From NCBI GenBank assembly GCA_001938485.1, contig MQRK01202609.1, positions 25,827 to 80,060 on the forward strand: a DNA stretch of 54,234 nt. Reading direction: 5' to 3'. A program made the translations under genes and the position numbers. Origin of the DNA: Girardia tigrina (lineage: Eukaryota). The notes under the pieces are model-generated. The model was not told the DNA's origin and ran no database searches. It worked only from the letters and a program-made list of their open reading frames with translations. Positions 1-54,234 of the stretch are shown here, in pieces; position 1 is the first letter of the stretch, and the number at the start of each line of letters is the position of its first letter.

Positions 1-163
1 ACTGCCTCGAGCATCGGTAGATGCTGCAGTAGTATGTAAAAAAGGATTGGAAGATTTTGTCTCCTCAAATACTCACAGATTCTTCATCATCACAGGACTT
101 CCTTGCGATTTTTTGAAAAGATATATATATATATATATAACTTATATAACTATATATAACTTA

Positions 164-353
164 ATGCCGTCACATCTCAATGCCGTTCTTCGGGGTCGCA
201 AGGGGTTCCATGGGTGCAACACCGCCATGAATGTATATTATTTTTTTAATACGTTCAAATATATGTATTAAATCTAATTGTCTTCTTTCTTGGTCTTTCT
301 GTAATATGTTTGATACTTAACGTTTTGTAAGGGATCGGTAACGGACCGCAACA
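164..353 (-). mobile_element. Terminal fragment of a relative of the 24567-27906 LTR-like element
   Basis: Ends in CGGACCGCAACA (342-353), identical to 27895-27906. Also shares AAATATATGTATTA, TTTGTAAGGGAT and the peptide HL..A.LRG..G...C....YY with the last exon of that element. Confidence 0.6.
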
Positions 354-604
354 TATACATAAAATAATTTGAATTTTATTTAACTTTTTTTAGGATATAT
401 TAAGAAGTATTGAACTTGATCGGAAAAAAATTATGCACGTTTGACTTTGTGGGTGGGGAAAACATACGAGATTCACTGTCCATAGTTTTAACAACATATA
501 TACTTTATTGGTAGGTAAGGATATCATCGCTAAATAGGATTTATATTTGATTTTTTTGTTTTTTCTTCATCAATGTTATCCATAGTTTTAACAACATATA
601 TATA

Positions 605-1008
605 CAGTCAGGTGTAAAAGATTGTGAACGCTTGTTGTTAAATTGTCTTTTGCACCCAACTGCAATTATATTGACAGAAGCACACCAAAATACTTTTACA
701 ATAGTCTGGTGACACTTTTTGAGTCCAAACAGTTTCCACTGCTTTGCTCATGTCCTGCATAGAATTTGGGGGCATGGCAGCAACCTGTTTCTTCACTTGG
801 GTCCAGGCATTCTCAATCGGATTGAGATACGGTGAGTTTCCTGGCCCAGGACCAAGAATTTGGAAGCCTCGCTGAGCTAACCATTCTCGAACAGCCTTGG
901 TATTGTGGTAAGGTGCTCCATCATGCTGAAAGAAGGTCGTTCAGTGTAACTCCAGCAGTGTAAAAAGCAGTATAGAAACAAGCGTTCACAAACTTTTGCA
1001 CTTGATTG
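605..1008 (-). mobile_element. Internally deleted Tc1-family (D35E spacing) element, MITE-like
   Basis: ~30-bp TIRs (CAGTCAGGTGTAAAAGATTGTGAACGCTTGTT / AACAAGCGTTCACAAACTTTTGCACTTGATTG) flanked by TA. The minus strand encodes FFQHDGAPYH...GNSPYLNPIENAW. Confidence 0.85.
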
Positions 1009-1853
1009 TACACATTCACATTCTACAACCGAACCAACATCTATTGCTGAACAAGTAGTAGATAAAGTTCTGAATGCATATTTAAATTATTATTTAAAAA
1101 ATATTATTAAACATAACACCAATATAGCTGTTTAAAGCTGGGTCGCTACAATCTGTAATTTAATTTTAATTTTCTAAAAAAAATCGATACCAAAAAAGTC
1201 TTTGGTCTCATCCTACCAGTACAGATATTTCACCAATGGGGTATGTCATGTACGTTACAAACTGCTTTTGAATATTTCATTTGAACAGAACACGTTGATA
1301 ATATAATCGTGGAAAGTGGCGATATCGGCTTTGATCGATCCCCCGACCACATAATCGTGCATGGTATGTGGTGTCGTCGAACCGTCGTAGTTTAGCAACA
1401 TCCCACTCGTTAGATTACCGGTTCACGACCGTCTCGAGTCAGTCAAATCCGGTCGATGCCGTCTAGAATAGCGGTGCTCCTCGTCAACGCTCGATGGGTT
1501 CACCAGCATTGACGGTCTGTCTTCAGAATCGATGATCGCGTGCAGTGCACGAAGTGTCGAGGGGACCGGTGTGAGTCCTCGTGCTCGATCGTGGAGCATC
1601 GCGAAAACGAACCTACCGTTCGTCAACATAACATCCTGCGGACGCACAGTCAAGAAGACGATATCATAAAGCATCGTTCAAAATAAAAATACGGGATAAT
1701 GTATTAATGATTTACATAATATCATACAGAAACAGGAATTTTTAAAGCTTAAAGTTTCACCAATTTTTTGGTTTATTTAAACAATTGTATTTTTTTAACA
1801 GTTATTATTTTTCATTATTTAATTTTTTGAGCACCAGAAGAATATTGTTTATA

Positions 1854-3290
1854 CAGTGTGTTCAAAAAGTAACTGTGCACCTGCAATTTCAAAACAAGAA
1901 CGATATCCTGTGTTCTAAAAATCAATAACAAAATATTTTGAATAGTCAATTTTATGTGAAGAACAATGACCGTCTCTTAATTTATTAAAAATAACAAGAA
2001 AAGAGTCACAACAACTGCTGGAAATGCCCACCAAGTTCGTGAATACAAACGTTAATTCGACGTTTCAAGTTTTCGAACACTCGATAAATTTCCCCTTGGG
2101 TGATGGCTTCAATTTGGTGTAGGATGTTATCACGTAGGTCTTGCTAAGTTTGTGGTTTGTTTCGGTAAACCTTTTGCTTTATCGCTCCCCAGAGGTAAAA
2201 GTCCAAAACACTTAGATCTGGGGATCTTGGTGGCCAAATTCCTTTGGAAATGATTCTCTTCTGGAAGATCTCATTCAAAAAACGAAGCGAAATGTTTGCG
2301 GTATGTGCTGTTGCACCATCCTGCTGAAAATAGTCAGTCGATCGTTCTTCTTCAGTTAATTGGTCGATGAAAGCAGAAAGGATTTCCTTGCAGTACCTTT
2401 CTGATGTTATGGTTTCAGTAAAAAGATGGGACCAATTACACGCCTCCTGGACATGGCACACCATACTCTAACTTTCAAGGAATGCAGAGACTTCTCAACA
2501 AATTCATGCGGATTTTCACTGGACCAAACTCGAGAATTTTGGCTACTCACATATCTAGACAAATGAAACCACGCTTCATCGGAAAAAAAGTCTTGTCGAG
2601 CATGTCATCNNNNNNNNNNNNNNNNNNNNNNNNNNNNNNNNNNNNNNNNNNNNNNNNNNNNNNNNNNNNNNNNNNNNNNNNNNNNNNNNNNNNNNNNNNN
2701 NNNNNNNNNNNNNNNNNNNNNNNNNNNNNNNNNNNNNNNNNNNNNNNNNNNNNNNNNNNNNNNNNNNNNNNNNNNNNNNNNNTTGGACTCTGGCTCATGG
2801 CTTTCGAAATAACATTGACTTTTTGCTCCGTTAAAATCGTTGGTCGACCTGAGCGGGAGGCATCATGAACGGATCCAGTTTCTCTGAACTTGTTCACTAA
2901 AATCGAACTGCATTTCGATGAGGTATTGCTGTTGCGGGAAACTTTTCGGCAAATTTTTCCTTCACTGCTTCTGTGTATTCATCATTCGCACGAAAGACAT
3001 GTTCAATCAAAAATATTCTCTCCTCCGTTGACAAAACCATTTTCAATTGGAATTAACTTCGCAATAAATTGACTTTCGTCAATCATTAGATTGAATATCA
3101 AAATGATATTTTTTTAAAAATTTAAAACGCACAGTGTCAAAGTCAAAGTGTGTAGGTATGTTTTTTGTTCACGAATCTATTTCATAGTTCGATTTCATAG
3201 AAATTTGCATTTAAAAAGTCTGCTACAACGCTGATTATCTAAAAATAAACCAGACAATGAAAGGTGCACAGTGACTTTCTGAACGCACTG
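1854..3290 (-). mobile_element. Full-length Tc1/mariner-superfamily element, rosa/DD41D-like
   Basis: TIRs CAGTGTGTTCAAAAAGTAACTGTGCACCT / AGGTGCACAGTGACTTTCTGAACGCACTG, with TA on both sides. Confidence 0.9.
2006..3040 (-). pseudogene. DDD transposase with N-terminal HTH (DUF4817-like), frameshifted, spans an N gap
   Basis: Motifs MVLSTEERIF, KFRETGSVHD.SRSGRP, SDEAWFHL, FQQDGATAHTA, WPPRSPDLSVLDFYLWG, GGHFQQLL*. Confidence 0.88.
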
Positions 3291-3646
3291 TATAAATTTG
3301 ACCAGGTGTCAAGTTCCACCTGTGTCCGCGAAATATTCGAAAAGTACAAAGTTGATTAATATTTTACCAAATCAGTGAGTTGTGTTTAAATATCTAATTA
3401 ATATTACATTGTCATGAAAAATGAAATTGTAAAGAAAAATGTTAACTCTACAAAATCAAGAAAAAATCGTCGAAAATTCGATCTTAAAATTTAAAAGAAG
3501 AGTGTTAGAAACAGACAGAGTGAATACATAAGGTTATTCAGTAATTTCTAGTCGTTTTTCTTTATTTCGGTATTCTAAAACATTGAATGTAGTAATAATG
3601 CCAGTGAGCCAGCTGTCTTTACGGATCTCAAACTTTTTAATACTAC

Positions 3647-4988
3647 TTAGGTCACTTATTATGTCACACTTCTTTTACCTAATGGAAATGATCAATATTT
3701 ATTTTAAAATTACAGTGATAAATGTCTACAGCTTTTGATCTGTCAACACAATTGCTGTGAGACCGTGTGCTCGATAATTTCTAAAACCTTTTGAAAGCTA
3801 CTGAATCAGTCCATTAAATCAACAAAGCTGTTTCTAAGCATTCAATGAGAGAATGGTTCACCCGCTTCTGAGCTCGCTACTACAATCAGAGCTCATTGAT
3901 GACCGCCTATGGATATTGGTTCGAATCAACTAGCTACAAATAATACTTGAGTTTGCAGAAACATTGATTTGAATATCCAAATCTACCATGTTGAAACACT
4001 TGAAGGTCATAGACATCGGGCCAAAATTGTATTTGTGAGTGCCCCACCAGTCCATTGACGTCCAACGTCAACGTTGTTGTGAACCTACTCTTACTCTACT
4101 ACCGTTAGAGCGTCACTAAAACTAGCTATCTTTAACCATCCAGTGCTAACATTCCGTTTCTAAGACCAACCCCCCACTTTTCTCATCGAATTATCGCAAT
4201 GGCGACTCTGAAAATGACTAATTATTTTTATATTACTCACTGTTATTTTAATGTTACTAATTATTAATAATTAGTTGAAGTACTGCTATGTTCTTTTTTA
4301 CCAAAAAATGTACAATATGAATACAAAGTGTATGAATAAAATAACTTTCTCTGAATTCGGTCTTACAGACGGATGTTAGTACTAATGTTACAAAAATCGT
4401 ATTAGTATTACAGGGTTAATTGTTACTGGTGAAGGGAAGTGGATCACTTAACTGAACATTCTATGCGGGCGATCATGGTTTCAGAAAGTATACAAACCAA
4501 TCGTTAGCCAAAGCTTCACTCTAAAAAGTAATGTTCTTGGCATAATAGAACTGGAAGAAGGTGATCCTGTGTAAATTGTTCCTAACTGACATCAATATTT
4601 CATCTGAAATCTACTGCAAACAGCTTGACTGTTTGACCGTTTAGATCCATCAGAAGCATCTACATTTTAAACCTACTCGCTTTATACATAATAACATCAG
4701 ACCACACGTTGTAGCCTCCAACCATCAAAATCTGTTTGAATTGGGCTGGTAACTTTTCATTTTCCCATTGAGTAGTCAATACCTGGCCACATCCGACTTT
4801 CATGGTTTGTTAACTTCTTCGAATCAAAGTCCGTGATTTTCTACAATAATGACATCAGGAGTTTGTCGGAAAATGCAGATGATGCTTGATTGCAATGGTG
4901 AGTATTGTAGCTATATAATTTATTAAAAAAAATTTATCGTTATTTAATATGTATTTATTGCAAAAAGTCAATAATAATAAGTGAATCG
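3647..4988 (+). mobile_element. Highly decayed mariner (DD34D) element with a ~290-bp insertion
   Basis: Remnant motifs (W)VPHQ at ~4038, IVTGEGKWI, INISSEIYCKQLD, FIHNNIRPH, LATSDFH, CNGEY. Weak TIR core TCACTTATTA at both ends. Boundaries approximate. Confidence 0.65.
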
Positions 4989-5357
4989 AAAAACTAAAAC
5001 AAAAAAATTTACTTGGATATCTTATTCAAAAAGAACGTCTAATACTTGGCAATGAGCTAAACAATTAAAATAAACTGAAACGAAAAGTAAAAAACAAATA
5101 CAAATTAAATTCAAAATTTATACAAAAAATCCAAGCTTTTCCTATCGTTTATCCGAATGTAACTCCAAAAAAATTAATCAGATCCAGTAATTAAAAGAAT
5201 CGATTTTGAGGGAACTAAATAGAATTTTCTGAAAAGGTTTCTGACAAACTATGACACAGAATTTCTTACTTTTTTGGCCTTAAATATTGTTTGTTGACTA
5301 ACTGAATCATATTCATTGCTGTTTATTCAAAGATAACAAAGGTAATTAAATCAATTC

Positions 5358-5458
5358 AAAATGTGGATGCTTCTGATGGATCTAAACGGTTAAACAGTCA
5401 AGCTGGTTGCAGTAGATTTCAGTTGAAATATTGATGTCAGTTGGTAACAATTTACACA
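5358..5458 (-). repeat. Inverted ~100-bp duplicate of the mariner segment 4568-4668
   Basis: Reverse complement matches with only scattered mismatches. Confidence 0.85.
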
Positions 5459-7906
5459 AAGCTTAAGGTTTCTCTTATGATTACTGTTTTTTCAGAGACG
5501 TACTTAGTTTTCCCTGTGGTGAATTCGTAATAATTAATATAATTTGTTCTGATTAATTTCATAATTTCTTTTACTTCTCAAAAAGTCGAATCCAACATAA
5601 TCGCTATTTCAGTAACATAACAATTACCTTTAAACTGGATAGTCCAATAGGTATGTAATACGAGGTTTTTTTTCAAAAATAGAATTAGTTCACCAAGACG
5701 AGCATTTGAATGCATAACTGTGATTCTCAAAAAAAGCAATAAGGAAAATTGGAAATAAAAAAAATTGACGTTCGTTTAAATATTACAATGGAATTTAGAA
5801 AAAAATAATAAAAATATGAATGTAATTTAAACTGAAAACATTAATATCAATTGTTTATGTTTGGATTTTTTACACTTCTTTATTGTGAATCTCGTATCAC
5901 AAATTCATGCGGCACCCGCTTAACCACACCACTCCGTGACATAACGAACCGGTCGGACCGAGTCCGGTACTGCTATGTGCGACCCGACGATGCATTGCTG
6001 GCCGAAGTGAACTGGTCAGTCGGACCAACCGATGTCGAGTGAACGGAGCAATTGTACGGCCCGCCGTTCCAGGTTTCACTGCTCGACTGGGTGCCGCCAC
6101 AAATCGGTCGCAGGACCGACACACAACTACGAACCGGCCGGTGTCTGCTGTACTCAACCGGCGCACGGCCACTGCGCCGAGCTCCACGGGTACTAACTTT
6201 TCGCACATTAAAGAGATTCGGTGGCCGGCACCTCAATAACAAAATAGGACCAGTTAATAGAAGCTTAGGAAATAGTATGCAATTTCAGTCAAATTATGTA
6301 ACTTAGAATTTCTTGACAAATTTAGAGTAATTAGTATGAGGAATATCATCGAATGGTGTTTATAGTATGTTGTGTATGGCATTTTTTTAAGGATTATATT
6401 TCTCCCACCAAGATAGAAGATTGATATTTTGAATGTTTTGAACCGTCGGATTATTCAAATGTAAATAACAACTTTAAAATTAAATTAATATATTTTAATA
6501 AATAAATATACACTAATATTTTAATCGAAATATTTTAAAGTGATTTAAAATATTTTAATAGTATAATATAGCATAAAGATTTATTTAATCATAAATAATA
6601 TATTTAAAATAATAAATTAAAATATTTTTGAAAATAATTTAAAATTATTTTAGTCAGGAATTGTAATTTAAATTTCTTTGAGGTTTAATTTGAGGTTTAT
6701 AATTCAAATTAAATATATATCAGTGAAGAACGATGTCTAACTAAGAAAGTTTTGTAGAGAATTGTCCTGGAGGAATTCGAGTTGTGATGTCAATAAAAGT
6801 ATTGGAAATCATATTCTTAATAATTAGAAAGAATTTTTTAGAAGAATATTTATTCTTTTGTGATAAATCAATAGGTTCAAACGTTTTAAGTTTCAAAAGT
6901 TCAAAAAAGATAGATTAAAAAACCTTTGCAATGAAGAACTACAAAATTGTTTAACATCTCACGAAATTTATACTCCACCTAAAAATAATCAAGGATTTGT
7001 GAATAACTTCAAAACCTCTTTCCAGTGACTTTTTTATTTGTCTGGAAGTTTCGAAGTTACCAAATTACATAATTTCGTTATTGTGAGGAATATTTTAAAT
7101 TGCATTTTTTGATTATGTTGAAACCCACCCAGATGGAAATTGGTATTGACGGTAATTCACTATTCGAACATGATTAATATAATAATAATGAAATGATAAT
7201 AATCAGATAAGTTTAAATTTTCGAAATTAGCAATTAAAATCAAGTTTAATATTTTTAAAAAAGTACTTTAAATTGATATAAAATAATGAAATTTAAATTA
7301 ATTTTACAATTTTGATAAAATATTTTGATTTGTTTAGAATTCTTATAATGAAATGGTTAAGATTACTAATTTTATAAAATATTTTTGGAAATTAAAAAAT
7401 ATTAAATATTTTAGAAGGATTTAGAAGAATTAATCGATTAATCATTATTATAGACAGAAATAAAACCAATTAGAATGATCTCAAACTGTAAAGGATCTTC
7501 CGAGAGTTGTGATGACTCTAAACTTTCTAATAGTAATTGTCTCAATGTTCTTAATAGTTATGTTCTTATGTATGTATATATATATATATATATATCAAAA
7601 TGTTAGTTTGGACGAGTTAATTCCATTTCTGTGGCGCAAATCGCAATCTGTACTATTTGAAACCCGATTTAAATATGTCGTTGAAGAAAGTTGTTTGCTA
7701 ATCTTTTCATTATAAAACTACAAGAACTTCTTGAACAACCGTATATATAATGCTGCAAAGATCTCTGAAAAGAAAATATACGATCACTAAGAGAAATGCT
7801 TTTCACTCACTTTCGAATTATTTCATCACTACAAAATAAAAATAACAAAAAAATATTTTTTTAATCATTAATAAATAATTAATATTACATAAATTTAAAT
7901 AATTGT

Positions 7907-8344
7907 TTATTTTGTATCTTTAACTTGTTGAAAGTCTTTTAAATCACTCAATAATTTTTTCTGTAACGTATTCGAAATAACTTTATCATTTGTCGAAATC
8001 GATTTCGTCATATTGTCATTGGAGATCCGTTGATTATTTTTACATCGATCAATATTCGATAAGACTTCGGTAAACTGATTGACTTTAAAAGAATAATTAC
8101 TACGTGAACTGTTTTGATAACCATATTGTCCGATTTTTCGTTTCGACTTGACTGTTCGCGGATTAATCGACTGTGAATGAGTGATACCGAATTTCCATAC
8201 AACAATAATTATAACAAACAAAATTATTGTAATTAAAAGTATCGATGCAAACAAGGCCATAAAAACCATACCAACTTCAAAATCGTCTGCATGTTTGAAG
8301 TCTTTGTTTTCCAAGGTCGTGTTAAACGCGGTAACTGATGGCAT
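7907..8344 (-). CDS. Hypothetical 145-aa single-pass membrane protein
   Basis: ATG-initiated ORF in AT-rich DNA. Long hydrophobic run (MVFMALFASILLITIILFVIIIVVW) followed by a basic segment. No family recognised. Confidence 0.45.
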   Translation of the reverse strand: MPSVTAFNTTLENKDFKHADDFEVGMVFMALFASILLITIILFVIIIVVWKFGITHSQSINPRTVKSKRKIGQYGYQNSSRSNYSFKVNQFTEVLSNIDRCKNNQRISNDNMTKSISTNDKVISNTLQKKLLSDLKDFQQVKDTK

Positions 8345-9879
8345 ATCGGATTCAAATTACACAAAGAAAATACTGTATACTGTGAATTGTAACCAGTTAA
8401 ACCTCCAAAACTGTCAGCCAATGAAATTGATTGAAAATCGAGTGTGCAATAATATTCATTTAATCATAATTTCAGGAGACCTTTATCAACGATAGAACGG
8501 GAAAATCAGCTTAGTCTGCATTAGATATTTTGTCTGTAGCTATCGATGACTCATTTCTTATTTGTGTGTGTCTTTACTTTTCGATTGAAAAACTGGTTTC
8601 AACAATATTATTTAAAATTTGATTTTTTCTTAATATTTTTGATTTTTTTCCTCTAATTTAATTCGAAAATAAAATTTATAATTAAAATCGACTGAACACT
8701 AGTACTACTCGCTTAAGGCATTTTGGAAAATGAATTCTATTAATTTTTTTCAAATTTTTTTTTATTTCGATAGACATTTTATTATTTAACATGTTAATAT
8801 TACAATTTAACTTTCAATTAATGTTTATTTCAAATTTTTAAGTATATCCACTTTTTTTAAGTCACTGTCAAATTTCGTTTGTTTAATATTTTTGAGTTTG
8901 AATTAATAATTAATGTTTTATCAATTATGTCTACCAAGTCTTAATTTCCTTAAATAATGTGTCTTAACTTACTGAGAACACTTCGTATTTTAGATGGATG
9001 TTATGGTAAATATTTGAGAGTTTATTTTTAGTTTTAAATTTTTTAGTGTCATTTTATATTTTTGTTGAGGATTCTGAGACTTTTCATGTTTCTTAATATT
9101 TTCCTTTTTGTCGAATAGAGAGTACTAGTTGGTGTTTTGAATCCCTATATGAGTCTAAACTGTTTACACAAGTCTTTTTCATTTCAGAGAAAGAGACCTG
9201 AAAATCAATCGAAAAAATAAAAAAAATAAATTTGCAGATAAAGTTTACTTAAAATCTACACAATACGACATAATTGAGCTTCATACAGCTCAATAAGAAT
9301 AATTTTGCGGACCAAACATAGTTATTAATTTCTAAATAGAAAATTACTAATTTTGGATTTTTCCCCGTCATTTGATGTATCATTTATAGTTGCTGTGGGT
9401 GACAGAATGGGCGCAGTGGATTTGTGGCTACGGCGCGTTAGTGCTTGAGGGTGGACTGCAACGGTATGGGGAAGAAGAATCGAACTCACCGGCATCCGCT
9501 GTTTTCTCACCAGTAGGATCAGGTCCAGCATGAGATTCGTCAATGATTTTATAATTTTTATTTATTTTTTTTAATTCATTGAATTAGTGAAGTATTGAAG
9601 ACTTTTTAATTTCGAAATTATTAACAGATGTAACTCGAAATTGAGACTATTTTTCTTTTTAAATTTACAAAATTTCTTTTCTTTTTCTCAACATAAATCG
9701 ATAAGACGCTGGACATAGAAAATACAGTTTATTTTAAAGAAATTGAAAGGAATAAAGAATTTAATTTACGGAAAATCTTCTTTCTGGTGTGGTAGTTATC
9801 ACTAGAAGAGTGATGAAAATTTGTAAGTTTCTTAATATTTAGAATAAACAGATATCACATTGACGAAATACTTCCAGTG

Positions 9880-10625
9880 CTGTTACTGGCTGGTCTTTGG
9901 GGAGACACTGAACCCACTTTTCCGATTATGTACGAAACTCCGATTGCAATTCGACAGAGGATTCATATAATTGGCCGAGCTCTTCAAAGTTAATATCGGT
10001 ATTATTGAAATAATTGAAAATATCTTCACGAAGTTGTTTTTAAACATTGTCAAGAGATGTGTTGTAAACAGTCGTCCTATAAAAGTCTTTTGACGATGAG
10101 AAGTGCTGAGAAAGTCCATACACAGAGCATTGATTAGTTCTAGGAATCGTGATTCCAGCATAATCTGTAAAACCACGGACTAAAAGTCTATCAGCTCGTG
10201 AGAATATTTTATGAAAAGTTTCTTTACTATGCTTACGAGATCGATCTGTACTCAAAACTGATTTAGCGTGAGTAACACATACTTCTAGATCTTGGAATTC
10301 AGTTCCTAAGGCTTGGGCTAGTGTAAGAGTTAACGAGGCTACAAGTAATGGTATGAAGAAGGAGCTTTAATCTATAGCACACAGAAGACCTTCTTCTTTT
10401 GATGAGGTTTCTGTATTGTGATTTTCTGATAAATATTTCAGAGCCTCTACAACAGGCTCATAAAGTTCAATCAATCGAATGATAGCGTCATGATTTTCAA
10501 TCCATCTAGTTTCCCACCAAGGAATGAGCTTCGATTTTTTTTTCAGATAGAAAATTTTTGAGAATAATGGCTCTTTTTGAAGAGATTAAGAAACAACTAC
10601 ACACTCCGGACATTCGCGGATTTCC
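9880..10625 (-). pseudogene. hAT transposase fragment (ZMYM1/THAP12-like)
   Basis: Motifs TRWIENHDAIIRLIELYEPVVEAL, ITIPR, KDFYRTTVYNTSLDNV, with stops and frameshifts. Confidence 0.7.
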
Positions 10626-10989
10626 TTGGATTGTTTTTTTTCGATCCTTTGTCGATTTGGTGAATAAAAAAATTAAAAAATTAAAAAAAATTAAAAAAAT
10701 AATTAAAATTGAAAAAGTTCTTAAATAATTCAAATAAATAAATAAAAATAATTAAATAAATAAAATAAATAATTTGGTTTGTTTTGACCTCTTGATTTGG
10801 ATGATTGTTTGTGTAGAGATCAATTTATTTAAAAAAAATTACAAAATACGTGATTATGATTAAAAAAAATCAAGGGATTTATTCCATTCTTTTTATTAGC
10901 TTACTTTATATATATATATATATATANNNNNNNNNNNNNNNNNNNNNNNNNNNNNNNNNNNNNNNNNNNNNNNNNNTATATATATATAT

Positions 10990-13900
10990 TAGAGCTGCAA
11001 ATAATTAATTTATTTTAAAAGTTAACTTTCAAAAATTAACGATTAATCGATTAATTGATCGCTAATTTCCCGCTCAAAACCACAGTAAAGTTTTTAAAAA
11101 TTTGAATTTTTTAAAAAGCTTTAACCTATTTACAAAGAAAACTCACCCTTAAACGCAATTAAATGGAAAAATGCGAACTTTTTTTAAATTAAAAAGAATA
11201 CGTGCGATAGGGTAAAAACATGTTTATTTATCAATATTTCCGTGAAGAAAAAAAGGGTCAGATGTATGTAAATATTTTTTCTTAAAGTAAAGAAACGATA
11301 AGATCTGGTTATGCTTACTATAGAAATACTAATTTATCCGACTATGTCGTAACCGTTTAATCTAAGTTATAATATTATATTTAATCAGCAAATTAGTTAC
11401 TTTACACAATACGAATTAGGCTTTATTAAAATTTACATTGCTTTTCATTTATATCTAAAGTTTAGATTCTAAACACTTTAAAAATGGGTGGTTTATTTGT
11501 ATATTTTAAATTTATACATAATAAGTTATATAATAAGTTGTTATTTTTCTTACGTTTGTTCCATGTTGTATAAAAAAACAAACACTTAAGGTTTTGGTAA
11601 GTTGTTTTCTGTGTAAATTTATACCTTCAGGGGGTCTATTGTGACCTCACACCCTTGAACTCTCAATCAGAAGCTGAAAAATACCTGGTTATGAAGCTTG
11701 GATCTCATACATCCCTAGCCTACAATCCTTGTAACAAGTTAGTTGTGATAATGCTAATTAATTATTAAATAAATATTTAACTTGGAAATTTTTTACGGCT
11801 TTTGGTATATTATCCTTTAATCCAGTTTGAAATAAAAACTCATACTATAAAATTTTTGCAGGGAATTAATGTTTAATTTTAAAAATTAACAAAATTTACT
11901 ATAAAATACTGACAGAAAAAATATTTATATTTTAAAAACGCGTTAATTTTTAATTAAAGTTCTCGGATAACCAACTATGCAGACACAATAGCATGTTTAC
12001 ACTATTTGGCTCAAGTGAAGAACATGTTTTATTAACAATATATCCAGCAGAGCTAAATAACCGTTCACATGGAACAGATGTGACAGGTATGCAATGAACA
12101 GTTTTACCATAGGAACCCAGTTTTGGAAATATATGTTCATTTAATTTCCACCAATGCAATGGATCAACTGATTCACAAACCTTCTTCTCCAATTTATAAC
12201 GCTGGATTTTGTCAGAAACACTATCAACTCCCTGATCAGAATCTGAATCGGATTCCATTAACTTGATATATTTATCTTTAGATTTATACAGAATTTCATT
12301 GGCAATGTTAATATTACTTTGTTCATTAGTCTCCACCTGGTCAGCGTATGCATAGGTTGTTAAATTTTCTTTTATACGTATCCAAACTCTTTCCTTCATA
12401 TCTTCTGTCAGACACTTTAAATTTTTATAACGTGGATCAAGTGCAGTTGCGATTTGTAGACTTTCTATTGATTTTATTTCAACTACACACTTTGTGAAAT
12501 CATCAATTGAAGCAACTTTGAATCTGACTATGTAGCCAAGATCATTATCATTTACAGCCATGTGCTTTGTCAAACACGTCAGCAGGGCAACACACAACTA
12601 CACGAAGCATATTTTTGACCACCAAGCAGAACAGTTGCCTGGCAGAATAAATCTAATACTTTGACATAGTTCAATATTTTATCCCATTCAGAATCTGATA
12701 AATTTGGAATATTAAGGTGATTCCTTTCGCTTGACATGAAGATTGTTATTGCTTTTCTAGCCTGCAGAAGACTTTGTAGCATAATAAGAAGGCTGTTCCA
12801 TCTTGTGGGGACATCATGTTGCAACTTAAGCAATTCAGATTCAGCACAATTTTCTAGTTCAGCGGTTGAAGCTGCACTGTGTTTGAAATGTCCCACAATA
12901 CTTCGACACCTATCAAAAATGTTTTAGTATCCTAGGCTTTAAATCCGATTAGTATACTTAATTGAAGACTGTGTGCCAAACACAGAATATGAACAAAACC
13001 AGTTTTATTAATTGCAGAAACCATGTTTCTTGCATTGTCTGTTACTATAGCTTGAACTTTATTCGTGAAATTCCACTTTTCTGCAAAATTCATATAAAAC
13101 AAAGCAACATTATCAGCATAATAGCGGTTATTAAAATGTATGCATTCAAGAACAATACTTTTTTAACTCCCAGTCCTTGGTTATCCAATGCCCAGTGATT
13201 CCACACTAACTTTCATTTCCAACGGATTTCCAGAAATCTGTTGTTATCGCCAGTTCCTTTGCATTTTAACTGTTTCTTTGACTATTTTTATCTTGTTTTT
13301 ATACAAATTCGCAAGTAATTTGTTAATTATAGGCCTTGCTGGCAGTTTATATTCCGAGTTTTGAAGTGCTATTGTTGGGTTTTTAAATTATTAATAATTA
13401 TCTTTAATTCAATTATTCAATTTTTAAAACACAAATCTTAAATCTTTATGTTTAATCGTAAATCTCTTTTCTTAATTCTTTAATCAATAATCTTTAATCA
13501 ATAATTCTCAATCAATAATCTTTTATCTTTTGATCTGACTCCAATTATTCAGAAAGGTCTTCCAACATANNNNNNNNNNNNNNNNNNNNNNNNNNNNNNN
13601 NNNNNNNNNNNNNNNNNNNNNNNNNNNNNNNNNNNNNNNNNNNNNNNNNNNNNNNNNNNNNNNNNNNNNNNNNNNNNNNNNNNNNNNNNNNNNNNNNNNN
13701 NNNNNNNNNNNNNNNNNNNNNNNNNNNNNNNNNNNNNNNNNNNNNNNNNNNNNNNNNNNNNNNNNNNNNNNNNNNNNNNNNNNNNNNNNNNNNNNNNNNN
13801 NNNNNNNNNNNNNNNNNNNTTCCTCAGCCTTGAAAATTGATGAGATAAAACAAAGAGTAAAATATTTATAATTTTTGATGAAGTAAAACAAATATTTATG

Positions 13901-14595
13901 ATTTTTAATTCCAAGTTTTATTAAACTAAATATTATTTAGTTTGAAATTAATAATTTTACTAAAAGAATTATTTAAAAATTTTCCTTTATAAAATTTTAT
14001 CAAAAATGTTCACATGTATTTTTCGGAACCCTAACACTATGTGAAATACTTGTTGTAAACCCTCGTCGTCTACAGTTGAAATTGGTCTTCTACTACTAGC
14101 TATCCATGCTGCAAGTGATTCTTGAATGTTATTTTTTAATGTTGAATTAATAGGCCGATTAGATTTCTGAAAGAATTGACTTAAATTGTTTTGATCCAAG
14201 TCCGTTGAAGATTGAGAAGAAGGGTTTTTAGTTTGAGTCTTTTGATGCTGTAGCGGATGCTTTTTTTAAGGTGGTAAGACAATGACGTCTTTGAGCCATG
14301 GTAAGCAAACGATTTTGTACAGTGAATGCAATATATCTTATCAGCATTTTCAATTTTCCCGTCGATCAATAGTTTAAATCTGAAATGGTAATGTAATGTC
14401 CCCGAAATGAGTTTATACTTATTAATTTGTCAATTGCTAGGCTCGTTAGCAACATTTTTTGCATTGTTGTTGGTCTTTTGGAACATTGCTTGATTGGGAT
14501 TCGAAAATTCAAACGATTAATAGTTAAAAAAAATTTAATCAATAATTATAATTAACGATTAATTAATCGATTATTCGTTAACTTCTGCAGCCCTA
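10990..14595 (-). mobile_element. hAT element (Ac/ZBED1-like) inserted in a (TA)n tract
   Basis: TIRs TAGAGCTGCA / TGCAGCCCTA, subterminal AACGATTAATCG-type repeats at both ends, TA microsatellite on both flanks. Confidence 0.85.
11950..14369 (-). pseudogene. ZBED1-like hAT transposase, fragmented
   Basis: BED finger (CIHC...YHL), WIASSRRPISTVDDEG, DVPTRWNS, ATALDPRYK and the C-terminal dimerisation motif IPVTSVPCERLFSSAG. Confidence 0.88.
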
Positions 14596-14635
<40 letters not shown>

Positions 14636-14899
14636 GGAATTTAGAAACCTATTTTTGAAGGCTTTTTACTCAATCGATTTTCTTCAAACTTTGCACACTT
14701 ACTCATTCTCGATGACAATAAATGATAATGTAAAAATTTGATCGAAAAAGTTTTTTAAGATCCCAAAATGGAAAAAAACGGAAAATTCGAAGTTCCCAAA
14801 CAATATTAATTTCAAGATATCTACTTATAAATTATAAGTAGTTTATATTAATTTTTATTGTTTTTTAAGTAAATTTTTTTTTAAATTTTAAAAACTTTG

Positions 14900-16747
14900 T
14901 TGGCAAAGTAGAGTTCTGTCTGCATAAAGAGTTGATCTCATCATTTGACCCAAATCAACAAACTACATTCTCCAATTAATAGATCTCAACTGAAATCCAT
15001 CATTGGCACTTTACAATTCTTCTCACGTTTCACATCAGAAATGAGTCAAATGGCAGCTCCTCCGCTTTATTTGCTAAGCCCAAGGGTTCCTTTCAAGTGG
15101 ACACCAAAGGAGGATGCTGCTCTTTGATCACTTATATCCAAAATTAACTTGACATCCAATTTGGTATTTTATGACATCAAGAAACCGCTCTTTCTCTCTG
15201 ATAACTCCTCATCCACGGGTTTGGGAGCTGTTCTGAGTCATGACAAAGAAAAGAAACAAATAATACATTGTTCATCACGCACTCTCTCTCCAGCTGAGAA
15301 AAATTATGGTAACATAGAACGTGAAGCGCTGGCTATTATCTTTAGCATCAAAAGATTTCATCAGTATTTGGCAGGCACAATTCTAACTGACCATGCTCCA
15401 CTAAAATTTATATTTAACTCCTCCAGAAACATTCCAGAGAGAATTTCAATGAGACTGCAAAGATGGTGTTTAATTTTGAAATATTACGATTTTGACATTC
15501 AATACATCCGTGGTGAAGAAGTTTTCCGTCCAGATCTTTTCAGCCGTATTCCCGATAGCAAAGACAGGGAAGAAAAGCAAGAAGTGGATGACATTTTTTT
15601 TTGCTCAACTGTCATTGGAAGACAAATTTCCTATTTTCAATGACTTGGAAGCTGAAACCAAATCATCTTTATTTAAAACGGTCATTCATTAGGTTCAACG
15701 CGGTTGGCCTCACATAATTAAGAAGAAATTTATTTCATACTCATCAAACAAACACGAATATATTGTGGTAAAGGGTAGCCTACACCGAGGATATAAAGTG
15801 GTAGTTCCACCTTCACTTCGTCAAGCTGTTCTTCGATTCTTTCATGAATTTTATCCAGGTATTATTAGTATGCGTCAACTCATGCGCCAGTTCGTTTTGT
15901 GGCCGGGAATGGATGATGATATACAAAAATTAATCAGCCAGTGTGATCCATGTGCAAAGTCTCAACAATCGAGAGTAAATTACTCCCTTTCTGCGTGGCC
16001 GGAGTCAAGTTAATTCTTCCAACGTTTGTTCATCGACTTATTCTTCTTTCATGACAAGAGTTTCCTTATCCTAATTGATCAGTTCTTTAACTTTGTAGAC
16101 ATTCCATTAAAGCAGTTATCTTCCAATCAAATCATCAGTGCTCTACAAAAGACATTCTGCTAATTGGTCTTCCCGATATTATTGTGTGTGATAATGGAAA
16201 ATAATTTGTCTCCAAGGAATTTAAATCTTGCCTTTCAAGTTGCAATATTGACCTCATGTTAACTCCAACGTACCATTCACCAAGCACTGGAAAACCTGAA
16301 CGAGCAATAAGGAGTGCAAAACTATTCTTATCCAATAATGTGGCTGAAATGGGTTCTGTGGAATACTGTTTACATCAGTTTTGCATCGTCAACAATTTCT
16401 TCTCTAGCTCAAACGGCACAATTTCCTCAACGGAATATTTGAAACACTCTCCTAAAGTTTTAATGAGGAAAGCACTACTGTCCAATAAGCAAGGCATAAC
16501 GGAAGTGGCTATTCCACAAACATAAATGAGAACGACCATAGTCCCAATATCAGGTGGTCGACTAGCTCACAATGGGGGCGTGTTCCACGAGGAAGCCCGA
16601 AGTAGACGTGTTCGTCAACCAAACTCTCGTTATTTCAATAAAAACTTTGTAAATTAATTTTGGGGGATGTTGTATCATATGTTTCATTACCGTTTGTTTA
16701 ATGTTTCAAAAAATAAATAATTCTTCAACTTTGAATTTGATACCACA
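14900..16747 (+). mobile_element. Ty3/Gypsy 3' portion: RT end, RNase H, integrase, PPT and 80-bp 3' LTR
   Basis: Motifs AEKNYGNIEREALAIIF, TDHAPL, RLQRWCLIL, integrase zinc-finger region and core (CDNG, TPTYHSPSTG). GGGGGA PPT, then an LTR TGTTGTATC...GATACCACA (16668-16747) with inverted ends. Confidence 0.88.
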
Positions 16748-16801
16748 TAAAATATAAATAAACATAATATTTAAAAGACGCCATTTTAAAATAAATTTTT
16801 T

Positions 16802-16848
16802 ATTGATGCAATATATTTCGGCGAAATATCCGTCATCATCAGGCAATT
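16802..16848 (-). ncRNA. Minimal type I hammerhead ribozyme remnant (Penelope-type)
   Basis: Minus strand reads AUUGC-CUGAUGA-UGACGGAUAUUUCGCC-GAAA-UAUA-UU-GCAUCAAU: both core boxes and a palindromic stem III. Confidence 0.55.
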
Positions 16849-16959
16849 CTGGTTGTAGCTGTTAAGCTACAATCTTAGCTGAAACGTTGGAATAGCTAAA
16901 TGGATTGAACAAAAACAGTGTTATAGACAGAGTCATGTGATTTAGCGTTTTCCAACATG

Positions 16960-17128
16960 AAGAAAACTTTGACAACATCACCAATTTTAGGGTACCCAGA
17001 TTTTGAGAAAGAATTTATCACGGATACCTACGCTAGTTTTAACACCATTAGAGTGTTTTTTTCACAAAAAGACAGGAATGAAACGAGAGAGTTATAACAT
17101 ACAGTTCACACTTCATGAGTAATCACAA
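16960..17128 (+). pseudogene. Gypsy RNase H fragment
   Basis: Translates as TSPILGYPDFEKEFITDTYASFNTIRVFFSQKD. Confidence 0.7.
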
Positions 17129-17679
17129 AATATTAATAAAATATTAATAGTAAAAATAAAAATAATAAGAATAATAAATTAATGATAATATTTATTATAT
17201 TAAATAAAATAAAAATAAAATATTAATGAAATACCGATACTAATAATAATATAAAAAAATAAAATATAGTAATAATCAAAATAAATATTTAAAAATATTG
17301 ATTAAATAATATAATAATGACATAACAATATTAATAAAATAATAATAATCATCATAATAAATAAATAAATTCTAAAGCCTTTGACGGCTTTTTCCGACAA
17401 AATCAGGTGTGCCCGCTTAATGAAAGGGTCCCTGAGGACGAAGGAAAAACCCGCTGAAAAGGAAATAAATTAATAATAAAAGTAATAATAATTTTAATAA
17501 TAATAATTTCCATATTAATTGAATAATAATACAATAATAATTCTAAAAATTAGTAATAATAAACAACAGTAAATATAATAATAATAATACTAATGATAAT
17601 ATAAATAAAAAAATAATACTAATTATAATAATAATACTAAAATAATAATAATATTTAAAATTAAAGTTTGAACGTGGTT

Positions 17680-18081
17680 TATTGCCAGTCTCCAGATATA
17701 TTATCAGCGTCACTAAAATGAGATCTCTTCTCTCGCCCATCCTATTTTTAATAGCATTTAGCAGTTTTTAGCTTATCTCAATTTATAATCGCTAAAATTT
17801 ATCGAATAAAAAATTTATGAAATTTTTAACTGTTATTAGATTTGCTTCATTTTTACTTAATTCAATGACAGCAGTTTCAACTGGCATGAAAACATTAACA
17901 AAACTTTGGAGTACGCTAATATCATGTTCAGAAATTATATCCATTCTGTTCACAGATGACATCATAAAAAATAATGTTTTAGCAATTAAGAAAAATACAT
18001 ATGTATTCGAATATCAAATATTTAAAAAACAGGCAAATATATTCGAATAGTAAATAAGCAAATACTTATTTGGAATCTCTA
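17680..18081 (-). mobile_element. hAT remnant: transposase mid-region plus a terminus
   Basis: Peptides VLQSFVNVFMPVETAVIELSKNEANL and ERRDLILVTLIIYL. TAGAGATTC-type end at ~18081 with ATTCGAATA subterminal repeats. Confidence 0.5.
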
Positions 18082-18498
18082 AGGTTTATTAAGCATTAAT
18101 TGAGAAGAAAGCAGAACTGGTAAAGATTTATTTTTAATTTAAAATTGTGTTCAATAACACTTTTAAACCATTCCCTAATTTTCATTTAAATATTAATTTT
18201 CAATAACAATGTTTTTTATATACAGTACTTACTCAGTAATTTTTTTGAAAAAATCAATAAGAGCCCCACGGTGGGTAATGATTATGTTAAGTGAAATTAA
18301 ATCTCCCCAAGAAAACAGATGTTACGGTACAAGGAAATATTTTCATAAAAATCCTGAAAATTAAAATATATTTATGAAAAATCAATTTTACATTTAAAAA
18401 GAAAGCTTTAGTGTTACCAAAGCAAAATGATAATTACACAGAATAATTCGAATGACCCGTTGTCACATAAAATACAAGACCAAACAATAGAAATGTTA

Positions 18499-19302
18499 TT
18501 AATTTTCGTTTGGCTTTTCTTTGATCAAACTCATATCAATCTTTCTTCTTGGAGTACTGAAATCGCCTGACGGGGGATTATCGGTAGAATTCGATGATAA
18601 ATTTCCTTCAATAATCTCTTCAACTTCATTTCCAACATTGTCGTCATCAACGTCCTCTTCATCGACTTCATCATCGTCTTCTTCGTCGTCATGTGGGTAA
18701 TCAACTTCATATTCAGACTCGTCTTCCTCTACATCTTCATCGTCGATTTCACTTCCATAGTCATCGAAATTCCCCTCTTCGTTGTCATATTCACATGCGT
18801 CTTCCTCATCAAATTCACTATTACTTACATTATCGTGTGATAAATGTGACTTGGAATAACTTTTCAAGAATGTATTTCTGACATTTTCCTCATCATTTGG
18901 AGATATATTTCGATCAAAGAATTCTAAAGCCTTTCGTGAGCTTGCAGAAAAGGAATGCGAATGTTTCCTTCGACATCCGTTCAAGTACGACTCGTCGCGT
19001 CTACTGCTAAAACTTATCGGATTTTTCGTCGAATATGAAGGTGATATTAGTGTTTTCAAATCGTTATTTGAAAGACATTTTCGTGTCAATGTCAAATCTC
19101 TCGATGCAATCAACTCCTTCAAATAAGGAGACGTGAACATGCAATTGAGAAAACGTTTTTTAGCAACTATATCTATTGTGTCCAAGTTGGCACTTTTTCT
19201 TCGTTTATGTTTGAAATAATTTTTCTTCGGAACATTTTGACTGATTTCTGGCTGGTATTGATCATTATTATAGCAACCAATGTTTTGTATTGAATCATCC
19301 AT
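18499..19302 (-). CDS. Hypothetical 267-aa protein with a basic NLS-like patch and a long Asp/Glu tract
   Basis: Intact 804-nt ATG-to-stop ORF. KHKRRKS patch and a ~70-aa acidic low-complexity region. No TE motif recognised. Confidence 0.65.
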   Translation of the reverse strand: MDDSIQNIGCYNNDQYQPEISQNVPKKNYFKHKRRKSANLDTIDIVAKKRFLNCMFTSPYLKELIASRDLTLTRKCLSNNDLKTLISPSYSTKNPISFSSRRDESYLNGCRRKHSHSFSASSRKALEFFDRNISPNDEENVRNTFLKSYSKSHLSHDNVSNSEFDEEDACEYDNEEGNFDDYGSEIDDEDVEEDESEYEVDYPHDDEEDDDEVDEEDVDDDNVGNEVEEIIEGNLSSNSTDNPPSGDFSTPRRKIDMSLIKEKPNEN

Positions 19303-19499
19303 GGACGGACGTGTAGAAATTTATTATTAAGACTTTAACCAATTTGAAATTTAATTTAATCAATTTTATTATATTACAATTTTATGATATTGTATTTAAT
19401 CCTTATTTATTTATAGTAGATTGAATTTTATTGTCAGAAAACGACAATTAATAAAAATATATAATAAACCTGTTTAATTTTTAATGGGGCGCATACAGT

Positions 19500-20500
19500 T
19501 AGGTATGGCAAAAATCCCGGAAAAATTCAATTCCGGGATTTCGAGAGTGAAAATGATTAACGGGATTCATGTGAAAACTTTAGTAACATTATAATGGGTG
19601 TCATAATTCAGATACAACCGTTTGAAACTTATGAAACACTAAAAATATATATTTAACCACAAATATAATTAAAATAATTCATTGATTAAATAACATAACA
19701 TACATAATTTTGAAAAATAATCTAAATAATTTAATAACTTTTATTTTTTAAAATGCCACCTTAAAAGCATAAAGCATCAATATTTTTACCGTTTAGTCGA
19801 GTTCGATTTTTTGAGCAAAGAAGACTAGCCGCTGAGAATGCTCGTTCACACTCCACACTTGTTGGTTTAATAGATAGTAAATAATCATATACTTTTTGAA
19901 GGTGGTCACCCCTTGTGCCTCCAGTTTCAAATAACAAAATTTCTTTATGAATTTTAGAAATTGTACTTTCCACTCTTGTAGGTAGTTTTCGTATTGACTT
20001 TAATCCTTTTTTCATAGCTTCATTTAATTGTTCACTAATTGTTTTAAAGCTAATACAACATTCGTCAGCTGATAAAATCTGGTTCTGAATATCACTACAA
20101 ATGTCTGATGCAATTATTGTATCTGTCGCATTTATACACTTTAACAGGTTCAACAGCATTTTTTCATATTCATTGTTTTTCATCTTAAGCGAATCATTTA
20201 TACTGAGATCTAAAAATGCTTTTTTAAGACAATTTTTAAACTTGTCAAATCTTTCAAGCATTAGCAACAAGGTGTTCCATCTGGTTTTGCAATCCATAAT
20301 TAATTGAATGACATTTACAAACTCAATTTTACGTACATCTTTAAATAATTGTCATTTCTGGTTGGAGATTTCTTGAAAAAAATTACGATTTTTCTGACCT
20401 TTGTGAAAACAGGTCTAATCATTTGGTGAGTATTCATAACTTCTCTGAAAAATGAACCATTCAAATTCTGAAAACAATCTTCGTCTTCAGAATCACAGTC
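19500..20500 (-). mobile_element. hAT 3' fragment
   Basis: Motifs DCKTRWNTLLLMLERF and IKPTSVECERAFSAAS...RTRL. Terminus TAGGTATGGCAAAAATCCCGG with CGGGAT subterminal repeats. Confidence 0.8.
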
Positions 20501-21004
20501 ACTAGTGTTGGGGAATGTGTTTGTTTGTTCTGATTTTGTTTTTATTTTATCAAAAAAAGTTTTGAATAATAATAGAATATTATTATTCGTTTTTTTATTT
20601 ATATTTTAAAAATAAGTAAATAAAAAATATCATATTATTATTTAAAATATTATATTATTATTTATATATAAAAGTACAAATCTTAATTAATTACATTAAA
20701 GGTCTAGAGGCCAAAGTATTAAATTTTCGAAGAATTTAGTGATTCGGCAAAAGTCAAAGTTCGGTTAGCAGTTTAAAGTAAAGGACATAAGAGACATAAA
20801 AGGATGTTCAAAAGAATCAATAACTGATAATTTTTAAATTTTTTAAGGTAAATTTTTTTTTAATTTTTTTGATAAAACTTAAATTTTTTTAAGATCCTTG
20901 CAGAAACTTTAAATTTTTAAGAACTAATTGGATCTAAAGAATTAATTTATAACTTCTAAACTTTGTTGAGTGCAAGCAATTCCGCGATTTGTAATAAATT
21001 TTTT

Positions 21005-21100
21005 TGTGAACGAGAAATAAGGATTTATTTCAATAACAAGATTTACAAACCGTTCTCCGAATTATGATTATTTAAACAAGTTTTCGACGTTTCCACTACA
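21005..21100 (-). repeat. 3' LTR of the Gypsy element
   Basis: TGTAGTGG...GTTCACA on the minus strand, preceded by the PPT, repeated at 27908. Confidence 0.9.
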
Positions 21101-21149
21101 CTCTCCCTTGCCTTCAAGGCACAAACGCATACGCCTTCTGTGCAATGGA

Positions 21150-23780
21150 GAGTCTCTCTCGGATCTGGTTCTGTCACTCCTGTGAACAAATAATCTGCAA
21201 ATCTCGCTGGCTGAACGGTCGCTCGATTCGGCCTCGGTTGCCGCACCTCATTGGATTGAGTCTGACTGTTTTTAATGGCATCCATTCTCCTATTCAATGT
21301 CTGCTCGTCCTCCTCGTCTGAGCTATCACTACAGGCGCCTGCATTCTTCGATCTAGGGACAACTCGCAAACTCGATATTCCCTCTGCTGTCATTGTTGAC
21401 CAACTCTCTGGCACACGCCTGATGTGTGACACATGGAACGGGATCCCGTCAATCTCGACTTGATGGGGTGGGCGGAATCCGCTCACTACTGCTCGTTTCC
21501 ACTGCGTCGTGCACGTCGCGCTCACCTGTTTCACGAACATGACATCCCAAACTTGTAGATCCCTCGTCTGCACAATTTAAGTGCCCTTTGAAAGTTGGTC
21601 CGCGAAATCGACTGGTAGTGGCAGTCGCCGCCGTTATGCAAACACTGTGGACGCCGAAATCACATCCGTTGAATTTGGAGTGGCGTTGTACCACGCAACT
21701 ATATCGTTGACCGGCTTCCTACTTCGCGCCGCCATGCGCTTGATGATCCGATAGCAGCATTCAGCGATATCGTTTCCTCTGGGTCGATTTGCACACCAAA
21801 ACCGCATTTCGACACCCATTTCGGAAAGCAATCGTCGGATTGCCTCTCAAAAATGTGTCATGAAATTATCCAGTAGAAGCTCTTGTGGTGGGCCGAATTC
21901 ATTGAACACCGCTTTCAGAGTGGCAAACAAATATCCATCGCATTCTGAAGCGATCCTTCTCCATACTTCGAACCGGTTCGGTCCGCAATCGACCAGTGTC
22001 ATGTACTTTCCCTCAGATGTGTGTGTCACGTCCATGGCGAGCCGCTTCCATGTTTCTTTGACGCCAAGCTCGCCTTTCTCCCACTTTACTTGTGACGGAT
22101 CGATTAATGCGCTCTGAAGACATCATTTTCCCACCGCCTGCACCTACTTCTCAGTTATTCGCCCTGGACCCCACATATTACTCTCCAAGAACATCATCCG
22201 CTTCACTCCGAAATGGTGGATAGCATGGAGCGCCTGCAGACGATCTATCGGCTGCCCCTTTCCCTCCATCGTTACTGCCGCCACATTCGGTCGATCTTTT
22301 GATGCTATCACCCAGTCACTAGGCACGCGAGTGAGGCCATCTGCTCGGTTCTCTGTTGAACTGAACAATTTGCACTCCACTTGAAGCTTCTCCTCTTCGA
22401 TAGTCTGCTTGATTGTGCAGATGCGTCGCTTTACGAGCAGCTCACTCATCCCACTGGATCTAACCGGTCCATCGCCCCTGGTAGCGTTTGTTGCCTTTAT
22501 TGCCTCATTAGCCGCTTCAAGTTCTGCCAGGTTAATGTGAGCGGCGTCATCCTCCTTACGAAGCCACGAAGCATCCTCGACCACCGCTTCCCCTATAACG
22601 GTCGCGATCGAACTTGCATCACATCACACTTGACCGTATTTTCGGTCGGGTACTTCCCACTTGTCGTTCACCGGATCTTCGTTCGCGAGCCGTTCCGCCA
22701 ATGTCTGCGCAATGTCAACTACACGTGGTTCTATTGTATCGTCCTAACCGCCTCTACAGGCCAGCCTTTTTAAGAAACTACATGCCAGTCTCAGCCAACC
22801 ACACATCTGCAGCTTCCGTAATTTGTGTATCCGACCCGAGCACGTGGTCCATGATACGCCTCATAATTTTTGGGGCCGCGTTCAATCCAAAGCCCAGTCG
22901 CGTCAGGCACCACATCTTCCCCTCGTGGTGGATCACTTAATAGGGCCATAGTCTCGAGTCCACCTTAATTTGCAGATATGCTCACCTCAAATCGATTATC
23001 TCGAGCGATGACCCCATCTTCCGCCATTTGCGCAGCTTTTCAGCGCACACCAGGCTTTCTGTGGTGTGGCTGGACACGAACTCGTTTAAGGCTATGTAGT
23101 CTAGCACCGGTCGCATCTTCCCCTTTGCCGCCTGAATCACCGCCATCAGAGGCAAAATTGCCTTTGCTTAACCATTAAACGGGATGAGGCACCCGTTTTT
23201 CTTCCATTCGGACAACTCCTGGATCACATCTTCTTCGTACTGTTTGGCCGAAGCGTATGCGGCCTCTCCCCCCAAGCAACTCTGGTGACTCCTCACCACT
23301 CTTCCACTTCCATAATGCGGTTGTCAAACTCGACAATAAAATCAGAATCGTCAATCCGCATGCGTCCCGGTTGCTTCGCTCTGCCCACCGCTGCCTGATA
23401 TTCAATCTGTCCAAGTTTTGGGGTAACACATCTACCGGGCACCTACACGCCCCAAGTTGGTTAATCGCGTCCATGCCGAAAAGAATCCCCGTCCTCGACT
23501 CGGCAACTTCTAGTACCACTAGAACACGACATTCGATCCGCTTGCCGCTGCACTCAATCGACAGGGTCGCTTTAAATTGCACGACCACCGCCGACCCGTA
23601 CATCATCCAAACAACTTCTTCAACTCAATCCAGCTTTGCCGACGGGATCATCGCCTTCGCTATGACTGACGTCGAACATCCTGTGTCGACCCTTGCCCTT
23701 GCAGTCCTTCCACACACGATCACAGGAACGAATAGAAGTCGCGCGTCACCGCAACCAGGCTCCCCAACCGCGCGATAGTG
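21150..23780 (-). pseudogene. Gypsy pol (protease, partly deleted RT, RNase H, integrase)
   Basis: Motifs ARVDTGCS, LDYIALN, AYLQI, LTRLGFGLNAAPKIM, EDASWLR...HINLAELEA, ENRADGLTR, MDVTH...LVDCGP...LLLDN. Many frameshifts; YxDD not seen. Confidence 0.88.
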
Positions 23781-23788
23781 AGGACCCG

Positions 23789-24545
23789 CTATTCGTTTCC
23801 CGCTCGGTCAGTTTTTAGGCGCGGGTACCTTACAATGCGGCCCACCCGACCGCAGCTGAAGCATCTGCTTTCCCGTTCATTATCTTGGTTCGCGGTTCGA
23901 TCGGTTGTATTATGGGCACTCCGCCTACCTGTCGCACATTCACGCGCCAAATGCCCAATCCCGCCGCAACAATAACATCTCGGTTCTCCTGTATCGGGCG
24001 ACGGGAACGGTGGTGGCCGATCCAATGGCCATGCAGCTGCCGCTGTCTCATCAGTGGGTTCACGTCTTGCCTTGACATGCACTCGAGCCCATCGGACCAA
24101 GGTTTCCAGATCCAACGTTTTGTTGAGCGCTTCGGCCTCCACACTTCTCATGGCTTCCTCGAGCAGCCCATTTATGAAGGCCTGAGCCACAAAAGCCTCC
24201 CAGTGGCCTCTGTTGCCACAGATGACAGCCGCTTACCGCTTCAAATCAGCCATGAAAACATCTACGCCCTCACCGGGTGCAAGCTGTCGGGATGTACAAC
24301 TCACCCATGATAGCTTCAGGCTTTGGGCGAACGCTTCTGTAAGTGCGGCTGTGCTCTTCTCAAAATCTTGCCGCATCTAGTTACTGAATTCACGGAATAC
24401 GACTGATGCCTCGCCCATCAGTGCAAGTGACAGCATCACCAGCTTGTTCTCTTTGAGCGTATCCGCGCACTCGCGATATCGCTCGATCCAAATCGAAAAA
24501 TCCCCCGAGCCCGTCATACGCCGGTCCGATTTTCAGAGTCTTCAT
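23789..24545 (-). pseudogene. Gypsy gag with CCHC zinc knuckles
   Basis: MKTLKIGPAYDG.../FSIWIERY..., knuckle CYCCGGIGHLAREC and a degenerate second knuckle. Confidence 0.85.
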
Positions 24546-24799
24546 CAAAAAGCCGCGATAGCCTGTTGTCACGACCCTTTCGAGTGAAAACATTTTTAAA
24601 ATCTCCCAGTGATTGTTAAGGGTCAATCACAACCCACGTTAAATTTATTTCGATTCTAACGCCATTATATATAGGGTCGGACGCCTCCTATCTTGCCTGA
24701 CATCTGCCTAGCAGTGCCAAGCTCAAGGGGCCTTCGGGTTCAGCTAAAGGTAGGATAGGCTGTGGGCCCCCCCACCTGGGTCAGCATCAATAGGGGATG

Positions 24800-26103
24800 A
24801 TTTCAATTTGTACAGTTGAGTAATTTTCTGCTAATTACATCGCTTATGTCTGCCCGTAGAGGTGTGCTGACATTATATATTTGAAAGGTTAGTTTATCGT
24901 AAGAATTAGAGTTCATAATAAAGTCGTCGTCATTTCGGCCATCTTATCTCTGTTCTAATCCAGCTTACTACGTTTTCTGGAAACCTCTCCCTGGCACTCT
25001 TGTCTAGAATAATTTTTCCTCATAATATTAAATCCTAGTATCGTTTAGCAGAGGCATCTGATCATATTACATCTAATTCGTAGTTCAGTCATTAAATTTG
25101 TATAGAGTCTAAAAGGAAATCCCTATCTAAATTCGTTGATTTTCTCCGGAAACCTAATTTCAAATATCAACCATATCTTATAAATTTTTATTGATTTAGT
25201 AAACGATATTTTATATTTATCAAACAACCAAATGATATTCACAACTTTAAAAAATGGTAAATAAATATCATGTTATTCTAGCAATCTTAAATTAAACTTT
25301 CAGCCGATCGTTCTGACATCTCCAGTCACTATGAAAACAATAAGGATTGTGTAAATAATTACTTCGAAGTTTTCTATTTATTTTAATTATTTACAGGACT
25401 CGATCGTGAAATTTATGGAATAAAATTTTTAAATTTGATAAAATAACATTAATTGGATAAAATTTACGAAATTTCGCAGAAAAAAATTTCTTTTTTTTTA
25501 TAATATCATAAGTTTCGCTACATATTCGTCCAAATTACTACAATTTTATCATAATGATCCAATTAATCAGGTAATCGAATTCTGCAAAAAGTCGCATGAA
25601 AATTATAAAAATTTATTTAATGAATAAAAATCATGAAAGTAATTAATAGTAAAATCTATATTATATACAAAAATTTTACGTTCAAAAAAATAGGTTTGTT
25701 TTAATATTCCAATCCTATCCTCGAGGTCGCGCCACCAAATCAAACCCCGTCGGATTTTATCATCATGTTTCTGGCGGAACGGAGTTTCTCTCGACTCTAT
25801 TGCCGTTTGATTAATCTAGGCGACTCGCGATTCCACGCTGTCTGGAGTCCACTCAATACGAGCACCTCAGTTAAATAACTTAATGGTAACGGTCTCTCAT
25901 CGACGATGATTAAGATACTGCGACCTTCATTGATTTATTCAGGCAATCGATAATTACTCCGGGGCATCTACGATGCAGGACGACGACGGCGGCTGTTGAG
26001 ACTTAACGATTTGGAACTCGTGGCCGTCCGGACTAAACCGGTGAAGGAGAATAACCCATCGGCACTTAAACTCGGTTAGATAATATTATATTCGATCAAT
26101 AAA
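24800..26103 (+). pseudogene. Putative decayed multi-exon gene inside the insertion
   Basis: GT-AG intron candidates at 25257-25303, 25351-25396, 25639-25693 (weaker at 24820-24859 and 24888-24963). GC-rich last exon and AATAAA at ~26098. No continuous ORF. Confidence 0.4.
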
Positions 26104-26309
26104 TACCTATAACTGAATTAATTAATAGAAAAGGATAAGAAGGATTAAATGTAAACTGTAATTCAATTTAAAATAAATTCAACTTGAAACATTTATTTAA
26201 ATTTTTAAAACCAAAATGAAATTCGTCAATATAAAATGAATACAATATACTAATTTAATTTACTATAATAGTGTTCGGAGGAGTGTTAAATCTCGGGTCA
26301 ATCGCTAGT

Positions 26310-26960
26310 TCACGGGTCGTTCTTCGTCGGCTATCTCGATAATAAGTCGGGGTACTCAGTCACGGTTCTGCACTGGAATTGGCTGTCTCAAGTCGCGGCT
26401 GTGGCCCTCTTTTTCGATTTCGTCACCGTCTATCACCAATGAATCCCGCTCTGTGGCTGATCGTTGGTGTTTCCCCTTGGTTATTTGACTTGCTTCTTTC
26501 TCCTGGCTATCGTTGGATTGCGCTACTGCGGTTCGTTGCTCAAATCGATTTTCTTGAAGGTACGTTAATACATCGTCTCAAGCGTCTATCAAAATTGTGT
26601 GACTTAGTTAACCACTTCTGTGGTCAACCTCTTGGAAAAAAAATTGGCATTGTGCCAAATTTGTCCGTGTAATGTTCTAATAAAATATCTGCGAGTCTCG
26701 GTGAGGTATAAAAGTTGTCTGTGGTAAGACAATGTCCTAAATGCAATATGGGTTTCATCAGATGCATAACAATTTGCCCGAATCCAGTTCGGGCAAATCA
26801 CTGTGTCAGCAAAATACCTACCCGAATGGTATTCGGGCAAATCACAGAAGTGGTTGACTTTTCTTTTATATTCTAGATATGCTATCCTGTTGTCTTCTTT
26901 TGTCCAACCAGATCTCGCCAACCCACTGTCTGAAATTTCTGCAATGCTAGTTGGTTATGC
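26310..26960 (-). pseudogene. Frameshifted ORF of unknown function inside the insertion
   Basis: 105-aa ORF (26604-26921) with Cys/His residues, followed in another frame by a ~73-aa hydrophilic stretch (DDVLTYLQENRFEQ...). Confidence 0.4.
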
Positions 26961-27063
26961 TGGTAAGTGTGTTTCTAAAAAATTTTCGAAATTTTAAAAC
27001 TTTTTTACTTTATTATAAGATCCAGTGCTCGTGTGTCTTTACACACTCACAAACTTCTCCAAC

Positions 27064-27855
27064 ATGCCTGCTGCTGATTCATGGATGATTCACATGGAAT
27101 CATCAGCTAACGATTATTTTCGGATTCTGGGTTGACTCATGGTAAAATTAATTAATTTTCTATTTTTCTTAATTAATTGTTTGATCTTTCAGGGGCTGTA
27201 ACTTTTCTCGAGGAGATCCTACGGCCTCGCTGGTTTTGCCCACGGATTACCCGCGCGAAGATCTTTCGTGGGAGGGTCGGTCGACCCTGTGGCACCATCG
27301 GATAATTCAGTAGGTGAGTTTGTTGTTTTCTTTCTGATTTTTAATTAATTTTTTCTCTTTAAGAGTGAATAACTTCTTTCAGGGATCCGCTGTTGTCTCA
27401 CACGTTCTGCCCATGGATCCGTCTCGCGAGGGGCTACGTGGAGGGGGTTGGATGACCTCTCAGCTCCAATAGGTAATTCGGTAAGCGACTTTATTAATTT
27501 TTGGTTTTATTTTAATTAATTTTTTTCTTTCAAGGTTTACTATCTCTACTCGCGGGTTCTTCAAACATCGAGGGGTCATTCTCGCGGATTCCCCGCAGTG
27601 TTTCTGCCTGTGGCGGGGCGGTTGTTCGCCCTCTTTAATCGGGTAAGTTTTAATTCGACTCTGTCTCGTCTTTCTTTATGTGTTTCTAGTTCCCATGCGC
27701 ATCTCCAGTGTCTCGCTGCTCTACGAGGGGATCGGGGTCATCTTTGCCGTTCGAATTGGTGTTATTATTTAAATATATGTATTATTTGTAAGGGATTCCT
27801 TTGTTTTCTTTATGTTTGCTGCATGTTGTGTTTGGTGATTTGTGGGTTCGCGTAG
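27064..27855 (+). pseudogene. Five-exon gene with tandemly duplicated exons inside the insertion
   Basis: TATAA at ~27014 and caacATG at 27064. Introns 27142-27192, 27310-27363, 27481-27534, 27643-27689. Internal exons 117/117/108 nt. One frame has a single stop across exons 2-5; a frameshift is needed in exon 1. Confidence 0.65.
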
Positions 27856-27907
27856 AATGTGTTTCTGTTCGTAACAATGTTTTGTGATGTATTTCGGACC
27901 GCAACAC

Positions 27908-28011
27908 TGTGAACGAGAATAATGAAAATAAGGATTTATTTCTATAACAAGATTTAAAAACCGTTCGCCGAATTCTGATTATTTAAACAAGTTTTCGACG
28001 TTTCTACTAAA
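27908..28011 (-). repeat. 5' LTR of the Gypsy element
   Basis: Near-identical to 21005-21100, with an 8-bp indel and a few substitutions. Confidence 0.9.
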
Positions 28012-29369
28012 ATGTCGCGATGATACAAAGTTTGAATGTTCGACAATTAGGGATATATATATTAAAATTTTATTTGGAAAAATATTTAATGAAGTTTTAA
28101 ATAATTTTTACTAATTTTTGTTCTGTATAATTTTTAACACAACGTATATTAATATTTTTTAAATATTTTATAATTTGTTTTACAAAATCAATTGAATAAA
28201 TAAATAAAAATAGTTATTTAAGCAATTAAAAAATTGACTTAGCTGAAAACTTAATTCCAAAAATAATTTTGAATAAAGAGAAGCCAGTGAAATTTGCAGT
28301 AATCCTTAAAGAATTTGAAGTAACATTTTATTATTGTTCTTTCCTCTTAATAATCAAGTATCCTGTAAAGGAGAACACGATTAAAACAATTGTCATTTTT
28401 CACCGTTATTGCTCGTACAAACGTATTGACATTGAAGAACTGTGTGTTCAGCGTTTATTAATTATTGTTGGATTGTTATTTAGATTTGTACTACAAGCGG
28501 TAATTGATAATTGAAGATTGAAACATTTATTTGAAGCTGTGTTTAAATTTGTGTTATTAAAAATAAAAGTTATTAAGAGAATTTGTGTTCACTTGTTCAT
28601 ATATTTGTGTTGGAAGTGCCTACTAAATTATTGGAGTCAGATATAAAGTTGCGATCAAAATATTGATAATAAACTTTGAATATTTTGAATACCCAACACT
28701 AAATTTTTATAAACGGAAGCCGTGTCTGTTATTGGGATTAATTTTTGGATCGAGAAATTAATTTGATTTTGACGGAGTTAATTTGAAATTTTAAATCGAG
28801 GTAAAGGATTTTACAATTATAAAATTTAGTAATATTTTTCTTTTTTTTAACGGCTTAAATTTAATTGGAAATATTTTTAATTTAAGTTTAACTTAAAATT
28901 ATATTATAAGAATTTTCCATAATAAAAGTCCAAAAAATAGATAATGTTTATTTTTATGACACAATCAAATAATGCTCGTCTAAAATTAATTACACTGATT
29001 GATTTAAACAATCTCAGGAGTTATTATATATTCAGGATCCTTTGATATAATATGATATTGCTATAAATAATTATATGTATTTTAATTTATAAACATATAG
29101 TTATTAATTATTCTCACATATATAACTATTAATATTTTGAAATTATATTTCTTAAACTGACCTACTTTGTTTGATAAGTGACACTTATCAACAAAAAATT
29201 TATTAGAATAAGTATTTTCCTCAGTGAGATATATTCCATATTTATAAATATAGATATTATTTTATTATTTGTGAATTGTTCATAATAAATTATTTTTTAC
29301 TTTTAAAAACAATTTTTGTGTTCTTCCTCATTGTTCAAAATTCAAATCATCTATTCTAAGATCAATAAT

Positions 29370-29760
29370 ACTAGGAATTTGAATTTAAAAATCGTATCAA
29401 AAACATATAAAATTCAGAATATGTTCAGTAATAAATCGAAAACTCATTTGAGTTTATGCTCGGATCTTGTGAATAAATTTGAGTGTAATGGGTGCAACGC
29501 TACATACATTGGAGAGACAGTCCATCATCTATGTAACAGGGTTCGTGAGCATGGGCATCTAAGTTGTAGTAGTAGTATTGCTGAACATAAAAAACATTGT
29601 AAATCGTCTGTTGAAATAAATAATTTTAAAGTTTTATGCAGCAAATTTAAAAATTATTAGGAAAGAGTCTCGTGTGAGGCGTTATTAATTAAAGCGGTTA
29701 ATCCAGTAATTAATGTCCAATCAGTGACTCATCAACTTTGTTGAAAGTTTTTGCATGAAA
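29370..29760 (+). pseudogene. Penelope-like element GIY-YIG endonuclease fragment
   Basis: Motifs KFECNGCNATYIGETVHHLCNRVREH, SSIAEH, EALLIK...P.IN. Confidence 0.85.
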
Positions 29761-30077
29761 CAGTAATTACATAATTTATTGATGATTCAGTACCGAACAT
29801 CGTAATCTTGATTTGAATTTTTCTGACAATTGGGGTGTGGCAACATGTGAGGGAAGTGTTTCTAAGGTCAAAGTGATAAAACACTATTTAAGATAAATAA
29901 TAATTATAGAAGTAATCTAAAGTTTAAATTCTTAAAACTAGAAATTACTTCTACTTCATAAAAATATAATCAAATGGTTAGAACAACAGACTTTGTCGTT
30001 AAATAATATATAATTCGTTAAAAAAACGCAACAGATAAACGTAAGGAATAAGAGTGTAACCGTCTTGGTAATTTTCA

Positions 30078-30543
30078 ATGTCTTTTGAATTAGAGAACGC
30101 AGAGCGGTCAATATTTGTAGAAAACCAACTGGTGTGGATAAAACCGAATCAAAGTACACCTTGTACACGACAGTGGATGAAGGAGACGGTGGTGAAACGA
30201 TTAGATTCGGTAAAGTTTTTGATTAATTGTAATGGTTTTTGTAGCCTGCGACATGTTGTGGATATAGACCGCGACAACCGGATCAAGCCCCGGGGCCGAG
30301 TCTAGAGATCGGGAATGATGATGACGGCGAGTCGGCAGAAGAGAGAAATCAGGAACATGAAAGAGTGTGACCTCGACGGGAAACACGCCGTCCAGCCTAC
30401 CTCGATGATTTTATTGTTAATGGAGATTCGAGTGTGGACGAATCTGGTGGAGTTGTAGTGGAGAATTATTAAAAACAAATAAATCAATTTGTTTTAGTTC
30501 TCAGAAATCATCGATCGAAGATCATTTGAAATAGATATTCACG
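30078..30543 (+). mobile_element. Gypsy integrase C-terminus plus short LTR, related to the 21005 element
   Basis: VWIKPNQSTPCTRQW resembles FVKQVSATCTTQW of the 21-kb element. LTR starts TGTAGTGGA at 30454, the same start as the other LTR. Confidence 0.6.
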
Positions 30544-31327
30544 TGTTAATCCTTTTTTATTATTTTCTTAGATAACAGTTGTATTGAGAATACATCGATT
30601 AAACTCGATCGATAAGAGCAAATTCGAAAAATTTCTAACGAAAATGATGTATTTAAACCAAAACTATTGTGTTTCTCTATCAAACAAATCTTTCATTTAA
30701 AAAGGGAATTTTTAGATAGATTAGAAATTCTTACAGAAAAAAAATATTTACAATACTAATTTTGCAATTTAAATAATTTGTTATTTTCGTTACGGATATG
30801 TTAAATTTATCGTTTGTAAGATTTATTTTGTGGGGTAATTTGAAACTTTTTTCTTTATTTATGTCAGTGGAAATGTGGTGGTACACGACACATGGAAAAA
30901 GAAAAAATGTAAGATTACAAGCTGTTAATAATAAAAATACTGAAAAAATCGTGGTATGTGCCAATCGATGTAAAAAGGTTCAAAAAATTTAAGAATCCTG
31001 TTATAATTAGCGATCCAAAAACAATAAAAAAACTGTAAATTTAAACGAAATATTAATAGTTTAACCGGTTTGGATCTTTAGAATTTTACTTTACCACCTT
31101 TACCAAGTCTCTGTTTTCGTAGACTGGTCCGGGGATATTCATTTCAGAAATGCTCTCCGTTGAATATTCGAATTCACCAGATTTTCATTTATATTGTGAG
31201 AGAGAATGGGAATTTAATTGACAAATTAAATTCATTTGTTTAAATTTAGTATTTGTAAAATTCAGAAATTATTTAAAATATAGCTTTTTGTGCAGTGCGT
31301 CTTCTTTTTTAAATTTCAGTTGCTAAA

Positions 31328-32300
31328 AGCTATCGCGGCATGAAGCGTATGAAATTCACAGACGCGGTCCTAATGTTCGACGGACATGGCGACTTTGTGA
31401 TCTGTTACCGAATATTTGAAACCGCGATGTCAGTATGTGAAGTAGAAAAGATGGCAGCTCTACCGATGCTTCTGGACAGGAGTGCCTTTGCTTAATTTGC
31501 AGGACTAACTATCAAGGACCAAAAGAACTAAGGCTGCACTGTCAGCGGTGTATGAGCCCAGTCCTCAGGAGACGTTTGAGGAATTCAGGTCAAGAAGCAA
31601 TCGACCAAGAGAATCGGTCGAGGAATTTCTGACAGCCCTTCAATGACTCGTAACGGTAATCTGCGTGGATCGGAGACCACATGAACAATTCCTGGGGTAT
31701 GCGTTTCTGGCAGGCCTACCGGCCGAAACATATAAGTTCTTGGCGTCGGAGACCGGGAAGAGAAATATTCCTCTGCGCGATAAGATCCAAGTAGCTCGGT
31801 CGCTCCTCCATATCAACATGGACATGTGTTATCCAGTCAAGCCAACAACTAGAATGGCGGTGGCCACGGCATTGAACGACAACGTTGTGTCGATCCGAGG
31901 CGGTGCTTCAAGAGCAACACGCGGGGTCACCTGCAACGAGATTGCAGAATGAAGTCAGAGGCGGAAACAGGCCCATCACCGACTCCAAGACCCGGAGTGT
32001 GCTTCATATGCGGCGCACCGGATTACTTTTGTGTGGCATGCCCACAAAAAAATTCAAATTTGAATAAGATCAACAGGCCTTCTCTTTTGTGGTAGGGTAC
32101 CTGTGAGCTGCCACCCTTAGTTACCCGTGATTGACGTCTAAGTTGGGTTATGGTGTGTAAGGGCACTGGTCGGCACTGGATGATTTGTAACAATGATGGA
32201 GCAGTAACTTGTGTAGCCGGATCAAGGGAAGCACGCATCTAAAAAAACTGCAGACAGTTCTTGGTCAAGCAGTGTTATCTCAAGAACCCTGGGTGGAATT
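31328..32300 (+). mobile_element. Gypsy gag/protease remnant
   Basis: AGCTATCGCGGC leader, then MKRMKF...FDGHGDF, RPRESVEEF-like motif, AFLAGLP, knuckle remnant CFICGAPDYFCVAC. Confidence 0.7.
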
Positions 32301-32329
32301 TGAAGTAATGCGGCACCGTTGAAATGCTG

Positions 32330-32590
32330 GGTTCTGTTGGTTCGGTGTTTAAAACCGATCGGGGCAGACATGATATTATGAATGGTACCAATACAATCAC
32401 TGGGATTTCAAACAGATTGATATTTTAAACAAATACTCCAGTCGAAATGTATTTGTTCCGAAATACCGGATTATGATATCCATTGGATCCAAAAATTTTT
32501 AATCACCTTTCTGCTGTTATCGTCTTTATCGGTTTTAGACATATATACTTCGGAAATGGGCAATGACACAGATGATATATCGGTATCCTT
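32330..32590 (-). pseudogene. Retroviral-type integrase core fragment
   Basis: GYRYIICVIAHF / KYICLKPIKTITAE / WIS.SGISEQIHFD across frameshifts. Confidence 0.55.
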
Positions 32591-33320
32591 TTTTTGTAAT
32601 GTTAAACGATGTTAAGAATTGATAAAGAAATTATAATTTTTATTTATACATTATAAAAATAAAATTTTGTTTTTTTTATATTAAAAATATAGAAATAATT
32701 TTTCGTGTAATTTAGTTTTTTTGAGTTTTAATTTGAGTTTTTGTGAATTCTGAGTATGTTTTAGTGAAATGTTGCGTGGTGACATTCATTATTTTGAAAT
32801 TTGATTGAGTTGCATTGTGATAGAAACAATAAACATTTCATTTAAATTGTTACGCACAAGGGTAAATTTTATATTTCCCAAACGTCGTAACAAAGGAGAA
32901 ATGGATAAGTCTCCTGATAATCGATTTTTTATAATTTAGAATTTATGAATCAATAAATGAATAAACAACGTGAGACTTCTTTGAAAATATTTATTTAAAT
33001 GTTTATAAAAATCTTTACAAATTACAATTGTTGAAAAGTAAAAATATAAAAATATCCCTGTGTAAAAATATTATGGAACTGGGAAGCACCGTTCTCCAGT
33101 TACCAAAAGTTTGAAAAATTTATAAATAAGAATTAATAATTTAATATAATTACAAAGATGATTGATTTTAAAATATGTTAATTTTAAGAGAAATTATTTT
33201 AAGAAAAATTTAAGTATAACCTTGTCACCGAAAAGATCTCTGTCTAGAAATATCCGTAGAAGTCTTCACGCGGTTAAGGTCAGGATCTGAAGTTTGCCAC
33301 AATAACTGAAACCAGGAAAC

Positions 33321-33425
33321 TATCGTCAAATGAATTCGAGTTATCGTCAGATGAATTCGAGTTATCGTCAAATGAATCTGAGCTATCGTCAAATGAATTC
33401 GAGTTATCGTCAAATGAATTCGAGT
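33321..33425. repeat. Minisatellite, 5 x 21 bp (TATCGTCAAATGAATTCGAGT)
   Basis: Five head-to-tail copies with few substitutions. Confidence 0.95.
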
Positions 33426-34058
33426 CTGTGAAAAGAAATATACTAATACGTTTTGAGCCGTTTATTCTGAATTTTTTATAGTATCTGTAAAATCGCGTGG
33501 CGTAATAAAACAAGCAAAATCGTGAGAAAGATAATGGTTACACAAAGCTGAGCACCACGTGGTAAAACTTTGGACGCGTACGGTAATGTGCGTTCAACAA
33601 AAGAATATGCGTGAGAAAGGTGCGTGGCTCAAAATTCTCTGTGAGTGAAGTACGCGTGAGAGAATGCGCAGTTGTGTATCGCTTGATTAAAAGAATAAGG
33701 TACGCATGACCACGCAGCAGTAAAGGACGCATCATGCGTGAAGACTTATCATAATAATAATAATTTTTTTTAAATAAATAATAAGATATTTAATTTAAAT
33801 TATTTTATATAGAAATATAAATAATAAATAAATACATGCTAAAAAATAACACAAAAATACTATAATATGTTAAAAATAACACAAAAATATTATAATAAAA
33901 ATTCACAATGTTTCTATAAACAATCAATCAACAACAACAAAAAAAGTCTATATTTATATTACCCCAACAAAATTATTTCATTAGTTTTCGTTTTACGTGA
34001 TTTTGTGACCGAATATTTTTGAAATATGATAGAACAAAAGTCGATCATCGTTAAGAAA

Positions 34059-34390
34059 ATGTCATCTAACATCACAAGTAATCTTACAATCAGCGGTGAA
34101 CGATTTACCGGTGACAATGTTCGTCGACAAAACACATTAGCCATCCAAACGATCGCCAATATCGTCAAAACGAGTCTCGGTCCAGTCGGTCTCAATAAAA
34201 TGCTCGTCGACGACGAGGGCGAAGTGACAATCAGCAATAACGGCGCGACAATTCAGAAACTAGTCGAAATCGAACACCCGGTGGCGAAAATTCTCGTCGA
34301 ACTCGCCCAACTCCAAGACAAAGAAGTTTGCGACGGAACGACCTCCGTGGTGATAATCGCCGCCGAATTGTTGAAACTCGTCGAAGAACA
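34059..34390 (+). pseudogene. TCP1: T-complex protein 1 subunit alpha (CCT1) 5' fragment
   Basis: IANIVKTSLGPVGLNKMLVDD...GATI...EIEHPVAKILVELAQLQDKEVCDGTTSVVIIAAELLK. Similarity ends after ~110 aa and conserved nucleotide-binding residues are altered. Confidence 0.85.
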
Positions 34391-35244
34391 AATCAAATCG
34401 ATATTTTTTCTATGTGATCTCGCGGTGTTATCAAATTTCAGAAACAAAAGATCATGTGAGATCTATCCCAATAATCTCAAATTGTCTATTGATGGTTCAG
34501 CTCTGTAACAGTACTCTAATTCTTAGGTTAATGTCTTTGTTTCGCATGCATGGTATGTCCTTGCTTTGAGTTTCTTTATACAATGACATCCGAGTTGACC
34601 TTCAGCTCCACACAATGAACATTTTAAATATAAACACTCTCTTCTGACATGTCCGAACCCTGTGAAAAAGATAACCATCATATGAAGCCTCGTTATACTG
34701 TACCATTTCCGGTTATTTCTATTAAAGGTAATCTCGAGCGTCTGAAGCCAGCATTCGGTTTTTCCAAAGACGAGAACCACCCCGAACTCCGTTCTTCTCC
34801 AAGGGGGCTATGTGGTGATGTCATTCCTCACCACATTCAATAATATTGAACTTCAATGATGTCACATCTCATGACATCACTAGAGTTCAAATTCAGGTGA
34901 TTTAATGTCATGACATCACCGGAATATGGAATTGCATAAACTGACCCATTGCCTTAATATAAAAGATCGACGATTTTCCAATTGAATTGGTTAGCAAACC
35001 CTAATCAATATTTTTTATAATAAATTTTATTATCTAGTTTGCGTTCTTTATATATATATATATATATTCTTAATTTAAAATATATGCATGTATAATTGAA
35101 AATATACTTATGTATAATTTAAAATACTATAATAGTAGAATAATTCATAATTTTGAAATTATTAGATTATCAACAAATATAAATTATTTAAACATTCGTG
35201 TTTAACTGAAGTATTTGTTACTCAAATCAGCTGATTCAAAAAAC

Positions 35245-35722
35245 ATGAGATCGCTACAAGTGCTACTGAATGCCAGGAGATTTCTGTCGACAGTTATTTC
35301 CGACATGAATCAAGTATTCTTTCGTCATTGACAAACATGACAAACAATTTATTGATTTATCAAGGTAGAATTAATGGGAAAAGTTAGTCGCATCAATACC
35401 ATGAATACAAAAGAAACATTAATAACGAATCTGTAACTGGATTAATGTATAATATTGGCTTGAAAGTTGCAAGAGAAAATAATAATTCTTATTTTTAGTA
35501 CTTTTAATTGAATAAATGTTTTGAATCGATATTCATATTATGACACGTTACAGTTTTACTGTTTTTAACGAAAATCTTCACAAATTATGTGAGATTATGA
35601 AGCAAGACGATCGTGTCAGAGTGATCGGCTATTTGCAACTTAAAAAACCTATCGGTGGCAAGGTTGTGGGTGTCGTAGCGCGCCATATCTTTCTAGTCGA
35701 TCAAAAAAACACCGTCAAATGA
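35245..35722 (+). CDS. SSB-like OB-fold protein, probably mitochondrial; spliced, possibly a pseudogene
   Basis: Transit-peptide-like MRSLQVLLNARRFLST. Intron 35314-35364 joins MNQ|VELMGKV. C-terminal TVFNENL...DDRVRVIGYL...VVARHIFL. The middle junction cannot be spliced without stops. Confidence 0.6.
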
Positions 35723-37349
35723 TTTTGTATTTAAATAAATAAATGAAATTTTAGCTGTGTCATTTTTTTTCTACTAACTATTATCAATATATTTTAATTA
35801 TAGAAAAAAATATTATAAAAACAAGTTGACTACAATCAAAATCGAGTAATGCGGAATAATATGGACCGTAATACAGTCCTTTGCGGGTAAGAATCTGGAA
35901 TCGGCGTTTAAGTTCTAAGATCCATAGTGAAATTGCAAATCTAAAAATAAATATCCAATTAAATACAATAAGATACAACGAAACAGATATTAACTACACT
36001 TATCAGCAATTATCAATCGGTTAAAATATATAAAAAAATGTTCTACCCCTAACACACTCAATACACACAAGACAATACAATGTATGCCTACAAAAGCAAT
36101 ACATATCTTATACACATGGTGGAATCGTCAATTAAGTACAAAAATTTGAATTTAAAAAAATTAAAATTATGGAAAAAAATTCAATATTCATCGATCAGCA
36201 GGACTAATGACACTTATTAATGGTATATTATCATAAAAAAATAGCAGGATGTCGAAAGACAGTGAAAGAACGGAACCATGCCGTCAAAAAATTTCAACAA
36301 AATCATGAGATTTGATCAATTTTAAACTGGACTCGTTTTTTAAACTATAGCTTTTTGCGAATAATTTAAAAAAATAAAACATTTAACTATTTTTCATGAC
36401 CAAAATAAATCATATGAAAGAAAGAAAATCTGGACGCGTAAGAAGAGGAATGCCTCTCAACATAGTTATTCCATCAAACAGATGCAAAGTTTGTCTCTTA
36501 TAATGACAATATTACGGGGATGTCCACTACTTTTCAAAATATAAATCGGCAGTGATGACCATGCCAAATATCAGGATATTATAACCGAGCTGTCGAACAG
36601 TTTACCGGGAACGAAGCATTATCTTATACAAGATAATCCTCTTATTCATTTCAATACGATTTCAAATAAGACATCTGAATAAGGATCACATTAGACATGA
36701 ACACAGCGGAAGGAAATCAAATTCATCTGACAACAAGTGCAACAAATGAAGGGAGCAATACAACGGAAGTAGACACACAACAAGATATACCAACTAGCAA
36801 TCCTCGGTTAGCGACAAAACCTCCGACTATCTCAATGGTGGTGGAGCAAACGATTGATCCCGAAGAAATTACTGTACAAAGATGAACTACACCAATTCGA
36901 GAATCAAATTTACAAAAAATATTCAGTACACTGTTTTATACACTCCGCACCGCTGAATATTTAAACATTCTGAAATTATTATTTTTTTGAGAAAAAAATT
37001 TTCACTTATATTGATATTAAGCCAGAACCAAGGTTTTTTTACTTACTTTAATGTTTAATTTAATATTAGTTTTGTTCAAAAATTTTCGATTATTTTATCT
37101 TCTTAATTTTTCTTTTCTAATTTCCTATTCACTTTAATAAATAATTTCCAATGGTCTTACTTTTCAAAGAAAATCTTATCTCCACGGACTGTATTTTAAA
37201 AAATTTTCCCATTCAAGTTTTTCAGTAAAACTTCTTTCACCTGAGTTTTTAAGTATAATGTTTCAGATTCATCGAAATGAATAGAGAGATACAAATTAGT
37301 GGAGACCAAGCGATACAATAGGACAATCAGTTCCAAAATCGAATTCCAT

Positions 37350-37960
37350 CGGGAAAATGACCGAATAGAAAACAGAGAACCTTTTGGAATTGCAATGAAT
37401 TGGGTCACATGAGATCCAAATTTCAGAAGGAACTTAAAGTGACATGTTTTTGGATGTGGTCAAAAGGTTTCATCAGCCGATGTTGTCCAGTAAAATGTTA
37501 AAGATGTCAATGATCGGGTCACAAAGCAGACTAATGCTATACGAAATTGAGAGACAATTCTCTCAAACATAACAACCAGGGAAGGCAATGATATGGAAGA
37601 ACGTTGGAACAAAAGCAGTTTCAACAGAACGACAGAATGATAAGTAGACAGAGAACAGGCGAAAGATCTAATCGATATTCGAACTAATACAGACAAGGTA
37701 TAGCGAGATGATTCCAGCTGGTTGTAGTGGAAATGGAGAATATAGAACATCCAAGAAAAAAGCAAAGTGAGCCAAGTCGTTTTGGAATCGATTATAGCGA
37801 TGGAGTAAGTTTTATAAATCTTAAACCGGATTGTAAAAGTAGTAGATATGATTATTATAGTAAAAGTATTAATAAAAATATTAACTTTATAATAAATCAT
37901 GTAATAAAGGCTCTATTTGAAAATGTTTAACAGAGAAGTTGAGTGTGAAGTTTGGATATT
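37350..37960 (+). mobile_element. Very decayed Gypsy integrase-like remnant
   Basis: Faint GIDY...VV..DYYSK-like motif. Confidence 0.3.
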
Positions 37961-38616
37961 AATTTTTGGATCCATGGATCTTATTAATAAGGCCTCACAC
38001 GTTACTCTCTCCCAGTAATTTTTATAATAAATGATAAAAATATGAATATAAATAGCCCATTAATAAATAATAACATACATAGATGAAAAGATGAAGACAG
38101 ATTACAGTGGATGTAGTAGCGGCGCAGCAAGCGAAAATAATACTTACGACCACTGAGATTTTAAGGAGAAAATAATAAGTTGAATGAAGAGTACACCGGA
38201 AGAGATACAAGTACGACGATGGAAAAAGGGCAAGAGAAAGTCAAGTATGATATACATCTAAGTAAGTTATAAAGATTGAATAGAGACACATGAAATCGTT
38301 ACAGATTGCTTCAAGGTCGATTAATTACTAAAGTAGAAATATTTATAAGCTTAAACAGCATAAAGAACATCTGTGTTATATCTTTTTAAAAAATAAAGAA
38401 ACCTTTGAAAACTATGGATTTGCGGTCAGTCTTGTAATGAAACACATTTCAATGGAACTTCATATGAGTTGTTTTTACATATAGTCCTTACCATAAGGAA
38501 ACTTATTTTAAAAATGTGCAAGAACATTTTTTTGTGAGGGGCCTTTGTGACACTACCCATCTATTCGACTACCGTTTCAGTAGTTTACGGGACTGAAATG
38601 TCATATAATTAATTAG

Positions 38617-41274
38617 GGGGCACGAAAATTAAGTCCCGAAAAATTAAATCTCTGAAATTAAAATCTTGTCATTATTTTATGTTTCAGAAAATTAAATCTC
38701 AGACAATTATTTTTTGTAAAACTTATATTTTTATTACAATTTAAAATTTGTAAAATAAAATTTAAAAATAAATGAAAAATCTAATAAAGTTATAAAAAAA
38801 TAAATAAAATTTGTTTTGAATTTTGTTTATAGTCGCAATTGGAGTTTTATCATTTAGTTTGTAATAAACGTGTTTTGAATTTATTTGGATTAAACGTTTC
38901 TGATGGATTCTTCGGATGACGATGTCAAATGTTGGGAAGACGATGAATTGCAAAATTACAATTTTTTATGTTTTATGTGTTCCAATTCGTTCATGGAATT
39001 AAAACTGATGTTCGATCTAATTTCAAAGACCAACAGCAATCGATCGACACGGGAGTCAGTATGACGAGAGCCGGGTTCATCAAGAGACTTTCGAGTCAGC
39101 AAAAATTAATTTTTTATTCCCCTCAACCCCAAAACCCTCCACTCGCAACGTGGTGCTGCAGCCACGCTGCGCATGCTCTGTCATCACCGACTTCAGTTGC
39201 AACAGATTTTGAACAGGTAGAATTTCGAGCAATTCAAGAAGCATGGATACTTAAATTCATGGATTTTTTTTTCATTTGAATCAAACAACGTGCCGAAAAG
39301 TTGGAATTTTGTTTTGTACATGCATTATGTCTCATGTCTCAAGTCTCTCTATGATCACAATAATGATTTTCGTCTTTGATGCAAAATGATCACAGCTTTG
39401 GCTTTTTTCCCATTGATAAACTTTATCACGCTTTTAAGGCTCTTGTTCAAGCGTTTCCAGATGATATCAAAGTGTTTGCAAATTGGCTTGAGGATAATTA
39501 CTTTGGCCACATTATTGGTCGCAGTAGTCGGGCTCAATGAAAGTGAACCATTGTTCTCGCCACAGATCTGGTAAGTATTACGTGGTGCGATCCATAAAGT
39601 CCTTAGACTCGACAAGAAAGCAAAGTCCAATCAACTTTATTTTTTCAGAATCAGTACATGACATCAAAGTAAATCATTTCTCGATGTATGAGCCGTATAC
39701 ATCAACACACTTGCGCCAGCGAGCAACAAGCTCAGAGAACGCATTTTTGCAAAAATTGGGAGGCAAAGAATTGAGAATATCAAGGACTTTCCCTTTGAGG
39801 ATATCAACTGAATGAAAGTGGACACCTTTCAAATATTTCTTTAGGTGTTTAAACAACGCAAAATTTCTTGGAGCTAGGTCAGGGCTATAGGGGGTGGGAA
39901 AAAAACTGAAAGCCACAGTCATCCACAGCAGTCAAAGTTGCTCGCTAAGTTGAATGGGTGCATTGTCTTGAAGGAGCCACAATGGGAACCCTCTTGGCTT
40001 CCTACTAGACTTTCTCACATCGCGAAGTAATTCAACATAATACTCACTATTCAGTGTAAGTCCTTTCTCAAGGAAATTAATTTTAATAATGCCATGGGAA
40101 TCCAAGAACACAGTCAGCATTGCTGCTCACTTGTGCGAGGTGTCGCTTCTAAGTTTTCGGGGAGCACTTTCACAGGGGAAACACCACTCAGAAGATTGAC
40201 GCTTGCTCTCAGGCACATAAAAGCTCACCGGGGTTTCATCTTGTGTAACGATGTTGTTGATGAAGCGATTACCATGAGTGCGAAGCAACTCCAAATAAGC
40301 AGTGCAACACTGCAAACGTTTGTCGCACATTTCACCGGATAGGAATCGGGGAACAAAACGTGAACACAGTTTGCGAACTCCAAATGATTGCAGAATATCA
40401 TATGTAGAATGGTAGCTGATGGATAGACGCTGTGTAAGTTCATGGATGCTTATTCATCTCTCTTCCGACACAATCTTCATGCACAAATCACTTTTTCCGG
40501 GTAAAATTTCCCACGGTCGTCCTGATCTCTCAGCATCAAAAACGGATTGTCGGCCATGTTTTAAGTCTCTGATCTAATTATACACTGTTGCACGTGATGG
40601 GCACTGGTCACCGTAAGGTTCCTGCAATTGCTGCAAAATATCGCAGCTTTTAGTATAGCACAGGAGCAGAAATTTTATCACTCTGCGATATTCGACGTTA
40701 CTGATGTATTTTATTTTTTAGGAACTTGCATCGTTGTGTCTTGGACCACAACGATCTAACAAATGACTTCAGAATCTGCTAATAAACGATTGCAAAAGAA
40801 GCTCTTCTTAGACTATCTGGTTGGGCTGAAAGTAGCTCAAGCCACTCGCGACAAAGAATATAAAGAATTTATTGGTGGCCTACATCGATGTCAAAAACGT
40901 CGAAAGTATCAAAAAGAGGATTCCAGCAATTGTTGAAGGCGGATTTGGAGAGGGTGGCAAGCGCACAATCGTTGAATACTTACACGGTCTTGTACAAAAT
41001 TTTAAAATGGACCAATGACTTATGTTTAAAAATAATAAATATGTTGCTACGTAAATTGTTATTTTTTACTTCTTTAATTTTTTTAAAAATTTACTGGATT
41101 TTTTAAAATTTTTATAATTTTATTAGATTTTTCATTTATTTTTAAAATTTATTTTACAAATTTTAAATTGTTTTAAAAATATAAGTTTTAAAAAAAATAA
41201 TTGTCTGAGATTTAATTTTCTGAAGCTTAAAGTAATGAGAAAATTTTAATTTCTAGACTTAAATCTCTTGCTCC
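38617..41274 (+). mobile_element. Mutator-like element (MULE) with ~180-bp TIRs, interrupted by a mariner
   Basis: Long inverted termini (e.g. TTCAGAAAATTAAATCTCAGACAATTATTTTT and its reverse complement) with AATTAATT-type flanks. Peptides TDFE..., MITALAF, WLEDNYFG, PLFSPQIW, and VEYLHGLVQNF after the mariner. Confidence 0.8.
39581..40887 (-). mobile_element. mariner (DD34D-type) element nested in the MULE
   Basis: Motifs IVTQDETPV, LNSEYY, LLQDNAP, PYSPDLAP, RWRKCVDVYGSYIEK. TIRs degenerate. Confidence 0.85.
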
Positions 41275-41460
41275 AAATTAATTGATATTTTTAATAAAAT
41301 TTGACGAGAAATTCATTTTTATGCAATATTTTATAAATATGGCCGAAATTATGTTGATATTCTTCTCAAAGACGAGTGCTGTGAAAATCAAAATATAAAT
41401 CTTAAGTAGAGCAAAGGTATCTAGTAAATGTATATACTTTATATGTATGATACTTTAGCC

Positions 41461-41830
41461 CAGTGTTTCTCAAAGTTCATGTTAATGCGACCACAAAAAT
41501 TAATTGACAATGATTTCGCGAACCCCCATGTTTGATTATCAAATTTTTGTAGTAATAATAATAAAATATAGTAATAATACATTCACAATTTTTATTTATA
41601 TTTTAAATCCTAATGGCTTTTATGTTGTTCAAGCTCTTTAACCAATTTATCTACTCAGCTAAAGTTTAGTCTTTTGAAATCTTTCATTTCAATTATCCAT
41701 CACAGCCCGAGAAGTGTGGGCTTCATAACTAAGAGCTTTCTCTTTATGGGTTTTATTTATCAGGATCACCTCAGGTTTCTCTTAAAAGATTTAGTTCATG
41801 ATAATGATGTATTTATTACTAGTACCACCC
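41461..41830 (-). mobile_element. hAT-Charlie-type 3' end remnant
   Basis: Terminus CAGTGTTTCTCAAAGT. The minus strand ends ...DKLVKELEQHKSH*. Confidence 0.45.
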
Positions 41831-41939
41831 AAAGCTTTATATTAATATATGCCTGAAAGAAATTCTGAACAGGGTCTATTCGTTCGTGATGCAGAAATAT
41901 TTTTAAAAATAATTTTCTTAAAGCTTTTTAAACAAATCG

Positions 41940-43570
41940 ACTATCGAACATGTTTTGACGTTTAATACTCCATCATCAGCAATTAAAATTTAATATTTGC
42001 TGGCTTTAATGTTAATTTTATAGAATCTTAGTTTTAATAGAATGAATTTTCTTAATTTATTTTAATAATTCAATATATCTTTGCATAATAATAGCAAAAT
42101 GTTTTAAAATTTAAAAAAAATTGAAGATTTGAAACGCCTTTACTTTGTTCATTTTGAATGTTTGTTAAAGGGTTATAGTGTCCTATCAATAATGATTCAC
42201 AGAACTGTCACTCATAATGTGAATCAAAGCCCTTCTGTAAAACAGAAAACTTATCCTTTGAAAAAGAAGAGATTCTATTTTTACAATGTAACTTTACTCA
42301 TTCGACTCGATTGTGAATGCTCACTAATCCGGGTTTTGAGAAATAGATTTGTCTCTCTAATGGACGAGTTTTTACACCCGTGACAATTAAATTTATTAAC
42401 CAGATTACCTTGCAATTCACAAATTGTTTTCGATTTATATTAGGGAAAACTTTGTATTTCATCGAAAATACATTAACAATATTCTTGCAAATAATCTTCT
42501 TAAATGCTCTAAATACTTCAGAATAGGATATTTTGATTATTCATTTTTGCTTTTCCATGTTTTCTTCCTTAAGTCCTTAATTAACCTGTTTTTGAGAACA
42601 TAATTTTTCAAATGTAACTATCTGTTTATGTGTGTACATGTTGTCCCTCCAGCGTCTTCTAAGGATATTTAAACCATGATCTAAGATTTCAAAATAGGAA
42701 GATAAACTCCAAAGTTTGAGGACCAAGCCCTTTCATACTATTTCTATATTTTTCCCAAAAAACAGCTCTGAGGTGTTATGTAGAGATCTGTATCTGTTGC
42801 CTTTCTGTATAATCCAGTTCGATATTTCCGATTTGTTCTAGTGACAATAATGTAAAGAAAAGAAAGTCTGTTATTTAATTCGATTCTTTAGTGAATTTAA
42901 TATTAGGATCAAGACCATTCATGAACTTTAAGAATGTTTCTATAAGGAATCGGTTTCTAAAAACCAGAAATTATAATCTGTATACATCTTGTAGAGCCCA
43001 TGTTTTTACTCAGGGTATGTCTCGATTTCCATAAAATTGATAAAAAAGTTGAAGTTAATGGGGAACATATTGCGACTTCATCTTTCTGAATGTTAAAAAG
43101 AAATTCCACATTTTTGACAGTTCATTTACTAAGTTTTTTCATTGCGTCTTTTTTAATGACCTCCTTCACAGAGTCAGAATTATCATCACATTACTTTTTC
43201 ACATAAATCAATAGTTTCGTCGATGGACAAATACGTAAATAAAATGGAGACATCAAATGAGACAAGAAATTGCGAGTCGCCTTTACGTACCCAATTCAAA
43301 ATGAAATCTTTGAATTCAATGCTATCCATAATCTCAAATAGATTAAAAATCAAGGGACTCAAATAAGGAATCAAGAATCTTTACGAACTTGTACTGTATT
43401 GAACTTGTGCTTTTCAATGCTTTCTTCCTTAAGTTCATACTTCACCTTTTTTTTGAGTATATAATTTGTCAAATTTAGCTTTAATGTTGTGATCTATCTG
43501 TTTCTATGCGTACATGTTGTCCCTCAAGCATCCACTAAGGATATTTAAACGATGATCTATGATGTTTTTC
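41940..43570 (-). mobile_element. Penelope-like element remnant (RT + GIY-YIG) with a duplicated internal piece
   Basis: FLVSFDVSILFTYLSIDETIDL, VAICSPL (GxxMGSPL motif), KFNCHGCK. Segment 43405-43565 repeats 42545-42690. Confidence 0.75.
41943..41983 (-). ncRNA. Degenerate minimal hammerhead at a Penelope 3' end
   Basis: AUUG-CUGAUGA-...-(A)AAA-CAUG-UU-CGAU. G12 is mutated. Confidence 0.45.
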
Positions 43571-45754
43571 ACGAAAAACAAATAGAAATGAATGAAATAC
43601 TCGATGGAAAACATCAAACTAAGAAAAACCGCATAATCAAATAATAAATTTCTTAATATTTTTTTATCTTTCAAATATTTTATTTTAAATTTGATAATTA
43701 AATGGTTTTGTTTAATAATTTTTGAACAATTAAAAAGTTAACAAAGTCGTTGACAAAATCAATATTCATGTAATCGCATGGCATTACATGATGAATAATA
43801 GTGCATTATGGATTGTACTTTTACCAAATTCGGATATTGTTATTGTAAACAAATAAATAAGTAATTTTATCAAAAAGAATTTTCACGAAAACATTTTGTA
43901 ACGAAAAATAATAATTTGAAATATTTAAACTGTTATGAGAGTTGATTAAAATGTGAAGATACAAAAAATGATATTCATGATTTAAAATTTTTGAATTTGT
44001 ATCTTTCCTGCTGTCATTCATATTGAAAAATCGATAATTCACATTACAATGAACTTTCGAATTCAATTGAACTGTGATGTCAACAGGTTGATTCAAATTA
44101 GAAACAAATCTAATGAAACAAGATGTATAAAGAATTTGTATGAATTAACCTAAAAAATTGTAATGGAAATGTAAGAAAATCCTTTCAGAAATAATCATTA
44201 AAGATTGTTACGAACATTGAGACAATTTTTGTCATCATTCTAATTGGTTCTTTTATTTCTATTTTAATCGTGATTATTCGAACAATTTTTATGAATCTTT
44301 TTAAAATATTTAATTTCTAAAAATATTTATTAAAAATAATAATTTTAATCATTTCTTTATAAAAAAATCAAAATAAAAAACTTTTTTTATTAAAAATGAA
44401 TTTAATTTAAATTTTATTAGTTTTATTTATATCTAATTAAATGATTTTCTTTTTTAAAAAATGTTAAACTTACTTTTAATTGTTAATTTTAAAAATATGA
44501 ACTTATGAAATTATTTTTTATGACAATTAATTTCGACGGTATAACTGAAGTGGATTAAAAATAGGGTGAACCGAATTTTTAATCCACTTACGAATATATT
44601 TAAAAATAAAATCAATACGTTGAATTAAAAAGATTATATTAGTAACAACAGAAGAATAAAACGAAAGATATCACCAAAATAGAAAATCAGTTATAAGGGA
44701 TTCAATGAGTAAAAATGTTACTTTACTATTGTCCAAAATTGATCTTCAACAAAATCAATAATTGTATGGAGGGGTTCACGAATTTTCACGAAGATAAATA
44801 CAGATCCGAAACTTTGAAGATGACTTGATTCTTAGAATTCCTCGGTTGAAACTTGGTGAGAGTGGTTTCTAATATTTTGGCTTTAAATTCATCTATTGAA
44901 TCTTGTATTGTTTTTTTATTGATTTTTTTTATTGTTATAATTCTAATTATATTTTAATAATAATCTTAATATTATTATTGTAATAATATTATATATATAT
45001 AATTCTGCTAATATATAATTTTTTATTATCTTCCTAATTTCATCTTTGTGTTTCAATGTGTATGTTGATTTGGAAATGTGTCTCTCCTACCCAGATGGAT
45101 GATTAATATTTTAATTCTTATTATCTAAAAATATGTAATGTTTAAATTTATTTTTAATTTCAANNNNNNNNNNNNNNNNNNNNNNNNNNNNNNNNNNNNN
45201 NNNNNNNNNNNNNAGTTAATTAATTTTTATAATATTTAATAAATAAATCAAATTAATATTTTTTAAATAATTAATTATCATTTTAATTATTATTCAATAA
45301 GTTTTGAGTGAATATTTTATTTAAATATTTATATCCCCATTTTCTAAAAAAAGGAATGAGAATTAAAACCATTAATCAATTTCGCTTTGAATGCAAATGT
45401 ACGAAAATTTTGACAAAGATTGTCTTGAGGACAATCAAAATTGTTGTTTAAATAAAAATATAAAAAATCAAATTGGTGTTCTTAATAATCTTCCGTTATT
45501 GATTCTTTCTTTTCTCAACTGTCCTCTCTAATTATTATTTACATAAATAAAAAAAATCAAACCTAATCAAAATACAAAGATGATTTTGTTTATAACACCA
45601 CACACAAAAATAGATATTCATATGCAGATTTTGTTATAAATAAAAAAAATATGCGGGCACTACAATAACCATGATAGTCAGGTCTCAAGAAAAAAATGAG
45701 TTTTAAATCTGCTTATACAGACAAGAAGGGATTGTGCAATCAATTGATTGTTAT

Positions 45755-46130
45755 GTCATCTAAACACGCTCAATAGGCTTTTCGAAAGACCCGTTTGCAC
45801 ATTAGTCTTAGGATGTAAAGATCTGATATATAGTGCTTCACAAGCCACCCTCTACCAATAGTTTTTAAAACGACTACACATAATTTAAAAATCATTTATG
45901 TTGATTTTCGTTCCAATTACAACCATTTATGTGTTCTGGAAAATTACTCTCACCTAAATTCCGACCTTGTTCTTGGATTCTCCTACAGAGATAACGGGAC
46001 ATCACTCCAATTTATGTGGCATTACACCCATTACATGTAAATTGATATACGAGATCCGATCATAATACAAATGAGGCTGGAGATTTATTACAAAATAAGT
46101 TTTGGATTTTATATGTTTGTCATATTATTT
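45755..46130 (-). pseudogene. Penelope GIY-YIG fragment related to 29370-29760
   Basis: VYQFTCNGCNAT*IG...RRIQEQG and RFKNYW*RVACEALYIRSLHPKTNVQ. Confidence 0.75.
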
Positions 46131-49100
46131 TAAAATTACAGGCATTATTTACACATTTTAAAATTGAACGTTTAAATTGACCAAATCCTTCGGATGATGG
46201 GATGCTTAAAGTTGGTAGTTTTTCTTTATAATTTTAAATCTTTTTATTAATTAATTTATCACTTGTTTATTTGTTCAATTTCTAAACAATTGATTTTGAA
46301 TAACCATTTTTATTCAATAATTGGATTATTGGGTTAATGTTATCACAACTTTTTGTATAAGTTGGTGATAATGATAAGGAGCCTTTTTAAAGCATTTATT
46401 AATAATTCTGATGTTTTCGTCCTGTTAATTTTTAATTGACAACCCAAGAAGAATATTATTTACAGGAAATTTTTGAATAGTAACGAGAATACCTCGTGAA
46501 TCAACCTTTGAGTCGCATTTGTATAATTTCCAAATAATCATTAATTTGCATTTATAAAATCCTAAATTAGTGTATATAATTATTTTGCATGTTTGACCTA
46601 GCTAACCCAAAACAGCAGCGTATTAGCCGGCTAAAAGTTTAAGAGGCTAAGAAATTGAAATCAACTCGAACTATTTCTGATATCCGGAAACATATTTTTA
46701 AGTGCTCTGAACCATGACTCTGACGTTTTTAACTAATGATGAGACTGGTTTTCTATCCTGAAAATCGCCACCGCCGAGTTAATATGTTAAGATCTTATAA
46801 ATCAGTCTACGTTGCGATTATAGATTAACTATTCTTTGTAAACATTTCTACAGCAAAAGTACGATGTATGACATTCCAAACCATAATAGTAAATGATAGT
46901 TTGGGAATATTAAATGATAAAGTTTCGTTTTCTACTAAAAACTGCAAAACAATTTAACCTATTTTGTAAATATCTATGTATCTAAATAAATATTGTTAAA
47001 GACACGTTTTTTATTAATATTTCTTTAACCGAAAGATGTATTGTTATTGCCTTGCATTTGTTTTTTTACTTTACATATATTTTGAAAATTTTGGTATATG
47101 TATTGCTTATTTAAAAATGCGATTTACTTTGTTTGATTATTTATTTGTCTATGTAAAAAATATTTTTTTGGTAATGTCAAGATCAACAAGTTTTATTTCA
47201 AAATAATTTTAAACCTAATTTTAATACGTCTACACTTAATTATCACTTGATTTTCACAATATTTGTTCAATTTAATAATTTTTTCCGTACATCCGTCAAG
47301 TAAATGTTTTAAAATATTGTATTATCATCGGAAGCAAGCCTGTATAAAAAAAATTCAGCTCAATTGGATGACTGAAAGTGGTCGAAAAATCAATCGCAAG
47401 ATTTGTTCCAGTCAGACAGACAAGAAACCAAACTAAGAAAAACGTGGTAAAAATGGGAATTTAGATAAAAAATCAAAAAAAAGACCATTAAAAAAATAAA
47501 AGATTCTCTACTAAATTATTTTTTGGGCAGTAATAAAATAATATGAATTCAGAAAAATTAAAAATCAATAATCACTAATTATTGGTTGGCAAATAACGAT
47601 AATAAAAAGACAAATTTAATTGTTGGTATAATAGTGACGTGAAGAAGTTTTGTGATTTATTACGAAATACGATCTCCAAAGAAACTACTGAATCAATCCA
47701 TAGACCAAATTCTATATTATCTGTATAGACTCTACAACAAGTTCGAATAATTTGTATTTATTATTATTCTATTTTTTGGTTTTGCTTGTTGTTATAGACT
47801 TAATAATATCTTTTAATACTGATGTCATTGCAATATTCATTTCATCTTTATTTTTTATTAACCATAAGATAAAGTTCCTCCAATCTGTAAATATCTTTAA
47901 TGATGTAATCAGGTATGAACTACCATTTTGAATTTGAAAGCTGATTCAGCCTTAAAGATCATTTTTGTCAACTATGGGTTAATTAAAATTTTTAATTTTT
48001 ATCGTATGAAAATATATCAGGATATAATTTTAGAATAACAATTTTTGTGTAATGCAGTTTTATTTTAAATGTAAATTACTAAGCGTTTTTAATAGCAGTC
48101 ATTGAGTCAAATTTTTTTGATAAAATGAGCAAACCAATGAGCTGTACATGTTTCTTCATATCATTGTTTATTGACTTAGATAAGTAACATTGTTTTGCAT
48201 TTTTTAAAGTTTGTTTTAAAAAGAGCACTTACAAGATCTTTCAAAAGATAAAAGTCATTTTTCGATACTTTAAGAAACGTTTTACGATATTAAGTAAAAT
48301 TATTCGATTAAAAATACTTGAAATTTAAGATTATGATTATCCCTTACAACTGGAAGGATCTCACGAGGGTGCTGTCTTAATGTAATCGATTACAATGGAT
48401 GGTATTCGGAAATATAACTAATTGAAACAAAATATTTACTACTTATTTATTTAATTGTAGTAAAAAGTTCTAAATTATGAAACACGGATTTCCACAAAGC
48501 CACTTGATAGTAGATTACTAGAACATGATAAAATGTAATTAATAAAAAACTCTCAACTTTTTGCTAATGTTATTATAAATATTTATAAAAACAATTAAAC
48601 ATGTACTTATTAAGATAAATATTGATTATATCTCTCTAATTGTATATATTTTATTTTCATTGATTAACTGATAAGTCAGTTTGGTTTAATAATCGTGTCC
48701 AACATTCATCTGTTTATTTGATTGAAACGAAATTTTCGAATAAAATGTAAAGTTAATAATTTATTTTTACTAAAGATATAAAATAATCCTAAATTTAACT
48801 GATACTATTATCGGGCACATCAAACACAAACGGAATACAAATCATTTATCAATGAGCATTATTTCGAACCGAACTGGCTTGTATGAGTTCACGATGTTCT
48901 TCAGCGAGCACTGAACGAGAATTACCACATTTTTTGTCATTTGAGGAAACTGGACCGCCACTATTGGAGCCGTATAGTTCCTCTGCATCACAAACGGATA
49001 AAACATATTCGGAATTCGACCACTAAATAATAATCAGTAGCAATAACACTTGAACTCTAATATGATAAATTTATGTTTGACACATTTTTTCAAAAATAAA

Positions 49101-49708
49101 AAGTTATTTTTAATAGTATTAATGAAATATATTATTGAGAAAAATAAAATTCATAATTTTAAGAAAGATTATTCTTAATGTTGAACTGAGCTATAAAAAT
49201 ACTTTTATAATATTATAGTTTGGAATTTAAAAAGTTATTTAAGTGTAAAAATGTATCAATCTGTATTTGAGTCCACTTTTAGACAGGGTTTAACATAAAT
49301 TTGTATTATGTTTCCAACAATAATTATACAACGTAACAAAAAATTCTAAAGTTCATAGTTACTTATACTTTTCATCATTTCCTCATGTAATTGTGGATGC
49401 GGAACACAAATATGATGTATGTTTCTCTCTAGTGACATCGTTCGAAAGTAATTGTTACAAAAATAAGTATATAGTAAACGTGTATGAATAACACTGGGTA
49501 ACAAATTTTTATAAACGTCATGTTTCATGACACTTAAGTGTTTCTTAATGTAATTGTGCTCGCTGATTCAGAAAATAATATCAATTTCTCCCTACCTTCA
49601 ACGGTTCAAAAGATAAACTAAATGTTATAAAATTAACATATACGAGAAATCAGCTGTAACTACCTTACACAAAATTAGCAAAATATCAACATAACTGAGA
49701 GTTACAAT

Positions 49709-52502
49709 CAGGCATTATTCTAAACGTGTAGTTGAGACAAAAATTTGTAGTTGAGAAAGTCTTTTGTGCATTTTAAAAATTAGCAACATGTTATTCGTCG
49801 ATCGACTATCCCATTTCTGACAACGTATTTTAGTGAAAATAGGAATCAATTGTTATTGGAACCAGCGTATAATACAACATATATTCTGTACACACATACA
49901 TACATGGAGAAGCAACTGCAAAAATGTCCATCATTAAAAGACTCGATGTTTTATTGCCGTAGAATTCTCGGATCCATCGCCTTCCATATCTTCACAATGA
50001 TTAGCGTAGGATGCCTCTGAGAAGATACCATTGTACCATGCTTGCTCTCTTGCTTTTGGTTTGTCTTTATGTCGCCGTGCTTTGTTGTTAATCCACAGTC
50101 ACACTGCCTCTCTTGGGTCCCAGTTCACAAGAGGAGGCATGTTGTGATACAAGTAAAGATACTCATTCTCGGAATCAATAGATAGTCGGCTCCGGCTGCT
50201 CTGAGTCAATGTCATCTTACGAAGGTTTTCAATATTGTCAAACTGCAAAATGTCCTCGTACTCGAGGGAGAGCTCAGTGAAGCTGATGTCTGTGGAAATA
50301 CATTGATGAACCATTTTCAGATTCACTTGAGGCTGTAATTGGACGAAAGGTTTGCACATTTACACCAATTCCGCGTCAATGTCCAGTCGCTGGCTGAGGT
50401 ATTCAACAAGAGAATGCAGCACTTCATGACACACTGCTTTCACATTCCGCTTGTCAGATACATACAGATGATTCTCTTTAAGCCGTCTCGTATGGGAAGT
50501 GAGCTTCATTCCTTTCAGCAGTATTACTCCATCATACTCCTGGGTGATGCTGTCTTGCATAGCCTTCATCCATCCGTCAGGTAAATGCTTCTCTTCCATA
50601 GCTAGGAGTCGTGTTTTCATAACACCTGTAAGCCTGTCAACATCCAATATGGTGACATCATTGCTCTGCATCTGTCTTTCATATCGACTGAATACTGCAA
50701 GGATGTTGGTGAGGAAGCGTAGCAGAAGAAGTTTGTCGTGATCCAAGAGAACCGATAGAAATCCGCGTGCCCCCTTGTCACTCGAAACTTGCATGTGCAG
50801 GACCAACGTGTGCCACAACACCAGGACAGCATTCAACAGATTATACGCAAATTCTGTCCATCTCACCTCGAACAGCGCTGGAAGTGCCATGACCTTCATA
50901 TTTTCGGCAGGAGAAATATTTCGCATTTCCTTTGTTAGGATGAGTGGAAACATGTTGACAGTTTCACAAGCATGTTAAACATATGTTCCACCTCAACTAC
51001 AAATGCAATTGTTGATTTCCATGTGATGTTTGCTCTGTGCACCGAACACCAAATAATAATCAAGGGAATTTGATTGTCTTCGCAAACTTTTCTCCTTTTC
51101 GAATGGAAAAGAGTCCACAAACCTGACTTGTCACCTGTGTTGATGGAAGTGACATCTGTCTCAAGGGAAGATGCATTAGTAAAAATGTGATTTGTTGCAC
51201 ATATTCCAACTGTTTCAATGCATGCATTCTCAACTGCATGCAGATGTCCGATGGCACCACGACTAGGAGGTTCTCTGGCACCTAAAAAGTAAAGGTTCTC
51301 CTCATCAATCTTCATGATCACCTTCACCATGACACACACTTTGTCTGTATGGGTTCGGTCAACAGATCCATCACATCTTAACGAGAGTGCCAATGTATCA
51401 TCCATTATTTTTTGAGAAAATGATTTCCTATCACTTTCACCAATGCATTGCAAGAATTCTTTATGTACAGCAGGACTTATATACTGAAAGTTCAAATCAG
51501 CCTCACACTGAGGCTTAGGATCCAAATAAGAAAACTGGGATGCAAGGTGGCTTATAGTTATTCTTGCAGGAAATGTGCGTGCACTCAAATGTCAGCTTCT
51601 TCGCGTCTCCATAGATGTGCAACATGAGTCTGCCAATTTTTTCAGTCAATTTTGCATTAGACTTAAATATGACGGTCATCATTGGGGACTCATTGACTCT
51701 TTCCGCGTGAGAAAGGCTGGACAGTCGCATGGCTTTAACACATACTTGATGATAAGGTAGTAGAATATGTGTTTCAATGGTATCTTTTCGGAAAATTGTG
51801 CCGCAGTCTTGAGCGATTGGCGGTATTTATCCCTTGGTAGATAAACGTTTCACTACGTCAGGGAATTTCAGGCATGCTGTGCACTTTACGTAACGGCGGC
51901 CATTTCTGTGGAAATGCGCTAAATATTTATCTTGAGACGGAAATTCTTTATTTGCTTTCAGCTGTAACCTCATAGGTAAAAGTGGATCAGCAGACGTAGA
52001 AACAACCGTTGATGGGGAATGTTCCTTAACACGAAAGAAATTAATAATGCTTTCATTGCCTTCTTGCATTGTTTTACAGCGCTTAGGAAGTGACATCTAC
52101 AAAATCAAAATTCCAATCATCAAAATATTTAAATACAAGGTAATCTAATGTAATTTTCGTAAGACTTACTGGGAGAGTGACACTCACTCACTCAGTAACA
52201 CTTAGATACGTATATGCAAGTTAAGGAGACGAGAAGTGAGTAATTCAATCAGTTGCGCTTAAAAGTTTAAATTGTTTGATTCATTAAAACGCAACCATAT
52301 CCATATTATATTTTATTGAAATAAAGGCGTGATATAAAAATTTTAAATTTCATTTATAATGTATTAATGTGGTATAAATAAAATGTCAATTATCAAAGGC
52401 AAATGTTTCCAGATACTTCATTTTATACAATCTATAGATATAGAGATCTCCATATAAAGTTGAAGAATGTGGAGTTGAGAAAAAAGCTTAGAATAATGCC
52501 TG
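49709..52502 (-). mobile_element. hAT element (ZNF862-like transposase) with perfect TIRs and 8-bp TSD
   Basis: TIR CAGGCATTATTCTAA at both ends. TSD GTTACAAT at 49701-49708 and 52503-52510. Confidence 0.92.
49990..52096 (-). pseudogene. ZNF862-like hAT transposase, frameshifted and internally deleted
   Basis: Motifs LRCDGSVDR, TD.TSINTG...GL, WCSVHR, FEVRWTEF. Confidence 0.8.
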
Positions 52503-53139
52503 GTTACAATGTCTCCTTTGTGTATACAATAAATGAAATGATTCAAGTAATCCTAAGTTCTTCAAAAATGTACAGTAGATCGTTTTTGTCTCATGAGTTT
52601 TGTCATCTGTGCGCACAAAACTCCATATATAGTCACCCATCAGGGCTTCGTCCCAACGTCCATGATATCGCTTCTCCATCACCGTAATGTCCTGGTGGAA
52701 CCTCTCACCGTGCTCTTCGCTAACATCTCTATGATTTGGTCTAAAGAATTCCAAGTGAGAGTGCAGATAATGCAGCTTTGTTGACATTCTACAACCCAAA
52801 TCTTGGTAGCTGTTGAGTAATTCTTCAATCAGTTCCTTATAATTATCCGCTCTGTTGTTGCCAAAAATATTAGAAACTACATGCTCGTAAGCAGTCCAGA
52901 TTCTCTTTTCTTTTTCTTTCATTTTACTCTCTAGACTTTCTGATTCGAACATCTGTCTCACTTGTGGTTCAACAGACACAACTGTTGAAACCTAAGCTTC
53001 TGATAGATTGGGAAACAATGACCTGATCTATTTAAGGGTTTCACCACTATGATTTAGGGCTGTTACAAATTGTTTAATCAATTCTAATTTTATATGCAGT
53101 GGAGTTAAAAAATTTTTGTCAGCAGAAACAAGAGCAACA

Positions 53140-54234
53140 TTTTTCACGCTGTATGCACCTGGTTGCAAGTCACTTCATTCAGGTCATTCTCTTCGGACAT
53201 AATGATTTGCTCTGTGTCTGCTATCCCATAAACAAAGAAAACAACTTTGTGAATCCAAGAAGAAAACCAATCACCTTGAAAACTCCACAAATATCCCATT
53301 TGTAGTTGAGAAGTCACTTTGTTCATCATTCTTGATTTCGTAGTAAGGCATTTCGAAATCAATAGTTTCGATAACAATGTCAACTACTGCATTGTGGCCT
53401 GCAGTGATGAGCGACATGTTCATGTTGCATGGACACAGAACATGCATTTGTGTTTCAGCATATTGTCGACATGCTCTGCAGAGTGTATGTTCCCTTGGTT
53501 TCCCTGGTTTAAAGTTGACAGGCATGTTTCCTGTTCGAGCTTGATGGATGAATCGCCATTCTGTTGCAGTGAGGCTTCCATCATATAATACTTGGCTGGA
53601 TATTTTATTTTTGCTCAGAGCGTCAGCCGATCTACCAGCACTCGCTTGTCTTGACCAATACACAAATTTCTGGTGAATATATAATCTGTGAAATTCGAAG
53701 GACAAAGTTTTCTTGTTTGCGGCAGATATTGTTAAGGATTCTTTGGATGATTTGATATTTAGACATATGCCCAAATGATGGTCTTGGAGAAAACGTGTTT
53801 GTAGACCAATCTTGTNNNNNNNNNNNNNNNNNNNNNNNNNNNNNNNNNNNNNNNNNNNNNNNNNNNNNNNNNNNNNNNNNNNNNNNNNNNNNNNNNNNNN
53901 NNNNNNNNNNNNNNNNNNNNNNNNNNNNNNNNNNNNNNNNNNNNNNNNNNNNNNNNNNNNNNNNNTTGTTGAGATTGATCAGTGTCAATTCGGCTACCTT
54001 TAAATCTTCACAGGTTAGGTTTCTGAACGCCTGGATGATTGATTGTATGGCATATTCATCGCGGGTTTCAACGAGTCCGAGTCCGTCGTATTCTTTCCCA
54101 GCATAGAGATAGTCATTGGAGGCTGTTGGCTGAAGTCCGCATATAGGCTTTATGATTTTTCTGATTTCTATGTCAAGACCGTAGTCAAAGACTTTGTTCT
54201 TGACGTCTGCATGACCATATTTGGTAAGTTCTCT
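53140..54234 (-). mobile_element. Non-LTR retrotransposon fragment with restriction-like endonuclease (R2/NeSL group)
   Basis: Thumb motif YLYAGKEYDGLGL, WRFIHQAR, zinc knuckle CRAC...ETQMHVLCPC followed by HNAVV. Confidence 0.8.

Follow-up and report, generated by a model that had tools for sequence, protein, structure and literature searches.

The two related sequences at 172-353 and 24567-27906 in a 54,234-nt stretch of Girardia tigrina DNA (positions 25,827 to 80,060 of contig MQRK01202609.1; hereafter, the window) are not host cargo; both are long terminal repeats (LTRs) of a giant gypsy retrotransposon of the Burro-like kind. A run of three to six short introns lies antisense to the element at the U3 end of these LTRs, and this conserved spliced antisense unit inside giant LTRs is real. 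Our preferred reading, to which we give a probability of roughly 0.6, is that the Burro-like LTRs produce a spliced, probably non-coding antisense RNA, the likely end of which is an AATA(T/A)A signal within the LTR. The mapped features are listed in Table 1.

Table 1 LTR copies, antisense exons and signals in the window.
Feature	Position	Strand	Remarks
LTR tip, second subfamily	172..353	+	5'-truncated; terminal antisense exon and U3 edge; element reads on the minus strand
AATATA	258..263	+	candidate poly(A) signal of the antisense RNA
Solo LTR, Burro-like gypsy	24567..27906	-	complete; TGT...ACA; flanking 4-bp duplication CTGT
Best-conserved LTR end	24567..24800	-	likely R/U5; common to distant subfamilies
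Secondary insertion	26612..26854		terminal inverted repeats; sister copies without it
Exon A	26877..26962	+	intron 26963-27019 predicted, skipped in an X1 contig
Exon B	27020..27141	+	ends in TGACTCATG; intron 27142-27192 skipped in X1, GT..AG
Exon C1	27193..27309	+	possible second donor 4 nt further on
Hairpin GGGTC-N4-GACCC	27274-27287	+	within exon C1
Exon C2	27364..27480	+	tandem paralogue of C1
Exon D, 108 nt	27535..27642	+	predicted; intron 27643-27689 skipped in X1, GT..AG
Terminal antisense exon	27690..27906	+	"exon 5" of the preliminary description; AATATA at 27772-27777; LTR edge

Two diverged LTRs of one family

The 12-mer CGGACCGCAACA, which a preliminary description of this DNA had taken as the terminus common to two copies, has exact matches at 342-353 and 27895-27906; even with two mismatches allowed, the window contains no other. 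Across the genome CKGACCGCAACA had 516 matches compared with 92 for the reversed control and thus marks a family end, and the opposite family end had 415 matches compared with 0 for the controls. The homology of 172-353 to 27690-27906 is clear at the DNA level (local score 59, shuffles 33 ± 5, p = 0.0005). The first copy is, as proposed, a diverged second member of the family of 27690-27906.

With window positions 1-360 as the query, sister matches span 172-353 at 78-93% identity, and the full-length ones begin at 171-172. By these matches both 1-163 and 164-171 are outside the family, including the ATG at 164. The first copy shares 93% identity with a complete 1,579-bp solo LTR (locus L052), and a sister with 84% identity (L072/L164) directly adjoins a Burro-like internal region. 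The missing upstream part of this copy was not found in the readable part of the neighbouring DNA, and the copy may be either truncated or interrupted. Window positions 1-119 belong to a separate repeat with 90-100% identity to many loci, and 120-163 is a TA run.

A 4-bp target duplication was found at 9 of the 11 complete units without internal flanks (window copy included), and 5 further units adjoin a primer-binding site (PBS) or the polypurine tract (PPT). On the minus strand, TTT(T)TGGGGGCTCAGCCGGGAT or a sequence close to it comes after the unit in 9/15 loci. This TGGGGGCTCAGCCGGGAT-like PBS is complementary to the 3' end of tRNA-Pro(TGG) genes in the same genome, and in full elements among the other copies it abuts the end corresponding to 24567-24800. 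The other LTR end is joined to the common PPT (153 junctions vs 5 in controls). Three features expected of a solo LTR of the Ty3/gypsy type were found, namely TG...CA ends with a duplication, PBS and PPT flanks in full elements, and the protease-RT-RNase H-integrase order in the linked internal region (see below). Two other assignments were rejected. A DNA transposon with cargo was rejected on ends that match as inverted repeats at only 7/11 bases and on the presence of the PBS and PPT flanks, and an LTR in the plus orientation on finding only 5 matches with TGG after CCG(C/T)AACA, their flanks being unrelated.

Several further observations concern these loci and the rest of the window. The tRNA-Pro(TGG) genes are arranged in tandem with a spacing of about 646 bp (L225, L227, L228). 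At locus L108 (G000:C214077), one LTR has a PPT junction on one side and a PBS on the other, that is, tandem elements with a common LTR. The secondary insertion in the complete window LTR is 243 bp long, has inverted ends CCACTTCTGTG, lies beside TTAA, and is missing from the sisters and from a contig of the sequencing run X1 (see below). The solo LTR itself sits inside a smaller decayed gypsy-like element (21005-28016, minus strand), just within its 5' repeat; this element has a zinc knuckle and terminal repeats of about 100 bp (21015-21105 and 27926-28016, 91% alike). An ORF at 34023-34508 on the plus strand resembles the start of a chaperonin (CCT/TCP-1) subunit.

Internal region and comparison with Burro

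The internal region upstream of the PPT aligns between copies over about 17 kb. One 2,825-aa frame contains, in order, Pfam matches to ubiquitin-like, fusion protein, protease, dUTPase-like, RT, and RNase H domains; the fusion match (Monjiviricetes_fusion, E = 6e-34) is upstream of the protease and RT in the same frame. Integrase, capsid-like, and zinc-knuckle matches were detected in another copy. The ubiquitin-like, dUTPase-like, and CCHC gag matches are in the expected places, at scores below the Pfam cut-offs (E = 8e-5, 0.006, 2e-4, and 0.001). In its domain order the polyprotein is Burro-like, with an env-like fusion domain in frame between gag and pol.

Burro (GYPSM1) elements are giant gypsy-like LTR retrotransposons of planarians (PMC6431247). 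As in Burro, by the account in the relevant section of that paper, the elements here have a gypsy pol, an env-like fusion domain in frame between gag and protease, a candidate ubiquitin-like domain before env and a candidate dUTPase-like one between protease and RT (both below cut-offs here), accessory ORFs upstream, and a long internal region (here 17 kb or more aligned, on fragmented contigs) (PMC6431247). A Burro-like element would be expected to exceed 25-30 kb in total. A scan of 8 frames (Pfam, E 0.01), which represent part of each element, gave no match to the MATH, BIR, BCL2-like, and ankyrin domains of Burro; that paper used profile-profile searches (PMC6431247). Behind the PBS is an array of at least 8 short coiled-coil-like ORFs of 115-150 aa (L113:3770-5099, L108, L112, L114, and others), the first of which is under clear purifying selection; three of the array ORFs were scanned and none matched a Pfam family above the cut-off. 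Loci on the PPT side (L155, L164, and others) have long open frames extending past the integrase to about 250 nt before the LTR, two of which were scanned without a Pfam match.

An intron chain antisense to the element

Among 69 non-redundant LTR ends (78 minus 9 that were not family LTR ends), an intron finder detected 3.6 introns per end on the antisense strand vs 0.23 on the other, a ratio inflated by tuning the finder on the antisense strand and by picking the ends via an intron-like motif. An AATATA/AATAAA-like motif was present in the terminal exon of 67/69 ends with one mismatch allowed (AATATA in 51, AATAAA in 7). Widely different subfamilies share donors, acceptors, TTAATTAA motifs, and introns of 47-78 nt; donors, acceptors, and pyrimidine tracts are kept together on one strand among groups about 45-50% diverged. 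Exon B differs in length between subfamilies, with all phases represented. The exon-intron unit is old and kept across subfamilies, in agreement with the age that the preliminary description had assigned to the cargo gene. After TGACTCAT, several genomic copies read GC where GT would be expected in the likely donor, and they may form a subfamily with a GC-AG intron.

A 5-bp hairpin, GGGTC-N4-GACCC, is paired in 96.5% of cells over 17 exons, compared with 22-66% for slid controls. It has 16 one-sided changes to G-U pairs, which fit the antisense strand only, and no two-sided compensatory change in the 17 exons. No large RNA structure was found beyond this hairpin, with whole-exon folding z-scores mostly near zero. 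A known structured RNA in the LTR (5S-like as in Cassandra, ribozyme, or tRNA) was rejected, as Rfam searches of five loci gave only two chance-level microRNA matches, both outside the LTR, and ARAGORN predicted no tRNA in six loci.

Enhancers normally lie in U3, and the kept motifs could instead be U3 enhancer DNA sites (TGACTCA-like, TTAATTAA, CCAAT, and GGGTC/GACCC half-sites), with splicing as incidental processing of read-through RNA. Two of these motifs, both candidate factor sites, do recur across groups: TGA(A/C)TCA, where exon B ends, and intronic TTAATTAA. Against this explanation, splice sites, pyrimidine tracts, and intron lengths are co-kept on one strand at such divergence, and the G-U-type changes in the hairpin favour RNA. 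We regard it as quite unlikely.

Intron skipping in likely-RNA contigs

Evidence for splicing came from the contigs of one run (X1), which we guess to be RNA and which give no strand, start, or end. These contigs skip three of the window introns, those after exons A, B, and D, the latter two with GT..AG ends, and one joint is compatible with a further upstream intron at 26560-26876. In the subfamily of the first copy (L164), X1 contigs skip the intron between exons B and C, and the intron before the terminal exon is retained in the one contig that covers it. Three more X1 joints in the L164 internal region were excluded on splice ends that were not clean. The genomic copies of the B-C junction are all intron-bearing (56, vs 0 intron-less), and the skipped form is thus best read as splicing; processed genomic copies as the source of the spliced contigs were rejected at this one junction. 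In runs X2-X4, next to none of the stretch was present.

The terminal exon is not coding

The preliminary description had interpreted the terminal exon as a conserved coding exon of a cargo gene, based on a peptide alignment between the two copies. The peptides are as claimed, and the LRG codons are indeed CTT CGG GGT and CTA CGA GGG. The HL-to-end distances, expected to be similar, are so without being equal (181 vs 207 nt). The alignment itself (score 34) beats residue shuffles for one frame pair (p = 0.005) but does not surpass neutral pairs: at 62% DNA identity, 27% of neutrally diverged random pairs attained the best-of-nine-frames score of 33, as did 10% and 77% under neighbouring settings and 0.8% of unrelated pairs.

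The inferred constraint on LRG was contradicted by the sisters. None of the 15 other rows of the 172-353 subfamily (some of them duplicates) keeps LRG, the position reading LWG in 6, LCG in 3, PWG in 2, and LRA, LLG, LWC, and L*G once each; in the 27690 subfamily, 10/12 rows have it. The likeness of YYFFN to YYLN comes from T-rich DNA beside AAATATATGTATT, which is the best-kept DNA motif and is read as KYMY and NICI in the two proposed frames. The acceptor-to-AAATATATGTATT distance, or exon length, occurs in all three phases (13, 21, and 17 of 51). In some sisters, the frame proposed for 164-353 is an in-frame continuation of the preceding 108-nt exon, while that proposed at 27690 is not the continuation of its upstream exon read from the first base. 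The peptide match is a by-product of DNA homology and the terminal exon is not coding: the neutral-pair scores, the loss of LRG, and the shifting phases overturn the claim by the kind of result that its own authors had named as decisive against it.

The wider claim of a captured host gene, carried as cargo and encoding a protein under purifying selection across subfamilies, agrees with the ordinary GT-AG exon-intron look and with a peptide score above residue shuffles. The unit is, on the evidence of the PBS and PPT junctions and the target duplications, part of the LTR itself, and neither the LRG residues, the phases, nor the comparison with neutral pairs bears the mark of a protein, for which no homologue was found either. 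The cargo reading is already largely refuted, and we consider it very improbable.

Codon signals in the internal exons

For the repeated internal exon, pN/pS was 0.84 vs a null of 0.88 in 33 subfamily groups (p = 0.32), 0.81 in 11 groups (p = 0.30), and 0.84 in a second set of 11 groups (p = 0.36), compared with 0.23 and a strong third-position bias for an internal ORF of the same element used as the control. The values are pairwise between subfamily groups, with column-shuffle nulls of 0.86-0.88. Groups were defined by frame-0 peptide prefixes in one 11-group analysis and by DNA identity in the other 11-group, the 13-group, and the 33-group analyses; exons that were out of register or contained N were dropped before counting, as were two out-of-register groups from a 7-group test (below). 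The 120-nt exon showed no codon bias, and stops were common to the copies in 4/8 multi-copy groups. The B-C junction occurs in phases 0, 1, and 2, and frame, start, and length phase are not kept across junctions. No frame is kept across subfamilies.

A mild signal was obtained for the 108-nt exon type, the one that comes before the terminal exon in the subfamily of the first copy. In frame 0 its pN/pS was 0.66 vs 0.91 (7 groups, p = 0.001, stable to dropping any group), with 0.61 vs 0.82 in 13 groups (p = 0.005) and 0.62 in 5 groups, the sets partly overlapping. An in-frame ATG within five codons was present in only 10/33 groups, whose pN/pS was 0.69 vs a null of 0.86 in a post hoc test (p = 0.035; 0.88 in the other 23 groups). 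Stops were depleted in codons 1-32 (p = 0.006-0.01), an effect lost over codons 1-37 (p = 0.23), and TAA/TAG was at codon 33 in 5/11 groups. Among 93 non-independent copies, the C and D exon lengths were divisible by three in 62. In three sisters of 172-353, spliced frames of 63-104 aa starting with ATG enter the frame of the preliminary description, and in others they stop at the end of the 108-nt exon.

These signals raise the alternative of a short, fast-changing peptide, encoded by the antisense RNA of some lineages, that would start at an ATG where exon B ends (M-G-Y...) and run for 33 codons or on into the terminal exon, with other lineages, both window copies included, having lost it or never carrying it. 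The codon bias of the 108-nt exons and the ATG-bearing groups, the few stops before codon 33, and the spliced frames of the three sisters all point this way. Against it are the lack of bias over all 33 groups and in the 120-nt exons, and the internal stops in most or all copies of 4/10 ATG-bearing groups. As several tests were run, the corrected p for the 108-nt and ATG signals was only about 0.02-0.1. The exon peptides tried had no homologue in a protein search (limited to proteins of 29-95 aa), no Atlas match, and no Pfam family, though such blanks prove little for peptides this short. With the number of tests taken into account, these signals hint at a short peptide in some lineages without proving one, and we consider such a peptide unlikely.

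Discussion

LTR elements normally lose introns. For the reading that we prefer, a spliced and probably non-coding antisense RNA, we propose that a promoter in the GC-rich middle of the LTR would fire away from the element's own direction and that transcription would reach an end signal before the LTR edge. As reverse transcription acts on RNA of the opposite strand, the introns would not be lost in copying, and a benefit of the processed RNA to the element may explain why the splice sites, the small hairpin, and the end signal persist. Such an RNA would be the complement of the U3 end in the element's own RNA. Supplied by full elements and by hundreds of solo LTRs, it would dampen the element's expression, whether through direct pairing or as input to the piRNA pathway. 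Self-restraint of this kind would be the likeliest use of the antisense RNA.

Planarian piRNAs are, as reported in PMC8532177, mostly antisense to transposons, and the main planarian piRNA clusters are described as rich in antisense LTR sequence (bioRxiv 10.64898/2026.01.28.702291). Among the closest likenesses are HeT-A and TART of Drosophila, whose spliced non-coding antisense RNAs have, as here, several introns and no long ORF and arise at the 3' non-coding end of the retroelement (PMC2615633). A link to small-RNA silencing has been proposed for them, and the authors suggest cryptic splice sites (PMC2615633). HeT-A and TART, however, are non-LTR telomeric elements (PMC2615633), whereas the introns here are inside the LTR, their places are kept across deep subfamilies, and one exon is tandemly repeated. 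Retroviral antisense RNAs from the 3' LTR include BLV AS1/AS2, HTLV-1 Hbz, and HIV-1 Ast (PMC10186651). As in those cases, the antisense RNA would come from the LTR (LTR-driven in BLV and HTLV, presumably so here); the retroviral RNAs are spliced in BLV and HTLV and are non-coding or bifunctional (PMC10186651). In the retroviral cases with an ORF, as outlined in that source, the coding part is in the internal region (PMC10186651), whereas in the gypsy element here a single LTR holds the entire exon chain together with the likely end signal, so that solo LTRs keep the unit.

Burro elements and spliced antisense RNAs of retroelements are both known; the unit in Burro LTRs was not found described. 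The Burro section of PMC6431247 is silent on introns or antisense RNA in the LTR, and our literature search found no account of either in Burro LTRs; Grohme et al. 2018 and Repbase lay outside this search, and an earlier description may exist.

A bolder idea, on which we would not bet, is that the Burro-like LTRs carry a small antisense gene of their own that arose by exon duplication inside U3 and is bifunctional, yielding an M-G-Y micropeptide in some lineages and acting as RNA alone in others. If true, every solo LTR would be a scattered, spliced, self-contained gene of the element.

The persistence of a unit of three to six introns within the LTR, in subfamilies diverged by about half, suggests a benefit to the element from the processed antisense RNA. 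The unit offers a concrete candidate source of antisense RNA from hundreds of solo LTRs, and it carries a warning for annotation: gene finders will mistake these LTRs for host genes with several exons.

Follow-up and report, generated by a model that had tools for sequence, protein, structure and literature searches.

Burro (GYPSM1) elements are giant Gypsy-like LTR retrotransposons of planarians, with an interior of up to 25 kb and a total length near or over 30 kb (PMC6431247). In the available part of their description, they are arranged as gag-Ubl-(BCL2-like)-env-PR-dUTPase-RT-RH-IN and encode one polyprotein of ~5,000 aa, with BIR/RING (B-IAP), ankyrin, and MATH domains in Burro1 (PMC6431247). 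Burro1 has been reported as an aid to stem-cell survival and regeneration (cited in PMC13465017), and planarian LTR elements including BURRO1 are repressed by PIWI, with piRNAs that are mostly antisense (PMC8532177). The element that we describe here is of the kind already described as Burro; giant Burro LTRs are already known, and identity as a solo LTR is ordinary.

Among retroviruses, BLV makes the antisense RNAs AS1 and AS2, MMTV encodes sag in its LTR, and the antisense RNAs of deltaretroviruses start in the 3' LTR and extend into the interior. Deltaretroviral antisense genes include HBZ of HTLV-1 and APH-2 of HTLV-2 (PMC11963269). In plants, Ogre LTRs measure 1.9-6.5 kb, extra ORFs occur in Ogre/Tat elements, and the antisense units of Retand, Grande, and RIRE2 are ORFs that code for protein and lie in the stretch from pol to the 3' LTR (PMC6431247; PMC11963269).

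A candidate solo LTR inside a small Gypsy element

The window (the whole stretch of DNA analysed, 54,234 nucleotides) contains an element of 3340 bp that starts with TGTCACGACCC and ends with GGACCGCAACA, in the form TGT...ACA. The features at this site are as follows.

24567..27906, minus strand: solo LTR, almost certainly from a giant Gypsy element of the Burro type; ~3.1 kb when the nested MITE is subtracted
24563..24566, unstranded: target site duplication CTGT, left copy
27907..27910, unstranded: target site duplication CTGT, right copy; shares 3 bases with the end of the host element's 5' LTR
24567..24673, minus strand: LTR 3' end with TATA-like box (24665-24673), AATAAA (24644-24649), and putative short R and U5
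26612..26854, unstranded: 243-bp MITE with terminal inverted repeats and a TTAA-like site, within antisense intron 1
21005..28011, minus strand: decayed small Gypsy element, unrelated to the LTR and interrupted by it at its own LTR/PBS border

A sequence-only reading of this DNA had proposed a 3.3-kb TG...CA element with CTGT on both sides, an imperfect inverted repeat whose mismatches are all transitions, and neither an internal direct repeat nor reverse transcriptase or integrase. All of this was borne out for 24567-27906 and its CTGT flanks (24563-24566 and 27907-27910): the 11-bp terminal inverted repeat matches at 7 of 11 positions and its four mismatches are transitions, self-BLAST found no internal repeat in the segment, and ORF inspection found no RT or integrase ORF inside it. 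The proposed span was right, but 243 of the 3340 bp belong to the MITE at 26612-26854, which is missing from other LTR copies and by that comparison is an addition later than the LTR; the LTR proper is therefore ~3.1 kb.

The small host Gypsy element has LTRs of ~100 bp (21005-21100 and 27908-28011) and a gag zinc knuckle near 23789-24232. The site is empty in 14/14 other host Gypsy copies fetched, with the 4-mer position single in each, so the CTGT duplication is real and not a chance match. A preference for insertion at LTR/PBS borders was considered and is not supported, the flanks of other ends being diverse.

The last ~240 bp of the LTR, in which we place putative R/U5 borders, are common to most subfamilies. 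TATATATA was found at 24666-24673; the minus-strand TATA-like and AATAAA words pointed out by the sequence-only reading are both present but only partly conserved (23/84 and 39/84 LTR ends, respectively). About 40 nt before the 3' terminus, most copies have a PBS-like CTGGGGGCTC followed by a small GCTC-GAGC hairpin in U5, and the window copy has an 8-bp deletion at this site, near 24600-24612.

Copies, primer binding site, and polypurine tract

An exact search with the 12-mer of the LTR end gave 2576 matches in the 1.43 Gb genome, against 297 for the control. Other copies with both termini, on which the earlier reading depended, exist: both LTR ends were recovered in 9 of 20 fetched stretches, and the closest LTR copies are ~90% identical to that of the window. 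When the duplications were tabulated for the ten complete solo copies including the window, as that reading had suggested, seven had a perfect 4-bp duplication and three matched at 3 of 4 positions.

When flanks were compared for the first 32 left ends and the first 20 right ends, no common interior emerged except at one end, later tied to the family interior, and the PBS came to light only by pattern search. Searching for the LTR end followed by TGG gave one recurrent continuation; the exact LTR-end-plus-PBS pattern has 125 matches in the genome, a lower bound, and none in the control. This PBS is complementary at 18/18 positions to the 3' end of the host tRNA-Pro(TGG). The pattern for that 3' end had matching bases in all 16 of its matches, and tRNA calling identified seven genes in 4/5 loci as tRNA-Pro; the tRNA-Pro(TGG) genes lie in tandem in L141-L144 with a spacing of ~647 bp. 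The internal leader after the PBS is shared among copies. Because only 125 exact PBS ends stand among ~2,300 ends above control, most copies of the family are likely solo LTRs.

At the other border, the short polypurine run GGAGGAA joined to the LTR start has 12 matches, and the 3' interior of the family lies upstream in 12/12. In one of these, L070, an LTR start that is 92% identical to that of the window over 167 bp directly follows the PPT, and the 1.2 kb upstream of the PPT is 72% identical to the 3' interior of the full copy described below. Read from these borders, the sense strand of the LTR is the minus strand.

The sequence-only reading had kept a non-autonomous Ginger-like DNA element as its alternative; such an element would be mobilized by a free integrase. 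Ginger1 and Ginger2 have TGT...ACA ends, a 4-bp duplication, long inverted repeats at their termini, and an autonomous partner that encodes integrase alone. The ends and the duplication are the same here, and the segment has no pol inside; however, long inverted repeats are absent (the repeat matches at only 7/11 bases), as is a stand-alone integrase, and the same ends occur with a PBS after them or a PPT before them and as direct pairs around gag-pol, in a family that has RT. These observations refute the Ginger-like alternative, to which we give next to no probability. A TRIM-like reading was likewise rejected, as the ends lead into a PBS and paired LTRs bound a full interior.

The parent element and its relation to Burro

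A complete copy of the family (G000:C227859:31463-60179) spans 28,717 bases, of which 2,481 are N, with an interior of 23,716 and the target duplication TAGT. Its direct LTR pair, which flanks gag-pol as the sequence-only reading had anticipated, is 99.7% identical over 606 bp and 97.1% over 747 bp. This LTR represents a sister subfamily and can be matched to the window LTR, at 67%, in its final ~240 bp only; none of the copies examined was a complete element of the very subfamily found in the window. A second copy, C231567, connects the two, with an LTR that is 76% and 88% identical to that of the window over two parts and an interior that is 81-86% identical to C227859 from gag to RT.

Pfam matches in C227859 follow the order gag, ubiquitin-like, fusion protein, protease, dUTPase, RT, RNase H, and integrase, which includes the Ty3/Gypsy pol order PR-RT-RH-IN. 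The matches to RT (E = 7e-38), RNase H (2e-38), and integrase (5e-12) are joined by a Monjiviricetes fusion glycoprotein (PF24664, 2e-25) in three consecutive ORF pieces between gag and protease (E 3e-22 to 8e-26), the last of them in frame with the protease. Matches to gag, ubiquitin, protease, and dUTPase are weaker; the ubiquitin/SUMO-like domain after gag and the dUTPase between PR and RT (E = 2.5e-5 and 1.5e-3) fall under the Pfam cut-offs and, in two copies, are located where expected. A BH2-like motif is present upstream of env, after the ubiquitin-like domain; the top PDB matches of this BCL2-like region are to Bcl-xL, at a weak E of 0.28, and its single-sequence model has a pLDDT of 45. 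The copies seen are interrupted by stops, frame changes, and N gaps. After the integrase, two long ORF pieces of 852 and 473 aa with several hydrophobic stretches (L181:3041-7018, minus) gave no Pfam match and no usable atlas match; they may possibly encode a second membrane protein. Repeated LTR-end plus leader or PPT segments lie close together in C231884 (L169/L190), C167640, and C177160, and could be either rearranged copies or assembly artefacts.

This family resembles Burro, as far as the available part of PMC6431247 describes it, in size (23.7-kb interior, 28.7 kb in total), in its thousands of LTR ends and probable flatworm host, in a gene order with a mononegavirus-like fusion env between gag and protease and a dUTPase between protease and RT, and in its upstream accessory ORFs. 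It differs from that description (PMC6431247) in a leader with 7-9 short ORFs that have an acceptor-like AG before the ATG, and in a spliced antisense unit in U3, which is unmentioned for Burro in the available part of the text. Since no Pfam match to BIR, RING, ankyrin, or MATH was found in 14 ORF pieces of C227859 and 4 of C231567, we do not class the family as Burro1. A protein search with the element's pol returned no named Burro protein among the 120 matches listed; the closest listed relatives are unnamed proteins at 41-44%, two of them with the same fusion-plus-pol domains. Four public proteins of 2,440-3,243 aa (P0016, P0018, P0031, and P0032) have the Monjiviricetes fusion and pol in one frame, at 36-44% identity to the pol of this family, and are further Burro-like relatives. 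Of the genetic codes, code 9 (AAA = Asn, ATA = Ile) gives the best reading of the COX1 copies in this assembly, consistent with a flatworm host; this code is also used by echinoderms. We infer a triclad host.

Together, the PBS, the PPT, the paired LTRs, and the full interior support the original proposal of a solo LTR from an unusually large, cargo-carrying Gypsy-type element, and we consider it almost certain that a giant Gypsy element of the Burro type left the segment behind as a solo LTR.

An antisense unit with six candidate introns in U3

On the strand opposite to the sense of the LTR, U3 contains a candidate multi-exon unit.

26270..27790, plus strand: antisense seven-exon unit in U3, both ends putative
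26560-26876, 26963-27018, and 27142-27192, plus strand: candidate antisense introns 1-3
27314-27363, 27481-27534, and 27643-27689, plus strand: candidate antisense introns 4-6

The six introns are short and AT-rich, and intron 2 no longer ends in AG in the window copy. At introns 2-5, the donor GT is present in 18-19/19 copies, against a mean of 73% for other GT, and the acceptor AG in 14-18 of 18-19 copies, against a mean of 51% for other AG. The intron-6 donor is GT in 16/18 copies, and the intron-1 acceptor is AG in only 8/18. No genomic copy without introns 2-5 was found among 19.

Assembled contigs from one public run (X1) skip introns 1, 2, 3, and 6, with joints at 26560>26878, 26962>27019, 27140>27192, and 27641>27689; this run is from another organism, with a share of 0.06 and a guessed RNA status, and was aligned at 80% likeness. 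The intron-1 joint fits GT..AG only with a one-base shift, suggested by copies in which G is the first base of exon 2. The same run also contains unspliced pieces, and 8 of its 12 listed joints are other than these four, with non-canonical ones among them; introns 4 and 5 have no joint among those listed. Among the runs listed, none with the sequence is recorded as RNA. In the other runs, two contigs matched in X2 and none in X3 and X4, and the uncovered parts are uninformative.

Beyond close copies, intron-like matches in 27 LTR heads from many subfamilies numbered 40 on the antisense strand, 1 on the sense strand, and 2.2 in shuffled sequence, under an intron rule that was set after the sequence was seen and with a shuffle that breaks local AT blocks. 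Such matches occurred in 20/27 heads and were absent from 7/27. We regard antisense splicing in U3 as probably real.

A protein product of the antisense exons was considered and rejected, as no frame has both a low pN/pS and few stops. Across all frames, pN/pS is 0.5-1.2, versus 0.28 and 0.32 for two internal ORFs, and 0/8 distinct indels in exon 4 keep the frame. The antisense unit has no Rfam match at E<=1, and the fold z-scores of the exons are unremarkable (best -2.5). Given splicing, the unit is probably non-coding.

Exons 4 and 5, in which palindromic motifs occur, go back to an old duplication of a single unit. These features suit a different account of the same solo Burro-type LTR, in which the "exons" are degenerate ~165-bp enhancer repeats and the AT-rich spacers are incidentally spliced in read-through from host promoters, with no dedicated antisense gene. 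The lack of coding signal and of an Rfam match, the lack of a mapped promoter, and RNA evidence from a single run agree with that account. It does not, however, explain why the splice dinucleotides are kept better than other GT and AG, why antisense intron-like signals persist in subfamilies whose U3 is barely alignable, or why sense-strand intron-like matches are nearly absent (1 vs 40), and we consider it rather improbable.

We prefer the reading in which a solo Burro-type LTR, left by a high-copy parent of ~29 kb, carries a conserved six-intron antisense unit in U3 that is likely expressed as a spliced non-coding RNA, with a probability of roughly 0.72. This arrangement resembles the plant Ogre/Tat and Retand elements in its LTRs of several kb, its extra ORFs, and its antisense unit, and differs from them in that its antisense unit is confined to the LTR, contains six introns, and lacks a coding signal (PMC6431247; PMC11963269). 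It would share with deltaretroviruses and MMTV an LTR-linked antisense transcription, likely regulatory, and genes in U3; unlike the deltaretroviral case, the unit here fits entirely within U3. A literature search turned up no account of a spliced antisense unit within the LTR of a Burro or other Gypsy element. This is weak evidence of absence, as the primary Burro descriptions and their supplements, which may describe LTR transcripts, were outside the scope of the search. A canonical TATAAAAG is present on the sense strand (window 26863-26870, minus), where it overlaps the pyrimidine tract of antisense intron 1; it could be an internal sense promoter.

A possible sense ORF in U3

25700..25967, minus strand: possible short sense ORF in U3

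From the ATG at 25967, this frame is open for 56-102 codons with the same ATG in 12/16 copies, down to 68% DNA identity; in the window copy an early stop breaks it. It belongs to a further alternative, in which the LTR carries true protein-coding cargo as this sense ORF, a peptide from the spliced antisense RNA, or both. Besides the open frame, this alternative draws on a scarcity of stops, found in 3/32 at-risk columns against 26/98 in other frames (Fisher p 0.03, with the frame chosen post hoc among several blocks). The pN/pS of 0.61 (0.47-0.81), however, overlaps that of the other five frames, 0/3 distinct indels keep the frame, tblastx of the middle of U3 against other subfamilies gave no match, and the ORFs of exon 1 are not the same across subfamilies. 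The 108-aa frame in U3 has no Pfam match. We judge it unlikely that the short sense ORF is coding, although this can be true alongside the solo LTR and its antisense unit; as an explanation of the locus in its own right, protein-coding cargo appears very unlikely.

U3, according to the sequence-only reading, held about three gene-like units. It does contain three GC-rich blocks, but none has a coding signal like that of the internal ORFs: one, the best supported, is the probably spliced and likely non-coding antisense unit, one holds the weakly supported sense ORF, and the third (24800-25100) shows no coding signal.

Leader ORFs of the family

In C227859 and C225448, the first 6 kb after the PBS hold 7-9 tandem short ORFs of 100-157 aa that are coiled-coil-like (for example, L165:3373-5898, minus). 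The two leader ORFs tested are under purifying selection (pN/pS 0.28 and 0.32 for two internal ORFs). An acceptor-like HAG lies 0-4 nt before the first ATG in 52/65 leader ORF copies, which are not independent of one another, versus 461/1634 of all ATGs. This pattern points to a polycistronic RNA that is processed by alternative cis-splicing or by spliced-leader trans-splicing.

Other features of the window

An intronless fragment of CCT-alpha (TCP-1) at 34023-34508 on the plus strand is probably a processed pseudogene. Inverted-repeat pairs at 38654-41253, 4568-5458, 598-1015, and 13527-28648 are likely DNA transposons, and ORF remnants at 11950-12597, 19761-20351, 50360-51591, and 2547-2978 are what we take to be hAT-like and Tc1-like sequences.

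Proposed history and implications

Under the preferred reading, reverse transcription would have been primed by tRNA-Pro, and a full copy would have integrated at the LTR/PBS border of the small Gypsy element. Recombination between its LTRs would then have excised the interior, so that a single LTR stayed behind between matching CTGT copies; the MITE presumably landed in this LTR afterwards. The antisense introns could outlast reverse transcription, since it is RNA of the opposite strand that is packaged, and this RNA would not be spliced there. Every LTR, the many solo ones included, may be a source of antisense RNA; with the whole unit within U3, each solo LTR would keep a full copy. We predict, tentatively, that the antisense RNA has a regulatory role, in which case it would most likely damp the element, by pairing with 3' U3 RNA or by feeding small-RNA silencing.

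The family's primer (tRNA-Pro), polypurine tract, and 4-bp duplication are now fixed, and the parts of specialist interest are the LTR-internal antisense gene and the battery of leader genes. Exon-junction sequences are exclusive to the antisense RNA, so stranded and small-RNA data would give a direct test. Burro elements are present in planarian genomes in thousands of copies. A bolder and less probable view is that Burro-type elements are built like complex retroviruses, with a complete intron-bearing antisense gene in each LTR, thousands of solo LTRs acting as sources of RNA that controls the family, and 7-9 leader genes spliced to an acceptor before each start codon. If true, this would amount to a new design of self-control, in which a retrotransposon LTR carries a multi-exon regulator of its own that spreads as solo LTRs form.

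Follow-up and report, generated by a model that had tools for sequence, protein, structure and literature searches.

The window, by which we mean the whole stretch of 54,234 nucleotides of Girardia tigrina DNA analyzed here, contains between positions 27010 and 27860 a chain of short introns that the initial annotation had read as an antisense accessory-protein gene in a putative LTR. This raises the questions of which element the chain belongs to, whether it is spliced, and whether selection has kept a protein or the signals by which the RNA would be processed.

A solo LTR of a Burro-type element

We searched the genome with positions 27000–27900. Of 942 first-look candidates 40 were scored, and 103 loci with long matches were reduced to 56 non-redundant copies, which are top BLAST hits, biased to the subfamily of the window copy and related to each other. 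Homology among the genomic copies of the LTR stops abruptly at positions 24567 and 27906. The sequence between them (minus strand, 3,340 bp including a secondary insertion of 243 bp) has sharp TGT...ACA ends and is flanked by CTGT at 24563–24566 and 27907–27910, read from the sequence as a 4-bp target-site duplication (TSD). The 4-bp duplications of other solo copies are CATT, CACT, and ATAC (n = 3). In addition, a contig of sequencing run X5 joins position 24563 to position 27908, which corresponds to the empty site without the solo LTR. We also considered that 27010–27860 could be the LTR or leader of the neighboring element, a decayed short-LTR Ty3/Gypsy element on the minus strand (21005–28012, LTRs of approximately 95 to 105 bp near 21005–21100 and 27908–28012), and rejected this because of the homology ends at 24567 and 27906 and the TSD. 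The solo LTR was inserted at the end of the 5' LTR of this neighbor, at the junction with its primer-binding region. The LTR is that of a Burro-type, env-bearing Ty3/Gypsy element, nested in the neighboring short-LTR gypsy element. The latter carries 2 CCHC-type knuckles.

A tract resembling a primer-binding site (PBS), which we take to be of the tRNA-Pro type, adjoins the 24567-type end on the minus strand in 11 of 48 distinct ends, and internal ORFs then follow. Because the tract lies on this side, the minus strand is the sense strand of the parent element, which makes the introns antisense to it. A second LTR behind a polypurine tract was not found (none of 67 ends was purine-rich, in short contigs that are interrupted within pol), the antisense cassette was never observed beside pol, and the retrieved loci included neither a complete element nor a 3' LTR. 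In most copies the beginning of the PBS tract occurs once more within U5 (plus-strand sequence GAGCCCCCA), and the window copy has an 8-nt deletion there (24600–24615 region).

On the sense (minus) strand, a predicted TATA-like element (24665–24671) and a predicted AATAAA (24644–24649) are conserved in the aligned LTR ends. If they function as their sequences suggest, their position in the final approximately 110 bp places R and U5 there, so that approximately 3.2 kb of the LTR would be U3. The antisense modules sit in this U3, at its far end. LTR subfamilies (L092, L102, L104, L105, L110, and C231567) have the R-proximal 240 bp and the antisense cassette in common; their U3 middles cannot be aligned with each other, yet the pattern of GC-rich and AT-rich blocks is equal. 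LTR lengths range from less than 1 kb, through internal deletions, to 3.4 kb. The 243-bp insertion of the window copy (26612–26854) is MITE-like, has 11-bp terminal inverted repeats, and is private to this copy among the aligned ones; relatives of it occur elsewhere in the genome.

Behind the PBS, the parent element contains approximately 8 small ORFs, Gag, long unannotated stretches, a weak Bcl-xL-like match, and a fusion glycoprotein-protease-reverse transcriptase (RT) region. The fusion glycoprotein (PF24664, E = 4e-81), the protease, and RVT_1 share a single open stretch of 1,506 amino acids, in which env is read in one frame with its neighbors, between gag and pol; C231567 has the region split into 4 open stretches. 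Gag, at the N-terminus of the polyprotein, matches Ty3_capsid (E = 1.5e-6) as well as zf-CCHC (E = 0.0012), each falling slightly short of the Pfam cut-off, and the only match for a BCL2-like domain before env is a weak Bcl-xL match (E = 0.018) at the expected place. This weak stretch (L179:5321–5731, minus strand) and another that looks ubiquitin-like by eye (L179:6501–6845, minus strand) both precede env. The small sense ORFs between PBS and gag (105–160 amino acids) are separated by AT-rich spacers and can be seen at L142:8212–9560 and in C231567 and C247461 (L178, L180, L184, L186). A homolog search with the parent env region returned 1 unnamed protein.

The giant Ty3/Gypsy element Burro of planarians is described with accessory ORFs, a Gag with CCHC, a BCL2-like stretch, a mononegavirus-type fusion glycoprotein, protease, and RT (PMC6431247). 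The parent element matches this description in its order: accessory ORFs upstream, Gag with CCHC, and env in frame with protease and RT, with the weak Bcl-xL match at the place of the BCL2-like stretch. Unlike in Burro, MATH, BIR, and ankyrin domains, as well as dUTPase-like domains, gave no match at E ≤ 0.01 in the 13 parent ORFs scanned, a set leaving out one stretch of 271 amino acids; the accessory domain set is described as varying between species (PMC6431247). C231567 contains approximately 17 kb from the PBS into RT plus a 3-kb LTR; Burro elements are longer than 30 kb. The section on Burro in PMC6431247 mentions neither antisense nor intron structure in the LTR.

Elsewhere in the window we noted part of a TCP-1/CCT chaperonin gene without introns (34023–34508, plus strand; PF00118, E = 2.5e-31), which may be a processed pseudogene, and hAT transposase C-terminal fragments together with an RT-RNase H fragment at 11950–12597, 19761–20351 (minus strand), and 15128–15643 (plus strand). 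Transposase-like ORFs at 50360–52991 had no Pfam match, and neither had an open frame of 273 amino acids with a long acidic tract (18499–19320, minus strand), possibly a host exon. There are also five 21-bp tandem repeats, and 155-bp and 104-bp terminal-inverted-repeat pairs that are probable DNA transposons (33321–33425; 38654–41253; 4568–5458).

The antisense exon-intron chain and its processing signals

The initial annotation had described 4 AT-rich GT-AG introns of 51, 54, 54, and 47 nt, the first 3 of which hold TTAATTAATT. We confirmed both the motif and the introns, here called introns 1 to 4 (27142–27192, 27310–27363, 27481–27534, and 27643–27689), and found 2 further introns upstream (intron -1, 26560–26876, and intron 0, 26963–27018/19), which gives 6 in total. 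Intron GC content is 0.16–0.32 versus 0.54–0.57 in the exons. A simple short-intron finder placed 4 of its 8 plus-strand hits in the whole 54-kb window within 27019–27534, and of 12 LTR copies 11 had hits on the plus strand and 2 on the minus strand. This concentration of hits indicates that the intron chain exceeds chance.

On the plus strand, the chain can be followed from an upstream exon (26272–26559) that has no conserved frame and is marked by a contig joint 26560–26878 in run X1. Intron -1 is 74 nt long when the MITE-like insertion it contains is left aside; its GT, the first donor of the chain, is kept less well than any other site (16 of 24 copies), while its acceptor AG stays conserved (35/38, including a site shifted by 4 nt). 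Then follow exon -1 (26877–26962, 86 nt) and intron 0 (26963–27018, 56 nt; GT 35/39, AG 38/42), where the window copy has AA, with AG one base further. Exon 1 (27019–27141) is 123 nt long, or 113 nt in a large subfamily, and carries a conserved TGACTCA (27133–27139) at its end. Intron 1 has GT in 50 of 50 copies, AG in 48 of 51, and a TTAAT branch-point-like motif. The 3 modules are exon 2 (27193–27309), with the palindrome GGGTCGGTCGACC(C) at 27274, exon 3 (27364–27480), and exon 4 (27535–27642). Their lengths of 117, 117, and 108 nt and their mutual homology were as first described; the modules are 52–61% identical. Exon 2 is 117 nt long in 41 of 49 copies and exon 3 in 38 of 53, and exon 4 measures 101–112 nt in other copies. 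Lengths in multiples of 3, which the annotation had also pointed out, are not maintained in exon 4 (15/40 copies) or exon 1 (17/42). The remaining splice sites are retained at similar frequencies: GT 46/53 and AG 48/53 in intron 2, GT 50/53 and AG 41/43 (including a 1-nt register shift) in intron 3, and GT 36/39 and AG 31/33 in intron 4. The alternative intron 2 donor at 27314 is GT in 31 of 53 copies, versus 46 of 53 for the donor at 27310.

The last exon (27690–27800) contains a predicted poly(A) signal, AATATA (27772–27777), which would set its 3' end, and is followed by a GU-rich tract (27791–27860, 79% G+T) downstream of the signal. Among 60 matches near LTR ends the hexamer reads AATATA in 27, AATAAA in 12, and AATACA in 5, and the remainder are partly non-homologous. 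We take these 3 forms, of which AATAAA and AATACA belong to other subfamilies, to be poly(A)-signal variants. The predicted end lies approximately 130 nt inside the U3 edge, and the antisense unit is probably polyadenylated at its own signal.

We then compared the chain with contigs from 4 of 8 sequencing runs, which are probably RNA, although none is recorded as such; runs X1 to X3 come from one sample and X5 from a second study, and the contigs give no strand, start, end, or level. Contigs of X1 skip introns -1, 0, 1, and 4 exactly, introns 1 and 4 as GT..AG, and contigs of X3, from the same sample, skip intron 0 exactly. Four X1 contigs, with a loose end, continue from the 3' edge of exon 2 into the 5' edge of exon 3, and the joints observed use the first acceptor of exon 2. 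The expected spliced junctions were thus recovered as exact joints for introns -1, 0, 1, and 4 and as the exon 2-exon 3 join, in unstranded contigs. For intron 3 no joint was present among the listed contig joints, the comparison skipping the repeats at 27505–27531, and for X5 no exact intron joint was listed. The other contig joints are not canonical, and some pieces run unspliced through introns -1, 2, and 4. The U3 stretch 24848–25079 lacks contig cover and was excluded as evidence.

Contig joints of this kind could also come from intron-less DNA copies. We rejected this origin because no such genomic copy was found: the genome contains the exon 1-exon 2 junction motif 0 times and the unspliced motif 66 times, and for 5 junction patterns in all fetched loci abutting exons were found in 0 cases versus 9–37 intron-bearing ones. 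Splicing in RNA is the simplest reading of the joints, with the strand deduced solely from GT-AG. Altogether, the contig joints, the side of the PBS, and the ends of the solo LTR bear out the proposal of a spliced gene lying antisense within an LTR. The annotation had further suggested that the introns survive retrotransposition because they are antisense to the element RNA. We accept this; the PBS side fixes the orientation, and the sense RNA that is copied by reverse transcription would never lose introns of the antisense strand.

Conservation of the splice sites was then evaluated. GT and AG of introns 0 to 4 are retained in approximately 85–100% of the copies, and the 10 splice-site Gs are 0.90–1.00 conserved versus a mean of 0.835 over 188 other G columns (p = 0.02, in copies that are related, so that the counts are not independent). 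Changes shared by subfamilies affect 2 of the 10 splice-site Gs versus 56% of the other G columns. In a subfamily that is approximately 67–70% identical and has one full module fewer, donors are kept in 18/20, 21/21 (intron 1), and 15/18 copies and acceptors in 15/16, 19/21, 18/21, and 13/18. The introns are overall better conserved than the exons, so that an AT-biased mutation process may inflate splice-site conservation, which weakens this test of constraint. We nevertheless consider it likely that the processing signals, splice sites and poly(A) signal alike, were selected.

The modules could instead be ordinary U3 enhancer repeats, in which DNA motifs are selected and an A-rich sense strand provides T-rich tracts on the antisense strand, splicing being a by-product. 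U3 is the usual site of enhancers, and the TGACTCA that ends exon 1, which we take to be an AP-1-type site, is kept in 41 of 50 copies and in 17 of 21 of the distant subfamily (variant TGAGTCA). The palindrome recurs in each module, and a similar GGGTCGG adjoins the TATA element. However, enhancer repeats leave unexplained the 10 conserved GT/AG sites on one strand, the branch-point-like motifs, the intron lengths of 47–56 nt, and a poly(A) hexamer that varies mostly among known variants. Enhancer and splicing functions may also coexist. We regard enhancer repeats as an improbable explanation of the chain.

Coding capacity of the exons

The translations quoted by the initial annotation, with a single internal stop (in exon 3) and a Cys-rich tail, are present in the window copy, and they had been taken for an accessory protein with repeats of approximately 39 amino acids and perhaps a membrane anchor. 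In that frame, 51 of 54 copies are closed by a stop at codon 33 of exon 2, and none of the 35 copies covering exons 2 to 4 is open and in frame. The near-open frame is specific to the window copy, which is one of 3 without the exon 2 stop and whose exon 3 stop is private (1/53). Exon 1 (113 or 123 nt) and exon 4 (101–112 nt) differ between subfamilies by frame-shifting indels, and the last exon offers between 1 and 79 codons to the first stop. The hydrophobic Cys-rich tail turned out to be the translation of the poly(A) signal AATATA at 27772 and the GU-rich tract.

Selection on codons was measured by counting variants common to at least 3 copies against the commonest codon of each column. The purifying selection expected of an open spliced frame was not seen: in the frame of the annotation the ratios were 0.77, 0.84, and 1.61, and approximately 0.9 when pooled, i.e., near 1. 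Across 42 exon/frame tests (6 frames, 7 exons) dN/dS ranged from 0.55 to 1.66 and none was convincing; the lowest p value (0.044) belonged to a minus-strand frame with 6 stop columns. Coding was rejected in every frame tested. As a control, 3 of the small sense ORFs of the parent element, which have no convincing Pfam match and are approximately 3 times longer than one exon, gave dN/dS values of 0.12, 0.26, and 0.53 with the same method (p ≤ 0.003), indicating purifying selection. Two further candidates were rejected. A hydrophobic ORF upstream, with its ATG near 26440, has a 1-nt subfamily indel right behind the ATG and 114–122 nt to the donor. A sense-strand ORF across exon -1 is open in 32 of 38 copies, yet its dN/dS is 0.87.

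The accessory protein is therefore largely refuted, and we give it hardly any credence. That the window copy reads exons 2 to 4 with one stop, that exons 2 and 3 are mostly 117 nt long, that exon 3 is open in this frame in 31 of 38 full-length copies, and that coding antisense genes are described in other LTR elements (PMC7264820) stands against the exon 2 stop, the absence of any open copy, the dN/dS values, the variable last exon, and the lack of a Pfam match for the exon peptides.

The stop in exon 2 could mark the end of a short peptide of about 27 to 55 amino acids. It alternates between TAG (30) and TAA (21), exon 1 ends with an ATG in 41 of 50 copies, and 41 of 51 have a second AG in exon 2, 19 nt from its start. 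The dN/dS of 0.77 (p = 0.19) speaks against such a peptide, as do the 10-nt indel in exon 1, which shifts the frame between subfamilies, and ACG in place of the ATG in 6 copies of one clade. Moreover, the frame of the distant subfamily is shifted relative to the conserved palindrome, and the observed contig joints use the first acceptor rather than the second. We consider the peptide very unlikely.

A conserved RNA fold in the exons was unsupported (z scores between -0.3 and -1.6, and no exon with more than 2 compensatory pairs), and an Rfam scan of 20900–28200 gave 0 matches at E ≤ 1. The exons keep no conserved protein, and the chain is, with high probability, a non-coding spliced antisense unit.

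A putative splice-and-stop cassette

What could such a unit do for the element? We propose, at about even chances, that it acts as a splice-and-stop cassette, whose own poly(A) end would confine antisense transcription to U3. Antisense transcripts might arise in the variable U3 middle, from the R-proximal promoter, or from host sequence that lies beyond the 3' LTR. The conserved acceptors would catch this transcript, which would be spliced and then polyadenylated approximately 130 nt before the U3 edge; at the 3' LTR, the antisense RNA would thus end before env and pol. The product would leave as an ordinary short spliced RNA and not as a long RNA complementary to the coding region, from which piRNA silencing is usually fed. 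Reverse transcription would copy the sense RNA, which retains the antisense introns, and tandem duplication of one intron+exon unit of approximately 171 bp would have set the number of modules, which is lower in the distant subfamily. A weak first donor together with a kept acceptor is expected if the upstream input varies, and we count it in favor of splice-and-stop.

The spliced antisense RNA could itself be the effector, in the manner of HeT-A/TART or BLV AS1/AS2: it would pair with genomic RNA at the U3 end, or feed piRNA or chromatin silencing, and thereby limit the element. All structural evidence for a spliced non-coding unit fits this equally well, the antisense RNAs of HeT-A and TART are described as spliced, non-coding, and tied to small-RNA control (PMC2615633, PMC1636488), and planarian transposon piRNAs are reported to be mostly antisense (PMC8532177). 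However, the exons are less conserved than the introns and have no conserved fold, splicing would break the complementarity into blocks of at most 120 nt, and self-silencing would be costly to an element with at least hundreds of copies. We hold an effector RNA to be possible but unlikely.

The closest likeness is with HeT-A and TART, whose antisense transcripts are described as spliced, with TART introns of 53–104 nt, no long ORF, and splice sites that are more conserved than their surroundings (PMC2615633, PMC3235214, PMC1636488). Like those RNAs, the unit found here is antisense, lies in a terminal non-coding or repeat region, has several short introns and no conserved ORF, and keeps its splice sites across diverged subfamilies. 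HeT-A and TART are non-LTR telomeric elements, whereas this unit is in the U3 of an env-bearing LTR element; hence it works alike without being a member of that group. A tandemly duplicated intron+exon module and a conserved antisense poly(A) signal within the repeat, both present here, do not appear in the descriptions of HeT-A and TART that we compared. The retention of introns on the antisense strand of HeT-A and TART has been called enigmatic (PMC2615633).

In retroviruses, the antisense RNAs AS1/AS2 of BLV and hbz of HTLV-1 arise from the 3' LTR and are described as spliced and polyadenylated, the BLV forms being probably non-coding (PMC10186651). Those RNAs start in the LTR and extend into the internal region, whereas here the 6 introns and the predicted end lie within U3. 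Because the cassette is wholly inside U3, every solo LTR carries the complete unit. Plant aORF-3R and Botrytis brtn are also antisense units of Ty3/Gypsy elements, but they are described as coding and located between pol and the 3' LTR (PMC7264820), whereas the Burro-type unit is non-coding and in the LTR. The conserved frame under purifying selection that defines aORF-type genes was not detected in any of the exon/frame tests, in which the controls pass. The TE-antisense lncRNAs of Blumeria hordei are likewise spliced, non-coding, and antisense to transposons; they are described per locus (PMC10648671), whereas this unit is inherited family-wide as part of the LTR. In the literature covered, outside Grohme et al. 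2018 (which may describe Burro LTRs), no LTR was described as enclosing an antisense unit with several introns.

A more far-reaching proposal, which we put forward tentatively and judge improbable as a whole, is that every LTR of Burro-type endogenous retroviruses is a purpose-built antisense gene trap, with duplicated intron+exon modules and a poly(A) site, which would intercept antisense transcripts ahead of gag-env-pol and convert them into a short spliced RNA, serving as a putative cis-acting defense against piRNA silencing. The family offers a cleaner case than HeT-A and TART: the whole unit and its predicted end are in one LTR, with many copies, diverged subfamilies, and a varying number of modules, and a control within the element shows that the exons are non-coding, whereas splice sites and poly(A) signal are retained. 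If the unit does terminate antisense transcription, it would be a new cis strategy against small-RNA silencing. If the gene trap is true, hundreds of ready-made multi-exon lncRNA ends would have been seeded across the host genome. Either way, each solo LTR puts a multi-exon antisense 3' end into the genome of the host.
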